Shown: positions 1 through 63,806, numbered from the whole stretch's first letter. The stretch is DNA of 63,806 nucleotides, filler included, from Rhabdomonas costata (GCA_019059605.1; 54 parts of 54 records of this genome joined end to end with filler, not necessarily neighbours in it); one strand, 5' to 3'. Notes: generated by a model not told the origin, from the letters alone. Numbers and translations: made by a program.

Positions 1-1084
1 TTTTACTGTTTCCCGCCTTGGCCCGTTTTGGCCTCCTTTTTTTTGGGGGGGGGGGGTGACTTGGACAATGTATAAGTTTGTGCACGTTTCTTGCAAATAT
101 GTTCTTTCCTGGATGTAGGTATGTATGCCGCCAATATGCGTTCCCCCTCATCAGTGCTGCTCTCTTTTCTCCCTCCTCCTCCTCCTCTCTCTCTCTCTCG
201 CCTGTTCTGTGTTGCTGTTGTTTGCGCCGTACCTATGTTCTTTTTTCTTCGCTTCAAAAACTGTCATTATTTGTCTCACAATCCACTTCGAATGCGCATC
301 CGGGAGTGACAATTCAGTGCTCACCTTTGCCAGTAATGGTGCTCCAAACTGACGTCACCGTGGGCAAGCAATTCCCCACAGCCACCCACACATCTCGCCT
401 GCCTTAAGGTGTTGAGTGAGGTGAAGGGAGAAGGTAATCATCGTTTCGGAGTGTTGAGCGGGAAGGGTAAATGGAAATAAGAATAACAAGTGCACAAGCA
501 GCGATTGCACTAGCCCTTCCTCGAAGCAGTGCATGAGGCACAGCAACAGGAACCATTGCTTTTTTCTGATGACACTCCTCACCGACTCCCCACCGTGAAT
601 TCGGCGCCCACCGTACTGTCCCAATTAGAAACGCAGTGGCACGCACACACGCAATGATGCAAATAACCCTACACCCTACACCCTAACCCAACAAATAAGA
701 GAGAGAGAGAGCGGCACCCCACACTACGGCCCCGCCGCATACCAGGTCGACCCTCTTGGGGAAGTGTGTTGAGTGCCGCAGTCCCTCCAGCACAGCCGCG
801 ACCCGCTCAGCCCGTTCCAGGCTGGCCTCCCTAGCCCTTCGAAGCTCCGTCAGCGGCCGCAGGGAGAGCAGGGTGAGGAAGCCCAGGAGCCCCAGAAGGT
901 GCCACCGGGCCCCAGGGCGGGCCAGCCGGGGAAGGCATATCCGATGGGCAACCGGGCGTGCCACGGTCGGAGTTTGAAAAATCCTCACCCGCGGGCCGAG
1001 CACAGGCCGGCAGGAGAGAAATGCCAAATAAGCCGAAGAGAGCCTGAAACCCAGCTATCGTCCTCAGCAAGGGGCCACCCAACC

Positions 1085-1184
1085 NNNNNNNNNNNNNNNN
1101 NNNNNNNNNNNNNNNNNNNNNNNNNNNNTTAATTAATTAANNNNNNNNNNNNNNNNNNNNNNNNNNNNNNNNNNNNNNNNNNNN
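1085..1184. other. Artificial contig linker N44-TTAATTAATTAA-N44 (first of 53; last at 62624-62723)
   Basis: The identical 100-bp spacer recurs about every 1184 bp. The palindromic 12-mer puts TAA in all six frames. Contigs are 1072-1085 bp, consistent with length-sorted concatenation. Confidence 0.99.
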
Positions 1185-2150
1185 GTTTTTGGTGCCCATT
1201 AAATCAAAGCTTCCAGAGTTGGGAGCTTTGATTTAATGGGCACTAAAAGGCGACAAATGGTGCTAACTGTAATTTTGTAATTTTCAACTGACAAAAGGGC
1301 CCTTCCAAGGCTCAGTACGCAGGACTGCAAAGCCAAACTGGGCCCTTGCAAGCCGGTGTGAAGGCAAAAAAGAGCTGCCCACGCAGTGGATATTGAAGAA
1401 TTTAGCCTGAGAATTGGATAGGATTGCAAAGTGCCATTGTCCGAGTTTCTTTCAAGTAACTGTGAAACAACAATTTTAAAAATAAAAGGAATCTTTGTAA
1501 CCTATACGTGGTTCTTTCCACATCGCTTGATTGTTCCCTATCTGAGATCATGGGGAAACCACATTTTGCTAAAAGTTCGTCATGACCAATTTCCTGGTTT
1601 AAGGCATTTTTCTGGGTTTGGTGAATCACCTTTATTCACCTTCACCTCTTAATGAGAATGCTTTTAACGAGAATATTTTGTATTGATTGAAGGGGGCAAG
1701 GTGGCTCCGGGAAGCAGGAACCAGAGCAAAGAAAAAGATCGTCAAACGCATGATGCACTCATTGATATATGGTGAGGAGAGGGACAACGGCGGACAAGGG
1801 TTTCAACTTTCTCTGGGTGGCACTTGTTTGTGGTGTGCGGTAGTGTCAGGAAGGGACTACCCCTACTTCAGGGGCATCCCATTTTGTTTGTTTGAAACAT
1901 CCACCAGAGATGCACGCGAAAATTCACGACCCCACCACCGAAATTCACGACACCACGAAATCCAGAACCCAACATTTAAAGCACTTTAAAGCGGACCGCA
2001 CTCTCACTCCAACCTCGACACAGAACACGAACACCAACCCAAATCCACACAAGGTGCCACCACACACTGGACGGAGACATAAAGTTGAACTTCCTCAATG
2101 TGCCCCAGTGAGACAGAAGGGGTGCAAGTGAGTGCGTGCTTTGCTTGATG

Positions 2151-2268
2151 CGGGCGGAGACCGTTCACATCAACCGGAACCTCACTGCCCTCACTGACGT
2201 GCTCCGCACTGGCCACGTGCCCTTTCGGAACTCAAAGCTAACGTACCTCCTGCAGAACTCTCTGAAGG
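2151..2268 (+). CDS. Kinesin motor-domain fragment (kinesin-14-like), possibly degenerate
   Basis: RAETVHINRNLTALTDVLRTGHVPFRNSKLTYLLQNSL matches kinesin E..INxSLxAL...HVPFRxSKLTxLLQxSL. It is about 5 aa short before HVPFR and truncated by the contig end. Confidence 0.85.
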
Positions 2269-2783
2269 NNNNNNNNNNNNNNNNNNNNNNNNNNNNNNNN
2301 NNNNNNNNNNNNTTAATTAATTAANNNNNNNNNNNNNNNNNNNNNNNNNNNNNNNNNNNNNNNNNNNNGGTGTTTGTGTCCCTACTGAATAGAGCAAATA
2401 AAGAAAGAGACAGAGAGGTGACGAGAGTGTAGAGCTCCAGACACAGACAGACAGGGAATAAATGGGCTAGCGTTTCTCTTTCAGAACGCCGGAACTCGAC
2501 CAACATTTCTGTCAGCACGTGTCAGGAAGTCACCGATCAAGAGATTTGGTGTGCAGTCAGAATGAAAAGGGAGACTTTACGTGACAAAGAAAATTACCAG
2601 GGGTTGTGGACCACGAATCATCAATTCAGTCCCATCCCTAGCCTTAGCCCGCACCTGAAAGTGTCTGCAGCACCCGCACTTGCGTCGTATATCAGGAATC
2701 CGAAAGGCCCTTCTGCACTTCACAGCAGCAAGTGAGTAAAGCGATGGGTGGTAGAGGGAACACAAAATAAAATAAAACAGCAC

Positions 2784-3285
2784 TTCGCATCTCCGCCAGG
2801 GTGGTGCCTGGGTCGGGCTTTGGAGTGCCCAGGAAAGCGTCCACTGCCTGCTTGCACCGCACCACCTCATCGTCGGTGAGCTTCTGCGCGGGCGCGGCCT
2901 CCGAACCCGAAAGGGCGAGCTGAGCCTGTACCACGGCAAACCGGACATCCCCTTTCCACCTACGACAACAAGCACCGCGGACAGAAGACAGAAGTAAACC
3001 TAGCAGTATCCAGCTTCCGCACCTTCGTACAGATGCTCTTCTCGCAACACGGAAGCCGCAGGTCAATCATCAATGTCATCAAAATTGAATGAAGAGGCAA
3101 GGCGCTGGGAACGCGGGGTAACTGCTCCCAACACCTTCACCTTCACCTTGTGAACCAGGTAGGCCTGCACACTCTCAATTGTTCACCCGTTTCCTCTCCG
3201 TCCTCTCCTTTAAACACGCCTGAGCTTCCGCCAGCTGTTTGCGGAGCTGCTGGATCACCACCGCGGAGTCGACCTCCCGATTAGC
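2784..3285 (-). CDS. Kinesin-9 (KIF6-like) neck/coiled-coil region; exons 3285-3220 and 2925-2784 with a GC-AG intron
   Basis: Spliced ANREVDSAVVIQQLRKQLAEAQ|AQLALSGSEAAPAQKLTDDEVVRCKQAVDAFLG...AEMR is colinear with the KIF6 post-motor region as recalled (NEEINPRLVIKRLQKEIQELKDELAM...LTEAE...FL...DMR). Both exons have AG acceptors. Confidence 0.7.
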
Positions 3286-3941
3286 CTGGAGAACCCGCCC
3301 CCCTTCCCAAGAACAGCGCAACGGCTAACACAAGTCTTCACAACTTTACAAACCTTTAGCAATCTTGGAACCGAAATGAGACGGCGCAATCAAAGTTGCA
3401 CTGCCCCCCGTCGCATACCTTCCATTCCATCTTTTGAATATGCGCAAAGAAGNNNNNNNNNNNNNNNNNNNNNNNNNNNNNNNNNNNNNNNNNNNNTTAA
3501 TTAATTAANNNNNNNNNNNNNNNNNNNNNNNNNNNNNNNNNNNNNNNNNNNNGGGTGGGGGTTGGGCGCGGTTCCTGGGGCAGTCCCGGGCCCAGGGCAC
3601 GACGGAGAACGTTGCGGGATACTTGGTGAACGCTCGAGAGATCGACTTCGGGGTGTGCTGCTGTGGCGATGAGCTAATGAACTTTTGGAGACGAGTCTGA
3701 ATTGCGTTGACGCATTCGACGAGGCAAGCATGAACTCATCACGAACTTGGATTCGTGGCTTTAGTGCAGTTGAGGATTCACATATCTTGTCAAAACAGTG
3801 GTTATGTTGGTTTCTAGTTCGTGACACTGTGGCACGACCTCACCGGCTGATTTCTCAGGTGTCAGCTTCGGGAAGCCCTTACTCCGCGCGAGTCGCAATA
3901 TACCGAACTGAGACAGAAGACCTGCGGTTGTTCTTTGCCAG

Positions 3942-4590
3942 CAAACGGGGGTCACCTCGTCGACCCTGGGGAGGCTGCTAAAATGAAGTCTGTGGTTAGG
4001 GAACTGACCCTAAACGGAATGGGAAGCGGATACGTGAACTTTCGCGAGGGGCCTCTTTGCCTTACAGATGGTGCCAGCGGCTGGCTTTCTATTTTGACCG
4101 CAGGGGTTGCCCTGGGTGCTGGTGGTGGCAACGAACACGCACAGCTGGACCTCTGTGGTGTACTCCGGCGTCCCGTTGACCACGGGGCTGGTTATCTGCT
4201 GCATTGCAAGGTCGTGCAAATCGTGTTTCCCGCTGAATTACGTCAGTTTGCCTTTGGCTCCCCCCAAGGGGATATTAGTCAGCCCCTTCGCCTCTTCTCC
4301 CATCTGCTGCAATGTAAAAAACCAACATTCGTCTGGATTTTACGGAATGGCGAATGGTACCCCCTTTAAAAACTATAGGTGCTGGCATATACATACATGC
4401 ATTTTTCCAAGCCTGCATGTGTGCGTGTCTGCACAGATGGCACGATCTTACAAGTAGTATCGTGTGTTCGGCTTGTTTTCCAGCACATGCCTGCTGACGT
4501 TGGTGCTGGTGAGGCTGTTCACGGCCCCGCTGAGCCGCCTGGTGGCGGAGGTGCAGCTGTTGTGCTCGATGGATGTGGCGCTGGTGCGGC
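3942..4590 (+). CDS. Membrane receptor (Cache-like end, TM helix, HAMP), probable receptor nucleotide cyclase; exons ~3942-4033, 4104-4210, 4484-~4590
   Basis: GT-AG splicing gives ...GSGY|GLPWVLVVATNTHSWTSVVYSGVPLTTGLVICCIAS|TCLLTLVLVRLFTAPLSRLVAEVQLLCSMDV. This resembles the GLDWxIVV-TM-PLxxL pattern of Cache-TM-HAMP sensors. Confidence 0.6.
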
Positions 4591-4835
4591 CCTTCCATCG
4601 AGCACAACAGCTGCACCACCACCACCCCAACAACAANNNNNNNNNNNNNNNNNNNNNNNNNNNNNNNNNNNNNNNNNNNNTTAATTAATTAANNNNNNNN
4701 NNNNNNNNNNNNNNNNNNNNNNNNNNNNNNNNNNNNTCTGGGGTGTTTGTGCGTAGGGTGCCTGGGTGTTGCAGCAAGGTGCCAAGTTATGACCCCTTGA
4801 TCGCGACACCAAGCGCACCCCCCAACTGCCCAGAC

Positions 4836-5815
4836 CTCGTCCAGCACCTCCGCCAGCATCTCCCACGCGGTGCCGTTGCGGGCGTCAATATCAGGCTGGA
4901 GGTTGGCCTGGAACAGTGGGAAGCACGTCAGCGTCGCCGCCCCGCTACGGCAGGTCGCACACCTCCTCAAAAACCGAATCGCATCGGCTGAGAAGAAAAC
5001 AACAGTAGAAGGGTAAGTTACCAATTCTAACTGATGCTTAATGGGGGGCGGGGGAGAACCAGCACCTCATAAGTGACGTAATTTACGCTAAAGGGGGTGA
5101 AGTGAACTGCGCCAGCCCACGTTAAAAGGGGATAAGACTATGGTCGTTTCTCGCCGTAAAATCCCCCCCCCCAATGCCATCGCGGATATGCATGGCTTTT
5201 TTCATGGCAAAAAGAAAGGTTGGGAGGGGAGACGCGAGGGGCAGTGGTTCACGTGGGCACCTCTTCGGCCCTCCGCCGTCGCGATGCGCCCCAGGTGAAG
5301 GTACGGCTCGCACCACTCGGGGTCAATGGCTACCGCGCGCTCGAAGTGTACGCGACCTTAGCGCGTGCAACGTATAGACGAAACCAACGAAGCGTCGCTT
5401 GCAAAACTAGAACCTCAATGGCTGCTAGTTACGAGACCATGGGCAGCCGCACCCGAGGGAGCGACCAGTCAATCAATTACAATGATAAGGACGAAAGAGC
5501 TGGGCAAAGGATGCCTTGATAATTGCACTCCAATTGGATGCAGATGCCTCTGATGGCTTTGGACGCAACTCTTCATATGATCGCCAATTAAATGACCACC
5601 CACACAACATCGCACAATACACCAACTGCAAGTTAGCACGAACTTCATGGGAACAGCGTTTCTATTCCCAAAATACCCGAGCAAAACATCTGGCGCGGCA
5701 AACCCTCATCGATGCGGTGCTGGTTCAGCCGCAGAAAGCCCATCTGCTGGTGCCCCTTGGCGCTGGTGGGGCAAACCTGCAGCGCGCTCTCGAACAGAGT
5801 GGCGTCGGTCACCCA
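4836..5815 (-). CDS. TMTC-like TPR protein; exons 5815-5704, 5356-5261, 4987-4836
   Basis: WVTDATLFESALQVCPTSAKGHQQMG matches the TMTC WxxxxxLFxSALxVCPxNAKxH motif. It is followed by the TPR GRVHFERAVAIDPEWCEPYLHLG. The GT-AG introns are phase-compatible. Confidence 0.7.
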
Positions 5816-6166
5816 AACCCNNNNNNNNNNNNNNNNNNNNNNNNNNNNNNNNNNNNNNNNNNNNTTAATTAATTAANNNNNNNNNNNNNNNNNNNNNNNN
5901 NNNNNNNNNNNNNNNNNNNNGGTTGTTTTGTGGAAAAAGAAAGGAGGAGTGCTTGCCAGACTCCAGGTCTACGGCACGTGGGATTTTCTTAATGTGTTGA
6001 CTTGGACAGAGTGAAATCGGTGTCGGCGTGCTATTACAGCGTGCTCCAGAGTGCAGAGAAGGCATTTGACAATTCTCGTCCTTCTATCGTTCTTCTTCTC
6101 GAGTGGAAGGGAAGGAAAGCGAAAGCCAACTCAAAGATGGAGAGGCCGGAGCTGCATTGGACGTAC

Positions 6167-6391
6167 AGTGTTGTTGTCAAGGGCAGCGACGGTGCCCATG
6201 GAGGTCGCTACGGAGATCTCGAACCTCGTCTCAGGGAAAACCGCCGAGAAGTCCACATGCCCTGAGGCTACCAGCGGCTCCACCAGAGCACTCACACTGC
6301 CCCGCAGCTTCACCGCCCCTGCCGAAGGGCAGGACTGCAGCAGCAGGACACCTGCTGCCAACACCGTGACCCACGCCATCCTCAAATCCAT
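6167..6391 (-). CDS. First exon of a secreted or membrane protein with signal peptide
   Basis: MDLRMAWVTVLAAGVLLLQSCPSAGA is signal-peptide-like, codons are GC-rich, and the exon ends at a GTACGT donor. A pyrimidine-rich tract lies upstream on the coding strand. Confidence 0.55.
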
Positions 6392-7749
6392 CACACGGAG
6401 AGAACGGCTGGCCTCACAAGGTCAGAGAAAACTCAGGGCGTGCACGCCGGCAATGAAAATAATGAGTCCGACGCAAAAAAACAATGGGACAACACACAAA
6501 ATGAAAAAGCAGAGGAGAAGAGGAAGAGGACGGGAGTAGGAAGCACACGCACTAAAAAAAAGTAGAGCAACGTCTGCAGGGAAGGGTACTGGGACGCACA
6601 AAAGAAAGAGAGAGAGAGAGAGAGCGAAAGCGCATTTACGGACTACGCTAAACCGGTGATTTTTGAAAACTCCTCCGATTATTTTGGCTGGTTTGTCTTG
6701 GATGGAGGGGCGTTGGAAAGAGTGGCTGAGGTGAGGGCATTATTCGGGAGATTTCATGGACACCGACACATGTGAGGAAACTGTGAATATAGAATGGGCA
6801 ACTCTTCATTTTGAGGTAGTACCAGCATGAGATCGATGCAATCCTGGCTGAATCGGGGAACCGAGAGTCTACTCAGCCATTCGCCTCAAGCCGAAAAGAA
6901 AAACCGTACATTGGTGCGCTTGCAGTGAATACAGAAACAACGTGGCACCAAACGAAAGGGGAATCCAGTTCATGACCACACAACCCCCAAACACACCCAC
7001 CACNNNNNNNNNNNNNNNNNNNNNNNNNNNNNNNNNNNNNNNNNNNNTTAATTAATTAANNNNNNNNNNNNNNNNNNNNNNNNNNNNNNNNNNNNNNNNN
7101 NNNTTCCCCGCGTAGCCCACTCGATCCGCTCCCCTCCGTGGTCCATCACAACAAAACTTGGTCGACGACTCTCGGTCGCAACCTGCCACTCCTTCACACC
7201 CTCTCGGTCTCTTCTCAAACTCCTCCGAAGGTGACTTAACAACCTTTGATCCGCAAATCGTTTTAATTCGTCAAACTCTCCGACCTCGCGCCTGGAATCA
7301 CCTCGAAGTGGACTTGACAGCCTTCTTTTCGAACCGCAACACACGGAATGTGAGTAAAACGACTTCCCCTTAACAACCTCGATTTCCCACGCACCTGGCG
7401 CATTACATTTTTCCTGCGGACTCGGCCTCTTGCTGGTACTAATTCGTCGCTACGCCTTGGTGTGAAATGGTCCGGCTACGGGCCGGTAGCAATTCCAGTG
7501 CTACTCTGCCTCCAAAATCCTCTTACCTCCTCCCTCTTTGGATTTCAAAGCGAGCGGCGGAACAGCCACAATCCCAACCCAGAAAGTCCAGAACTTGTTC
7601 CAAAATGTCCAAAACACACGAGCACAGAGGCAATCCTGGCTCCCAATGTGCTTTCAGTGATTGCCGAAGGAGGGTTTTGGCTGCCTCTTCTGGTCTTTTG
7701 GGTGACTCTAAGCTGCCTTCTAATGAATTCCTTCTTCTCGCTTCGTAGC

Positions 7750-8183
7750 TTTATTCTGCGTGGTCTGCTGGTTACGACATGTGTGGATATCCTCGGCGGA
7801 AGAGACAAGGAAATTGAGGCTGAGGAAACTGAGGTGGGCAGAAAGAGGAAGCTGAGTGAACATATTCGTGACGGTTATTTCAAGTAGAGTGACTTCGTAT
7901 TCTGGGGTTCTGTGGCCATGCCTACCACCAATTAGAGCCTTTATGATGCGTTTAACGGGGTTTGGAAGCCCTCCCAAGGGGACCATCCATTTTTCTGTGT
8001 AATGCGTTTTCTTTTTTCGTCTTTTCCCGACCTCCAGAGAACTGTGTAGAAGCAAAATTTGTTATATTTTTGCCTTCTAATTAGTTGCCAACGTGTATGT
8101 ATTGAAATCTCTTCAGTGTTGTGGTATGCTTTCATCCGGGTACGCCACCATCCGTAAAACCTCCGTGGAGTGGTGTCGTTCAA
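7750..8183 (-). mobile_element. Highly decayed Ty3/Gypsy-like gag remnant
   Basis: Fragments in shifting frames (FYGWWRTRMKAY, ITNFASTQFSG, PWEGFQTPL, LPPRISTHVVTSRP) follow the order of Retrotrans_gag motifs. Confidence 0.3.
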
Positions 8184-8949
8184 CGGGNNNNNNNNNNNNN
8201 NNNNNNNNNNNNNNNNNNNNNNNNNNNNNNNTTAATTAATTAANNNNNNNNNNNNNNNNNNNNNNNNNNNNNNNNNNNNNNNNNNNNGGTGGTTTGTGAG
8301 AGTTTGAAATGGTTTGTGTGTTGACTGGGGTTGTGCAGTTGGGGTCGGAAACAGCCGTTTAACTTGTGTTATAGGTCCTGAAAGTAAGTGCTTTCTGCAC
8401 TATATTTTCAATTTGCCGAACCCTCAAGGTGGTTAAAAAGGCAAATCCAAAACAGAGGCTCCGCGAAAAGCCAAATGTCAACTTTCTCTCGAACGCGCTT
8501 CCCCCATCAAACGGCAGCGTTCTGAAAGCAAATAAACCCACCCCATCCACCTCTTCCAGAAAAAGGGTAACTTATTGAATTTCAGTGGTTCAATGGTCCG
8601 AGCCTCGCCCAACTTTTGTTGTTATCCAATCAGGTATTGGACCCTATCGCCGTACTCAAGAACTAAGATCTTAAATTCCCCGTTTCTTTTTTGAAATAAC
8701 CAAAATCAAGACGAAAACATCTAGAGACGATTGACCGAAACCCCTACTGGGTATAAATCTAACCTGTTGGTAAATATGCAATGATGGCGAACGCGATCAC
8801 AATTGCGGTAGCACTCGCTATCATATTTCTAAAAAATGCAGCGGTCGCTATCGTAGAAAATAGATGTCGCTGGATCTAATTGGACAAGAAGAAGAATGCT
8901 CTACTCCTACTGTCATCTTAAACCCTCCTGTTGGATGCTGAGACGGGAG

Positions 8950-9350
8950 GGAGGAACGCAACCGTGAGACAGAGTGGTGAATGACGACCGACACGCTGAG
9001 ACTGAGGCTAAGGGGGACAGAAGAGGGAAGGAGACCACCTGTCGCTACGCTCCTCGCTCCACTCGTAATGTGTCAGTCACTGTTCGCTGTTCGCTCGTTC
9101 CTCCAACCCAAAGATGGAATAACTCAAAATGCCTACGGCAGGGCTCTCACTCCATTCCCTACGGCTACGCCTCCGGTCATTCATGTTTTAACTTGTCTCT
9201 TGATCGCTCAGTCACTGCGTTCCTTCGCACCACCTTTATTCTTACGCTTCGTCACTTCCTCGCTTCTATCCCCATTCGCTAAGCACTCTTGGGGCCCCTA
9301 GCCCTCCGGGGGATGTGCTGCTCGCTGCGCTTCGTTACGGCTACGCCTCC
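8950..9350. repeat. Cluster of GNA-triloop mini-hairpins with long imperfect fold-back potential
   Basis: GCTACGC 9044-9050, TGCCTACGGCA 9130-9140, overlapping CCTACGG/GGCTACGCC/CCTCCGG 9158-9176, CCCTCCGGG 9302-9310, GCTGCGC 9324-9330 and GGCTACGCC 9339-9347. A 15-bp direct repeat lies at 9160 and 9336. Confidence 0.7.
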
Positions 9351-9770
9351 ACTCACCACACCCCCACACCCNNNNNNNNNNNNNNNNNNNNNNNNNNNNN
9401 NNNNNNNNNNNNNNNTTAATTAATTAANNNNNNNNNNNNNNNNNNNNNNNNNNNNNNNNNNNNNNNNNNNNGTGGTGGGGTGGTGCACACAGATCTGGAC
9501 AGCTGCGCACATCGCCAACTCAGCAACCTTTGAAGCCAGAAATCTGAGTACTGCACCTTACGGGAAATGCTCCTTGCCTGTGGGAGGGTTGGAATGAAGT
9601 GAAACAGCCCCCCCCCCCTCCGTCCCGGCTTTCGTTCCATTGTGGATCAGTGGATTGCTCCTCCCGCAGATTCTAAAAATCATATCTCTGATTGTGTATG
9701 TGATTTTCTCAATAGTGTCTTTATTCATAACTACTTGGTCACAATAAAAGTTCTTTTCTATTTATAAGAA

Positions 9771-10462
9771 ATGACAGGAAAGAAGTTATATTTTGGTTTA
9801 AAACGTTCAAAACCTGAGCCAATAGACAGGAGAGTTTCAATATGTTGTGAAGGCATGGTAGAATTACCTTCAAAGTATAGTTTAAAGGACAAAGTGACAC
9901 AAGTTTATGACCAATTATCACTGAATGCATGCAGTGCAAATTCAACAGCCAACATTTTAAATATTTGATAAAGTTCTAAAGTTCAATGTAATATTATTAG
10001 TAGGTTGTTCTTGTACTTTACCACTAGATACGTTGATAAAAATAGAATGTTACCAGTTGAAGACCCGGGCGCGACATTAAAATCTATTTTTACAGCATTG
10101 AATGACTATCATTATATTGATGAAGTGAAGTATCCATGTGAAATTGAAAAAGTTGACAGCATACCACCAAAAGAGGTCTTCGAAGAAGCAATCACCATAA
10201 ATAAATGCCCCATAACCAGTTACAAACAAATTTTACCATCTAAGTATGCTATTAAGTACATATTAGGTCATTTACATCACATACATATACAAATTTCTTC
10301 AGATTGACAAAAGAGAATGATATATTAAACTTACCACTTAAAGACGATGATTTACTCGGAAGGCATGCTGTAGTGATCACCGGATACTCAGATGAGACAG
10401 AAACATTTGAAATATTAAATAGTCACGGTTCAGATTTTGCTAATAATGGATATTTTCGACTG
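9771..10462 (+). pseudogene. Papain-like (C1A) cysteine protease, AT-rich, intronless, disrupted; virus-like
   Basis: LPSKYSL...VYDQLSLNACSAN (oxyanion Q, catalytic C), SRLFLYF, GRHAVVITGY (catalytic H) and ILNSHG...NGYF (N). There is a stop/frameshift near 9968 and a frameshift/deletion near 10300. Confidence 0.85.
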
Positions 10463-10872
10463 AAATATCCATTATTAGCAAAATCTGAACCGTGACTATT
10501 TAATATTTCAAATGTTTCTGTCTCATCTGAGTGTCCGGTGATCACAACANNNNNNNNNNNNNNNNNNNNNNNNNNNNNNNNNNNNNNNNNNNNTTAATTA
10601 ATTAANNNNNNNNNNNNNNNNNNNNNNNNNNNNNNNNNNNNNNNNNNNNGGGGAAGGGGGGGATCAATGCACGACCCCAAGCAAGCCTTGATTCCCTGTC
10701 GCTTGGGATCGCCGAGTTTCTTCCGGATTCCACAACCGCAGGAGGACAGGAAAACCGGTACTGTGGGGTGAGGAACAGCATAGCAGACGGCCCAGCAACA
10801 ATGCACTGGCCGCACCAAAGCCCCACGGGACCTCCCTCCCAACCTGTCATCGCCCCACCCGCCAAACCGGGG

Positions 10873-11628
10873 CGTTCCCTCCTCCCCTCGAAACGGTAGC
10901 GTGCGTCTTCTTATGCAGCTTGTCCAGCTCCCTCTGATCACAGACAAAAAAGGGAAAATGGGCCCCTAAGATAAAGGTCACGGCGAGAAACATCCATTCT
11001 GGTGGAGAAAACATGCCACGAACATCCGCGAGCAAACTCCTAAATTTCACCGTCGCAGGAAGGGTGCCTGAAAGCAGACATCAGCAGCAGCAGAATGATG
11101 ATGGTAATAGGAAGGACGGCAGCGAGCTTTCATTGTGAAGTGTGGGGTGGCGCATTTCAGCAGTCACGAACTCCGCCAGATTTCAGACACGAACCTGGCG
11201 CTGCTTGACCGCGTCATGCCCGTGGCGCCGTGCCTGCCGCTCCTCTCGCGTCTCGCCAAGATACAGGACCGCAGGTGTCTCCTTGGAAGGCACGGCCTCG
11301 GGTACCACTTCCAACCGTGGTTCTTCCTCCTGCGGAATGAAGACCATCGGGAGATGGGGTCATAGCGGAGAGAGGGAAGCGCGGGATCTGGCCTGAACCC
11401 TTTCACGTGCGTCGACGTCAACCTCCCGCTGTCGTTAGATTCTATTCCATGTGATTCCTTCCCCACCGTGAGGAGTGGTCCTAATCGATGATTACTGTCG
11501 CCTCACTGGCGTTATGTTAACGAGGCCCTCGGATCCCTTCATGAGTAACTTCACAACAGAGTACAAACCCTGTAGCTGCGCCATATCCCACCATAAATCC
11601 AGTCCAGGGGGTCCATCAGGTATCTTTC
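10873..11628 (-). CDS. Hypothetical protein, three probable exons
   Basis: AG/GT-bounded GC-rich segments read KIPDGPPGLDLWWDMAQLQ, EEEPRLEVVPEAVPSKETPAVLYLGETREERQARRHGHDAVKQRQ and RELDKLHKKTHATVSRGGGNAP. Confidence 0.4.
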
Positions 11629-11833
11629 CTGAGCGAACAAGAAAAAAAGGGGGCAACAACAGCAGCAACTGCAAACTGGGAAGGAAGTCCAAGAGCTCGA
11701 GAAATGAAACCTTTGAAACGAGAACCACAACCCNNNNNNNNNNNNNNNNNNNNNNNNNNNNNNNNNNNNNNNNNNNNTTAATTAATTAANNNNNNNNNNN
11801 NNNNNNNNNNNNNNNNNNNNNNNNNNNNNNNNN

Positions 11834-12917
11834 CGGGAAGGGAATCTCAAGGCCATTAGGGTACATCTGCACCACCCGTGCCAAGGCCGAAAGAGCGTGG
11901 GCTACATCTCTGGCCTCAGGGCTGGAAGCAGGCTCCGCGACCATCGTCTCCAACGGGATCTCGTCGACCGAAAACGGGGCACCCGCCCGGAGTTGCCGAA
12001 CGTACGCAGTGAAGAGCTGAGAGAGGGTCTCCAGCGGGGTTGCCGCGCCACACACCGTACTCGTGCTGGCGGAGCTCGAGCAGGCCACGACATGGCTGGG
12101 GCTGACCTCGCCGTTGAGGGCAGTGGTCTGCCGCCCAGCGAGGCTGTACATCCACTCCTAAGAAGTCAAGCAGTAAAAAAGTGGGAAAGGGGGAAAAGTG
12201 GCGTTCTACGGAAAGCAAAACAGCTGCTGGTTTCGGTTGCGAGGCACAGCAACCTGGGCTCGTTTGCGATGTGAACTTTTTTCCGTTTGACTTGGGACCC
12301 AAACAGGACTCAACTTCACACTTGACATGGTGAGGTGGTCAAATCTCAGAGGAAATACCTTTTGCCCTTTGTTTTGAAGGTTTTTTTCGCATATGCAAAA
12401 ATAAGCCGGCCCAGCCGAATCTGGAGTGGAGTGACCAGTCATATCCGAACGCACCGGGCGTCTCTCAAGGTTTGCTGCGAGACCGCAGGGTTGAACGCAC
12501 TTTTTCGGAAAGCGGTCGGCGCCACCATACGGCGCAACCATAGAAGAAGGCGAGTGAAATTCGTGAGGGGGGGGGGGGTAGGGCTAAAAGCGCACAGAAA
12601 ACCCAGTGCGAGACAAGGGAAACGGAAGTGTAGGGGAAACACCTGGTCTTTCAACGAGCTGGGGAACTCCCGTGAGGGGTGGTAGACCAGCAGTAGCCCG
12701 GCCGAGGCGTACCGCAGCACTGCCGCCGGGAGGCACTGAATCTCACAGTCGACCTGCGACACAACAAGAAAACAGCAACACTATTCGGACATGAACCGGT
12801 GCCGCGGAAACCGTTTCCCATTAAATTCGCAAAACAAGGCCATTCATACCTGCTTAGCGACGGCCTCGGTGATCAGCACAGGCACCCCAAGCGCCTTGCA
12901 GGTCACCCTCTGCAACG
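11834..12917 (-). CDS. Class III nucleotide cyclase, C-terminal part; exons 12917-12850, 12753-12643, 12157 onward
   Basis: Spliced LQRVTCKALGVPVLITEAVAKQ|VDCEIQCLPAAVLRY...LLVYHP...KDQ|EWMYSL matches the end of the cyclase fold followed by the EWMY motif typical of euglenozoan cyclases. Introns are phase-0 GT-AG. Confidence 0.7.
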
Positions 12918-14899
12918 NNNNNNNNNNNNNNNNNNNNNNNNNNNNNNNNNNNNNNNNNNNNTTAATTAATTAANNNNNNNNNNNNNNNNNNNNNNNNNNN
13001 NNNNNNNNNNNNNNNNNCACCGCAGGGTCTTTACTCCTTGAACAACGCCATACTTGGTAAGGAAAGAGAACAACTTTTCCTCATTAGAGCACAAAGCCTC
13101 CAAATCAAAATGGTGTGGTAAACATGGCTGTCAAAAACGAGAGCAGGCATCGCATCATAACCCTGGGAAGTTGCTGGGGAGGGGGGCGGACCCCCGTACG
13201 TGCATAGCGACCTAACCCCCTGCGAGAGAGATACTTTTATCTCCAGTGTGCCCAATAAGGTTAGGTGCACCGAAAAAACTTCGATCCGTGCACGAAATGT
13301 ACTAAGGTCTGAATCCTGCCCTAGCCTCCCTAGTGGTTCCGACATTGCAAAACATACCTAATACCCCCCGCCCCGACAGACCACACGCACCCCTCTTGTG
13401 CCGCGCCGCACACTTTTCGTATCTCCTGTTTCACAACAAAAATAAGAGGAAATAAGAGAGCAAAGGCCCCTCTTTTGCATAACCACTTTAGCTAGTCCGA
13501 GGCTGAATGACATTTTTTGGATCATGACGCGGACGCACCAAATAAACGTAAGGAAAACCACCTTAGGTGGCGAAGCGTGTATCCCCTGGTGTTCCAATAG
13601 GTGCAGATAATTCCAGTGTGTGGGGCATTGAACGGGTACCACTGGAACCCCGTACCCCACAAACCTAACCACACACTTGATGCACCTGGACAGTCCGCAT
13701 TTTTTCAGGGGAGGACTAGAGGTCCACTTCCCCCCCACCCTGGGCTCCCACCTTTTGATGGGGCATATGGGCCCATCGGGCCTCACCTCACACCCTTGTA
13801 GGGTTGGCCTATCCCATGTGTGCCCCGATCCAGAGTGTAAACGGGGCCTTCGGAACCCCGATTGGTGCATTTAGAGATCTTAGGGCCCGACTGCCCTCGT
13901 GGGCTTCTCAAAGCGAGTCCACAATCCCACTCCGGGTTCGGAACCGCTTTCCTGCTGGACGCGCTTGGTTGCCTTCCACTGTCCATGATGCCAGCTGGAC
14001 CTTGATTCCACTCTCCACTTGCCTGGGCGCCTCCCCCGGCCCAGACACATAAACACCGGAAATAAGCGCAACGTGCTCACCTTCACCAGCTCATCACGAG
14101 ANNNNNNNNNNNNNNNNNNNNNNNNNNNNNNNNNNNNNNNNNNNNTTAATTAATTAANNNNNNNNNNNNNNNNNNNNNNNNNNNNNNNNNNNNNNNNNNN
14201 NTTTGTTTTGTTTTTGAGGGTTTATTCGGGTATAATAAATGCGAAGGAACATTTTGCTGATTTTGCCTTGAACTGATTCCGGAAAGTACCGAGGGGAGCT
14301 CTGGAGTATCAGAGAATTACTTAATAAAACAATCCTATGCCGGGGGAATAATTCTTCATTGTCAGATTGTTTTGTCAGGCAAGTATTACAGTATATTAAC
14401 ATACATTTTAGGTCAATACAAAGCCTGAAGCAAGGCAATGCGGAGTTTTCGGTTTATCAGAAAAACGTTTTGAGATTTTCACCGAGGAAGCGGTGCTGTT
14501 GTTAGCCTCCATCTCTCCATCTCTGTCTCTCCCTGTTTCTCTGCTCCATTGCTTATTGGCGATGCCAGTTTTTCTTTCTTGTGCACTGCTGATATCCAAA
14601 AGAAAAACAAAAGTGCCTTTGTGATTACAGTTGCTAAAACCTGAGCGGTGTACCGCCATCTTCTCGCTTTCCACCCGAGTTTATACCCTGATGCGCAGGA
14701 GGGTAATAAATAGACCGCATGTTGTACACAGAATCTTTTCAGCCCCATCTCCGGCCGACGTTTAATGGGAGTGGTCAAGATCTCGGTACACAAATTTTAT
14801 GTTTGAAGTGCGTTGAGTTTTGGGGATGGTCTCAGGGTAAGATCGCCAAGGATTGGATGTATTGGATCGTTTAAAGACGGTGTGCACACATTTTCCCGC

Positions 14900-15220
14900 A
14901 GACCCCGTTTCGGAAACGCACAACAGGAGCAGCCATATCGGTCTGGTCGCGACCTCGGCCGACGTATTCCGTCGAAGTGTACTACTTAAAAAAATGTAGC
15001 AAACTTTGGCGAAAGAACGGCATAAACCATCCAAGGTCCAATTCGATAAATATCTTGGCACAAGAAAGTTTTACGACGAGATACAAACAGAGGCGGGCGC
15101 AAGCGCCAATGCCCGGGCCGAGTAAAACACGAACCCGACAAGCAAAGCTTCAAAAAAGCATGCCGGCACGGAACGCGTATTAGGAAATCTCCGCAGCCAG
15201 ATGTACCCGTAGTGCCATGT
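14900..15220 (+). mobile_element. Possible decayed non-LTR retrotransposon RT C-terminus
   Basis: Broken frames give HIGLVATSADVF, NGINHPRS and QFDKYLGT...EAGASANARA, in the order of the RT DDIAL / GLxIN / KYLG motifs. Very eroded. Confidence 0.25.
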
Positions 15221-15829
15221 GGCGGGATACCCACACGATCACCCACACATCAGCCCCAAACGGGCCAAAGCACCGGAAGACAAACNNNNNNNNNNNNNNN
15301 NNNNNNNNNNNNNNNNNNNNNNNNNNNNNTTAATTAATTAANNNNNNNNNNNNNNNNNNNNNNNNNNNNNNNNNNNNNNNNNNNNGTGGTGGGTGGATAT
15401 GGTCCTTAGTTTCTCTTGCCTGCATTGTGTTTGGCTTTGTGCCGACCACTGCAGAGTTACTTTTTGCGTAAATTTTTGAAGAGTTATCATGTCCTTCTCC
15501 CTGCCCTTCCTCTGGCATGGCTGTGTTTATGGAAGCGTTGGTTCTGTCCCAGCCTTCCCTGTCTTCGTGAGTTGATCTGAACTCTGCACTCTGATCCGTT
15601 CAAGTGGCAAAGTTGAAGTTGGGATTTCGGACATGGGCCCTGCACGGGCGTAATCCAAATGAAACGAATTGAATCGAAGCGAGCTAATCGGGTCGTTGTT
15701 GTTGGCGGAAGGAAATGCGGGCAGGGGGGAATGTTCGCACCCAGGAAAAGGGCGTACGGCAACGGCTCACAGGCCCACGAAAGCGTCGAAGGGTCAGCAG
15801 TTGTGTGGGAAATGTTGTTTTGCGCCAGG

Positions 15830-16410
15830 GGAGCTCATAGATTTCCAGTTCAGCGCTTGGGTGCTGAAATATTCACATGTGTTTGGATGACAGGAAGTGT
15901 CGGTAAGTGTCGAACGTACTCACCAACACCCCCATTTCGATGAGTTTTCCCTGTACTCACGGAGGCCATCGGAAAAGGTCCTGGACCCCTTTCGAACTTG
16001 TTCAGCAATGAAAGGAGCTTCAGCAGCAGAAGAAGGGCCGACTCTATTTTTCCAGCCTTTGCCGATGATCTTCAGATAGGGACGCAAAACCACGATTCCA
16101 GTAGTTCTGCACACGCAGGCTCGTTGAAAAGCTTAGGATCAGCAGCTTTGCCAACTTGGCCCCTTTTCTTACGTTCAGGCCAAACTCCATTTCAGCAACG
16201 CCGATGTCGAAGCCAGGCCCTCCAACCATGATTTTCTTTGTGATGGACTGCATGTTCCCGTAGAGAACCAACTTGAATGCCTCCACCTTGTGGTGGTGCA
16301 CACCCAACAAAGTGGCGATAAAAGAAAGATTGTTTCGTCCTTTTTGGCCGGTCAGTTTCCTTAGGTTCCGCGCGAAAGATGTGCGAAGGGCCCCCTTCTT
16401 TCCCAGCAAC
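15830..16410 (-). mobile_element. Merlin / IS1595(ISXO2)-like DDE transposase pseudogene
   Basis: MVGGPGFDIGVAEMEFG resembles IGGPGxxVEIDESxFG. After a frameshift, CRTTGIVVLRPY...PFIAEQVRKGSRTFSDGLREY resembles PIIxxxIxPGSxIxSDxWxAY. The first catalytic Asp is lost. Confidence 0.7.
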
Positions 16411-16585
16411 GAGCAGTCCGCGTTTCGGCATACAACCGTTGACTCTGATGGGGATGCAGTTAACCCCGANNNNNNNNNNNNNNNNNNNNNNNNNNNNNNN
16501 NNNNNNNNNNNNNTTAATTAATTAANNNNNNNNNNNNNNNNNNNNNNNNNNNNNNNNNNNNNNNNNNNNGGTGTTGGGGTGGTAC

Positions 16586-16754
16586 CCGGGGGACACAGCA
16601 GGTTCTTAATTGTCTTGGAGACCATTGCGCAACTACGGTGCAACACAAACTCCGCACCGTCCCTGCTGCATAGCCGAACCATCGCTGTGGGGTCGAACGG
16701 CACCTTGGCCTCCTCGACCTGAGCGCCCGCCTTGGTCTTCTTCTTGTCCGCCAT
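16586..16754 (-). CDS. ELOC: Elongin C (Skp1/BTB fold), first exon
   Basis: MVRLCSRDGAEFVLHRSCAMVSKTIKNLLCPPG resembles elongin C [32 protein letters not shown]. GT donor at 16585. Confidence 0.8.
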
Positions 16755-18371
16755 TTTTCAGTGCCTCAGTGAAGTTTGTCCTTCTCCAACTTTCTCGCAA
16801 AATCCAAAAACTGAGGTGAACGTGGGTGATTCCGCGGCGAAAGATAACAAAAGAAATGGCTGGTAGGAATCAAACGACCTTTTTTGAAAAGGCAACAACA
16901 CACAGAAACGCCGCAGCACAGTCTTACCATGCCCTCCCTCTCTGTGTTTGTAAACTGTTTTCCATCAGCATTACTGAGGTAGAAAGCAGGTGCATGTTCT
17001 GCTGCTCAGCCATTAACGAGGCAAAGCCAAGCCTCACGCATTAGATCAGAAACCTAAGGGAAGACGTCGGCCATCTCGAGTTCAGTGCAGCTGATATGAG
17101 CGGTCGAAGTAAAAGAGCTGCGCCCGTTTAATGGCTTTGCTGGAAGTTTTGGCGTGCCTTGTTGGTGTGGCTGCAGCTGCTGTCTGATTGCAGTAGGTTA
17201 CCTTGAGGCTGCTGTGTCGTCTGAGCTGGTTTAGTGGTTGTGGGCCTGCAGTATTTCGAGCAGACTGCCATCGCCAGATTCCAGGTCTCTTTCGTTTTCC
17301 CCTCCACGTAATCAAACTATTGCAGCCGTGCTACCCACGCCTCAAGAACCAGTGACGAACGCTATGCAAAAACGTTGGATGCGAATTGACACAAAGCTGT
17401 GAGAAGCCGGGAGGAAAAATATCGGTTGGATTTTAAAAGGGAACCCCCCCACCAACAGAAAAATTTCGCGCATACGAATGTTCGCATTCGATGAGAATGA
17501 ATCGAGCCTGCCCAACACTGGAACGAATGCGGTTTAAGAAACCACATAGACAATTTCGCACGAAGATATGCAGACATGCAGACAATACAACTCGCCCATG
17601 AAGACAATGGAAGCATCCAATTTCCCAAGTGACATGACCGCACCCCCCCCCACNNNNNNNNNNNNNNNNNNNNNNNNNNNNNNNNNNNNNNNNNNNNTTA
17701 ATTAATTAANNNNNNNNNNNNNNNNNNNNNNNNNNNNNNNNNNNNNNNNNNNNGGTGTTGTGGATCAAAGCTCACAAAGACTACGTACTAGTGTCCCTCA
17801 GTCCAAAAGGGTTGGTCACCCAGCACGGTGCAGGGTGACCAACCCTTTTGGACTGAGGGACACTAGTACGTAGTCTTTGTGAGCTTTGATTCACGCCATT
17901 CCGAACGCGTTAATTATCAGTTTTTTCAGTTGTACTGTACCATTCTCTCAATGAGCGTCTCCGCGACGGCTGAACCGGGGGGGGGGGGGAGGTGAGCAGT
18001 GCACTACAGGTTGCAGCTAACGTTCCAGCGGAGACAAAGCACGGGAGTTTAACCATCGCCAGCGACTTCTCTTTCATTTAGAGTCACAACTGTGTATCTC
18101 ATTATTAATGTTCAATAAGCAACAGTTCAACTGGACCGCGCTGCAACGCGAAATAGATTGATTAATTGGTGTAATAATCCAGGTATCCATGCCTTGCAGC
18201 TTATGTCTGCTGCTGACACCTTTTTCAAAAGTTCCAGGTGGAACATCAGAAAAATATATCAGAAATGTGTCGAAAAAATCCTTGGCACTGCACAACGAGC
18301 AGCACAAGCAGCGAAAGAAAAAGGCATGGCCGGAGGAGCGATAGATGTGCAAGGTTGATCAATGCACTCAC

Positions 18372-18626
18372 CAATGAAAAAGACCCCAGTTGCGACTGGA
18401 GAGAGCAGCAAGTCCTGGCTCTCCGCCACCGCCTTCACAGTGTAGGTGTTCCCGGGGGGAAGCAGGATGGGTTGCAGAAAGGCCAGCGTGGTTTCCCCGC
18501 TTGGCGAAGGCTCGGTGCCGTCCAGCGTGTAGAACAGCTGCGCCCCAGGGGTGGCGCTGCTCAGCGTCACCTTGGTCGTCCGGGAGTAGCTTCCGGGCAA
18601 TGGGGAGAAGGCTGGGGCCTCCGGAG
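18372..18626 (-). CDS. Exon encoding a CHB_HEX_C_1/Fn3-associated domain
   Basis: PEAPAFSPLPGSY...VTLSSATPGAQLFYTLDGTEP...PILL...TVKAVA matches the IYYTxDGxxP Ig-like domain. CAG acceptor and GTGAGT donor. Confidence 0.8.
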
Positions 18627-20624
18627 CTGCGCGAAGAAAATACGGCATAAACGTTAGGAAAATAATATTTAAATATTTATCGCTAACGCCATTTTCCTGG
18701 TCACGCAAAAGGTGTGCGCACGCAGAACAGATGTGCCCTATGTGTGTGTGACGTTAGCGTGTTCCGCATCCCTCCAGCTTAGTCCTTCTTTACCATCCCT
18801 CTCTCATTCAGACAAGCGCAGAAACATCTCCTGAGCNNNNNNNNNNNNNNNNNNNNNNNNNNNNNNNNNNNNNNNNNNNNTTAATTAATTAANNNNNNNN
18901 NNNNNNNNNNNNNNNNNNNNNNNNNNNNNNNNNNNNGCAGCCCCGCCAGGACCCCGGCACTCGCCCCTCAGCGTTCTGCCACCCATGCTGCATCCTGTGA
19001 GTGGCAGCCCCTTCTCCCCGTGAACCCCGACGGGCCTGTGGACACCCCTGAAGGGGCGGTGGCGAAGATAGGCTGTGACTGTCCTGGATAGTCCATGAAA
19101 TGACTTTTCCCGGCCCCATGTGTGCAACACAGGTCTGTCTGTGTGTATGTGTGCATGCGGGAAGAGGAAGAGGAAGGAGGGTGCCTTTGATTATTTGCTA
19201 GGGTGCTGGTGGTGAGCACTGTGAGGCATCTGTCAGATGTTCCACTTTTGGGTGATTCTCCCACAGGGATTTGGGTGAGAATTGTAAAAGACTGTGCGTG
19301 TGCGTCAGATGTGTAATGCATGAGAGGGCCGTGGCCCTCTTCTGTGCAACATTCTCCACTGTCGAATTCACCGTGCCTGTAACTTGTGCTCTTTGTGCCG
19401 CCCGTGCGACTGTTCCTCTTCTTCCTTCCGTGCAAAATGTGGGTTCCCAAATCACCCCATCTGTGCACTCCAATGGCATTTTGTTATGCCGCACTCAAAG
19501 AGGACGGCGGTCGGCGGACATATTACACAGCTTACGGTGCTATGGCTATGGCCTTGCGGTGGGGGGTGACGGTTTACCTTTAGTAACGCTCACCAGTAGG
19601 ATCGGTTTTTTTACTGGACCATACGTTAACAAAGTCACGCGGACTGGCCTCCTCTGCGGAGCTGGACTGGTTTCACTCGTCCGCCTAAATCCACCCCCTT
19701 CCACCCTTAGTCTATAGTTGATTTGAGGTGTAAACCCAAAATTCTACAGGTATAGGTGCAGTGGCACTGTTTTCCTAACCCCCATACTCTAATAAAAATA
19801 ATTTCAAGAGTTCTGGAACAATTTACCTCACCTTTTTCAAAGGTAAAATTACAAAAAAAAAATAGTGTATGTAGTGTACCAATTGTAACCGGTACCCCCC
19901 CCGAGCCAATTGTTGACCCAGTTCCAACCACGTGTGCTCGGGGCGTTAGCCGGCAGGTTAGTGTCATTGGGCCTTCAGGGGATGGCCCACCCTCCCAGGC
20001 TGAGCCTGTACCCCACCACANNNNNNNNNNNNNNNNNNNNNNNNNNNNNNNNNNNNNNNNNNNNTTAATTAATTAANNNNNNNNNNNNNNNNNNNNNNNN
20101 NNNNNNNNNNNNNNNNNNNNTTGGTGGAAAGGGAGACTGCAGTTCGCATGCGGTCTCGGAGAATATGAAGGCAGCGCTACAGAGACGGAAAGTCAAGGAA
20201 GGACATGACCAATAAAATATTGCCCTCCGACTCTCCCCGCCCCCTCCTCGCGTACAGCTGGAAAATCAAAGGGGCCAGTTTAGGGGGCAAGGATGGTGTG
20301 CGAGCCTTTTTGATCATTTCTTCACAGTATTCTCTGCCACCAGTGACAGCGCCAGTATATCCCAGCGGATAACGGGAGTGATGACACTGACAAAAAGCCG
20401 AGAAGCAGAGAGAGAGAGAGAGAGAGCGAAAGAGTTCGGAATAATGTAGCACAGGGAAGAGCAGAGGACGCAGAGGAGTGGGAGAGCACAAAACAGCAAC
20501 CGCGAAACCCTGGAAGTGGGAGAAACAGGGGTGTTTCCTGTACAAAGTGAACAAAGAATCCAGAAACCACCCTGCGAAGAGAAAGCAAAGACCGACGCAA
20601 CCCTCCACCATCCACCTTCCACAC

Positions 20625-21204
20625 CCCAACCTCTGAACCCAACCTCTGAACCCAACCTCTGAACCCAACCCCAAGACCTGACCCACCATGACGACTGAAT
20701 CGCGAACTCACCACCCTTACCCTTACCCTTACCCTTACCCTTACGCAGAAACTCACGACACGCAAACCCTGACCCTCACCCTGACGACAGAAACGCGAAC
20801 CCTGACCCTCCATCCTGCGACCCTCACACCCTCACACCCACCACGACCTCAGAATCCACACCCTGACCCTCCACACCCTCCACGAAATCCACGCAGCAAC
20901 TCCACGACCCTCCACGAACCCTCCGTCACGACCATCCTCACAACCCAGACCCACCCTCCAACTCACGATCCAAACCCTCGCATCCAAACCCTCGCAACCA
21001 ACACCCTGACTTTCGCACGAACCCTCACACGTTGACCCTGACCCTCGACCCTCACGCAGACCCTCAACCCACAGACCCTCCGACTCAGAATGCCAATGCA
21101 AATCCCACGCCACCGTCACCCTCCACCCTCACCCTCAATCCTGACGCCGATTCCTGACCCACACCTCAGATCCTGACCCTGACCTCCGAAACCAAACCCT
21201 GACC
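20625..21204. repeat. Degenerate telomere-like C-rich array including (CCCTTA)5 at 20714-20743
   Basis: Five perfect CCCTTA units, many CCCTGA/CCCTCA variants and a 13-bp AACCTCTGAACCC triplet at about 20628-20666. Confidence 0.75.
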
Positions 21205-21334
21205 NNNNNNNNNNNNNNNNNNNNNNNNNNNNNNNNNNNNNNNNNNNNTTAATTAATTAANNNNNNNNNNNNNNNNNNNNNNNNNNNNNNNNNNNNNNNN
21301 NNNNGTGGTGGGTGTGTTTGGTTGTGGTGGTAGA

Positions 21335-22245
21335 GCAAAAAACCGGAATTGTTGCCGCAGCGAAAAGAAAAATTTGTTTATCCTGAAGATATCATAAAAC
21401 GTCGTGAGCAATTCAAGAAACTGTTTGAGCAGGATAAAACGAACAACAAGTTCAATTTGCCATGGGTTATGCTGAGTTTGTACACCATGCAGCCACCTTT
21501 ACGGCAAGACTACAACGATGTGGAAATTGTAAATGTACTGCCGAAGGAAAAACAAAATTATCTATTACGGAAAAACAATAAATTTTTCGTTGTAGAAATG
21601 ATAAAGTCATCAAAAGTCATGGTCCTGATCAATTTGAGTTATCAAATGAGTTGAATAATGTAATACACGAGTCATTGGATGCATTTCCAAGGAAATATAT
21701 ATTGAGCACGCAACGGGATGGTGATCGTCCTATTGGAAAACAAGGGTTCGAGTCCCTTCTGAAACAGTGTTTTAGCCCCCAAAAAGTGTCCGTTGATGTA
21801 CTACGTTCTGCCACATAACTCACTTTTATTCTGATCCACGTAAGACTTTGCAGGATAAAGATGAACTGGCACGACTTATGCGTCACTCAGCTACCATTGC
21901 CCAGCGCGAATACCAGAAAATTGATGTCAGTAACGTTGGCCATCCCGACAACTTAGTCATGACGTCCACCATGATGTCATCACCAACAGAAGTTCCACCA
22001 CCAGTTATACAAAAGAAAGAATACTTCAACTTGAAGAAGTGGACAAAAAGACTGCCGTGGAGGACACAAAGATGAAATTAATAAAAAAAAAAAGCAAGAG
22101 ATGAATATCAAGCAAAAAAGATGAAATTTTACGAAGACACATATTGTGGAACCTCAACCGAAGTCAAAATACCGCAATCCCAAAACAAACATCAATTGAT
22201 AAATATAAAATAAAATATGATGTAAGTAAAAGATGTTGGGTCTAA
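21335..22245 (+). pseudogene. Tyrosine recombinase of PLV/virophage (OLV11-like) type, frameshifted
   Basis: LSLYTMQPPLRQDY (Arg I); after a frameshift RNDKVIKSHG (Lys) and VSVDVLRSA (Arg II); after another frameshift ITHFY and LARLMRHSATIAQREYQK (His, catalytic Tyr). C-terminus EILRRHILWNLNR...IDKYKIKYD...WV ends at stop 22245. AT-rich and intronless. Confidence 0.85.
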
Positions 22246-22494
22246 TGGGTCAAATAATGTAACCAAAATATATGATAAACATCATTTTACCTATGCTTTA
22301 TTACAAAAAATGAATATACCTCGGTGTAGGAAGAGGTTCTTCACCATAAGTAAAATGATGTTTATCATATATTTTGGTTACACACCCACNNNNNNNNNNN
22401 NNNNNNNNNNNNNNNNNNNNNNNNNNNNNNNNNTTAATTAATTAANNNNNNNNNNNNNNNNNNNNNNNNNNNNNNNNNNNNNNNNNNNNGTTGT

Positions 22495-23406
22495 GTTGTG
22501 ATAACTGGTGAAAACTGTTTCATATGATAGGTTGCTTTGATACTACGTGGTACGTAGGACTTTCCGATATAGCACCTTATTAAGTATAGCTTCATGTCCG
22601 ACATTGAGACGTTAGTAGTACTATTAGAAAATCCACTGTTTATTTGTGACTGTGTATGTTCCTAATACTGAACTAACAGAACCAACTACTTGTATAAGGT
22701 TTCTGTACCACGATTGCGAAACAGAAAAAATTAAATCAACTCTCTTACCCACTCTATAGTGAAGTAATTCATCACAGTAAAATAGAGGAATCAGGATTTG
22801 AATGTTGAGACGATTTATATTTTTCTTATCAAAGTTGGACATGTGATACGTTTACTAAAATTCCAGAAAATGCTGTCATATTAGCCCCAGTTGTTACTCC
22901 AAGACTTGAACCCAGTTTGTAATAATTATCTTAAAGAACATTTACATCATCATCTTGATCCTCTTGACTCATTACTTTTGTTTTTGAAGTTGAGTTAACC
23001 GTGTCTTGCTTCAACTTGGATTCAAAAAGCATTCTATATAAAGTTGAGGTTGTACTTGCAAACTGATAATTATTAACATAAGTAGAACTTATCTCTCTCA
23101 CACTTGACTGTATCGAAAATAGCACCTAACGGTTTTGTGTTAGGTGAGGAATTGGTATTCCTTGAGGAGCGGCACGTGTACCATTATTAATAATTGGTTC
23201 AAGTGTCGTTTGCGTTCCATCTTCTCGAACTTGTGTAATATGAAGTTGAACAGTTAAATAAGAGTTTTTCCCATTGTATACTATATCTTCGGGTTGGTTG
23301 TGAACTTAATATTGTTCCCCCCAACGTTAGTTGAAGAACTAACAGAGGGGTTTGACGGTATCTCAGGCATATCACAGCCATAAACTGCAGAGTATGGAAT
23401 AGCCAT
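22495..23406 (-). pseudogene. Probable Polinton-like-virus major capsid protein (double jelly-roll), N-terminal half, disrupted
   Basis: ATG at 23406 follows TATAATAAA. Merged frames read EIPSNPSVSSSTNVGGNNIKF / QPEDIVYNGKNSYLTVQLHIT / LFSIQSSV...NNYQFASTTSTLYRMLFES / RLNIQILIPLFYCDELL...RVDLIFSV / NVSMSDMKLYLIRC, a beta-strand pattern resembling PLV/Polinton capsids. Several stops and frameshifts. Confidence 0.55.
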
Positions 23407-26400
23407 TTTATTATACTCTTGGAAGAGAAAATAAAATTTTGATATTATCAATAAGAATCTACCAGCAGATGGGAAATGTATGAATATCATTCAAGAATTT
23501 GTATCTCATATTCCGACACCAAAACCGAAACGAGAACCCAAAAAGAAGGCTGAGCCAAAAGAGAAAACCCAACNNNNNNNNNNNNNNNNNNNNNNNNNNN
23601 NNNNNNNNNNNNNNNNNTTAATTAATTAANNNNNNNNNNNNNNNNNNNNNNNNNNNNNNNNNNNNNNNNNNNNTTTTGTTTGTTTGCTGCCTTGCTCTAC
23701 TGTTTGTTTGTTTGGTTGGTTTGGTTTGGAACTGAGGGTGAGCCTTGCAACGCAAGGTCGGGGAGGGGGGCCGGGAACGGTAAAAGTCGGTGTTTCCAGC
23801 CTGGTTAGGCCAGTGCGGGTCCGCAAGGCCCGACAGGGTGACAGGGTGCCCATCTTTCCACCACTTGATCTTTATTGCCATTGCTCCTGCTTCCGCAATT
23901 GTGCCGGAAGGGTAAAGCCGCTTTCCTCCCTGTGTTAATCACTGTGGCGCCGGAGGTATGGCGAGACTGGCGCGCACGGGAAACAACAGGAAACAGTTCA
24001 ATAGAAGTCGCTGATGGGTTTCTTGGAGTCCGGTGCGGCAAGAGATTCGAGCCTCTTCGGTGACTTTGCGGTGCCGCTCGCTGCATTCCGCATTTCGTTG
24101 GTAGGTGCAGTCGAGAGTCGCAGTCTTGGCTTCCAAAGGCCCGTCATTGATGCTCTGTGTCCGCTGAGTGTGCCACGGCTGAACCGGATAGTCTGCGGGG
24201 TGGAGCCGGCACCGTGGATTTTGGCCTTATTGGCGCTGAGCGCCAGGAATGATCCATTGGAGGAAGATTGCAGCGCACCAAACGTTTTGACCCCAAAATG
24301 AAATCAAATTTGCGGTGCAAAGCTCCTGGTTCTCACTCATTTTAATTGATTCCATAGTGTCCATCCCATTTAATTGTGTGTTGCGCGGGCGGTGGTCACA
24401 AATGCACGTTGCTTATCCAGTCACCGAAAATCAGATGGGACTCAGCCCTCAGACAATGTTTTAACCAAGTGACCGGTAACCGGATTGCTAGAGCATGTCG
24501 CCAAAGGTGTCCAGGAGTAGGGCGTGGCCCCATAACGGAGGCACATGACTGCGTACAGCTTGTCCTTGTCCGCCTTTTTGCCACAGTCAGTGTAGCAATT
24601 GCAGGTGTCACAAACCGGCAGCCACATGATCCACTTTTAACAGCAGCGAAATTAATCTGCACATAGTGGGCTGCGGAGCGCACACGCTGCTGTACAGGAA
24701 GTTGAATGTGTTGTGGACAGAGCGTTGTGGCGTTCGTGTTGTGCAGTTCAAAAAACANNNNNNNNNNNNNNNNNNNNNNNNNNNNNNNNNNNNNNNNNNN
24801 NTTAATTAATTAANNNNNNNNNNNNNNNNNNNNNNNNNNNNNNNNNNNNNNNNNNNNGTGTGGTGGTGTTAATTCTCTGCCTTCTGTTCTTCCGCAGTGC
24901 TGGAGGTCAGATGCGGATGTCGAACAGCTACAGAGACGTGGTCTGCCCATACATGTGTTGGGGGCACAGGCACGCATGAATGCTACGAAAAATGCGAGGG
25001 TCATGTGGATCTATAGATCTCCCGTCCACCCCGAAGACATCGGAGACAAAGAGCCGTAATCGTTTTCTCCTGGCTTGTGTGTGACCCTGCGGGTGCAAGA
25101 CTTGCCTTTTTATTGGGGTTTTTAACGCCACTGGAAAATAGGGCAACCACTAGAGGCCGCAACTTTCGAAACGCACGTGATTCGTAAAGAAGTAAAAAGT
25201 TGCATACTACATGCAAAAGGATGCATACTCAATAAGATTAGATTCCCACTCGTGTACACCAAGATGGGCGGGTCCTGGGCCTCACCCTTCCTCTCAGACT
25301 CCTGAAGGGGCCGCGCCCCTGTCGGAGTATTTATTTGTCCACTTGTATTGTAGAATTGTTCGCAACAAAACTGCCCTTTTGTTTCCCCCCTTTTGGCTGT
25401 TTACTCTCCCATGAAGAGCCGATGGCCTGGCGGAAGTATTGCTCACTGCTTTAACCGCGGTGTAGGACTCAGGCAAAAACGAATGTATCTGACATTGTTG
25501 TTGCACTGGTTTTGATCCGCACAATAATCGTTCAACAGACACCCAGTGAAGATTTGCATGCTGAGGAGGAGAAGGGGTGGCGGGTTTCCATCCCTTTGTA
25601 AAACACGCTGGACAACCTCGCCTATGGACATTGTCCTGTTGACTTTTCCGCAGGGCGGAACGAGAAAAAAAAGGAGAAAAGGTAGGGTTCAGGCCTGTGA
25701 ACAAAAAAGAACAAGGGGCGTCGGGGGTTGTCGCGACAGGGTGGTTGGTGTGGTTAGTCCGTTTATTTGGTTTTCTCTGGGACAAAACACGACACACAGG
25801 AAACACAAGCAAACAAAGGACCTCCGCTGGTGCCCGAAGTTCACTGAATGCTCCACGCTTTATTAAACTCTGTGCGACCCCCCAGGATTTCGAAAGGAAA
25901 GGGATTTTTCGTCACAAACCTAATTTGGTCCACCCCCCACCNNNNNNNNNNNNNNNNNNNNNNNNNNNNNNNNNNNNNNNNNNNNTTAATTAATTAANNN
26001 NNNNNNNNNNNNNNNNNNNNNNNNNNNNNNNNNNNNNNNNNGTGTGGGGGGGTTTTTGCGCCAGCACCGCCCGGCACCGCGCGTAGTCCCCCCCTTCGCT
26101 GCCCACGTATACCGCCCGCCGCGGCTGCTCTCGCTCCGCCTGCCGCAAAAACCCTCACACTATCACACTTCCAGGGGTCTGAGAAAGAGGTCGTGCTTGC
26201 AGCGACCGAAGAAAGTTCTGCCCCAGGAACCACCGGAGGGATCCTGATGATCTTGGCCGTCATTGTGTACAGTAATGGAAAGGGATGGTGAGGTGATAGG
26301 AGGGGCTGCTGCAAAGCAGTGCAATGGGGCAAATGGGAGTGACGGTCAGGACGAGGTACCAGCGGTGAACTTGCCTACCAGATATCAACTGGTGAATTTA

Positions 26401-27486
26401 TGCCAGCGTAGCGGCGATAACTGAAACTGAATACTAGGGTGTTCTATGCCAGCCTGGGGATAGCCGAGGTGCACTACATGATTACATTTGCACCGCACTC
26501 GTCCAAAATCCACCTCCGCGTACCTGCACTATGTTCCTTGCTTTCTGCTCCAGGAGAAACTGGGACAATATCTTTTGGGCGATATGGTATGACTGCTGCG
26601 TTGGTGCGGGCGAGGTGAGGGCCGTTGTTCCGACTGTTCGGCGGCTTTGGCACGGAGAAATGGCGGCGTGAATAAGGCTTCGAGCAGTGTTAGGAGGACC
26701 CAACTCCATACTAATAACGCAATAAATGCTGCATATGCTTGGAAGACCCGCACAGAGCGCCCCACGTGCTTTCCTACCCCAGGGTAGAGACAACTCGCAA
26801 GCGTACAAAACCCCCACAAACACCGGTGCCCAAGAGTTTCTGAAAAGAAGAAAGGATGGGCGCGGGTCATTGTGGTCAAGAACAGAACGCTGCGCAGTTC
26901 CCAAAGCGAAACAAATGAAGAAAGGGGTCGGAATTTGAATTAATTCATTCAACCTCAAGGGAGAAGGACGGCGCATGAGAGAAGGAGAATCACCTCTGTC
27001 CTCCTTCCACACCTGGGCCCGCTGCCCAGGAGGAAGCCAGAGTTGGCAGGGCGTCTGTGTGTATCCCAGCCCACAGACACACAGGGAATTAGTCCCAAGC
27101 TGCCGAAAAGGACTTACACACAACCNNNNNNNNNNNNNNNNNNNNNNNNNNNNNNNNNNNNNNNNNNNNTTAATTAATTAANNNNNNNNNNNNNNNNNNN
27201 NNNNNNNNNNNNNNNNNNNNNNNNNTGACTTACCCCCATACTTTCAAAAAAACGTGAGGGTTTCATTCGAACGTTTTACCCCCTGCTGTTGTTTGGCCAC
27301 TTGTATGTGATGAACCCGGAAGGTTTTCTGTGGGGTAACATCAAAACACTGGTATAGGGATTGCTGCTTTGTGAACAGTGGAATTTTTTTTCGGGTTTTG
27401 ATGTTGCTTTTTATGACATTGGCGTGGATATTTTTAGTGGGATTTCACTCGTGCGTTGTGGTGTAGTTCTGAGTTTGTACCTCACA

Positions 27487-27639
27487 CGCACAAACTTTTT
27501 CCGGTCTACAAGCCGGTATGTCAGTATGATTCCGGCTTTGTCGGTGCAAGCTTCTCTCTCAGAGCGTAAGAATCTCAGCTCGTCTCGGCGCAATACCTCA
27601 ACCAACTCTTCCTGTCTGCTGGTCCTTAACTCGCCAACC
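27487..27639 (-). CDS. Hypothetical protein exon
   Basis: TTTCAG|VGELRTSRQEELVEVLRRDELRFLRSE...KKFVR|GTGAG is an open exon with canonical boundaries. Confidence 0.4.
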
Positions 27640-28931
27640 TGAAACTCACCCTATATATGGTGGGTTCGATGTCTCGCATTCCCAGCAGGAAGAATGCCTT
27701 ACACTTTTTTTGCTCGTCGGGATAAAAATATTAGTCTTCGCGAATCCAACCTGACTGAACAGCCATTCAGAAGTGGTGGAATGTCTGGACCCCGTCACGT
27801 TATTTCTGCGATCACAGCGTGATATACCGGCCCCGCTTTGACACGTTTATAGCCTCAAGCGAGCCACGCCCACCGTGCTTTCCGTTTGTTGTGGTCCTCA
27901 GCCAGTTCCGCTTCAGTGGAACAGCCCGAATCCCCAGCAGGCTCGCCCATCATGCGGAAAGTCTGGGATACCTTCATGAGGAGCTCCACTCGCACCAGTC
28001 ATCCCCCAAACCCAGACCTGCGGGTTTCTGTGGTGAGCCTGCGAGTACATGTCGAAGCACTTGTGGAAGACCTTCTGCTTACTGGTGCACGCAAGCCCTG
28101 AAGCCCTCGGTTTAACGTGAGAGCTCCAACTCCAGTGTTGCCCCAACATTGCATTTGATCAGCGCCCGTCTCTGAGCCCCCCTTCCCCCTGAAGATGCTG
28201 TAGACAGAATGGCGAAAGTACTCTAAATGAAGTCTGAAAAAAATGACGGGAAGAGGACCACTAGGATAGCAGGGGTGTACGGAGAAAAGGAAGAAGAACA
28301 ACACCAACANNNNNNNNNNNNNNNNNNNNNNNNNNNNNNNNNNNNNNNNNNNNTTAATTAATTAANNNNNNNNNNNNNNNNNNNNNNNNNNNNNNNNNNN
28401 NNNNNNNNNGGGTGTTGTGAGCTAGGTTTTCCGAGTTTTCCAGATTGCAGATAATCTTGAGTGTGTTAGCGCTGAAATATGTGGACCTCATCAGTGAAGA
28501 ATAAGCAGCTTTCGGTCACCGTTGCAGTTCTGCACGATGAGAAAATGACCTAATCAGATGTGGACCTGGACTCTGGAAGTGCATCAAGGACCCCGCTTCA
28601 TTTAGGATTCTTCTCACTGATATGCAACGCAAAGGAAAAAATTCCCTACGAGTCCATTTGGACTCGTTTTCTCCAGCACGACGAGGAACTTGCTGCCGCA
28701 CCTGTGCGCAGGATATGTCTGCTCCCGGCCTTCCGACCGCAGAAACGCCGCAGCTTCAATGGAGCACTGCTCTGCCGAGGCTTATCAGAAGACCGTCAAT
28801 CTTCTTAATGAATCTCCAAATTCCCTGTGCCGTCTGCTTCTGTACTGCCCAACGTTTGTGCAAATTTGCGCGAGACGGTGGTTTTCGTTATTGCTATTGG
28901 TTGTTGTTTCTATTCTTTATGTGTTTCTCAG

Positions 28932-29167
28932 GAGTGCCCTGACGATTGGGTGTCGGTTGGCTCCGTGGAACGGCGGAGCCCTCTATCCCCACCTAGTGCC
29001 CTGAAGAAGAGCCCCCGGCGTTCTAGCGCCGGGAGCGACGGGGAAGCTGCGGGGACTCGGGTCTGCTTTGGGGAGGTCATTGTAATGGAGGCCGCCCCTC
29101 CGGTGGACCAGCCCCTGCCCTCGCCAGACGTCGCATCCCGCTCTGGGATGGACTCCCCCCGAAAGAG
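28932..29167 (+). CDS. Hypothetical Ser/Pro-rich exon
   Basis: TCTCAG|ECPDDWVSVGSVERRSPLSPP...DSPRK|GTTTGG, GC-rich. Confidence 0.4.
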
Positions 29168-29848
29168 GTTTGGAATCCGGACTGAAGGACAGAGTGCATT
29201 TCGTTAGTCTGGGCTGTTTTTTTGAGGGTCCCACTCCTCAATTTCATCTCAGCTTCATGACGGTGGGCATCCTGCTTTGATGTCAAGGTAATACATGGGG
29301 GTGGTGGGGGTGTTTCGGCTTAAAGTGGCATCCGGAGTATGGCTGAAAGAGGGGGGCTTCCCTGATGTCGTTGTGTCTGGCTTTCACCTGGTTTGCGTTG
29401 TCCTTCGACAGTCGAACTGCTTGACACTTGATTCCAGGTTACGAAAGTGTTTATCCCGCCAAAGATCCCCTCCCCCAACTTTTCCTACAAAACNNNNNNN
29501 NNNNNNNNNNNNNNNNNNNNNNNNNNNNNNNNNNNNNTTAATTAATTAANNNNNNNNNNNNNNNNNNNNNNNNNNNNNNNNNNNNNNNNNNNNGGGGGTT
29601 GGTGTTTGTTGTCACAACACAAACCCAAGCTAAACCCCAACCACCAAAATTGTCTTAAAGGTATTCAAAAAGAAGATCGATACATTTCCACTGAGACCCC
29701 TGGTAGATGTCACAGTAGCAGCCTAGTAATCACGATCAGGCTGCGCGCGACGGGTGGTGGGGCTGCGAGGGGCGAGCCGTCCTTCGTTTCCTCAGATGCG
29801 CAAACCACTGAAGAAGCTGCACATGGCGATGCGGTGTGGTGCACAGAC

Positions 29849-30037
29849 CTGGGGCATGCCCTCCTCGTTGGGGGCGGGGGCGATCAGGGTGTAGGGGTCC
29901 ACCAGCACTCCCTGGTAGTGGTAGGACCCACCGACCCCCACCACCAGTCCCCCAATCATCGCCACTCCGATCTCCAGCGCGACCGAGGGAAACGATGCAT
30001 ATTGCTTGGCAACGCTGCGGCAGTGGCAGAGCCAGAC
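29849..30037 (-). CDS. ABCG transporter transmembrane-domain exon
   Basis: VWLCHCRSVAKQYASFPSVALEIGVAMIGGLVVG...YQGVLVDPYTLIAPAPNEEGMPQ resembles the start of the membrane domain of ABCG24/28-like proteins. 189-nt phase-0 AG/GT exon. Confidence 0.7.
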
Positions 30038-32243
30038 CTATGACAGAACATTGGACGCATGTCAGATGGGCGCTAGCAAAAAATACACAAAGCAAGAAAC
30101 TGCGGAGAATCCGCAAGAAGGGGAAGCGTGTTCGCATCAAATGGACTGAAATAAACTGATGGACTGAAGCCTGAGGTGCCTGAGGTACTCATGGACGGTT
30201 TCGAAAAATAAGCGTACGAATTAAACATTAAAAAAATATTGTAATATAATTAAAACACACCTTCACTTAACGGGCCCGAGGGACGAAGGAGGACACAATC
30301 TTGTCGCAGGGGGTTAGGACGACTTGCACGTGCTGGGGCGGAGTCCCCCTCCCCCCAGCAACGTTCCTGGAGTTAGGGAGTGATGCTGATCCGTTGGACG
30401 CGATCCGTCATTTTGTTGCTAATCTCCATCCGAGACGGTCACCTCTTGTGATGATTGGTGTGTACCTCCTTTTCGGGCCCGCTAAGTGAACCTATGCCAT
30501 ATAAGTAATATTATAATTTAATATTGTAGCGTCATCAGTCGACCGAGCGCAGTCAGGTACGTGAGAAAGTTTGTGTGTGGGCGCTACAATGTACTGCTGC
30601 AGCCGGCAGCCAACCTGCAGAATTAAGGATTATCCAAAGCCGCGCATCGACCACCAAACCCACACACACCCAACACNNNNNNNNNNNNNNNNNNNNNNNN
30701 NNNNNNNNNNNNNNNNNNNNTTAATTAATTAANNNNNNNNNNNNNNNNNNNNNNNNNNNNNNNNNNNNNNNNNNNNGGTTGGTGGGGGGTGACTTGGGAC
30801 GCATCTCTGCTACGCCGCCCAAGATCCTAGGTGCCTTCGTTTCCTGGAGATGCACGTGCGGGTTAGAGCAAGTTGAGGGATGGGGGGGGGCATAAATGAA
30901 CTCATGCCACAGGTACCTGCCACAACTGGTGTGGGTTGAGGTCTTTTTGGGAGAAAAAGCAATTCAGAAATAGTTAAGAGTGTAAAGAGACAGAGTGCAG
31001 ACAGAGTATTTGGAGACAACAGCACAGAAAAAACAACAACGGTAAAGAGTGTAAAGAAACGTCTGGTGCGGCTTTTCGCACCTCGGTTCCGAAACCACAT
31101 TTCAGGTGACTATCGGGGTAAATGCGCCAAGTCTCGGCGGTTCTTCAGAATTATTCAAACGGATGCATTCCTGAGAGCTGAGCGAGGGCAAAAAGTTCCC
31201 CACTTAACTCTCATTTCGGTCCACGCGAGCGCACTCCATGCACCACACACCACGCACTCCGCACTGTGGGGGAGGTAGTCCGCGGGGCTGGCAGGCACTG
31301 CGGGCAGGGAGGCCGGCAGGGCGTCGTAGATCAATGGTGACAGTAGCGCGGTGCTCAGCCGCGCCAGCAATGAGCTGACGACAGCAGACCGCTGCGAGAC
31401 GCCCAAATTGTCAGTCATAAATCAAAAACTTGTACAAACACAATTTCTGCCCAGTTTTCCACTCTAACAGAGGCCGTTGCTTCCTGGCCCAGCCCACACG
31501 CTCCGCCCAATGCAACTCAACACCAAAAAAGGTTCGGGATGACTTGTCAAGGTGTTAGCAAAAGCGGGTTGGCACGCAAAGTGGCAAACACAATCACTTT
31601 CTGGAGAAGATTTTGGCAGATCGCCTGGCCGAACTCCAGTGCAACGGCATTTTCTTTCCGGTCGATGGCCAGCTGGAGGCAGCGCAGCAGCAGACTGGCC
31701 TGGAAGCAGCAAACCCACCGCAGCCCCCATGCACAAAAACAGTCGCACAAAACCATAAATTCCGCGCAAAAGGCCTCCGGAGCAATTGGACACCTTGTGC
31801 AAAATTTCTCGAAGGAAGGGCTAACCAGCAATTGACCAACAAACCAAACACACCCCAACANNNNNNNNNNNNNNNNNNNNNNNNNNNNNNNNNNNNNNNN
31901 NNNNTTAATTAATTAANNNNNNNNNNNNNNNNNNNNNNNNNNNNNNNNNNNNNNNNNNNNTTCTCGCAAAGGCATTTGGAGAGGAATGCTAAGGGCCAAG
32001 CAATCCTAAGGGCCATGTTTCCGCGTTTCAAATCGAGCTTTTGCTCTGGTCCCTTTGTGACTTTTCGGTGGAAAGGCAATTTTGGGCCGGCGTGCTTTGC
32101 ACTGGAAAGTGGAAAGCACATTGCTTCAATGTGCTTTTCACTCTGTTGCCTCACAAAAAGGTTCGAAACCCATCCCATGATTGCACCCATCGCACACAAA
32201 CACAAAAAAAAACAAGCAGACACAGAGGCAGGCAAACGGGAAC

Positions 32244-32342
32244 CTGGAGGTCCAGCTTGGCCCTGGCGGAGAGAAGGGCCTTCCAGGCAGCCTCGTCTCC
32301 CTTCTCCACGGCAAGGTGGAGCGGAGTTTTGCCCAAGGAATT
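32244..32342 (-). CDS. Ankyrin-repeat exon (exactly one 33-aa repeat)
   Basis: TAG|NSLGKTPLHLAVEKGDEAAWKALLSARAKLDLQ|GT; 99 nt, phase 0-0. Confidence 0.9.
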
Positions 32343-33144
32343 CTAGGCACACACAGATATGTGGAAGAAGACAGGCGAACGTAAACCAGAGCGCAGCCTT
32401 GACTGTGCTGCAGTGGTTAGGTGCTGCATGTGCCCTGACTGATAACTCAGCGTCCAAAAGGCATTGTAACTGGATGGCAGTCAAACAACTTCAAGATCAA
32501 AAACACAAAAGGGTTACGAAAGAGCCGCCAAGGGGCACCGTCACCGGCCGTGGGTGAAAGGTCGGGACTCTCCTGACCCCAAGGACCGGCAACGCAGCGT
32601 TTCGGGAGGCCTGCTGTATATACAAAAGACCCCAGGCCTGCTTCGGCTTAGCCCTCTCGACTCTTGCCTAAACAAGAAACTTCAAGCAACCAGGCCGCGG
32701 TGGTGAAGGGCGGGCAGCTCGCGCGGCACACAGAGCGGTCTCCAAAGTGTGCAATAATCAGGACAAGAGACGTGGGCGGCAGTAGGGAACGGAAAGTAAA
32801 GTTCACACAGTGAGTGAAAAAAGAAAGGAAACGCTGTCAAGGCTGCATGCGCAGATATGGAGCCCGGAGAAAACGAGACGTATTTAAAAAGAGATTCGCT
32901 TGACCTCCTCTCAAGGAAAGAAGACAATATACACAGAGAGAACAAACCGCCGGAGGACTCAAGCAGCAACGGGACAACCCGTCATAGAAGCAGACGGGGA
33001 GAAAATTAAGCAAACGCATTGTTTATATAGTTGACAATTATACANNNNNNNNNNNNNNNNNNNNNNNNNNNNNNNNNNNNNNNNNNNNTTAATTAATTAA
33101 NNNNNNNNNNNNNNNNNNNNNNNNNNNNNNNNNNNNNNNNNNNN

Positions 33145-33468
33145 TTTCGGATGCTTTGCAAACAGAGGCTTACACCGTTGGTGCGCGTGCACATGGATTT
33201 GAATGTGCCCGATTTTCCCTGCACATCATCATCTGCACAAGACAATGCCCCGCGAGAGCAGCTCGATTTCCCGCCGTCGGTGAGGGATAGTAAATGCATG
33301 ATAATATTTAGCCATCACTCTGCACCCCACTCGCATGGATGTTTCGGATGCTTTGCAAACAGAGGCTTACACCGTTGGTGCGCGTGCACATGGATTTGAA
33401 TGTGCCCGATTTTCCCTGCACATCATCATCTGCACAAGACAATGCCCCGCGAGAGCAGCTCGATTTCC
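33145..33468. repeat. 127-bp direct repeat (33145-33271 and 33342-33468)
   Basis: Two identical copies of TTTCGGATGCTTTGC...CTCGATTTCC with a period of 197 bp. Confidence 0.9.
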
Positions 33469-34084
33469 TGCCAAGGAACAATCCATGTGCCGACCGGTGG
33501 GGAGATGTAACTTGCAAAAAGTACGATTTCAGCTAAAAGCCCGACATATCCAGGAAGTTCAGGCAAGATAGGGTATATCCTGGAGGGAAAAACTCCAAAA
33601 CACCCTAAACACCCCAAAATTCATCATGCTCGGTCGCTTGCTTCACCCTTCTCTCACCTTGGTGCACCTACAACCACAGACACACAGAGGCTCTTACAGG
33701 CATCCCGCACAAACGGGGTACCCAACAGTAGCGGCGGCGCAGAGCAGCGGGCTATACTGCCTGTGAAGATGAGGCTGCTTAGCCTTTTTCACGTTACTCC
33801 CGTCTCTCGACTCTTTCTGTTGTTGTTGGTCAATTTTTGTCTGCACTTTGTGTTTTATTTGTGTGCCTTTCACCTTTCACCTCCTTTTTGCTCGCGTTCC
33901 CCCCATGTTTATTAGCAATCCAGCGCTGTGTCATGCAACCATGATCTTTAACTGTAAAAAAAAAAAATCACAAGAATGAAAAGTCACGATAATTACGACA
34001 AAACAATCCTATCATTATTCCGCACAAGCATAGATAGCATTGAGAGTGCATAAAGCACAGGAGCCGCTCCTTCGCAGGCTTCAC

Positions 34085-34228
34085 CAGGACTTTGGGAGGG
34101 CTGCCCTGCCTCTCCTCGGAAGTCACCCGCTTGTCCCGGGCCCCGACGTCGTCCAGGACAATGCAGGCGAAGATCGCGGAATGGTCAGAATAGCACGTCG
34201 AGGTGGTGGGGTCAGTGGCGGTCCAGAT
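34085..34228 (-). CDS. Endonuclease/exonuclease/phosphatase (EEP) family C-terminal fragment
   Basis: ...TCYSDHSAIFACIVL carries the terminal SDHxxV motif of EEP enzymes. Confidence 0.45.
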
Positions 34229-34660
34229 NNNNNNNNNNNNNNNNNNNNNNNNNNNNNNNNNNNNNNNNNNNNTTAATTAATTAANNNNNNNNNNNNNNNN
34301 NNNNNNNNNNNNNNNNNNNNNNNNNNNNGTTGTGGTGTTACTCAACGCCCAGGAAGTTCCACCTTGTCTGTATAATGTTCCTTCGCATGGGTGAGATAAT
34401 GAGTACAACCACCACCAACGGGAGGGGGAGCAGTCGTGTTGGTTGCCTGAGCCGGTACAGAAATGGGTAAGCAGGGAAGGTCTCTTTTACTTTTGCAATG
34501 GAAGCTCCTAAGTTAAGGGTGCTTTTACTGGATATGTTCGCATTGCCTCGTGTTGAAATATGTGACTTGTCAGTGCGGTAAGTTGGTTTCTGACTTTTTG
34601 GATTTTCACAGCTTTTTGAAAGCCAATGTGTTTTAGTAAAGTGGTTTAGCTCGTTGAAAA

Positions 34661-35412
34661 ATGATGAATATTTTTCTGGTGTTCTTTATTGCTCTTATGT
34701 GCTCTTTCGGGATCGGCCCGCTGAGGGTGCGTTCCTCTTCAGAGGAGACGCAGTCTAATGTTTCGCATAGAACAGTGGTGTTGAGTAGCAGCTTCGGATG
34801 TGGACAGGAAGCGCGGTTGCTGCCGATTGCCGCGCTGTCGTGGAGAAGACAGGGCTGGGCTCCTCTAATTTTGACCGTTGGGGAGGAATGGATTGCTTCA
34901 AAGTTGGGGAGGCGGATCTTGGACGAAGTGGCCCGCATCCCTGATTCACTTGTCGTACATCTTGCCAACAAGTCTTCCGCTGCCCTGGCCCTGTATTCTG
35001 CTCTATTTGCTGCTGTTCTCGTCAAGCCTCATCCTGAATCATATTTCCTGGTTGCCGATCCTCGCCTTCTTGTCACGGATGCGGCTTCCGGGATCAAGGA
35101 GCTCAGCAATAGGACGGACCTGCTGGTGAACAAAGTGGGCGCTTTGAGCAATGGCTCTTATCGCCTCGCTTCGTTCCGGGATTCCAGGAATAAGTCTGAT
35201 ACCGAGATGTCTGCCCCTTATCTGTGGCTGGACGTTGCTGAGCAATACTGTGGAGCGCACAAGGTGGGAGCCTCTGTCCATTATTGGACCCATATGGCAG
35301 AATCTTGGCTGGGTACCAGATCCAAAATACCCAGAAATATCCTGATCAAGAAACTTCTATCTTCTGTTGCCGATCACAACAATGATATTCCCAAAGAAAG
35401 TACCCACAACAC
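34661..35412 (+). CDS. Intronless secreted or type II protein, possibly GT-A glycosyltransferase-like
   Basis: About 250 aa open to the contig end, with a hydrophobic N-terminus. LLPIAALSWRRQGWAPLILTVG...ALFAA...YFLVADPRLL resembles uncharacterised GT-like proteins, with a degenerate DxD. Confidence 0.55.
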
Positions 35413-35689
35413 NNNNNNNNNNNNNNNNNNNNNNNNNNNNNNNNNNNNNNNNNNNNTTAATTAATTAANNNNNNNNNNNNNNNNNNNNNNNNNNNNNNNN
35501 NNNNNNNNNNNNGGGGTGTTGGCGGAAGACCTTTCAGAGGAGATGTCAGAGTGGTGTGCAGAGACAACGGTCAGCAGTATTCGGAGATGGGCATGGAGTA
35601 CCACCGTTCCGTTGTTCGTCTTGCAATTCCAGAGGAACGTAATGGAAGGAATGTGGTTACTTTCTGATCTTCCAGACCCTCCCATCCAT

Positions 35690-36596
35690 CAGCCATTTAT
35701 GTTCCTTCCGTTGTGGATTGGTAATACGCAGGTAAGAGCGCTGTTAAATTACGGAGCTTCAGATTAGTTTATAAGTCAAGAAGTGGTGCATAGATTCCGT
35801 TTGCAGAAGTTCCCGTTGCAGAAAAGCCTCACGGTGAGAGTAGCGAATGGAGAAGGACTCCACGTGACACATTTTGTGCGAATTGTCGGAAAATTAGGTA
35901 CCATGCCGATTAAGTTGTTATTGAGAGTGATTCAGACGACAATTCCAGTGGTACTTGGCTATCCGTTTTTGACGAGGCTACAGCCACAGATTGATTGAAA
36001 GCGTAGGTGTGTCAAGGTTTGGAGAGGCGGAAGGATTTACGACATTCAGGCGCTTCCATCAGTGGATTCTTTCAGAATTACGTGCCCAACCACAGGGATG
36101 ATGGAATCCGAGCCGGAGGAAGTTGTTCCAGAGCTTCCACATATCTATCAAGTACGTAAATGGTCTGTGTTGTGCCCCTCTGGTTCCAGAGTAGCAGTGG
36201 AGGAGTGGAGCGACTCCACAAATGACCCAGGTCAACACGGCTGGATGTCGTTTGATTACAGAAAGAAGCGAGCCCATGGTGGTGACCGTTCCACATGGTG
36301 TGAAGTTTCTTCCAAAGTTGATTCCAGGGGGTGCTATTTCCACAGTGGAGGTGGAAGAGGTCACTCCGAATAAACAGGACCAGCGAGCCATAGCTAGGGC
36401 TCAGGAGCCTAAGTGAAAGGTCAAAATGAAGTTGCGAGATTTGCCCAGGAAGGAAGTAGAGAAGTTAATTAAGGAGGTGGACCACAGCATTTGTGGCCAC
36501 CATTGTGCGGAGTTACCAACACCTCCAGATATCGAAAAGTTAAACCAAGAATTTGCGCACATCTTTCCAGCGTCAGTTCCCGGATGGTTACCCCCT
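35690..36596 (+). mobile_element. Ty3/Gypsy LTR retrotransposon pol fragment (aspartic protease to pre-RT), pseudogenised
   Basis: VRALLNYGASD*FIS (decayed LLDSGA), TVRVANG, VVLGYPFL...PQID* and EFAHIFPASVPGWLPP (EFxDVFPxxLPxLPP). In-frame stops present. Confidence 0.85.
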
Positions 36597-37142
36597 NNNN
36601 NNNNNNNNNNNNNNNNNNNNNNNNNNNNNNNNNNNNNNNNTTAATTAATTAANNNNNNNNNNNNNNNNNNNNNNNNNNNNNNNNNNNNNNNNNNNNGTGT
36701 TTTGGGGGTCGGCACTTCCAATTTGTCCGAATCTCATTTTTTATAAGACGCACAAGCCGTATTCATAAAGGTTGGGGAGGGGAAAAAAATTCAACCAACC
36801 ACGTGTTGGATAAACGTAAAACAGGACCATGCTCCGATCTTGTCAAGTGAGCAGGTCGTTAAACTTTCTTGTGTGTCTGGCAGGGATGGGAATATTTTTC
36901 TGCAGCCATGCAAAAACGTCTGCCCCGCGTTCTTGAAGCGACTGTTATCACAATACGGGGAGGGATAAAGCTATCTCCAGTTCCCGGCACACCACATCCC
37001 TTTCATCCCTTGCAGTCCCTCCCCCTCCAACAGCAATGAACGAAAACCAGCAGTAGGAGCCGTGTGGTGCGGTCAGGTAAGGCGGAAGGCACGGGAAGTG
37101 AGACCCCTGACATCGTTTCCGGTATTTTCCACCCCATCTCAT

Positions 37143-37288
37143 TCAGTCTCTTTTTTCAGCCTTCCGCCGCAAACGCCGCAGCTGAATCCACAGCGACAGC
37201 ACCAGGGTAACCACAAAGACTCCTGCGCTCAGCCCCAAGACCCACTGCCAGTTTGTGCGTACCAGGTATTCTGCAGCCTGGCGGGGGC
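37143..37288 (-). CDS. Terminal exon with C-terminal transmembrane helix
   Basis: AG acceptor followed by WVLGLSAGVFVVTLVLSLWI, the basic stop-transfer RRLRRK and a stop codon. Confidence 0.5.
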
Positions 37289-38248
37289 CTGAAGCAGACC
37301 AAAACCGAATCAAAACGGCCCAAATCGATCCCATCGGGCGAGCAACTGGAACGAGTTACGTGTGGTGACGAAGGTCACGACCATAATGCGCATCGTTTGC
37401 TTCTCTGACTTGCAGAAATTTCGGCCGCTTGACTGCTTCTCTCTTCTCTGCAATCCACCTCCCCATCCTTCCATCGTCTCATCCAGTTACGTGTCCAATG
37501 TTGCAACAGTACACCTTCATTTCTCCACTGTTTGCAATGTTTGCTCTGAATCCTTGCATTGCTACCATGATTTTCTTATGGTAACCCCACCTGGTAACCT
37601 TTATCAGTGCTCTCGTGACATGAAGTCAAAGCTGGCACAGTCTTTACTCTAAGTTTAGGCCAATTTATGAAAAGCCCGTACTTTCGCTTCACCGTATATG
37701 AATGACTCCTGCGACTCTGCGACTCTATACTGGCGGCTCAGCGGCTGGAAAGGCAAATTTATCTGATGACAACCAACCCNNNNNNNNNNNNNNNNNNNNN
37801 NNNNNNNNNNNNNNNNNNNNNNNTTAATTAATTAANNNNNNNNNNNNNNNNNNNNNNNNNNNNNNNNNNNNNNNNNNNNGGGGTTGGGTTATACCACATA
37901 ATAGTTTGCTCTCTTATGTCCGATTGTTGCGAACTGGTTTCGGTTTTCTGGCGCCTGCAACATGAACCCTACCCCAAATGTTTCCCCCAGCGAGAAATCC
38001 AGGGTGGGTCGCCCGCTCGCTCTTCAGTTTACTGTTCGGGTTGGTGATGTATATAGCGACGTTTCGGCAAGGGTACGCATGACAGGAGAAGTGTGTATGT
38101 AATGCTGACCGTAACCAGAAATCGATCAAAATCCAGGCTGCGGCCGATACAGTAAGAACAGAGCTACTCTTGGAGCAGTTCCTCGCTGGGAGCTCACATT
38201 CGCCGAAAGCAAAGGACCACAGCGAGGCACAGAGAGGCGCATGCAAAC

Positions 38249-38823
38249 CCGGAAAGGGATCAGCTTCGCCAGTTTCTGCAGCACCAGCCCTCGAGGGACG
38301 CATGGCCCCACCACTGTAAAGGCCCTCTGGGTCTTCGTGCCCATGGACCCGAAGGTGGCCGGCCTACAATCCACAAGGACCCCAATGGTTATGATGAGGC
38401 AAAACGGCACCAAACCTGCTCTCACAAAACACAAAACTGTGAAAAATACTAGTCAAACGGAGCAAATACGTACGACGCGAATTGCCGTCGCCCTTGGGGT
38501 CCAAAGAAGGATCGTCGCCATACTCACAAAAAGGCACCCGGCGACAAACAGCCTGTCAACAGATCCAAAAACGCTGCTCACCACAGCACCTGTCCCGACA
38601 ATGGTAAGGGAAACGATACAGAGCCACTCACAGAACAGGCAGCACACCCCCCGGTGCAGGCCAGGCGGACGCTCAGCCCCAGCTTCTGAGTGGCCTGAAA
38701 TAGCTCCTGAGCTGCCGTGACGCACCGCGCGGCGTGATCCGAGCGAAGCGTGCGTACGTTCCAGAAAGCCAGCACCTTGTCCCCGGCAAAGGGCATGGAG
38801 AGCCCACCGGTTGAATGAATCGC
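38249..38823 (-). CDS. Class III nucleotide cyclase catalytic domain (degenerate); exons 38823-38648 and 38363-38249
   Basis: AIHSTGGLSMPFAGDKVLAFWN...DHAARCVTAA...VRLACTGG|PATFGSMG...FTVVGPCV matches GGxxxKFxGDxVxAFWN...DHA...GNxG...FTVxG. Phase-2 GT-AG intron. Confidence 0.85.
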
Positions 38824-39239
38824 CTGAGGGTTTGGAAGGAAGGCCAGGGATCCACTCGGTCTTACGCTCCACAATGGCACCCACAATGTGAGAATTTCGG
38901 AAGGCAGCACACACATCATGTTTCCGCATGGAGATGCTTCTTCGCCTTTCTGCATTTCTTTCTNNNNNNNNNNNNNNNNNNNNNNNNNNNNNNNNNNNNN
39001 NNNNNNNTTAATTAATTAANNNNNNNNNNNNNNNNNNNNNNNNNNNNNNNNNNNNNNNNNNNNTTTTGGGTTGTTTGCAGCGGAGAGAGCGCATCATGAG
39101 CAGCAGCACAGCTGTTCGCTGAGGACGTTCCTTTTTGTTCTTTTATTCTCGCTTCGCGTGCGCGAGTGCGACGAAAGAGCAACCGCCACAGAAAGGGTGA
39201 TGGCCATAAGGATGTCTGCGTCTTCCTCGTCGATCCCCC

Positions 39240-39277
<38 letters not shown>

Positions 39278-39282
39278 TTCAG

Positions 39283-39979
39283 CGAGTTTGCGACGGACGC
39301 GAGCGTGGAGACGGCGCGGGGGGCGGTGCGGACGATGGGACGGATCGCGATCCGCCTGCCCTCCGCAGCGCAGCCTTGCACGAAGCATTTCCTGGAGTTC
39401 CTGCAGACGGAACAGGCCCATCTTCAGGCCGAGACGCTGATCCTCCTCAAAGGCTCCCCCTCCGCACAGCCGCACCCATTCACCTACTCAACCAACAAAA
39501 CTGTTGAGCGAAAAACCCTTCGAAATCTTCCAGTAGGTGGAACACTAACTTGGGAGTTCATCCAATGACCCACATGAACAACAGAACTTACAGGGCTTCT
39601 CTTGCACACCTGTTGCACCTTTGATGCCTCTTGTTCCCGCGCCTTGGTAACCTTCGGGAAACGAGACCTGCTTCTGAAACGATAAGGCAGCTCTTGCGCC
39701 TCATTGCATATTTTTCTCCTTCCTGGTAAATGCTCCTATTATCCGTCTCGCTTTCCTTCATCTTTTTCTTCCCTTACCTCTTGCTCTCTGTGCCTTCCAA
39801 ATCGCTCAATCCCGAAGATCCGATGAGAAGACCTGTGGCTGTCTGTGATGACTGATGAACGATACGGTTCCCTTCCCTGTACAGACTTCATGCGGAAGTA
39901 CCGGGACATCACCCTCCTGCGGCGGTTCTTCCCTGCCTTGTTGCAACTGTGGAAGAACGTGGAGGAGACCGAGGCAAAG
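39283..39979 (+). CDS. Beta-adaptin, most like AP-4 beta; exons 39283-39452 and 39885-39979 with a GC-AG intron
   Basis: EFATDASVETARGAVRTMGRIA...FLEFLQTEQAHLQAETLILLK|DFMRKY...NVEETEAK resembles AP-4 beta LLQFLEMEKDYVTAETLVLVKDLLRKY...EPKAK. Confidence 0.8.
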
Positions 39980-40248
39980 GTCTCTAAAGAGCCTCTCGGA
40001 AGCCAGCATTGCACTTAACCCCATTCAGACTCAAAGTGGTTGCTGTTATTTTTTTAGCTTTTAGGGTCGTTTTCGATGGTTTGCGTGAGTTCCGAAGTAA
40101 GAGTTTATGTGCTTGATTCCGCTTGTTTGGGTCGTGTGCCCCACACCCNNNNNNNNNNNNNNNNNNNNNNNNNNNNNNNNNNNNNNNNNNNNTTAATTAA
40201 TTAANNNNNNNNNNNNNNNNNNNNNNNNNNNNNNNNNNNNNNNNNNNN

Positions 40249-41069
40249 TGATCCCGGAAATCGCATAGCCCGACAGAACCCGTGCAATATCCACGAACTC
40301 CTCCAAGCTGATGGGCGCAGCCTCGGGACAGCCTGTTCGCTGCCGTACAAGTTGCAGGGCCTCACAAGCAGCTAGATCCCCAGCAAAGCTGACCGAGCCC
40401 GCGCTAAGTGCACAAAACGAGACCTCCACTCGGCTCAACCTTCCTCTCCCTCTTATCCTTTCCCTTTCTCAGCCTCCCCCTTTCCCGTGTCGTATTTGCC
40501 TAAATTTTCATTTACTTCCGCTTCAATTGGGCCACTGGATTGGCTGCTTGTTTCCAAGCTCATTCTGACGTTCTCAGTGTGTGCGTGCGTTTGTGTGATT
40601 GTTTTCGAGTTTCCACACACCTCAGCCTTTGGGATTCCTTCGAGGACCGATGCAAAGGGACAGGAAAGGCAACTCCAGAATGATCTGAGTTGCTGCGCAA
40701 GCTCAGATGTAGGGTGCTCTGCCACAGCGATCTTTGAAACTTCCTTCCCGAACCAGGGCTAGCTGCTAGATGCAGGTTGCCTGCATTCTCTCACGACGTG
40801 CTACCATTCAAGTAAATTAATATGCCCACTTAGCACTAACTTTTATCACCTCTTCTGAAATAAAATTGCCCGTCTTTCCGTCGTTTTTAGTGCAGGAAAC
40901 AAGAAATGACCCACCGCAGTGTCTGTGCCAGACAGCTCTGGGCGAGTTCCCCGTCCACAGCGGCCTGGCGAAACGCGGACTCCAGCAGGCCCTCATCCAG
41001 CGGGCAGGGCACCGGAGACACCGGCAGAAGAGATGCCGCCGTCGGGGAAGTGACAAGGATGTTCGCCAT
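40249..41069 (-). CDS. Degenerate EF-hand-like protein, two exons
   Basis: LLESAFRQAAVDGELAQSCLAQTLR|AGS...PISLEEFVDIA joins across a phase-compatible GT-AG intron. Confidence 0.4.
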
Positions 41070-42235
41070 TGACAAAGGATGCAAAAGGTAGCGGGGAAGG
41101 GACGAGGTACAGGAAAAACGAATTAAAAGAACGCGGCTGCAGAAGAACGTGCGTTTCTTTAAACTCACAGGGCCCCACGCCCTGTCGGACTCTCTGCTGT
41201 CATGCCAGGACGTCGGGAATTTGCGGACTAAGCAAAGCCACCCGGTTTCCGGTCCCGCTTGTGCGTTGCTGATAACTTTGTCAGTGTACATTCGGGGCGG
41301 TTTTCTCCTAATTTTTCTTATGAACAAAAAAANNNNNNNNNNNNNNNNNNNNNNNNNNNNNNNNNNNNNNNNNNNNTTAATTAATTAANNNNNNNNNNNN
41401 NNNNNNNNNNNNNNNNNNNNNNNNNNNNNNNNGGGGTTTTGGGAGCACTTGGGGAAGCGTAGTTGGGGGCAAGTGTCCGGGAAGGAAGAAGCATAACTGG
41501 TTCAGTCCGGGGAGGTTGGAGTCGCCGACTCGCCCTGAGCCAGCCCTCTCCTCTAGACTTTCGCCGATGCAGGGAGCGGAAGAGAGTGGCGCAGTGTGCG
41601 AGCTCAAGGGCGGGGGGGTAGTACCGCTGCTCTCCGGTTTAGGGGCTGAGAGAAAGAATAGGAAAGACGAAAGAGAGAAGGAAAGGGCTCAAAGAAGAAT
41701 TCCGGCGGATGTTTGGGTATGCGACAAGGTTCTATAGACGGAAACGCTGGAAGCCATCGGAAGCCATGGGATGAACGTTTAACGCCTGGGACTGGGGCTT
41801 TCGTCCAGCAGAAGCACTCGCGGGGCACCCTGCGGGAAGATTCCATGCGTCTCCAAAGGATGCGATGCAAAAAGGCTAGTCAAAGGAATTGCGCCACTCC
41901 ATGAGGGGCGCCCGCTCTGCATAAGTGTGAGAGGTAAGACAGAGAGAGAGGAGGGAATAGATGTGAGCCGAAACATACTGTAATCATGGCATCCCGCCGA
42001 GATCAAGGGGCTCACTGGCTGCACCGCCAACTCCGCAGTACCTTGGAAAACAGAGGGAAGGAGTGAACGATACCCCATTATCGACGTTGAAATTCTTTGT
42101 GACAACAAAGAATTGAAAAAGCACTGCAAAAATGTTAACTGCAACATACGTTCGCATGCAGTAAACTCAGTGCATACCAGGACCAAGAGGAACCGACGTC
42201 GGCCGTTCGGGAACAAGTCCAACCGACCGCCCCAC

Positions 42236-42481
42236 TGTGGGCAGCGTCACCTCCACTACAAACGTCGCCCCTCGACCCACCGCAGTCCCCTCCGGGTCCA
42301 CGAACAGCCGACCTCCCATCAGCTGCACCAGCTTCGCCGCGATCACCAGCCCCAGTCCGCTGCCCCCGTACTGCGCCCAGGTCTCCGCCGTGGCCTGCCC
42401 AAAGGCCTGGAACAGCCGCCCCTGCTGCTCCGCGCTGAGCCCGATCCCCGTGTCCCGAACCTCCACTCGCACCGCGATCAT
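42236..42481 (-). CDS. Histidine kinase HATPase_c domain exon
   Basis: G1 box EVRDTGIG, F box LFQAFGQ, G2 box YGGSGLGL, LVQLMGG and GRGATF. CCAG acceptor. Confidence 0.92.
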
Positions 42482-42768
42482 CTGGAAGTCCTCAGAGGAG
42501 GGGCAAGGGAGAGAGCNNNNNNNNNNNNNNNNNNNNNNNNNNNNNNNNNNNNNNNNNNNNTTAATTAATTAANNNNNNNNNNNNNNNNNNNNNNNNNNNN
42601 NNNNNNNNNNNNNNNNGTGTTGGGTGTGGTTGGTGGGGGGGTGACCTCTGCTGGGATGAACAGTATATGGAAAGGGGGGCTTTATATTTTGTCTTTCTTT
42701 GTTTTCTGTCTGTCATTCTTACATTCCCAATCACCAACCAACATCTCTCTTGGGTAGGCACCAACTTA

Positions 42769-42948
<180 letters not shown>

Positions 42949-43829
42949 CTATTACCTCGCCCCCTGTGAATCTTGTGGCCACTTAAAGCGTGTAATACAA
43001 CCAAATTCTATCAAAAGTCAAACGCTTCGCAGTGTTTTCACTTCCACGGTTGGCGTTTTTTCTATTCTGGCATCTTACCATGGACCGCACAAGGGGGAAA
43101 AGTCACTCCCACGGTGTGCGGATTCCGGGTTGCGGTTTCAGGTCCCAAAACAATAAGCATTGGCTGGTGGTGGTCCGTTGTTTGTCTTCTTCTTCATTTG
43201 TGACGTAAATCCACAGCGGCACAAAGGTTCTTGCAGTAGGGGGCTTTGCTTTGCACAAATTCTAAATCACGCTTCCGCTGTGCAGCTACTAGGTATCGGA
43301 AACTCCAGAGCTGTTCAGCACTTTTTGAGAAGGGTCTGAAGAGACCCAATCTTGCCGGGAATAGCGCATGCATTTCTTCAAAAGTGACATGTGACGTATA
43401 AATCAGTGTATGGACACGACATATACGCATATGGAGCAGTGCGAAAACAACCGGACTAGAAAAAGGTGCTGAAGCGCAACGGCACACCCTGACGAGTTTT
43501 TCGGAGTCACCCCGCCACTTGGACGTGAGCGTTGCCGTGGAAACGCTGAAAAAGGTTGTGCCGCATTCCTGTTAGGGGCAGGAAACCAGAGCATGGTCGG
43601 TCCGCGAGGAGATGTGGTGAACAATAAAAATCAGATGTCATCAGAAGCACCACGAATTGCTGAACACCACGGGTCGTGAGGGCGAGGAGGCAAAAAAAAC
43701 NNNNNNNNNNNNNNNNNNNNNNNNNNNNNNNNNNNNNNNNNNNNTTAATTAATTAANNNNNNNNNNNNNNNNNNNNNNNNNNNNNNNNNNNNNNNNNNNN
43801 GGTTTTACCAGCAATTTGTGGAAGATTAA

Positions 43830-44480
43830 GCTACAGTTGCATAAGAAAAGTTCCATTTGCTAAGGATCCTATGGTGCTAAACACGTATGCGTGTGGATAT
43901 CATAAAAGTCATCACAAAAAATGAAAGATGGAAAGATGCATTCTGTTGCGTGTCGGGAAATGTTTTTACACTTTAAAAACATTACGATTTACATGAGAGA
44001 AATGCTGGCGCTTGTGAACACGTTGGAAACGTTGATGCATTATTTTGCTGGATTCATATATCCTGTTCGTCAGAGATATGCGCTTAAATTGGATGCATTT
44101 CAGGAGGGCAAGTGTCGCTGTGTATTCCTTTTCTAGGCACCCAGTGGACGCCGTTAGCTCAGAAGCTATAGAACAGGAATTGCGTCTGTTTGATTCTTTT
44201 GTCACTTTGTACCACTTTTCTCACACACGAGGTAGCGCCAGAGTTGGATTCAGAAGATTTGTGGACATATTAATGGTTGCACTGACAATTGAGGAAGAGG
44301 TACTTTAACATGTGTACAGTAGAGCTTTTGGATCTGAAAAATGGCAACATGGCAGACGTTATTAGTTGGCGAAGATTTTGGTACATATACAGAGAGAAAG
44401 AGAGATGATTTCACGGCACCACTACTCACACGTATCTTTGGAGATTATGACAACGTTTATGGCTACAAAACGTTCAGCTA
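43830..44480 (+). mobile_element. Decayed Ty3/Gypsy RNase H (and possibly integrase start)
   Basis: SQKMKDGKMHSVAC...TIYMREMLALVNTLETLMHYFAG resembles SQ..DGxxxPVAY...YxxEKELLAIVxALxxxRHYLxG. VDAVSS resembles ADALSR. Multiple breaks. Confidence 0.6.
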
Positions 44481-45032
44481 ACATTTGGTATGATTAATGT
44501 GAATAAGGTAGTGATAGCCCGACTGAAAATTACAGAAAATTTAGGTTCCGTTGAAATTACGTCTTAAAGTTTAGTAGAATATAAAGATTCGAGCGGAGAG
44601 AAGTCTCCGCTAAAAATTACGTATTTTGATGGAGTTAAGTTAGGATGATGAATTAATGAGTGGATGAAACTGTGTGGAACCACGAAGCAAATGTGGAGTA
44701 GTTCCGTAAAGTTTGCATGTTCAAACCACACAAGAGGAGTACTATGGAAGCGTAATAGAAAACGATTGCTTCAAGAAGAGCTTCCAGTTATATCAATAGA
44801 ATCGCAGCAGTACCATCTCCGCAAAGGGAAAGATTTTGAGGTAGTAAGTGCTAAGTGGTAAGGAGAAGAATTGCAATACAAAAANNNNNNNNNNNNNNNN
44901 NNNNNNNNNNNNNNNNNNNNNNNNNNNNTTAATTAATTAANNNNNNNNNNNNNNNNNNNNNNNNNNNNNNNNNNNNNNNNNNNNGGGTGGGGTGGGGTAG
45001 ATATATGGATTTTACATTCGAGGCAATGCTAC

Positions 45033-45756
45033 CGTGGGCTCCTCGCTGATCTGGCAAATCGCGTAGAGACCAGGCAGTGAGCTCTTCGCCATAGATCACG
45101 TTGAACCTTCTATAAATAACAAGTAGATCATGCCAGGGTGCCTCTTGCTACGTGCTTCAAACGTGTTTGGTTGAGGACACCGCGCCATTCGCTCAGGAAA
45201 TATACATACCGCTGCTCAAACAGTAGCAGCTCGTACGCGGCCTGTTTGGAGAGGAAATCGGTAAACACGTACAGGTCGAGCTCAGAGCCCATGTGCCTGA
45301 CAAATTTTCTTCGCGCCAGGTCCTTCAAGTTCCTGACTACCTGCGGAAAAGAGGTACCACTTTCAACCCGAAGTCACGGGTTCACAGAAACCGTCACAGA
45401 TACCTTTCACCAAAAGATTTGATTGCCCCCAATTCTGAAGACCTGAGATATGAAGGTTTCCTTGAGTATCACACTCAACAATAATAAGCAAACAGAATCT
45501 GCCTTTTAAGTGTAGGGGAAGGATGAAGATATGCATACGCACACACTATTTGAGTTACCTGTGCAAGAGACATCTCGCTGAAGGGCTGCACAAGGTGGGC
45601 CAAGGTCTTGGGGTCCACCACCACGGAGGCCGTGCTGGCCACCTTCAGCAGGAGCTGCAGCTCCGGAGGAATTCGGTCGATCCGGGCCCGGGCAAAGCCC
45701 GTGAGGGTGTCTGGATGTCGGGAGCTTGGCCGCGGTGATCTCGAAGGCACAGGCAC
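45033..45756 (-). CDS. STAND-NTPase region of a soluble adenylate cyclase (ADCY10-like) protein; exons 45756-45559, 45340-45210, 45109-~45033
   Basis: PDTLTGFARARIDRIPPELQLLLKVAS and YVFTDFLSKQAAYELLLFEQR match PxTLxxxIxARIDRL...LLKxASV and YxFxHxLxxEVAYxxLLxxQR. Confidence 0.75.
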
Positions 45757-47959
45757 CTGCCATAAAGCAGCGGAACCCTCCCAATAGGAGATGGTCCCCC
45801 GAGGAATCCTGAGGGGCTAGCACTTGGCTCGGGCATTGGGCGAGAGGGCAGAAAAAGGATACGGCACCGTCAAGCATTGGTTTGTTTTATTCTTGACGAC
45901 ACTGTATAACAAAGAAGACAACAAAAAAGCAGAGAGGAGCATCACAAGGGAGCAAAGCCGAATAGAACTGAGTGGAATGGAGCCAGTGCAGTGCGGTGGA
46001 GTAGGGCATGGGAATGAAGGTGTGATGTGGGGTGAAGTCTTCGAACATCTTTAACANNNNNNNNNNNNNNNNNNNNNNNNNNNNNNNNNNNNNNNNNNNN
46101 TTAATTAATTAANNNNNNNNNNNNNNNNNNNNNNNNNNNNNNNNNNNNNNNNNNNNATACCGTGTAGAGGTAATAGGCCCGAGTTCCCTCATCACACACG
46201 GAGTCCCAAAAAGCTGCGGCGGTCACAACAAGTTCAATCAACATTTCTGTGCAGCATTCTCTGACGGGGCTCACACCGAGGGCAGCAGGAGTCCCACCAG
46301 GGTCAAATTTTTACGCAAGCAAACGCACTGGAAAATCGGGGTGGTGGGGTTCGTTCACCGGATACGTGTCAAAAAATGAAGTGTCCGAAAAACCAGACAG
46401 CACTGGAACACAAACACGCACCTATCTACAGCAACGTGCACAGTAAAAAAGGCTTACGTGAACTGTGTGGTCCGCTCTCAGAGGATGATAAAATAAATGA
46501 CAGGTCCCCCATACAGCGGTAACTCACGCCACGGAAGACACTGCGGATCCACCTCCACTTCCTGGGTCACCTGATTCCCTGAAAGCGGACGGTATGTTAG
46601 TATTACGAGCTGGATGGTGCCCTTCTCATATTTCCTTGTCTTTTTTCATACTCGTGCGGCACCGCTGCTTTTGCTCTCCGTGCACGCCGTCCTTGCTGAT
46701 CTTCTCTTTGATTCCCGGATTTTCACACGCGTAATTCCTATTTGCCCCTCTCACAATTTCCTTGCCCTCCGATGTGAGATTGCTCATCACATTCTCGGTT
46801 CCGAACGCCATATGTGCTTGTCATATGTGGCCGCCGCCTACTATGTTTCTTAGCAATGATTGTCACTCTGCCCTGCATCCCGGCGTGGTCGCGGACCTGA
46901 ATCCGAGACTGCGCAGGGGCTTAGGGCCAAAACTGACACTAAAATGGGAGATACCATATCACCCTGGAACCTAGAAGTATTCGCAGCGCATTCTGAGGTG
47001 ATATACGAGGAATGGGGGGTGGGGTCAGAAGAGCAAAAGTGAAGAAAGAAGAGAACACATCCCCTCCTACGTCGGCATTTCCCCTCCCTCAGAAAAGGAA
47101 CGCGTGGAGGCTGCCAGGCGGAGAGCGAGAGACCGCCGCTGTGTCAAGGGCAGCCCAAAATCCAAACCCCAAACCACCCCAAACCCAAACCAGAATACAG
47201 CCGAAAAAAACAGCAAAGACCAACAAAAACACAGGTCACCNNNNNNNNNNNNNNNNNNNNNNNNNNNNNNNNNNNNNNNNNNNNTTAATTAATTAANNNN
47301 NNNNNNNNNNNNNNNNNNNNNNNNNNNNNNNNNNNNNNNNTGGTTTGTGTTCTTCCACGGCAGTGTGGGTCTGTGTGTGGGTTTATACATCAATTCGTGG
47401 ATTAATTGGAACTGTATGTGTTGCAGCCGGCGTTGAATTTCTCGGCTCTCCGATACCATTTCGAGTGGTCTGTTTGGGTTGGCTATGGCTTGGCTGAAAG
47501 ACATGGCAGGGGGCTGGAGGCGCGAGCAGAAAGCTTTTTATGTATTCTCGTCCCAACGTTTGAGAGTGCTGGAAAAACCTGGCTGCTGTGCATTGAATCA
47601 ACACGACATCAGTGGGGAAAACACCCGCGTAGAGCAGCACAATCACGCCTTCGCCTTCGCCACAAAGGTGCACACGATCATTCTGGCTTCGTTTTGGCTT
47701 CCGCTCCATTCCTGAGCCACCCGCTTGCAGTGTGGGTCCTACAGTAACCCCAGTAGGAAGTGCATTGCAGTTTGATGTTTAAAGTTACGGTCTTATGCAC
47801 TGGGAGGAGGGCTGGGTGTGAAATTGAGAGGCAATTTTACAATTTACAACTAGGTCGTGGCAGCGAAGGTTTGGGAATAAACAGAGGCAAAGGAGCTTTT
47901 TTATGATGTGCACTGGTGACGGTTGTCGGATGTACGCACACGCGCACGGAATTCACCAG

Positions 47960-48109
47960 GCCAAGGCTTCGAGGGATGAAAAGAAGGCCGTAGAATTCGC
48001 CTCTTCGGAGCCCGAGAGGGCTCCGGTAGAGAGGCTCATGGAGAGTGCCTCCATGGCCCAGATCCCCCAGGCCCCCACCATCCCTGAGGACCTCATCAGC
48101 GACTTGAAC
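47960..48109 (+). CDS. Hypothetical exon with a probable GC donor (GCAAGT at 48110)
   Basis: CACCAG|AKASRDEKKAVEF...PEDLISDLN|GCAAGT; codon bias drops after the junction. Confidence 0.4.
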
Positions 48110-49294
48110 GCAAGTTTGTGCTCGCCCTGCCGTGACTGCAGAGGGATCTGTCTGTTGTGTACTTTTTCCTGGAGTTACCTTAGCCATCAAAGCGGATACT
48201 TACCAGAACTATGCACAGCAACCAGATATGATTCCACGTGTCAGAGCCCCCCCCCCCTCGGGGGGGGGGCAGTTCAGCTCAGTTGCACACATTTGCAGCT
48301 TTTTGTTATGCTTCGTCCCGAGCTGGTTTTTTTCTCTTCGGATGGTGTGCAAGCACACGCACACGATATTTGCACAAATTTGCATGATATGCGTAAATGC
48401 GGCTCAGAATATGCACCCCAAAAANNNNNNNNNNNNNNNNNNNNNNNNNNNNNNNNNNNNNNNNNNNNTTAATTAATTAANNNNNNNNNNNNNNNNNNNN
48501 NNNNNNNNNNNNNNNNNNNNNNNNTTTGTTGGGTCCTTGTTCGCTATCTTCTCGCAAATCAAAAAACAAAAGAATACCCCAGGTGAAGAACACCCTACTA
48601 CCCGTCCTGCTCTCCCCGTGTTCCGTATCTCGTGCAAGAGAAACAACGAAAAACCACACAAGCTCGCCGGCCAAGCGGCACGGGCGTTGGCCCCTCGAAC
48701 AGCGCGCATGCCTCATTTCTTTCAGTCAACAGAAATCGTGTCAAAAAACCTCAAATCGGAGCGTGGTGGCGGTGGGCCGCTGGATGGCTGTCATTTTTGG
48801 GTGGAACACCGGCAGCAGCGTCTGAGGCTTTGATGCGAACTGCGCGAAGACAAAGAAGACGCCAAAACACACCATGTGGATGGAAGGAAGCCATCCCGGG
48901 AAACCGAGGCACCCCCATCCCTCCAAGCCCCCCATCTCGCTCGGTGCAGGTGCAGGTGCGACATCACAAGGATGACGAAGCAGAGAGGGAGAATGGGGCA
49001 GAACTAGGGGAATGGTAAGGACGATAAGAATGGAGAAAGGAACGAGGGCACTACGTCAGCACGGAGACACGCTAAATCCCGCCAACTAAAGCCATCCTCT
49101 TCCACTCAGAAAAGCAGATCTTTCACTGCATTTCTTCGCCTTTCATCACATTCCACCATACGGCGGATACTAAGAAGGCTCTCGTCACAAGTCCACAACC
49201 CACAACCCACTCATCACAAATACCCACACAGACAGACACACACACACACACACACACTCACTCATCTTTCGTTGGCTGTGGATGGGGTCTTTCC

Positions 49295-49600
49295 TCAGGG
49301 GGAGGGACTTGGCTTGACCTTCTCCAGAGCCACCAAGAGCTTCTCCAGGCTGTCCACCTTCGAAGCGGGCCCACCGTTTCCCTCCGGGGTTTTAGACAGG
49401 CCCGTGACCTCCTCGCAGAGCGTTTTCCACAGCTCTAGCGCCACGTTGCCGTGGACAGCCTTGGAGAGCCCCCCGGCCTGCAGCCCGGTGAGGGTGGATC
49501 GGAGCAGCTCCACCAGGCTATCCATCAGCTCCGAAGAGAGCAGCACCAAGAACACGGGCACCAGTGAGGAGAAATCTAGGACTTTCTCCCGGACTAGCCC
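49295..49600 (-). CDS. Hypothetical protein, terminal exon
   Basis: GC-rich helical ORF ...SLEKLLVALEKVKPSPSP then stop, followed by a (TG)n tract on the coding strand. Confidence 0.5.
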   Translation of the reverse strand, partial: GLVREKVLDFSSLVPVFLVLLSSELMDSLVELLRSTLTGLQAGGLSKAVHGNVALELWKTLCEEVTGLSKTPEGNGGPASKVDSLEKLLVALEKVKPSPSP

Positions 49601-49729
49601 AACAAAACNNNNNNNNNNNNNNNNNNNNNNNNNNNNNNNNNNNNNNNNNNNNTTAATTAATTAANNNNNNNNNNNNNNNNNNNNNNNNNNNNNNNNNNNN
49701 NNNNNNNNGGGGTGGGGTGGCTCTCTCAG

Positions 49730-49930
49730 GTGACCCTTCTGCTGATCAACGCGGCAGCAAACGAGGCGCTGCCACTTTTTCTGGACCCGCTGGTGTCCCC
49801 CCTGGCGAACATCATGATCTCGGTAACTTTGGTGCTGCTCTTCGGGGAGATCATCCCCCAGGCCTCGTTCAGCCGCCACGCGCTGGCCGTGGGAGCCTTC
49901 TTCGCTCCCCTCGTGTGGTATCTCTGTTGG
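49730..49930 (+). CDS. CNNM/DUF21 metal-transporter domain exon
   Basis: [19 protein letters not shown]...[16 protein letters not shown] is the hallmark DUF21 motif. Confidence 0.92.
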
Positions 49931-52814
49931 GTACCTCTGCACGGGGGACATTTGTATTTTTCCGGGTGTAGAATATCGCTGTGGGCATTTTTGCTTGGAT
50001 ATCTGCGGAATCTAAGAAAGTTTATAAGGTGGTAAGTAACACCCGGAAAATGGTTTGGGACGTTTCCATTCGATGTGTTTTTAGCCCCAACACAGCGACC
50101 TGAGAACTTTGCGGCAGCTCCGCCACAATAAAAGGGGTGAATCGGGGGTGGAGTAGCAGAAGAGATAATGAAAGGTCATGCCATGTAAAAGTTGGGAAAA
50201 GCCGCCAATAGGGCCATCCGCCGCCATGGACAATCCTGCATGGACCAAAGCTTCGTCATTTTTAGTTGTCATGGTTGTCGGTTGGGAGGGCGTTTTTTTT
50301 AAAACATACTTCAGCTGAAACCTGGTGCAGCAAACGAACAAAGCCGCAAAAGATTAGCAGACCACTCATCTTTTTGTATTTTGCAGAAAGGTGTTGGTGA
50401 GGCTCACAATATAAGAAACTCAGAAAGTAAAAGAAATGCAAAAATTCTCGTTCTGGTCTCCGGTGAGGTTAGTATGATAATCGGGGTCGAAAGCGAAGGA
50501 TCGAAGATTTTCATTTTGTGCTGTTGTGGTTGTCAAAAAAATTGTGATCTCGTTCACACCTTACGTGCAATTTCAGACATTTGCAATGTGTTGTGGCTTT
50601 TTTATACCAAATTGACCGAATTCTGTAGTTGTACCCGACAGTCAGGCGTTGAAAGACTTCGAGTCGTTAAATTTTGTTTGGTGAACGGGCAAAAGACGGT
50701 ACATCGACCCGTAAACGTAAACATGTGTCTTACACCTGTGCGCCAGACTGTCGGGTACAACTACAGAATTCGGTCAATTTGGTATAAAACACNNNNNNNN
50801 NNNNNNNNNNNNNNNNNNNNNNNNNNNNNNNNNNNNTTAATTAATTAANNNNNNNNNNNNNNNNNNNNNNNNNNNNNNNNNNNNNNNNNNNNGTTGGTTG
50901 TGAAGTTAATGAACATAAAAAGGCTGATTTCCCCGTTTGTCCCCTTCAGGTGAATAGCATTCGGAGCCGTCCACAGCCCCAACCGGCACAAGCTGTTCCT
51001 GAACGCGTGATTCGCCCTGCTCCTTCGGCTGTTTCGGCGCCGCCCGCCCGTGTTCCGCCACCAGCGCCGCGTACAACCGCTGCAGGTGTTGAGAGTTCTG
51101 CAGAAAACTTTACCTTCATGCCCTTTCAGCTGATGTCGGTACCTTCGAAGACGAGGGCAAGTCCTGGCAGCCAAATTGTTTTGTAATGCGGATGTTTATT
51201 GCATCCTGCTTTTTCGTTCAGTGAATGAGAAACCGGATTCCGGTTCCCGACTGTCTCTCGACGTGTTTTGTACTCGGCGATGGCTGGCTCTCACAGTTGC
51301 ACCTTCTCTTGGAATTTTGCCGTTGCGGAGTTTGGGCCAGTATGCATAGAAACTTTTTAAACCTTTCGCTTCTGATCAAAGGGAGCCGCTGAGGTATGCC
51401 TCATTTCGCTGTTATCTGCCATCATTGATGCTGGATTCACTGTGTTGTTGGCTTTAATCTGCCATCACTCGCTGCAACCAAGCAGCAAATCAGCAGAGAC
51501 TGTGACATCTTGGGGTTGGGACGGAGCTGCCCCCTTGCCCTCCTCGCCTTACCGGTAAACGTCTTTTGCGGTATTGTTTTCCTTAAGCCCTCCTTCTGCA
51601 CCTCCTCCGCCCGTGCCCGTGCGTCTTAAACTTCCGAGCAATCGGAGTCGCGCTTTCACCTCGCACCTTCCAAGATTTCCGAAATGGTGTTTTTGTCCAC
51701 GCCCCTGTCCTTTTTCAGTGATCGGTTCAGTAACCATTTCGTCTGCTGCAAAAAGAAAAGTGGACTTTCACCCCAGGGGGCGGTGACCCTGGACCGTAAT
51801 CTTATTTTTGCAACCATTCGGGCCTGCTGTCATGCTGCGTTCCGTAGGATACTGGCGCTCCAGGACATCGTCTGCCACCAAGTCCACGCTTCATTTGCTT
51901 GCCTGATTATTTCTCCAAACTTTGCAACATTTTGACTGCTCATTCTTTTATCATGAAATTATATAACAACCCAACNNNNNNNNNNNNNNNNNNNNNNNNN
52001 NNNNNNNNNNNNNNNNNNNTTAATTAATTAANNNNNNNNNNNNNNNNNNNNNNNNNNNNNNNNNNNNNNNNNNNNGTGGTGGGTGTGTTTGGTGGGTGTG
52101 TTACTGTACTCGAGCCCTGCGGCCTGGAGTCTCTGTCACAGCTGGCGGTCTGTGTGCTGCTCGTGGTACCCTTGGGGGCAGTGGGTCTTGTTGCTTAGGG
52201 GTCACGTGGTCACGTGGTCTCGTGTGCTTTGGCTCTGCGGATAGAATTGTGGGCCGCTTCAGTTCCAAGAGGTCGCTAATTCTCTCGTCTATGAAAAATT
52301 GGTGTTAAATGTCACTCGTCGTACTACCTTTGAATTGGATGGATGCAGAAGAATTGGGTGTGGTTGGGTGACTGGGTTTCGCTTCATTCCGAATCCCGAG
52401 GCTGCTGTGCTCCCCAATCATTCCACCCACTTGATTCTTTCATTCTTTCGTGGCCACGGACTTTTGCTGCCCTCCCTCCCTCCCCATGGATGCAAACTTG
52501 GCGCTTCCCCCTAGTGCCGAACCCTAGAAAGCCTTTTTTGTGTAGTGATTCCGCTTCACTTTGGAGCAAACAGAAGTTTTTGTAGGGAACTGTTTTTTCG
52601 GTTGGGCTTGCATTTTCTTCAATCGGGTAGATTCACCTCCCTTTTTGCTTCAGCGATGTGATTTTACCCCTTTTAAATCTCAAAGGACAAAAGCCACCAC
52701 AATTGCCAACAGCGGCCATTCTGTTTCAGACACTCCAGATGTAGCAGGGATGGGACCTGGTCCCTGATTACGTGTTTCAGGCCTGTGACTTGACTACCTT
52801 GCCCTGTGGCGCAG

Positions 52815-53035
52815 GTCCCGTCCGGAGGGGTGCTCAGCCTGAGGCTGGCCTGCTCGGCCGGGGGAGGCCCCATGGTACTCTCCCGGGCCCCCGCCGGGAG
52901 CTCTGTGCTCACGCTTGGCCAAGGCAGTTCCGTGGTGGTGTCCGAGGTGGTGGGGGCGGCGGTCAGCCCCCCGTTCGCGGACACTTGCCTGTTCCAGGGC
53001 GGAAATACACTGACCTTTGACAGCGCAGTCTCCAG
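52815..53035 (+). CDS. Hypothetical Gly/Ser/Val-rich (extracellular-like) exon
   Basis: GCAG acceptor and GTAAGA donor flanking an open GC-rich frame. Confidence 0.5.
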
Positions 53036-53570
53036 GTAAGAGGGGAAAATAGGAAGTCTAGAACAGGTCGGGTACCAAGGGAACATCCCATCGTCGGATC
53101 CGGATATGAAGCCTCGACAGGCGCAAACACTTTGGCATGGTGAGTTGTTGAGGACGACTNNNNNNNNNNNNNNNNNNNNNNNNNNNNNNNNNNNNNNNNN
53201 NNNTTAATTAATTAANNNNNNNNNNNNNNNNNNNNNNNNNNNNNNNNNNNNNNNNNNNNGCCTACGGAGGGAGGTTTCTACGCCACTCGATCTCAAACAG
53301 AGAAAACATAGCAATTCTGCAAAGAGGTGACGCTCCCCAACCCCCGGAAGTCAATACACCTTGCGTCGCTCTCTAACCCCCTCCCAAAAATTAATCCTAT
53401 TCTTGGGCCTGTTTAGTAAAGGGCTGCCAATTATTTATCCCCCCAATATTATTTTAAACCCCCGCCCCTCTCTCTCTATATTTGAAACCCGCAAACGAAG
53501 CAGTGAAAGGAAACTCCTTTCTTCTGTTCTGCTTTGATTTCAGGATTTGTCCCAACACTTCCTTCTTCAG

Positions 53571-53966
53571 ATTTTGGCTTGGACCTCATCCGACGGCACC
53601 ACCGTCGTGTGGGACCTGAAGTCGAAGCGGCAAGCAATGTCGTTTCAAGACAGCCAGGCTCGCCTGCGATGCTCATCGCTGGCATGGAGCCCGGACAAGG
53701 TTCAGACTGTTTTCTTTTTCAACCCCAAACAAACCAGCGGATTCGAGCTTGGACTCTTCTCTGGTGTTTTTGGTGGCGAATTTCCAAATTGCCGATTTGC
53801 CTGTCTGCCTGCCTTCTGCAAATAGAATAGCAATCACTTGTCGGAAAATTTCGCAACCATATTTTCTCTTCCCGCGCAGGCGACAGACATTTGCGTGGCT
53901 AGCGACGACGATGCGAACCCCTGCATTCAGTTCTGGGATCTGAGGAAGGCCTATTCTCCTGTCAGA
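53571..53966 (+). CDS. SEC31: Sec31 (COPII coat) WD40 region; exons 53571-53699 and 53880-53966
   Basis: ILAWTSSDGTTVVWDLK...RCSSLAWSPDK|ATDICVASDDDANPCIQFWDLRKAYSPVR matches Sec31 AWHPDxATQxxxASxDDxxPVIQxWDLR. Confidence 0.88.
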
Positions 53967-54567
53967 GTACGTCACAAAACTTGTCTCCTGTGTGCTCTTC
54001 GCTGCGAGCGCGCACCCATCCCAACTCCACCACAGTCTTCCACCACCACCACCTAGTTCAATCGGTGACTTCTTTGTCAGAAACAAGGATTTTTTCCATT
54101 CAGCACTGTTAGTACCGCCCTAAACGTTTGCAAGCCTCAGGGCACCAATTGGGCCAACCAGCAAGCCTCCACCTCAAGTTCCACATCTTGCTTCTGGTGC
54201 TCCCGCTGGCGCGAGGCTGGACCGCTGCTTGTAGTGTTGTAGTGGGGCTGCCATTGGATATTCGTTGGCAAAGCTCTAAGTGGTTGGAGCGTTTTCCTGC
54301 GAAACCCCGAATGCAAACACGACGTTGCATATCCCCAAACAANNNNNNNNNNNNNNNNNNNNNNNNNNNNNNNNNNNNNNNNNNNNTTAATTAATTAANN
54401 NNNNNNNNNNNNNNNNNNNNNNNNNNNNNNNNNNNNNNNNNNCCATCCTTGAGCACGGCGTTCCTCCCAACCCAGTCGGAGAATACTTCAACTCAGCCCG
54501 ACAAAACCGCATGCTTTGGCTTATTTAAGCTGCAATGGTGGCACCAGATGCAGCACCGCAGCACCTA

Positions 54568-54920
54568 CCTGCATGCACGGCGGGCAAAACACCCACAGGC
54601 ACCCCTGGCCTGCCCACCCCGCTGGGGGCCCACGCCCGCGGCTCGGCGCGCGCACTGGGAATAGCTTTACTTTCGGGACTGCCCTTTACTGCAGCGGAAA
54701 GTGATGCACCAGCAGGCGCTGGGTCAGCGACTGCGGCAGCGGCCGAGGCGTCGTCGAGGTCGCCAGCGCTGTGAGAGTGGTGAGGGTGAGTGTAGCGCCT
54801 CAGTGAGAGGGCCACCAGGCCCAGGCCTGCTGTGATGACGATACACAACAGCAGCACCAGCAGCACCCGCGGGGGGGAGGGGGCTTGGCGCAGCGCAGGG
54901 GAGCCCCGACGGACCGCCAT
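54568..54920 (-). CDS. Type II membrane protein N-terminus, two exons
   Basis: ATG at 54920, TM segment VLLVLLLCIVITAGLGLVAL, and a GT-AG intron after 54710. Confidence 0.5.
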
Positions 54921-57620
54921 TGGTCCGAGAAGAGGGAGAGCCAACCCACGCCGGTGCAACTGTCACGGCCCACTCAGTTGCCCATTCGCCTCGGAAGAGA
55001 AAATCCAAACAGCAACTGGAAAAAGCAGAAGTGCCAATGAAACCACCCCTTTCAGCACGCGATGTTCAGGAGAAGCAACAGACAGGCAGCGCGGGTTCAA
55101 ATAGATTGGGTAAATTAGGATCCCTGTATGCAGTGACATTCATCCATCGCGCAGCGTCGTGGGGATGAAAGGGAAAGGTGAGGTTGCAGGAGTTATTTTC
55201 TGTTCTTGATTATCGAAGGCACCTAACGATGTCCGATAGCAGAATCCCCCCTACCTCGAACACACATTATTTACCAAGGGCTCGGGGTACAGGACGTGAC
55301 ACCCCCCTTATACACGGTACATCTGCACATGTGGCACATCAGATATCGAACGCTATACACTCCACAGGAAAGCAGGTCTCAACCCCCTGTCTGAGACCCC
55401 TCTTGCTGAACATGAGTTTGTTGCCCTAAGGAGCTGCCAATCAACTTTTCAGGCCTACCGACTTGGGATCTCGGCGGGCCTCAGCAGAACCACCACCGCA
55501 GTGTGGCCCTTGCGGCGGGCCCAACNNNNNNNNNNNNNNNNNNNNNNNNNNNNNNNNNNNNNNNNNNNNTTAATTAATTAANNNNNNNNNNNNNNNNNNN
55601 NNNNNNNNNNNNNNNNNNNNNNNNNTCATATGCTTGGAGGTCTGAAGAACCTAAACAATGAAGAGCTGGAACAGAATGATGACAGTGACACCAAATGCGA
55701 AAATAAAACCCAGCAAATTTCGAAGGCGTGTCCCCCCTCTTTCAGGAATGTTTGTCCTCCCTCCATTTAGGTACCTGTTTTAGCACCTGGGATCTTGGGC
55801 CGCAGCCCAAGACATCCTGGACGTTAGAATGGAGGGAGAGGGACGACTACCATCCCCAAGGTCAATCGTTTCACCAAACAACCACCCAAACCGCGCCCCC
55901 CTACACCGACCCTCAACCGGGATTTCCCGAACGCGGTTGGACCTTGAGACGCATCTTTAGCAATCTTTCACGTTCGGGTTAGCTTGGAAAGAAAAAAGCC
56001 TAGACAACCCTGGTTCGTTCCAGGCTACTGGGGGGGGGGTGAATGGAAGGGAGTGGAGGGAACAGCAGACGACAACTCTCACTAAGGCGAGGGTCATAAC
56101 TACGTCAGTGCTGGCCCCCGTAGGCCGCGTTACCACCTCAGCCGCCAACCCCTAAACTAATGTTGCATCACTCTTTCACCAAATTCCAGGCCAGTCCTTC
56201 GATGACAGTACTCTTGGAGTGCTGACCTCACCCCAAACCCCTAAAAATAAAAGATACCTCATCTGGTGTGCAATGACACCCTAAACAAAAGTCACATTAC
56301 TCTTCCGATATAAATTGTCTCACGAGTGCTGACACAGTTTACCTGCCCCAATTCTGCCGAGCATAGCATTTTTACAGCTTTCTGTTCTGTAACAATCGTA
56401 ATCCCCAAGTGCCCACCAGGTCGTCACAGCCCAAGGGGATTCCCCGAATGGATGGCGCTGCGTTTGAATCTGAGGGCAGTGAATTTCACTTCAAGCGAGC
56501 ATTCAAAATGGACCGAGTGCCGCAGATCATCCGAAGAGCCATCTCCTTTTTGAAGAACTCTCTGAACAACTCTCGTTCCTGCTAAAAGCAACAACAACCG
56601 CATCTAGAGAGGGAACTCAGATCTCAAAAACCTCCCAACAGTAGGCGAAGCTGCTGCCCCGCGGTGGCAATCACGCTGTCCGAGTTTTGCCACACCACCA
56701 CCCACCCCNNNNNNNNNNNNNNNNNNNNNNNNNNNNNNNNNNNNNNNNNNNNTTAATTAATTAANNNNNNNNNNNNNNNNNNNNNNNNNNNNNNNNNNNN
56801 NNNNNNNNGGTGGTTTTGGAAGAACACCACATGGCCCCATCTGCGGGGGAATGGTATGCGTGTGCATCGTATAAGTCTTTTGAAAGCTTTGTGGGTGTTT
56901 TGTATGTGTATGTCACTTGGGATGTCAGAATGTCGAATGGAAAAGGCACTCAATCGCCCAAACCTCGTAAAAATGCACAGCACACCAACTGAAAGGCAAC
57001 AATGATATCTCAATAACAAGCCAACCTGCACAGAAGAAAAAGGGGTTGTGCGCAGCAGTCAGCAAAGGATGTAAAAAGAAAGGAGATTATAGATGGTGAC
57101 AGACAGAAACAGATCATCGACAAAGGCGCGCACAACTGAGCGAAGTAACTTTGTGTCATATAGGGCAAAGTGAAAAAATTTCCCCCAAGTCCCACGTGAA
57201 GGCGAAACAGGAGTCCCCTGGGACTCCAACAGATGATTTTGCAGGGGTTAGGTGGCGATGCAGGTGTCCCCTGGATCTCCTATATGCTGCATTTTCTGTG
57301 ATGTGTTGGAGCCTTTTTCCTCAGTGGTTGGGGGAAATTTTTTCACATACCCATATAGTCTTACTCACTGCACCGTCCCCGCCATTGGCAGCTTCACAGC
57401 ATCAGCACGGCACTGTCTCACGCACACGCACACGCACACGTGCACACACCGGGGTATAGAACACGACTTCCCCAGGACGGTCTGTGCCATCTTATTTCCC
57501 GGGGACCTTCCACTTCACGGAAGACGGCTCTGGGTGGGGACAGTACCTTTTCGCTGTATTAATTCGGGTTGCCAGAGACAGACAAGCATTCCATTCCATT
57601 CCATTCCGTTTCCCACACAG

Positions 57621-57806
57621 GTGTGTGGGTCAGCTGCGCAGGCATTTCCGTGGCTCCGTGGTGCCCCTGTTTTGGAGCTACTGCGAGCCTCTGGCAGAAG
57701 CCCGCAGGGCCAACCTCGCCGCTGCTTCTGTGGTTCCTCCGCAGCACCGCAACACCTTTTACCTCGCCCTGCAGTTCCTGCACCAGCACCTCTCGGCCTA
57801 CCGAAG
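57621..57806 (+). CDS. Exon, possibly APC2 (anaphase-promoting complex subunit 2) N-terminal region
   Basis: QLRRHFRGSVVPLFWSY...FYLALQFLHQHLSAY loosely resembles ANAPC2 LQNDLQANISPEFW...AFGLLESRLDPY. Clear AG/GT boundaries. Confidence 0.35.
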
Positions 57807-58309
57807 GTAGCTGCTAAGCTGCGACCTCACTACCATCACTGTACTGAGTTCAACGGTTTGCTTTGATTCCGTAGAATTCCACCACCAAACCNNNNNNNNN
57901 NNNNNNNNNNNNNNNNNNNNNNNNNNNNNNNNNNNTTAATTAATTAANNNNNNNNNNNNNNNNNNNNNNNNNNNNNNNNNNNNNNNNNNNNCTGTTTCCT
58001 ACTGCGTTTTCCTTTTCCCCGTTTTTGCCTGTTTCGGTTTCTCCGTTGGGGCGCACCCCCTTTGCGGCGGTGCTCCCCAAGAAGACGCGTGCCTTCCATC
58101 CTCCTTTCCCTGTAAAGCATTCCCTTTCCTCTCCGCCCCCACCCCCCCATCACCCCTTTTCGTTGTGCCTGCTGAGAGGTTTTCTCGCCCAGCATACCCT
58201 CCTTCCCGAACTCGTTCAACCTTTCAGGGCTTCACCCCTTTCCCGGAGTGATTTCCCCGCTCGACCGTAGTCTGTTGAAAGGAAGGACGGGACCACAGGT
58301 GAGAAGGGA

Positions 58310-58548
58310 ATGAGCTCTGGCGGTGGTGGTGGCGGCGGCGGCAGTGAAAACGGGGATGGCGTGGGTCTCAGTGAGGCGCAGCGGCTGAAGCAGGAGGGCA
58401 ACACTGCGCACCACTCTGGGGATTACCGCCACGCTGTGGGATGCTTCAGCCGGGCCTTGGAGCTGCATAGCTCGGCGGGCCCCACGGAGAAGCGCGCGGA
58501 GAGGGCCATCCTACTCTCTAACCGCTCCGCATCGTACTGCCTGCTGGG
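58310..58548 (+). CDS. TPR-domain protein, first coding exon
   Basis: AQRLKQEGNTAHHSGDYRHAVGCFSRALEL...ILLSNRSASY is a co-chaperone-type TPR. A long pyrimidine tract precedes it (57992-58260). Confidence 0.85.
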
Positions 58549-59389
58549 GTGTGTGTGCGTGACCGCAACGGCTCTTTGCGTTCTAATTTGTTGAATGCAG
58601 GTTTGCATTCAAGACCGCGCGCAAATGAAAACCAGGGAAGCGCAGGGGGGGCCTTCACCAGCAAAACCCTGCGCACGATAATAACAAGGAAGAGCATCAT
58701 ACGAAAGTCGATTTGTCTGTCCCCGCAGTCCACAATCAAGAACGAGACAGAGTCAGATCACCCAATTACTCAAACGCGTTGTACTTGTACATATGACACT
58801 GGTTGAAACCTTTCTGGGGCCCACGGTTCATGATAGTTTCGCAAAATGTGGGTTGTCGATGTCCAAAACAATTATTATTTTTTTATTCTTATTATTATTA
58901 TTATTATTCCATGTGCTGCTTGCCGGTCAATACACACACACGGGAGAGTAACAGCGGACCCATCAATGGGGGTGCCGCGAGCCCGGGGGCTCCCATCAGG
59001 GATGTCGGCGTGAAAGCCGTGCGGGTCAGCACGCCCCTGATGAGGGGTAGTGTCACAGTCCGACCCCCCCCCCCNNNNNNNNNNNNNNNNNNNNNNNNNN
59101 NNNNNNNNNNNNNNNNNNTTAATTAATTAANNNNNNNNNNNNNNNNNNNNNNNNNNNNNNNNNNNNNNNNNNNNGTGTGTGGGTTACGGAACACGCAAAA
59201 TGGTATGAAAGACATGCTCCTTCACTCTACAGCGCACGTCTTTCATACCATTTTGCGTGTTCCGTAACCCACGCTCCCTCCATCCATCTCTCCCACATGT
59301 CTTATGAGCCTAATCTGCAGCGAAGGCGGACGGAGGAGGCACATCCAATCAGGTGCAGCACCTGAGCGAGAGCGTTCAATCGCTCAGCA

Positions 59390-60257
59390 TTGCCTCGACG
59401 CAGCACCACACACCGTGACCTATCACACCATGTCACGGCCAAAGCTCTGACAGACCTAGCAAGTGACCCCCGGACGCCACCGCTCACTTCTCCATCCTTG
59501 CTCGCCATCGCGATTCTCTTTCCCATCTCCATAGATGAAGACCATGTAGCTGCAGCTCAACAGTCATACGAGCACTCCATGAAGGTGCTTCAAGCCCCTC
59601 CATCGGAGCCTGGACCCTCTCCAGGTTTACATCGCTCCAGATCTCAGAACCTTTTCGTTAACGTTGGTGGTAACCAGTTGTACGTCACCAACCGTGGCAA
59701 AACACTATGATAATGCACAGACTCCGCCTCGTACATGCCTCGTCTGTGGTGCCTACCATTGGAGATGTCAGTGCCACATCCAGCTTGCCAGGTTCCAGAC
59801 TGTTACACCGTGCAAAACTTCCCCACGTGATGTGGCCCAGCAGTGCCCACATCCAACTGAGACCCATGCACGACGCAACACTCAACGCCATCGCCTCTGA
59901 ATTGATCCAGAATGTCTCCTTTTTTCCCCGGCCCACCGCAGACACGGCGCTTGAACACCTCGCCAGTATCCACTCATTCATCTTCCCCCTGCGCATTTCT
60001 GAGCTCTGTCGCCTCATTCCTGCAGATATCTCTCTCGCTCACCTCCGTATACACCATGCAAAAGCACCACTACCCATGTGTGGCGACCACTCACCCTCTC
60101 CCTTCGCCCCTTGTCTCTCTTCACCAAGCACCTCTGTGGTGAAGCAATTCCGCTTTTCAACCACAGCATTTCCATGTGCCTTGACAGCTCCATAAAATGG
60201 GATAATACTATTCAGTTTACTTGGCTCTGGTTCCTCCAAAGAGGTGCCACCACAACC
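59390..60257 (+). mobile_element. Tyrosine-recombinase retroelement remnant (gag-like zinc knuckle followed directly by YR; VIPER/TATE-like order)
   Basis: CLVCGAYHWRCQC (Cx2Cx3Hx4C) at 59736-59774. Then SFIFPLRISELCRLIPADI...IHHAK (YR box I, ~59975-60063) and, after a frameshift, FTWLWFLQRGATT (decayed TWHxxRRGGAT box II, 60216-60254). Confidence 0.65.
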
Positions 60258-60466
60258 NNNNNNNNNNNNNNNNNNNNNNNNNNNNNNNNNNNNNNNNNNN
60301 NTTAATTAATTAANNNNNNNNNNNNNNNNNNNNNNNNNNNNNNNNNNNNNNNNNNNNGGTTGGTGGGAAGGAGATGAAGTCTAGTCAACGAGTCGATTCT
60401 ACGAGTGCACTCAACTACGCCAGCATTAGGTCCAGTGGAATGTGAGGGAGGGGGTACAGCCTCGAC

Positions 60467-61269
60467 CTGTGGAACAAACCCCATGATCCGACGGTACGCG
60501 GCGACATGCCGCGGCAAGCCGTTGATGGTGAGGATGCCCCCGTGACTCCAGCTGGGGTCCACCTGATGGCGACCAGCAAAATAAGCGTTCAGTTCAGTGT
60601 TCAACCCTCACCCGAAAGATTGAGGCGTCACTTGAGTTCTTGCCAATCTGTTTTTGCGTCTCAAGCTTTCCAGTCAATTCGCACCAGGATCATTTGGCAG
60701 GTCGACCCATCTTGAGGGGTGCCTAAACTTGATGCGTCCACGCAACCGTTGTCTGATGCTCGCTTCGCAGGGGTTGAGTATAGTAGTTGACTATGTGTGA
60801 CATTTTGAGACAGGATCTGAACTGGATCTGAGCATACTCATGGGTTTAACAAACGTGCAAACATGTGGAGGAGACCTTCTCCAGAAGCACGCTCAGCAAG
60901 GTCGTCTTTCCGGCCCCAGATGGCCCCATGATCGCCGTCACGGTGCCCGGGGCGATCCTCCCCGTGACCCCCTGCAGGAGCATCTTCGGGGGCTTCCCAG
61001 GGATAGCCAGGCTCAGGTCCTCGAACGCGAAGTCCAAGTGGCTGACATACCCAATGGAGTCGCGGAAGCCTGCGCACAGCAGCTGCACCCCGTGGCTGGG
61101 GATAGCCTTGGACAACGAGGTGGCAGGGTTCTCGGGGTCGCACGGCCCTATTGTGGAATATACAGCCTCGGGCTGCTCAGTGGGAGCCCACGAGAACACG
61201 GCGGCCCCTGTGGCGATGTACAGTGTGTACACGCGCTGGTTCAGCCACGGCCGAAGCCACCAGCGATAC
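60467..61269 (-). CDS. ABCG transporter nucleotide-binding domain; exons 61269-60876 and 60562-60467
   Basis: FAFEDLSL...LLQGVTGRIAPGTVTAIMGPSGAGKTTLL (Walker A) then GILTING...IMGFVPQ (Q-loop). GT-AG intron. Confidence 0.92.
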
Positions 61270-62799
61270 CTGTGGAGAGAGTCGCAAGAGACTGGGCGGC
61301 GAAAAAAAACAATGCAGTTTAAAGTTGACAGGCGACCCACCCCTTACAAACCAAATAGGGACCCGAAGGACAACACCCTGATGATGTAGCGCAGAAAAAA
61401 AGGGGCTGAAGACTATCCCAGTTGCACTGCAAAAAACTGCNNNNNNNNNNNNNNNNNNNNNNNNNNNNNNNNNNNNNNNNNNNNTTAATTAATTAANNNN
61501 NNNNNNNNNNNNNNNNNNNNNNNNNNNNNNNNNNNNNNNNTTTTGTGTGTGACAGCAAATCTCTGCGATGTTTAGGCGCCTTAGCACTGCGGCCGGACTA
61601 TTGAGGATGGGAACCATCTGCGCCATTTTCTCTTCGGCCCAGAAATGTTGCTCCTCAACTCAAATTTCCTGAATCTCTGGCAACCAGTGTTATACCCGCG
61701 ACCAGCGCCGGGGTAATCGCAACGTATCCCTGAATCCTGAAGGGTTTGAGGCCTTCCTTCCCATAGGCACCCCTAACTTTCTTCTCGGAAAGCCGTCGGC
61801 AATAGTTTCACTGGTAGGTTTCCAACCACTGCAGGTCTTTCTTGACACCCCCCCCCGCGCCCTTCCCGTGGTAACGAGGGCCCGTCACCACATGAACTAG
61901 GAAGCGGAGTGAGCGATGCTGCATTTCAACTGATTGAAAGTGAAGCGGGATTTGCCATTTGTCCTTCATTCCCTACTAATGAGTAACGTCTGCATATCAA
62001 CTGAGTTTTTTGGGCAACAAAAGTCTTTGTGAGCTAGCTGAGTGCTGATGTCTTTGCGACCAGGTACATATTTTGGAGAAGGAAAGTTTTATCGAATTCT
62101 AGACGACAGCGAAAACGCTTCCCGTACCTAAGATCTTAGGTAAGCCCACACCCCGTAGTGCGTACAACGCTCTCCACCCCGCCAGCAAATATTTTGCAAA
62201 TTTCTTAGCATTTTACCCAATGCCAGCGTTGGAAGACGCTGTGCGACTTACCGCACCCAGGAAATTTTCATGTCTTTCCTGTCATTGGGATGACGCAACC
62301 ATGAGGGTCGTACCTGCGTTCCGATTGCTTTCGCTTCCTTTCCTTTTCACCCCAGAAGAAGAAATAAAGCAGGACAGGAATTGCCATGTTGACCTCCGCG
62401 GGAACCTCAACTCAACGCCACCAGTAAGTAGTATTTGAAATTCACAGCGACAATATGGCTCTTATTTTAAATGGCATAACTCCAAATGACCGGCCAAAAG
62501 GAAGATCACGAAACACACCAAGAGTCATTGGAAGTAGCCATCACGGATGCAACACAGCAGGGAACATGGCTGTAAAAGAGCAGGAGAACACTCCCTAACC
62601 GTAGCTAAGTTGCGGAGTCCCCCNNNNNNNNNNNNNNNNNNNNNNNNNNNNNNNNNNNNNNNNNNNNTTAATTAATTAANNNNNNNNNNNNNNNNNNNNN
62701 NNNNNNNNNNNNNNNNNNNNNNNTGTGTATGCCAGAGCATTGTGCATCAATGGTGGACGGTGGATGGTGGATTCCTGTCTTGAGGGCGGGGGACTTCAG

Positions 62800-63714
62800 G
62801 CTGGGTGAGGTTCGTGGACATTGCCGGCTTCGCTCCGTCTCCGGTGGCGAGCTTCCCTACGCCCTCTCTTGCGAAGCTTCTGGCGCCGGTGTGGAATCCA
62901 GTGACCTCTCTGGCCGCGGTATTCAGCGGCAGCCTGCCGGGGCAGTGGAACCTTACCTTCTTCTCGGCCTTGGTTGACTTCACGGTTGTGGCCGCCGAAC
63001 TCCGCGTGTGCCAAGGTCGTATGCATGTGTGCGCGTGGCGAAGGTTCAGTGGGGTCTGTCGCTGATATATGGTTCCAGGGTTTGCATGCAAGAGATCGCT
63101 AAAGTGTCGCTCTCGGCAGATGAGATGCATTTCCTGTCTTGTAAGGTGGCTGCACTCCTGCCGCCACTCCCCACACACACACACACACTTTTTTTCTGGT
63201 TCTTTCCCCCGCTCCAACAAAAGGGCAATTGCCGTCAGGTGCACAACCTGCAAAGGACTTCCGGCGCAATTTAGGTTATTCGTTAACAAGTTAACGGGAA
63301 GCACCCCATAACATGGCACATACCGGCACATGAGCACGCACTCCCACGGCCGTTGGTGTCTAGCGGCATCTAGCGGCAATGCCGATCAGGAGTTGCAGCC
63401 AACTTTTGGTCACGCATACACTTCAATACGTTCATATACGTCAAGACGTCGGGTGTTTGTCTCTTCTTTCCTGCTCCTCTCTCCCTCTTTCTCTCAACAG
63501 AGCAGGGCGGTGTCGCCGGGGCCGCGGCAGTGGCGTTGGAGGGCACGGTGTATCACAGCGGAGGCTTCGTCTCGGGAGCCCACCAATACGCCAGGGACGC
63601 CGCTGTTCCCTCTGGCGGCGGGGTGAACATACCCCTGGGTGCCGTCAACCTGACTACGGGCGTGCTGACTGACGCTCTTCCGTATGGCGGGCCTCAACGG
63701 AAAGGCGGCAACGG
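62800..63714 (+). CDS. Hypothetical extracellular protein; exons 62800-63015 and 63501-63714
   Basis: Phase-compatible GT-AG intron. FSGSLPGQWNLTF is P-domain-like and AAVALEGTVYHSGG is kelch-like. Confidence 0.45.
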
Positions 63715-63806
63715 GTAGGGGCGGGAGGGGGCCTGTCACCAATATGCATGTACATACGAAAGCCGCATTATATCGTGCCCTATGGTGTGTATGTCGGGCT
63801 GCCATG

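What the first reader, a model, noticed from the sequence alone, without database searches (positions are those of the whole stretch)
9670..23573. Candidate decayed endogenous Polinton-like virus spread over three contigs (YR integrase, capsid-like gene, papain protease)
Seen: contigs at 9670-10462, 21305-22389 and 22490-23573 are much more AT-rich than host exons, intronless, and carry genes broken by stops and frameshifts. Known: many PLVs and virophages integrate via an OLV11-type tyrosine recombinase rather than an rve integrase and encode a double jelly-roll capsid. Inferred: three such fragments among 54 random contigs suggest an abundant, degenerating endogenous virus family in this euglenozoan-like host, possibly an undescribed lineage. 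The contigs are not physically linked here, so membership in one element is unproven.
Basis: partly seen in the sequence, partly recalled or inferred. Interest (0 to 1): 0.8.

Follow-up and report, generated by a model that had tools for sequence, protein, structure and literature searches.

The report
Broken Polinton-like virus gene fragments
Three short AT-rich pieces of this fragmented eukaryote assembly carry a capsid gene, an integrase gene and a protease gene of a small Polinton-like DNA virus, all broken as assembled, but whether they sit inside the host genome is not shown.

Summary
Contigs 9472-10549, 21305-22389 and 22490-23573 have 35-37% GC, against 46-59% for 50 of the other 51 contigs. 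They carry intronless genes that are broken.

The gene guesses are right:
- The capsid-like gene belongs to a family whose AlphaFold model is a double jelly-roll major capsid protein (Foldseek 1.7e-17 to the PBCV-1 capsid; Sputnik and mavirus also hit).
- The integrase has a tyrosine-recombinase fold (Cre, 7.9e-5).
- The protease is a papain-family (C1) peptidase.

Each gene has intact relatives in AT-rich metagenome contigs (44-88% identity). Capsid and protease relatives lie side by side on a 19-kb Polinton-like contig that carries an rve integrase.

"Endogenous" and "decayed" are not shown:
- The assembly consists of about 1.08-kb whole-genome-amplification amplicons with frequent chimeras. 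The single GC-rich/AT-rich junction (about 9665) could therefore be an artefact.
- The damage is almost all ±1 frameshifts (11), plus one nonsense codon and one complex lesion. There is no clear excess of changes at family-invariant residues.
- Host contigs keep long open frames, so a general indel error rate is unlikely.
- Linkage of the three contigs, and the host's identity, remain untested.

This is a new member of a known kind. Interest is modest.

The parts
9472..9665 (.). GC-rich (52-62%) 5' part of the protease contig. It is either host-like flank or a chimeric amplicon partner. It contains a C11 run at 9608-9618.
9771..10455 (+). Papain-family (C1) peptidase gene, residues 1 to about 236 of about 252. 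Catalytic Q, C, H and N are kept. Lesions: TGA TAA at 9966-9971, next to the direct repeat 9970-9976/9978-9984; a frameshift near 10275-10286 with about 7 codons missing; the C-terminus is lost at the fold-back.
10369..10549 (.). Terminal fold-back: arms 10369-10455 and 10463-10549, 87 nt, 2 mismatches, 7-nt loop. It is an amplification artefact, not a viral terminal repeat. Similar fold-backs occur in host contigs.
21334..22245 (+). Tyrosine recombinase gene, residues 90-392 of about 392. The N-terminus is cut by the amplicon end. 231 of 298 aligned residues are identical to P0039. There are five frameshifts (about 21594, 21815, 22056-22059, 22094 in an A11 run, 22114 in an A6 run) and no in-frame stop. 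The natural stop is kept.
22258..22382 (.). 38-nt inverted repeat (22258-22295 / 22345-22382) abutting the terminal primer-like run. It is probably a fold-back artefact.
22491..23406 (-). Double jelly-roll major capsid protein gene, N-terminal about 300 of about 490 residues, with ATG at 23406-23404. 127 of 289 aligned residues are identical to P0069. There are five frameshifts (about 23281-23299, 23126-23141, 23092-23113, 22836-22851, 22628-22643) and one nonsense TAA (22931-22933) at a conserved Tyr position.

Best explanation
The three AT-rich contigs are amplicon-sized fragments of a Polinton-like (Preplasmiviricota-type) small dsDNA virus or element.

What each contig carries:
- One carries the N-terminal 300 residues of a double jelly-roll major capsid protein.
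- One carries residues 90-392 of a Cre-fold tyrosine recombinase, which would be the integrase.
- One carries a papain-family C1 peptidase. In related metagenome elements this gene sits two genes downstream of the capsid gene.

As assembled, none of the three can make a full protein. There are 11 frameshifts, one nonsense codon, one complex lesion and one internal deletion in about 2.5 kb.

Most likely these are dead or dying copies, plausibly integrated in the genome of the sampled eukaryote.

Shown: the gene identities, the homology to intact environmental relatives, capsid-protease synteny in relatives, and the lesions as they stand in the assembly.

Inferred: that the lesions are biological, that the copies are integrated, and that the three contigs come from one kind of element.
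For: Gene identities:
- The protease has 27 metagenome homologues of 64 candidates (best 5e-64, 66% identity, ~252 aa). 20 of the 27 carry PF00112. Catalytic residues are kept.
- The recombinase piece has 20 homologues of 22 candidates at 58-88% identity. Full length is about 390 aa.
- The AlphaFold model of P0039 (pLDDT 77.6) hits Cre, XerA, lambda Int and Tn1549 Int (best 7.9e-5).
- The capsid contig is hit by 25 of 145 members of the family found with the L015 550-aa protein.
- The model of P0069 (pLDDT 89.1, pTM 0.89) hits the PBCV-1, SGIV, Sputnik and mavirus capsid proteins (1.7e-17 to 5e-14) and virophage, adomavirus and NCLDV capsids in BFVD.
- The nearest Atlas clusters are Preplasmiviricota.

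Relatives:
- Their loci have 26-36% GC, like these contigs.
- L015 (19 kb) carries the capsid gene, a 149-aa gene, the C1 peptidase, an rve integrase, and PLA2-like and HNH domains.
- L003 shows the same capsid-to-peptidase order.

Lesions are specific to these contigs:
- The 51 other contigs hold 9 open frames of 198 aa or more, against 0.68 in shuffles (maximum 4 in 100 shuffles). Homopolymer density is similar in both sets.
- Duplicated arms inside amplicons show 0 indels.
- Several lesions are not homopolymer slips: an 8-nt repeat, a ~7-codon deletion, and TAA at a conserved Tyr.

Junction: there is a sharp composition switch at about 9665, 100 nt upstream of the protease ATG. In relatives another gene ends 10-35 nt upstream of that ATG.
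Against: Integration is not demonstrated:
- The contigs are whole-genome-amplification amplicons. 35 of 54 start with a G/T-only run of 8 nt or more, 29 of 54 end with an A/C-only run, and none has the reverse orientation.
- Self-inverted repeats at contig ends appear in 7 of 54 contigs in the all-against-all blastn; one further contig carries a direct duplication.
- A C11 run lies 50 nt from the junction. The junction may therefore be a chimera.

The damage is almost purely indels:
- The recombinase violates 6 of 82 family-invariant columns (members violate 1-10). Two of the six lie at frameshift sites.
- The capsid gene violates 4 of 17 (members 1-4).
- Only the protease is mildly raised, at 7 of 57 (members 0-4).
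- This pattern fits very recent inactivation, or artefacts, better than long decay.
- At least 2 recombinase frameshifts lie in A11 and A6 runs, and several others could be C3 to C2 slips.

Other points:
- Passages read in Bellas et al. 2023 (PMC10120064) report that many stop codons in such insertions vanished after error correction.
- The recombinase is linked to the other two genes nowhere.
- No A32 ATPase, penton or polymerase was found in the window or recognised by Pfam in L015.
Confidence: 0.5

Rival explanations
1. The DNA comes from a free, infecting or ingested Polinton-like virus or virophage that was co-amplified with the cell. The frameshifts arose from low-template amplification, polymerase slippage or assembly of mixed variants. 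The GC-rich 5' end of contig 9472 is an amplification chimera.
For: - The contigs have amplicon ends and chimeras are frequent.
- The damage is dominated by indels, with invariant residues kept.
- Some frameshifts lie in A11, A6 or C-runs.
- Close intact relatives exist in the environment at up to 88% identity.
- Passages of PMC10120064 report assembly-artefact stops in such elements.
Against: - Host contigs in the same assembly keep many long open frames and have similar homopolymer density.
- There are no indel differences between duplicated arms.
- Some lesions are not slip-type: an 8-nt repeat, a ~7-codon deletion and a nonsense substitution.
- A lesion density of roughly one per 200 nt across the ~2.5 kb of gene sequence is high for polymerase error.
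Confidence: 0.3
2. The fragments are endogenous viral copies, but in the genome of a different organism present in the sample (prey, symbiont or a co-sorted cell), not of the main GC-rich eukaryote.
For: - The sample looks mixed. Among 148 non-viral open frames, Pfam finds CHB_HEX_C_1 and Fn3_assoc, which I recall as mainly bacterial, beside eukaryote-type split genes.
- There is a fourth AT-rich contig with no recognisable gene.
Against: - The only flank available (9472-9665) has the GC content of the main contig set.
- No other AT-rich eukaryote-like coding contig is seen in the window.
Confidence: 0.1
3. The fragments come from a giant virus (Nucleocytoviricota) rather than from a Polinton-like element.
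For: - A 30%-identical C1 peptidase sits on an IMG/VR contig with asparagine synthase, PCNA and Ulp1 protease, which is giant-virus-like content.
- One of the three nearest Atlas clusters for the recombinase is labelled Nucleocytoviricota.
- The capsid fold is shared with NCLDV capsids.
Against: - The close relatives of the protease (56-66% identity) and the capsid family lie together on a 19-kb contig with an rve integrase and dense small genes.
- The nearest Atlas clusters for the capsid are Preplasmiviricota.
Confidence: 0.05

Closest known systems
Endogenous Polinton-like viruses and virophages of protist genomes (Bellas et al. 2023, PMC10120064; passages read)
   Same: - It has a double jelly-roll capsid gene plus a tyrosine-recombinase or rve integrase.
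- Its GC content differs from that of the host.
- Its genes appear fragmented in short-contig assemblies.
   Different: - Only three unlinked 1-kb fragments are available here.
- No terminal repeats, ATPase, penton or replication gene are seen.
- Integration is not shown.
- The main text of that paper does not mention euglenozoans (0 occurrences). Its supplements could not be seen.
Gossevirus / VC35 groups of Polinton-like viruses (bioRxiv 10.64898/2026.06.19.733378, section 5 read)
   Same: The related metagenome contig L015 combines a capsid gene, a cysteine protease, a phospholipase-like domain and an rve integrase. The paper gives this gene content for these groups.
   Different: - The window copy has a tyrosine recombinase, not rve.
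- The protease here is papain-family C1. [quoted passage not shown]
- Group membership (the GKS1 profile, ATPase phylogeny) was not testable here.
Virophage capsid proteins (Sputnik 3j26, mavirus 6g43) and PBCV-1 Vp54
   Same: They share the double jelly-roll fold. Foldseek gives 1e-15, 5e-14 and 1.7e-17, with TM 0.48-0.57.
   Different: - Sequence identity is 9-12%.
- No Pfam or PDB sequence-level match was found.
Cre / Xer / lambda-Int tyrosine recombinases
   Same: - They share the two-domain fold.
- The R...K...R...H...Y catalytic pattern can be read in the alignment.
   Different: - Sequence identity to the solved recombinases is 11-15% and TM scores are only 0.3-0.4.
- There is no Pfam Phage_integrase or PDB sequence-level match.
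- The family has a C-terminal extension of about 100 residues after the catalytic Tyr; part of it (residues 288-321 of P0039) is modelled with low confidence.
Xylellain-type papain-family peptidases (PDB 3ois)
   Same: - 3ois is the best solved relative of the window protease (E 0.018). The alignment runs through the catalytic Cys region.
- Homologues carry PF00112.
   Different: - It is a distant relative.
- The viral family is about 252 aa, with no recognisable prodomain match.
- Its gene lies beside a capsid gene.

Membership tests
Polinton-like virus / small Preplasmiviricota element | Double jelly-roll major capsid protein | tested here: met
   - The window gene aligns to P0069 (127 of 289 identical; summed tblastn 4.7e-50).
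- The P0069 model (pLDDT 89) hits PBCV-1, Sputnik and mavirus capsids.
- The fold was modelled on the homologue, not on the broken window copy.
Polinton-like virus / small Preplasmiviricota element | A32-like packaging ATPase and penton (minor capsid) protein | tested here: not met
   - None of the other 51 contigs matches any ORF of loci L001-L016 or any retrieved family member (370 queries).
- Pfam recognises no ATPase in L015.
- Only about 3 kb of element sequence is available, so absence is uninformative.
Polinton-like virus / small Preplasmiviricota element | Integrase (tyrosine recombinase or rve) | tested here: met
   - The recombinase on contig 21305 has a tyrosine-recombinase fold.
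- The relatives L015 and L002 carry rve instead.
- The recombinase contig is not linked to the capsid or protease genes.
Polinton-like virus / small Preplasmiviricota element | Genome of 15-40 kb, often with terminal inverted repeats | not testable with these tools
   - Contigs are 1.08 kb.
- The whole assembly is not held.
- L015 (19 kb) shows no terminal repeat longer than 11 nt in the stored part.
Endogenous viral element | Host-virus junction supported by reads | tested here: inconclusive
   - There is a composition switch at about 9665.
- The amplicon assembly has frequent chimeras, and a C11 run lies nearby.
Endogenous viral element | Signs of neutral decay | tested here: inconclusive
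   - There are 13 lesions.
- Invariant-column violations are within or just above the range of intact members.
Tyrosine recombinase | Cre-like catalytic fold and the R-K-R-H-Y residues | tested here: met
   - Foldseek's top hits are all tyrosine recombinases.
- R146, K182 and R249 are invariant and H276 is nearly invariant in A5.
- The 'REY' tyrosine is kept in full-length members and in the window.
Tyrosine recombinase | Pfam Phage_integrase match; OLV11-type subgroup | tested here: not met
   - There is no Pfam or PDB sequence-level hit at E of 1 to 10 or better.
- OLV11-type membership was not tested, because no reference sequence was at hand.
Peptidase C1 (papain family) | PF00112 match and the Q/C/H/N catalytic residues | tested here: met
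   - The window's C-terminal piece scores 18.3 bits, below the 20.7 cut-off.
- 20 of 27 homologues carry PF00112.
- Q, C, H and N are present in the window copy.

The most novel reading that the evidence does not exclude
These are integrated, recently inactivated copies of a Polinton-like virus lineage that pairs a tyrosine recombinase with a papain-family (C1) peptidase placed next to the capsid gene. The lineage was not found in IMG/VR. It would reside in a host group, possibly euglenozoan, for which such insertions are not described in the main text of the 2023 survey.
Probability: 0.15. Interest if true: 0.5.

Novelty: new member of a known kind. Interest (0 to 1): 0.3.

Why it matters
If the copies are truly integrated, they add a host and a lineage to the already large catalogue of Polinton-like virus insertions in protists. 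They would also point to a C1 peptidase as a recurrent neighbour of the capsid gene in one group of these viruses. If they are not integrated, they record a virus associated with a single sampled cell. Neither outcome changes how these elements are understood. The practical lesson is that amplicon-based single-cell-type assemblies can mimic both junctions and decay.

Tried and rejected
Searches that found nothing or were not possible:
- The first protease search used the wrong length class ('longer') and found nothing.
- IMG/VR scans with single window pieces, the recombinase alignment, P0069 and P0047 and a five-member capsid alignment gave no relatives.
- Two capsid alignments were too diverse to scan with.
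- Pfam and PDB sequence searches found nothing for the capsid family, nothing for the recombinase family, and nothing for the 1186-aa and 1376-aa proteins of L015.
- The whole genome is not held.
- Earlier-findings look-ups returned nothing.

Readings considered and rejected:
- Alternative genetic code. After frame correction only one true in-frame stop remains in the capsid gene and none in the recombinase.
- CpG depletion as a mark of silencing. CpG observed/expected is 0.56-0.84 in the three contigs, inside the range of the other contigs (0.56-1.03).
- The terminal inverted repeats as viral ends. Host contigs show the same fold-backs, and the arms abut primer-like runs.
- Homology of the region upstream of the protease to the 149-aa neighbour gene of relatives. 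Only short, non-collinear chance matches were found.
- Two stray weak capsid-family hits to the other two contigs (E 8e-4 and 0.007) are taken as chance.
Full report
**What the window is**

The window is 54 contigs of 1072-1085 bp joined by artificial spacers. Of the 54 contigs, 35 begin with a G/T-only run of at least 8 nt and 29 end with an A/C-only run. None has the opposite arrangement. I read this as the mark of degenerate-primer whole-genome amplification; the kit type is recalled and comes from no call. Each contig is therefore roughly one amplicon.

Seven contigs, host-like ones included, carry self-inverted repeats at their ends, and one more has a direct duplication. Internal primer-like and poly-G/C runs are common. 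Chimeras are thus frequent in this assembly.

**The observation**

Contigs 9472-10549, 21305-22389 and 22490-23573 have 36.5, 37.0 and 35.1% GC. Fifty other contigs have 46.0-58.8%. One more, 43801-44884, has 38.9% and carries no recognisable gene. All three flagged contigs carry genes that are collinear with intact homologues but broken.

**Protease (9771-10455, + strand)**

- Read with X at the stops, it finds 27 metagenome proteins among 64 candidates. The best is 5e-64 at 66% identity and about 252 aa. Twenty of the 27 carry Pfam PF00112.
- The best solved relative is the cysteine protease 3ois (E 0.018).
- On its own, the window's C-terminal piece scores just below the Pfam cut-off (18.3 against 20.7 bits).
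- The catalytic Gln, Cys, His and Asn are present.
- Lesions: TGA TAA at 9966-9971, in a length-variable loop beside a 7-nt direct repeat (9970-9976 / 9978-9984); a frameshift near 10275-10286 with about seven conserved codons missing; and loss of the C-terminus where the contig folds back on itself.

**Recombinase (21334-22245, + strand)**

- A 79-residue piece finds 20 proteins among 22 candidates at 58-88% identity. Full-length members are about 390 aa.
- Neither Pfam nor PDB sequence searches recognise the family.
- An AlphaFold model of P0039 (pLDDT 77.6) hits Cre (7.9e-5), XerA, lambda integrase, Tn1549 integrase and XerH. TM scores are low (0.3-0.4) for this two-domain protein.
- The R, K, R, H and Y catalytic positions can be read in the alignment and in the window copy.
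- The window copy covers residues 90-392 and 231 of 298 aligned residues are identical to P0039. It has five frameshifts, no in-frame stop, and the natural stop is kept.
- Two of the shifts lie in A11 and A6 runs.

**Capsid gene (22491-23406, - strand)**

- Three weak but collinear, in-frame matches to a 550-aa ORF of metagenome locus L015 led to an exhaustive search with that ORF. It returned 145 proteins at E of 1e-3 or better.
- Twenty-five of the 145 hit this contig. The best is P0069, with a summed tblastn E of 4.7e-50 over residues 2-296.
- The AlphaFold model of P0069, built with 32 family members, has pLDDT 89.1 and pTM 0.89.
- The model matches the PBCV-1 capsid (1.7e-17), the SGIV capsid, Sputnik (1e-15), mavirus (5e-14), p72 and D13. 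In BFVD it matches adomavirus LO7, virophage capsids and NCLDV capsids.
- The protein is a double jelly-roll major capsid protein. The nearest Atlas clusters are Preplasmiviricota (a lead only).
- The window copy has 127 of 289 aligned residues identical to P0069. It has five frameshifts and one TAA at a conserved Tyr position.
- The apparent in-frame TAG, and the second TGA TAA, are out-of-frame readings between paired shifts.

**Relatives and linkage**

- A metagenome scan with the protease alignment returned 15 loci of 26-36% GC.
- L015 (19 kb) encodes an ORF of 1186 aa or more, a PLA2-like domain protein, the 550-aa capsid protein, a 149-aa protein, the C1 peptidase, an HNH endonuclease, a 1376-aa protein and an rve integrase.
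- L002 shares the order from the peptidase to rve.
- L003 carries a capsid C-terminus upstream of the same peptidase.
- Capsid and protease are therefore neighbours in two lineages of a Polinton-like-sized element. This supports placing those two window contigs in one kind of element.
- The recombinase family matched none of the 16 loci and nothing in IMG/VR. Its membership rests only on similar GC content and a similar lesion density.
- No ATPase, penton or polymerase was recognised.
- A distant (30% identity) C1 peptidase lies on a giant-virus-like IMG/VR contig with asparagine synthase, PCNA and Ulp1 protease.

**Are the lesions real?**

Evidence against a general technical cause:
- The 51 other contigs hold nine open frames of at least 198 aa, against 0.68 in shuffles (maximum 4 in 100 shuffles). 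They hold 32 of at least 150 aa, against 6.1 in shuffles.
- Their homopolymer density is like that of the three contigs.
- Duplicated arms inside amplicons differ by substitutions only.
- Some lesions are not slippage-type.

Evidence for a technical or very recent cause:
- The damage is nearly all indels.
- The recombinase violates 6 of 82 invariant columns, two of them at shift sites. Intact members violate 1-10, apart from the divergent P0047, which violates 48 of 130.
- The capsid gene violates 4 of 17 (members 1-4).
- The protease violates 7 of 57 (members 0-4).
- Bellas et al. 2023 report, in passages I read, that stop codons in such insertions often vanished after error correction, and that reads from many near-identical copies can create false consensus.

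I put about two to one on the lesions being biological or copy-mixture effects rather than plain error.

**Is it endogenous?**

The only direct hint is the switch from 52-62% to 22-40% GC at about 9665, 100 nt upstream of the protease ATG. In relatives a gene ends 10-35 nt upstream of that ATG. No remnant of that gene is detectable in the window. In an assembly this prone to chimeras, and with a C11 run 50 nt away, this is not proof.

The host is a eukaryote with introns: an ABCG-like gene is split at 60358-61440. No RNA marker was found, and "euglenozoan-like" could not be tested.

**Comparison with what is known**

Endogenous Polinton-like viruses and virophages with tyrosine-recombinase or rve integrases are widespread in protist genomes (PMC10120064, passages read). 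A 2026 preprint (section 5 read) describes the Gossevirus and VC35 groups, which carry cysteine protease and phospholipase genes. L015 resembles that gene content.

A search for 'polinton-like' with 'papain' found 8 papers, of which 5 were listed. In the one I checked, 'papain' refers to an OTU domain. I therefore found no description of a C1 peptidase beside the capsid gene, but this is two searches, not proof of absence.

**Verdict**

This is a new member of a known kind. Interest is 0.3.

Noticed in passing
all 54 contigs, e.g. 9472-9485, 21305-21331, 52076-52103: Thirty-five of 54 contigs start with a G/T-only run of at least 8 nt and 29 of 54 end with an A/C-only run; none has the reverse. 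Contigs 21305 and 52076 share the same first 17 nt. The contigs look like degenerate-primer amplification products with the primers left on.
   Followed up: partly
1187-1248, 4541-4626, 17760-17894, 50600-50789, 59179-59272; 33145-33472: Self-inverted repeats at the ends of host-like contigs, and a 131-nt direct duplication in contig 33145 (99.2% identical). These are amplification chimeras, the same kind as at the end of the protease contig.
   Followed up: partly
43801-44884: A fourth AT-rich contig (38.9% GC) has no long open frame. It has no similarity to any of the 370 virus-related queries or to the other AT-rich contigs.
   Followed up: partly
60358-61440 (- strand): An ABCG-type transporter gene is split by an apparent intron of about 240 nt. 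The Walker A exon ends near 60849, and the 'GGILTINGLPRH...GFVPQ' exon lies at about 60420-60540. The main organism therefore has spliceosomal introns.
   Followed up: no
42170-42514 (- strand): The C-terminal part of a histidine-kinase-type ATPase domain reads open from the contig end. It is probably the source of the HATPase_c hit (4.8e-15) among 148 non-viral frames.
   Followed up: no
non-viral contigs, exact contig not located: Pfam families CHB_HEX_C_1 (5.9e-12) and Fn3_assoc (9.6e-11) were each hit by one open frame. I recall these as mainly bacterial, so the assembly may hold DNA of more than one organism.
   Followed up: no
L015:7281-10738 and L003:3-2331: In two metagenome lineages a papain-family C1 peptidase lies two genes downstream of the double jelly-roll capsid gene, with a 149-150-aa gene between them. 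This is not the adenain-type protease usually listed for Polintons and virophages.
   Followed up: partly
L015:4367-5092, 11886-12482, 17009-18028: The 19-kb relative encodes a parvovirus-type PLA2-like domain (PF08398, 2.1e-8), an HNH endonuclease and an rve integrase. Pfam recognises no A32 ATPase and no polymerase. The ORF of 1186 aa or more has a Walker A motif near its cut C-terminus.
   Followed up: partly
L001 (IMG/VR contig, 20.6 kb held): A giant-virus-like contig (asparagine synthase, PCNA, Ulp1 protease, BspA-type repeats with a Hint domain) carries a 357-aa C1 peptidase that is 30% identical to the family.
   Followed up: partly
23435-23573 (+ strand): A short open frame starting 'MNIIQEF...' runs divergently from the capsid gene to the contig end and is rich in Lys, Pro and Glu. 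It has no match. In L015 the gene upstream of the capsid gene is on the same strand instead.
   Followed up: no
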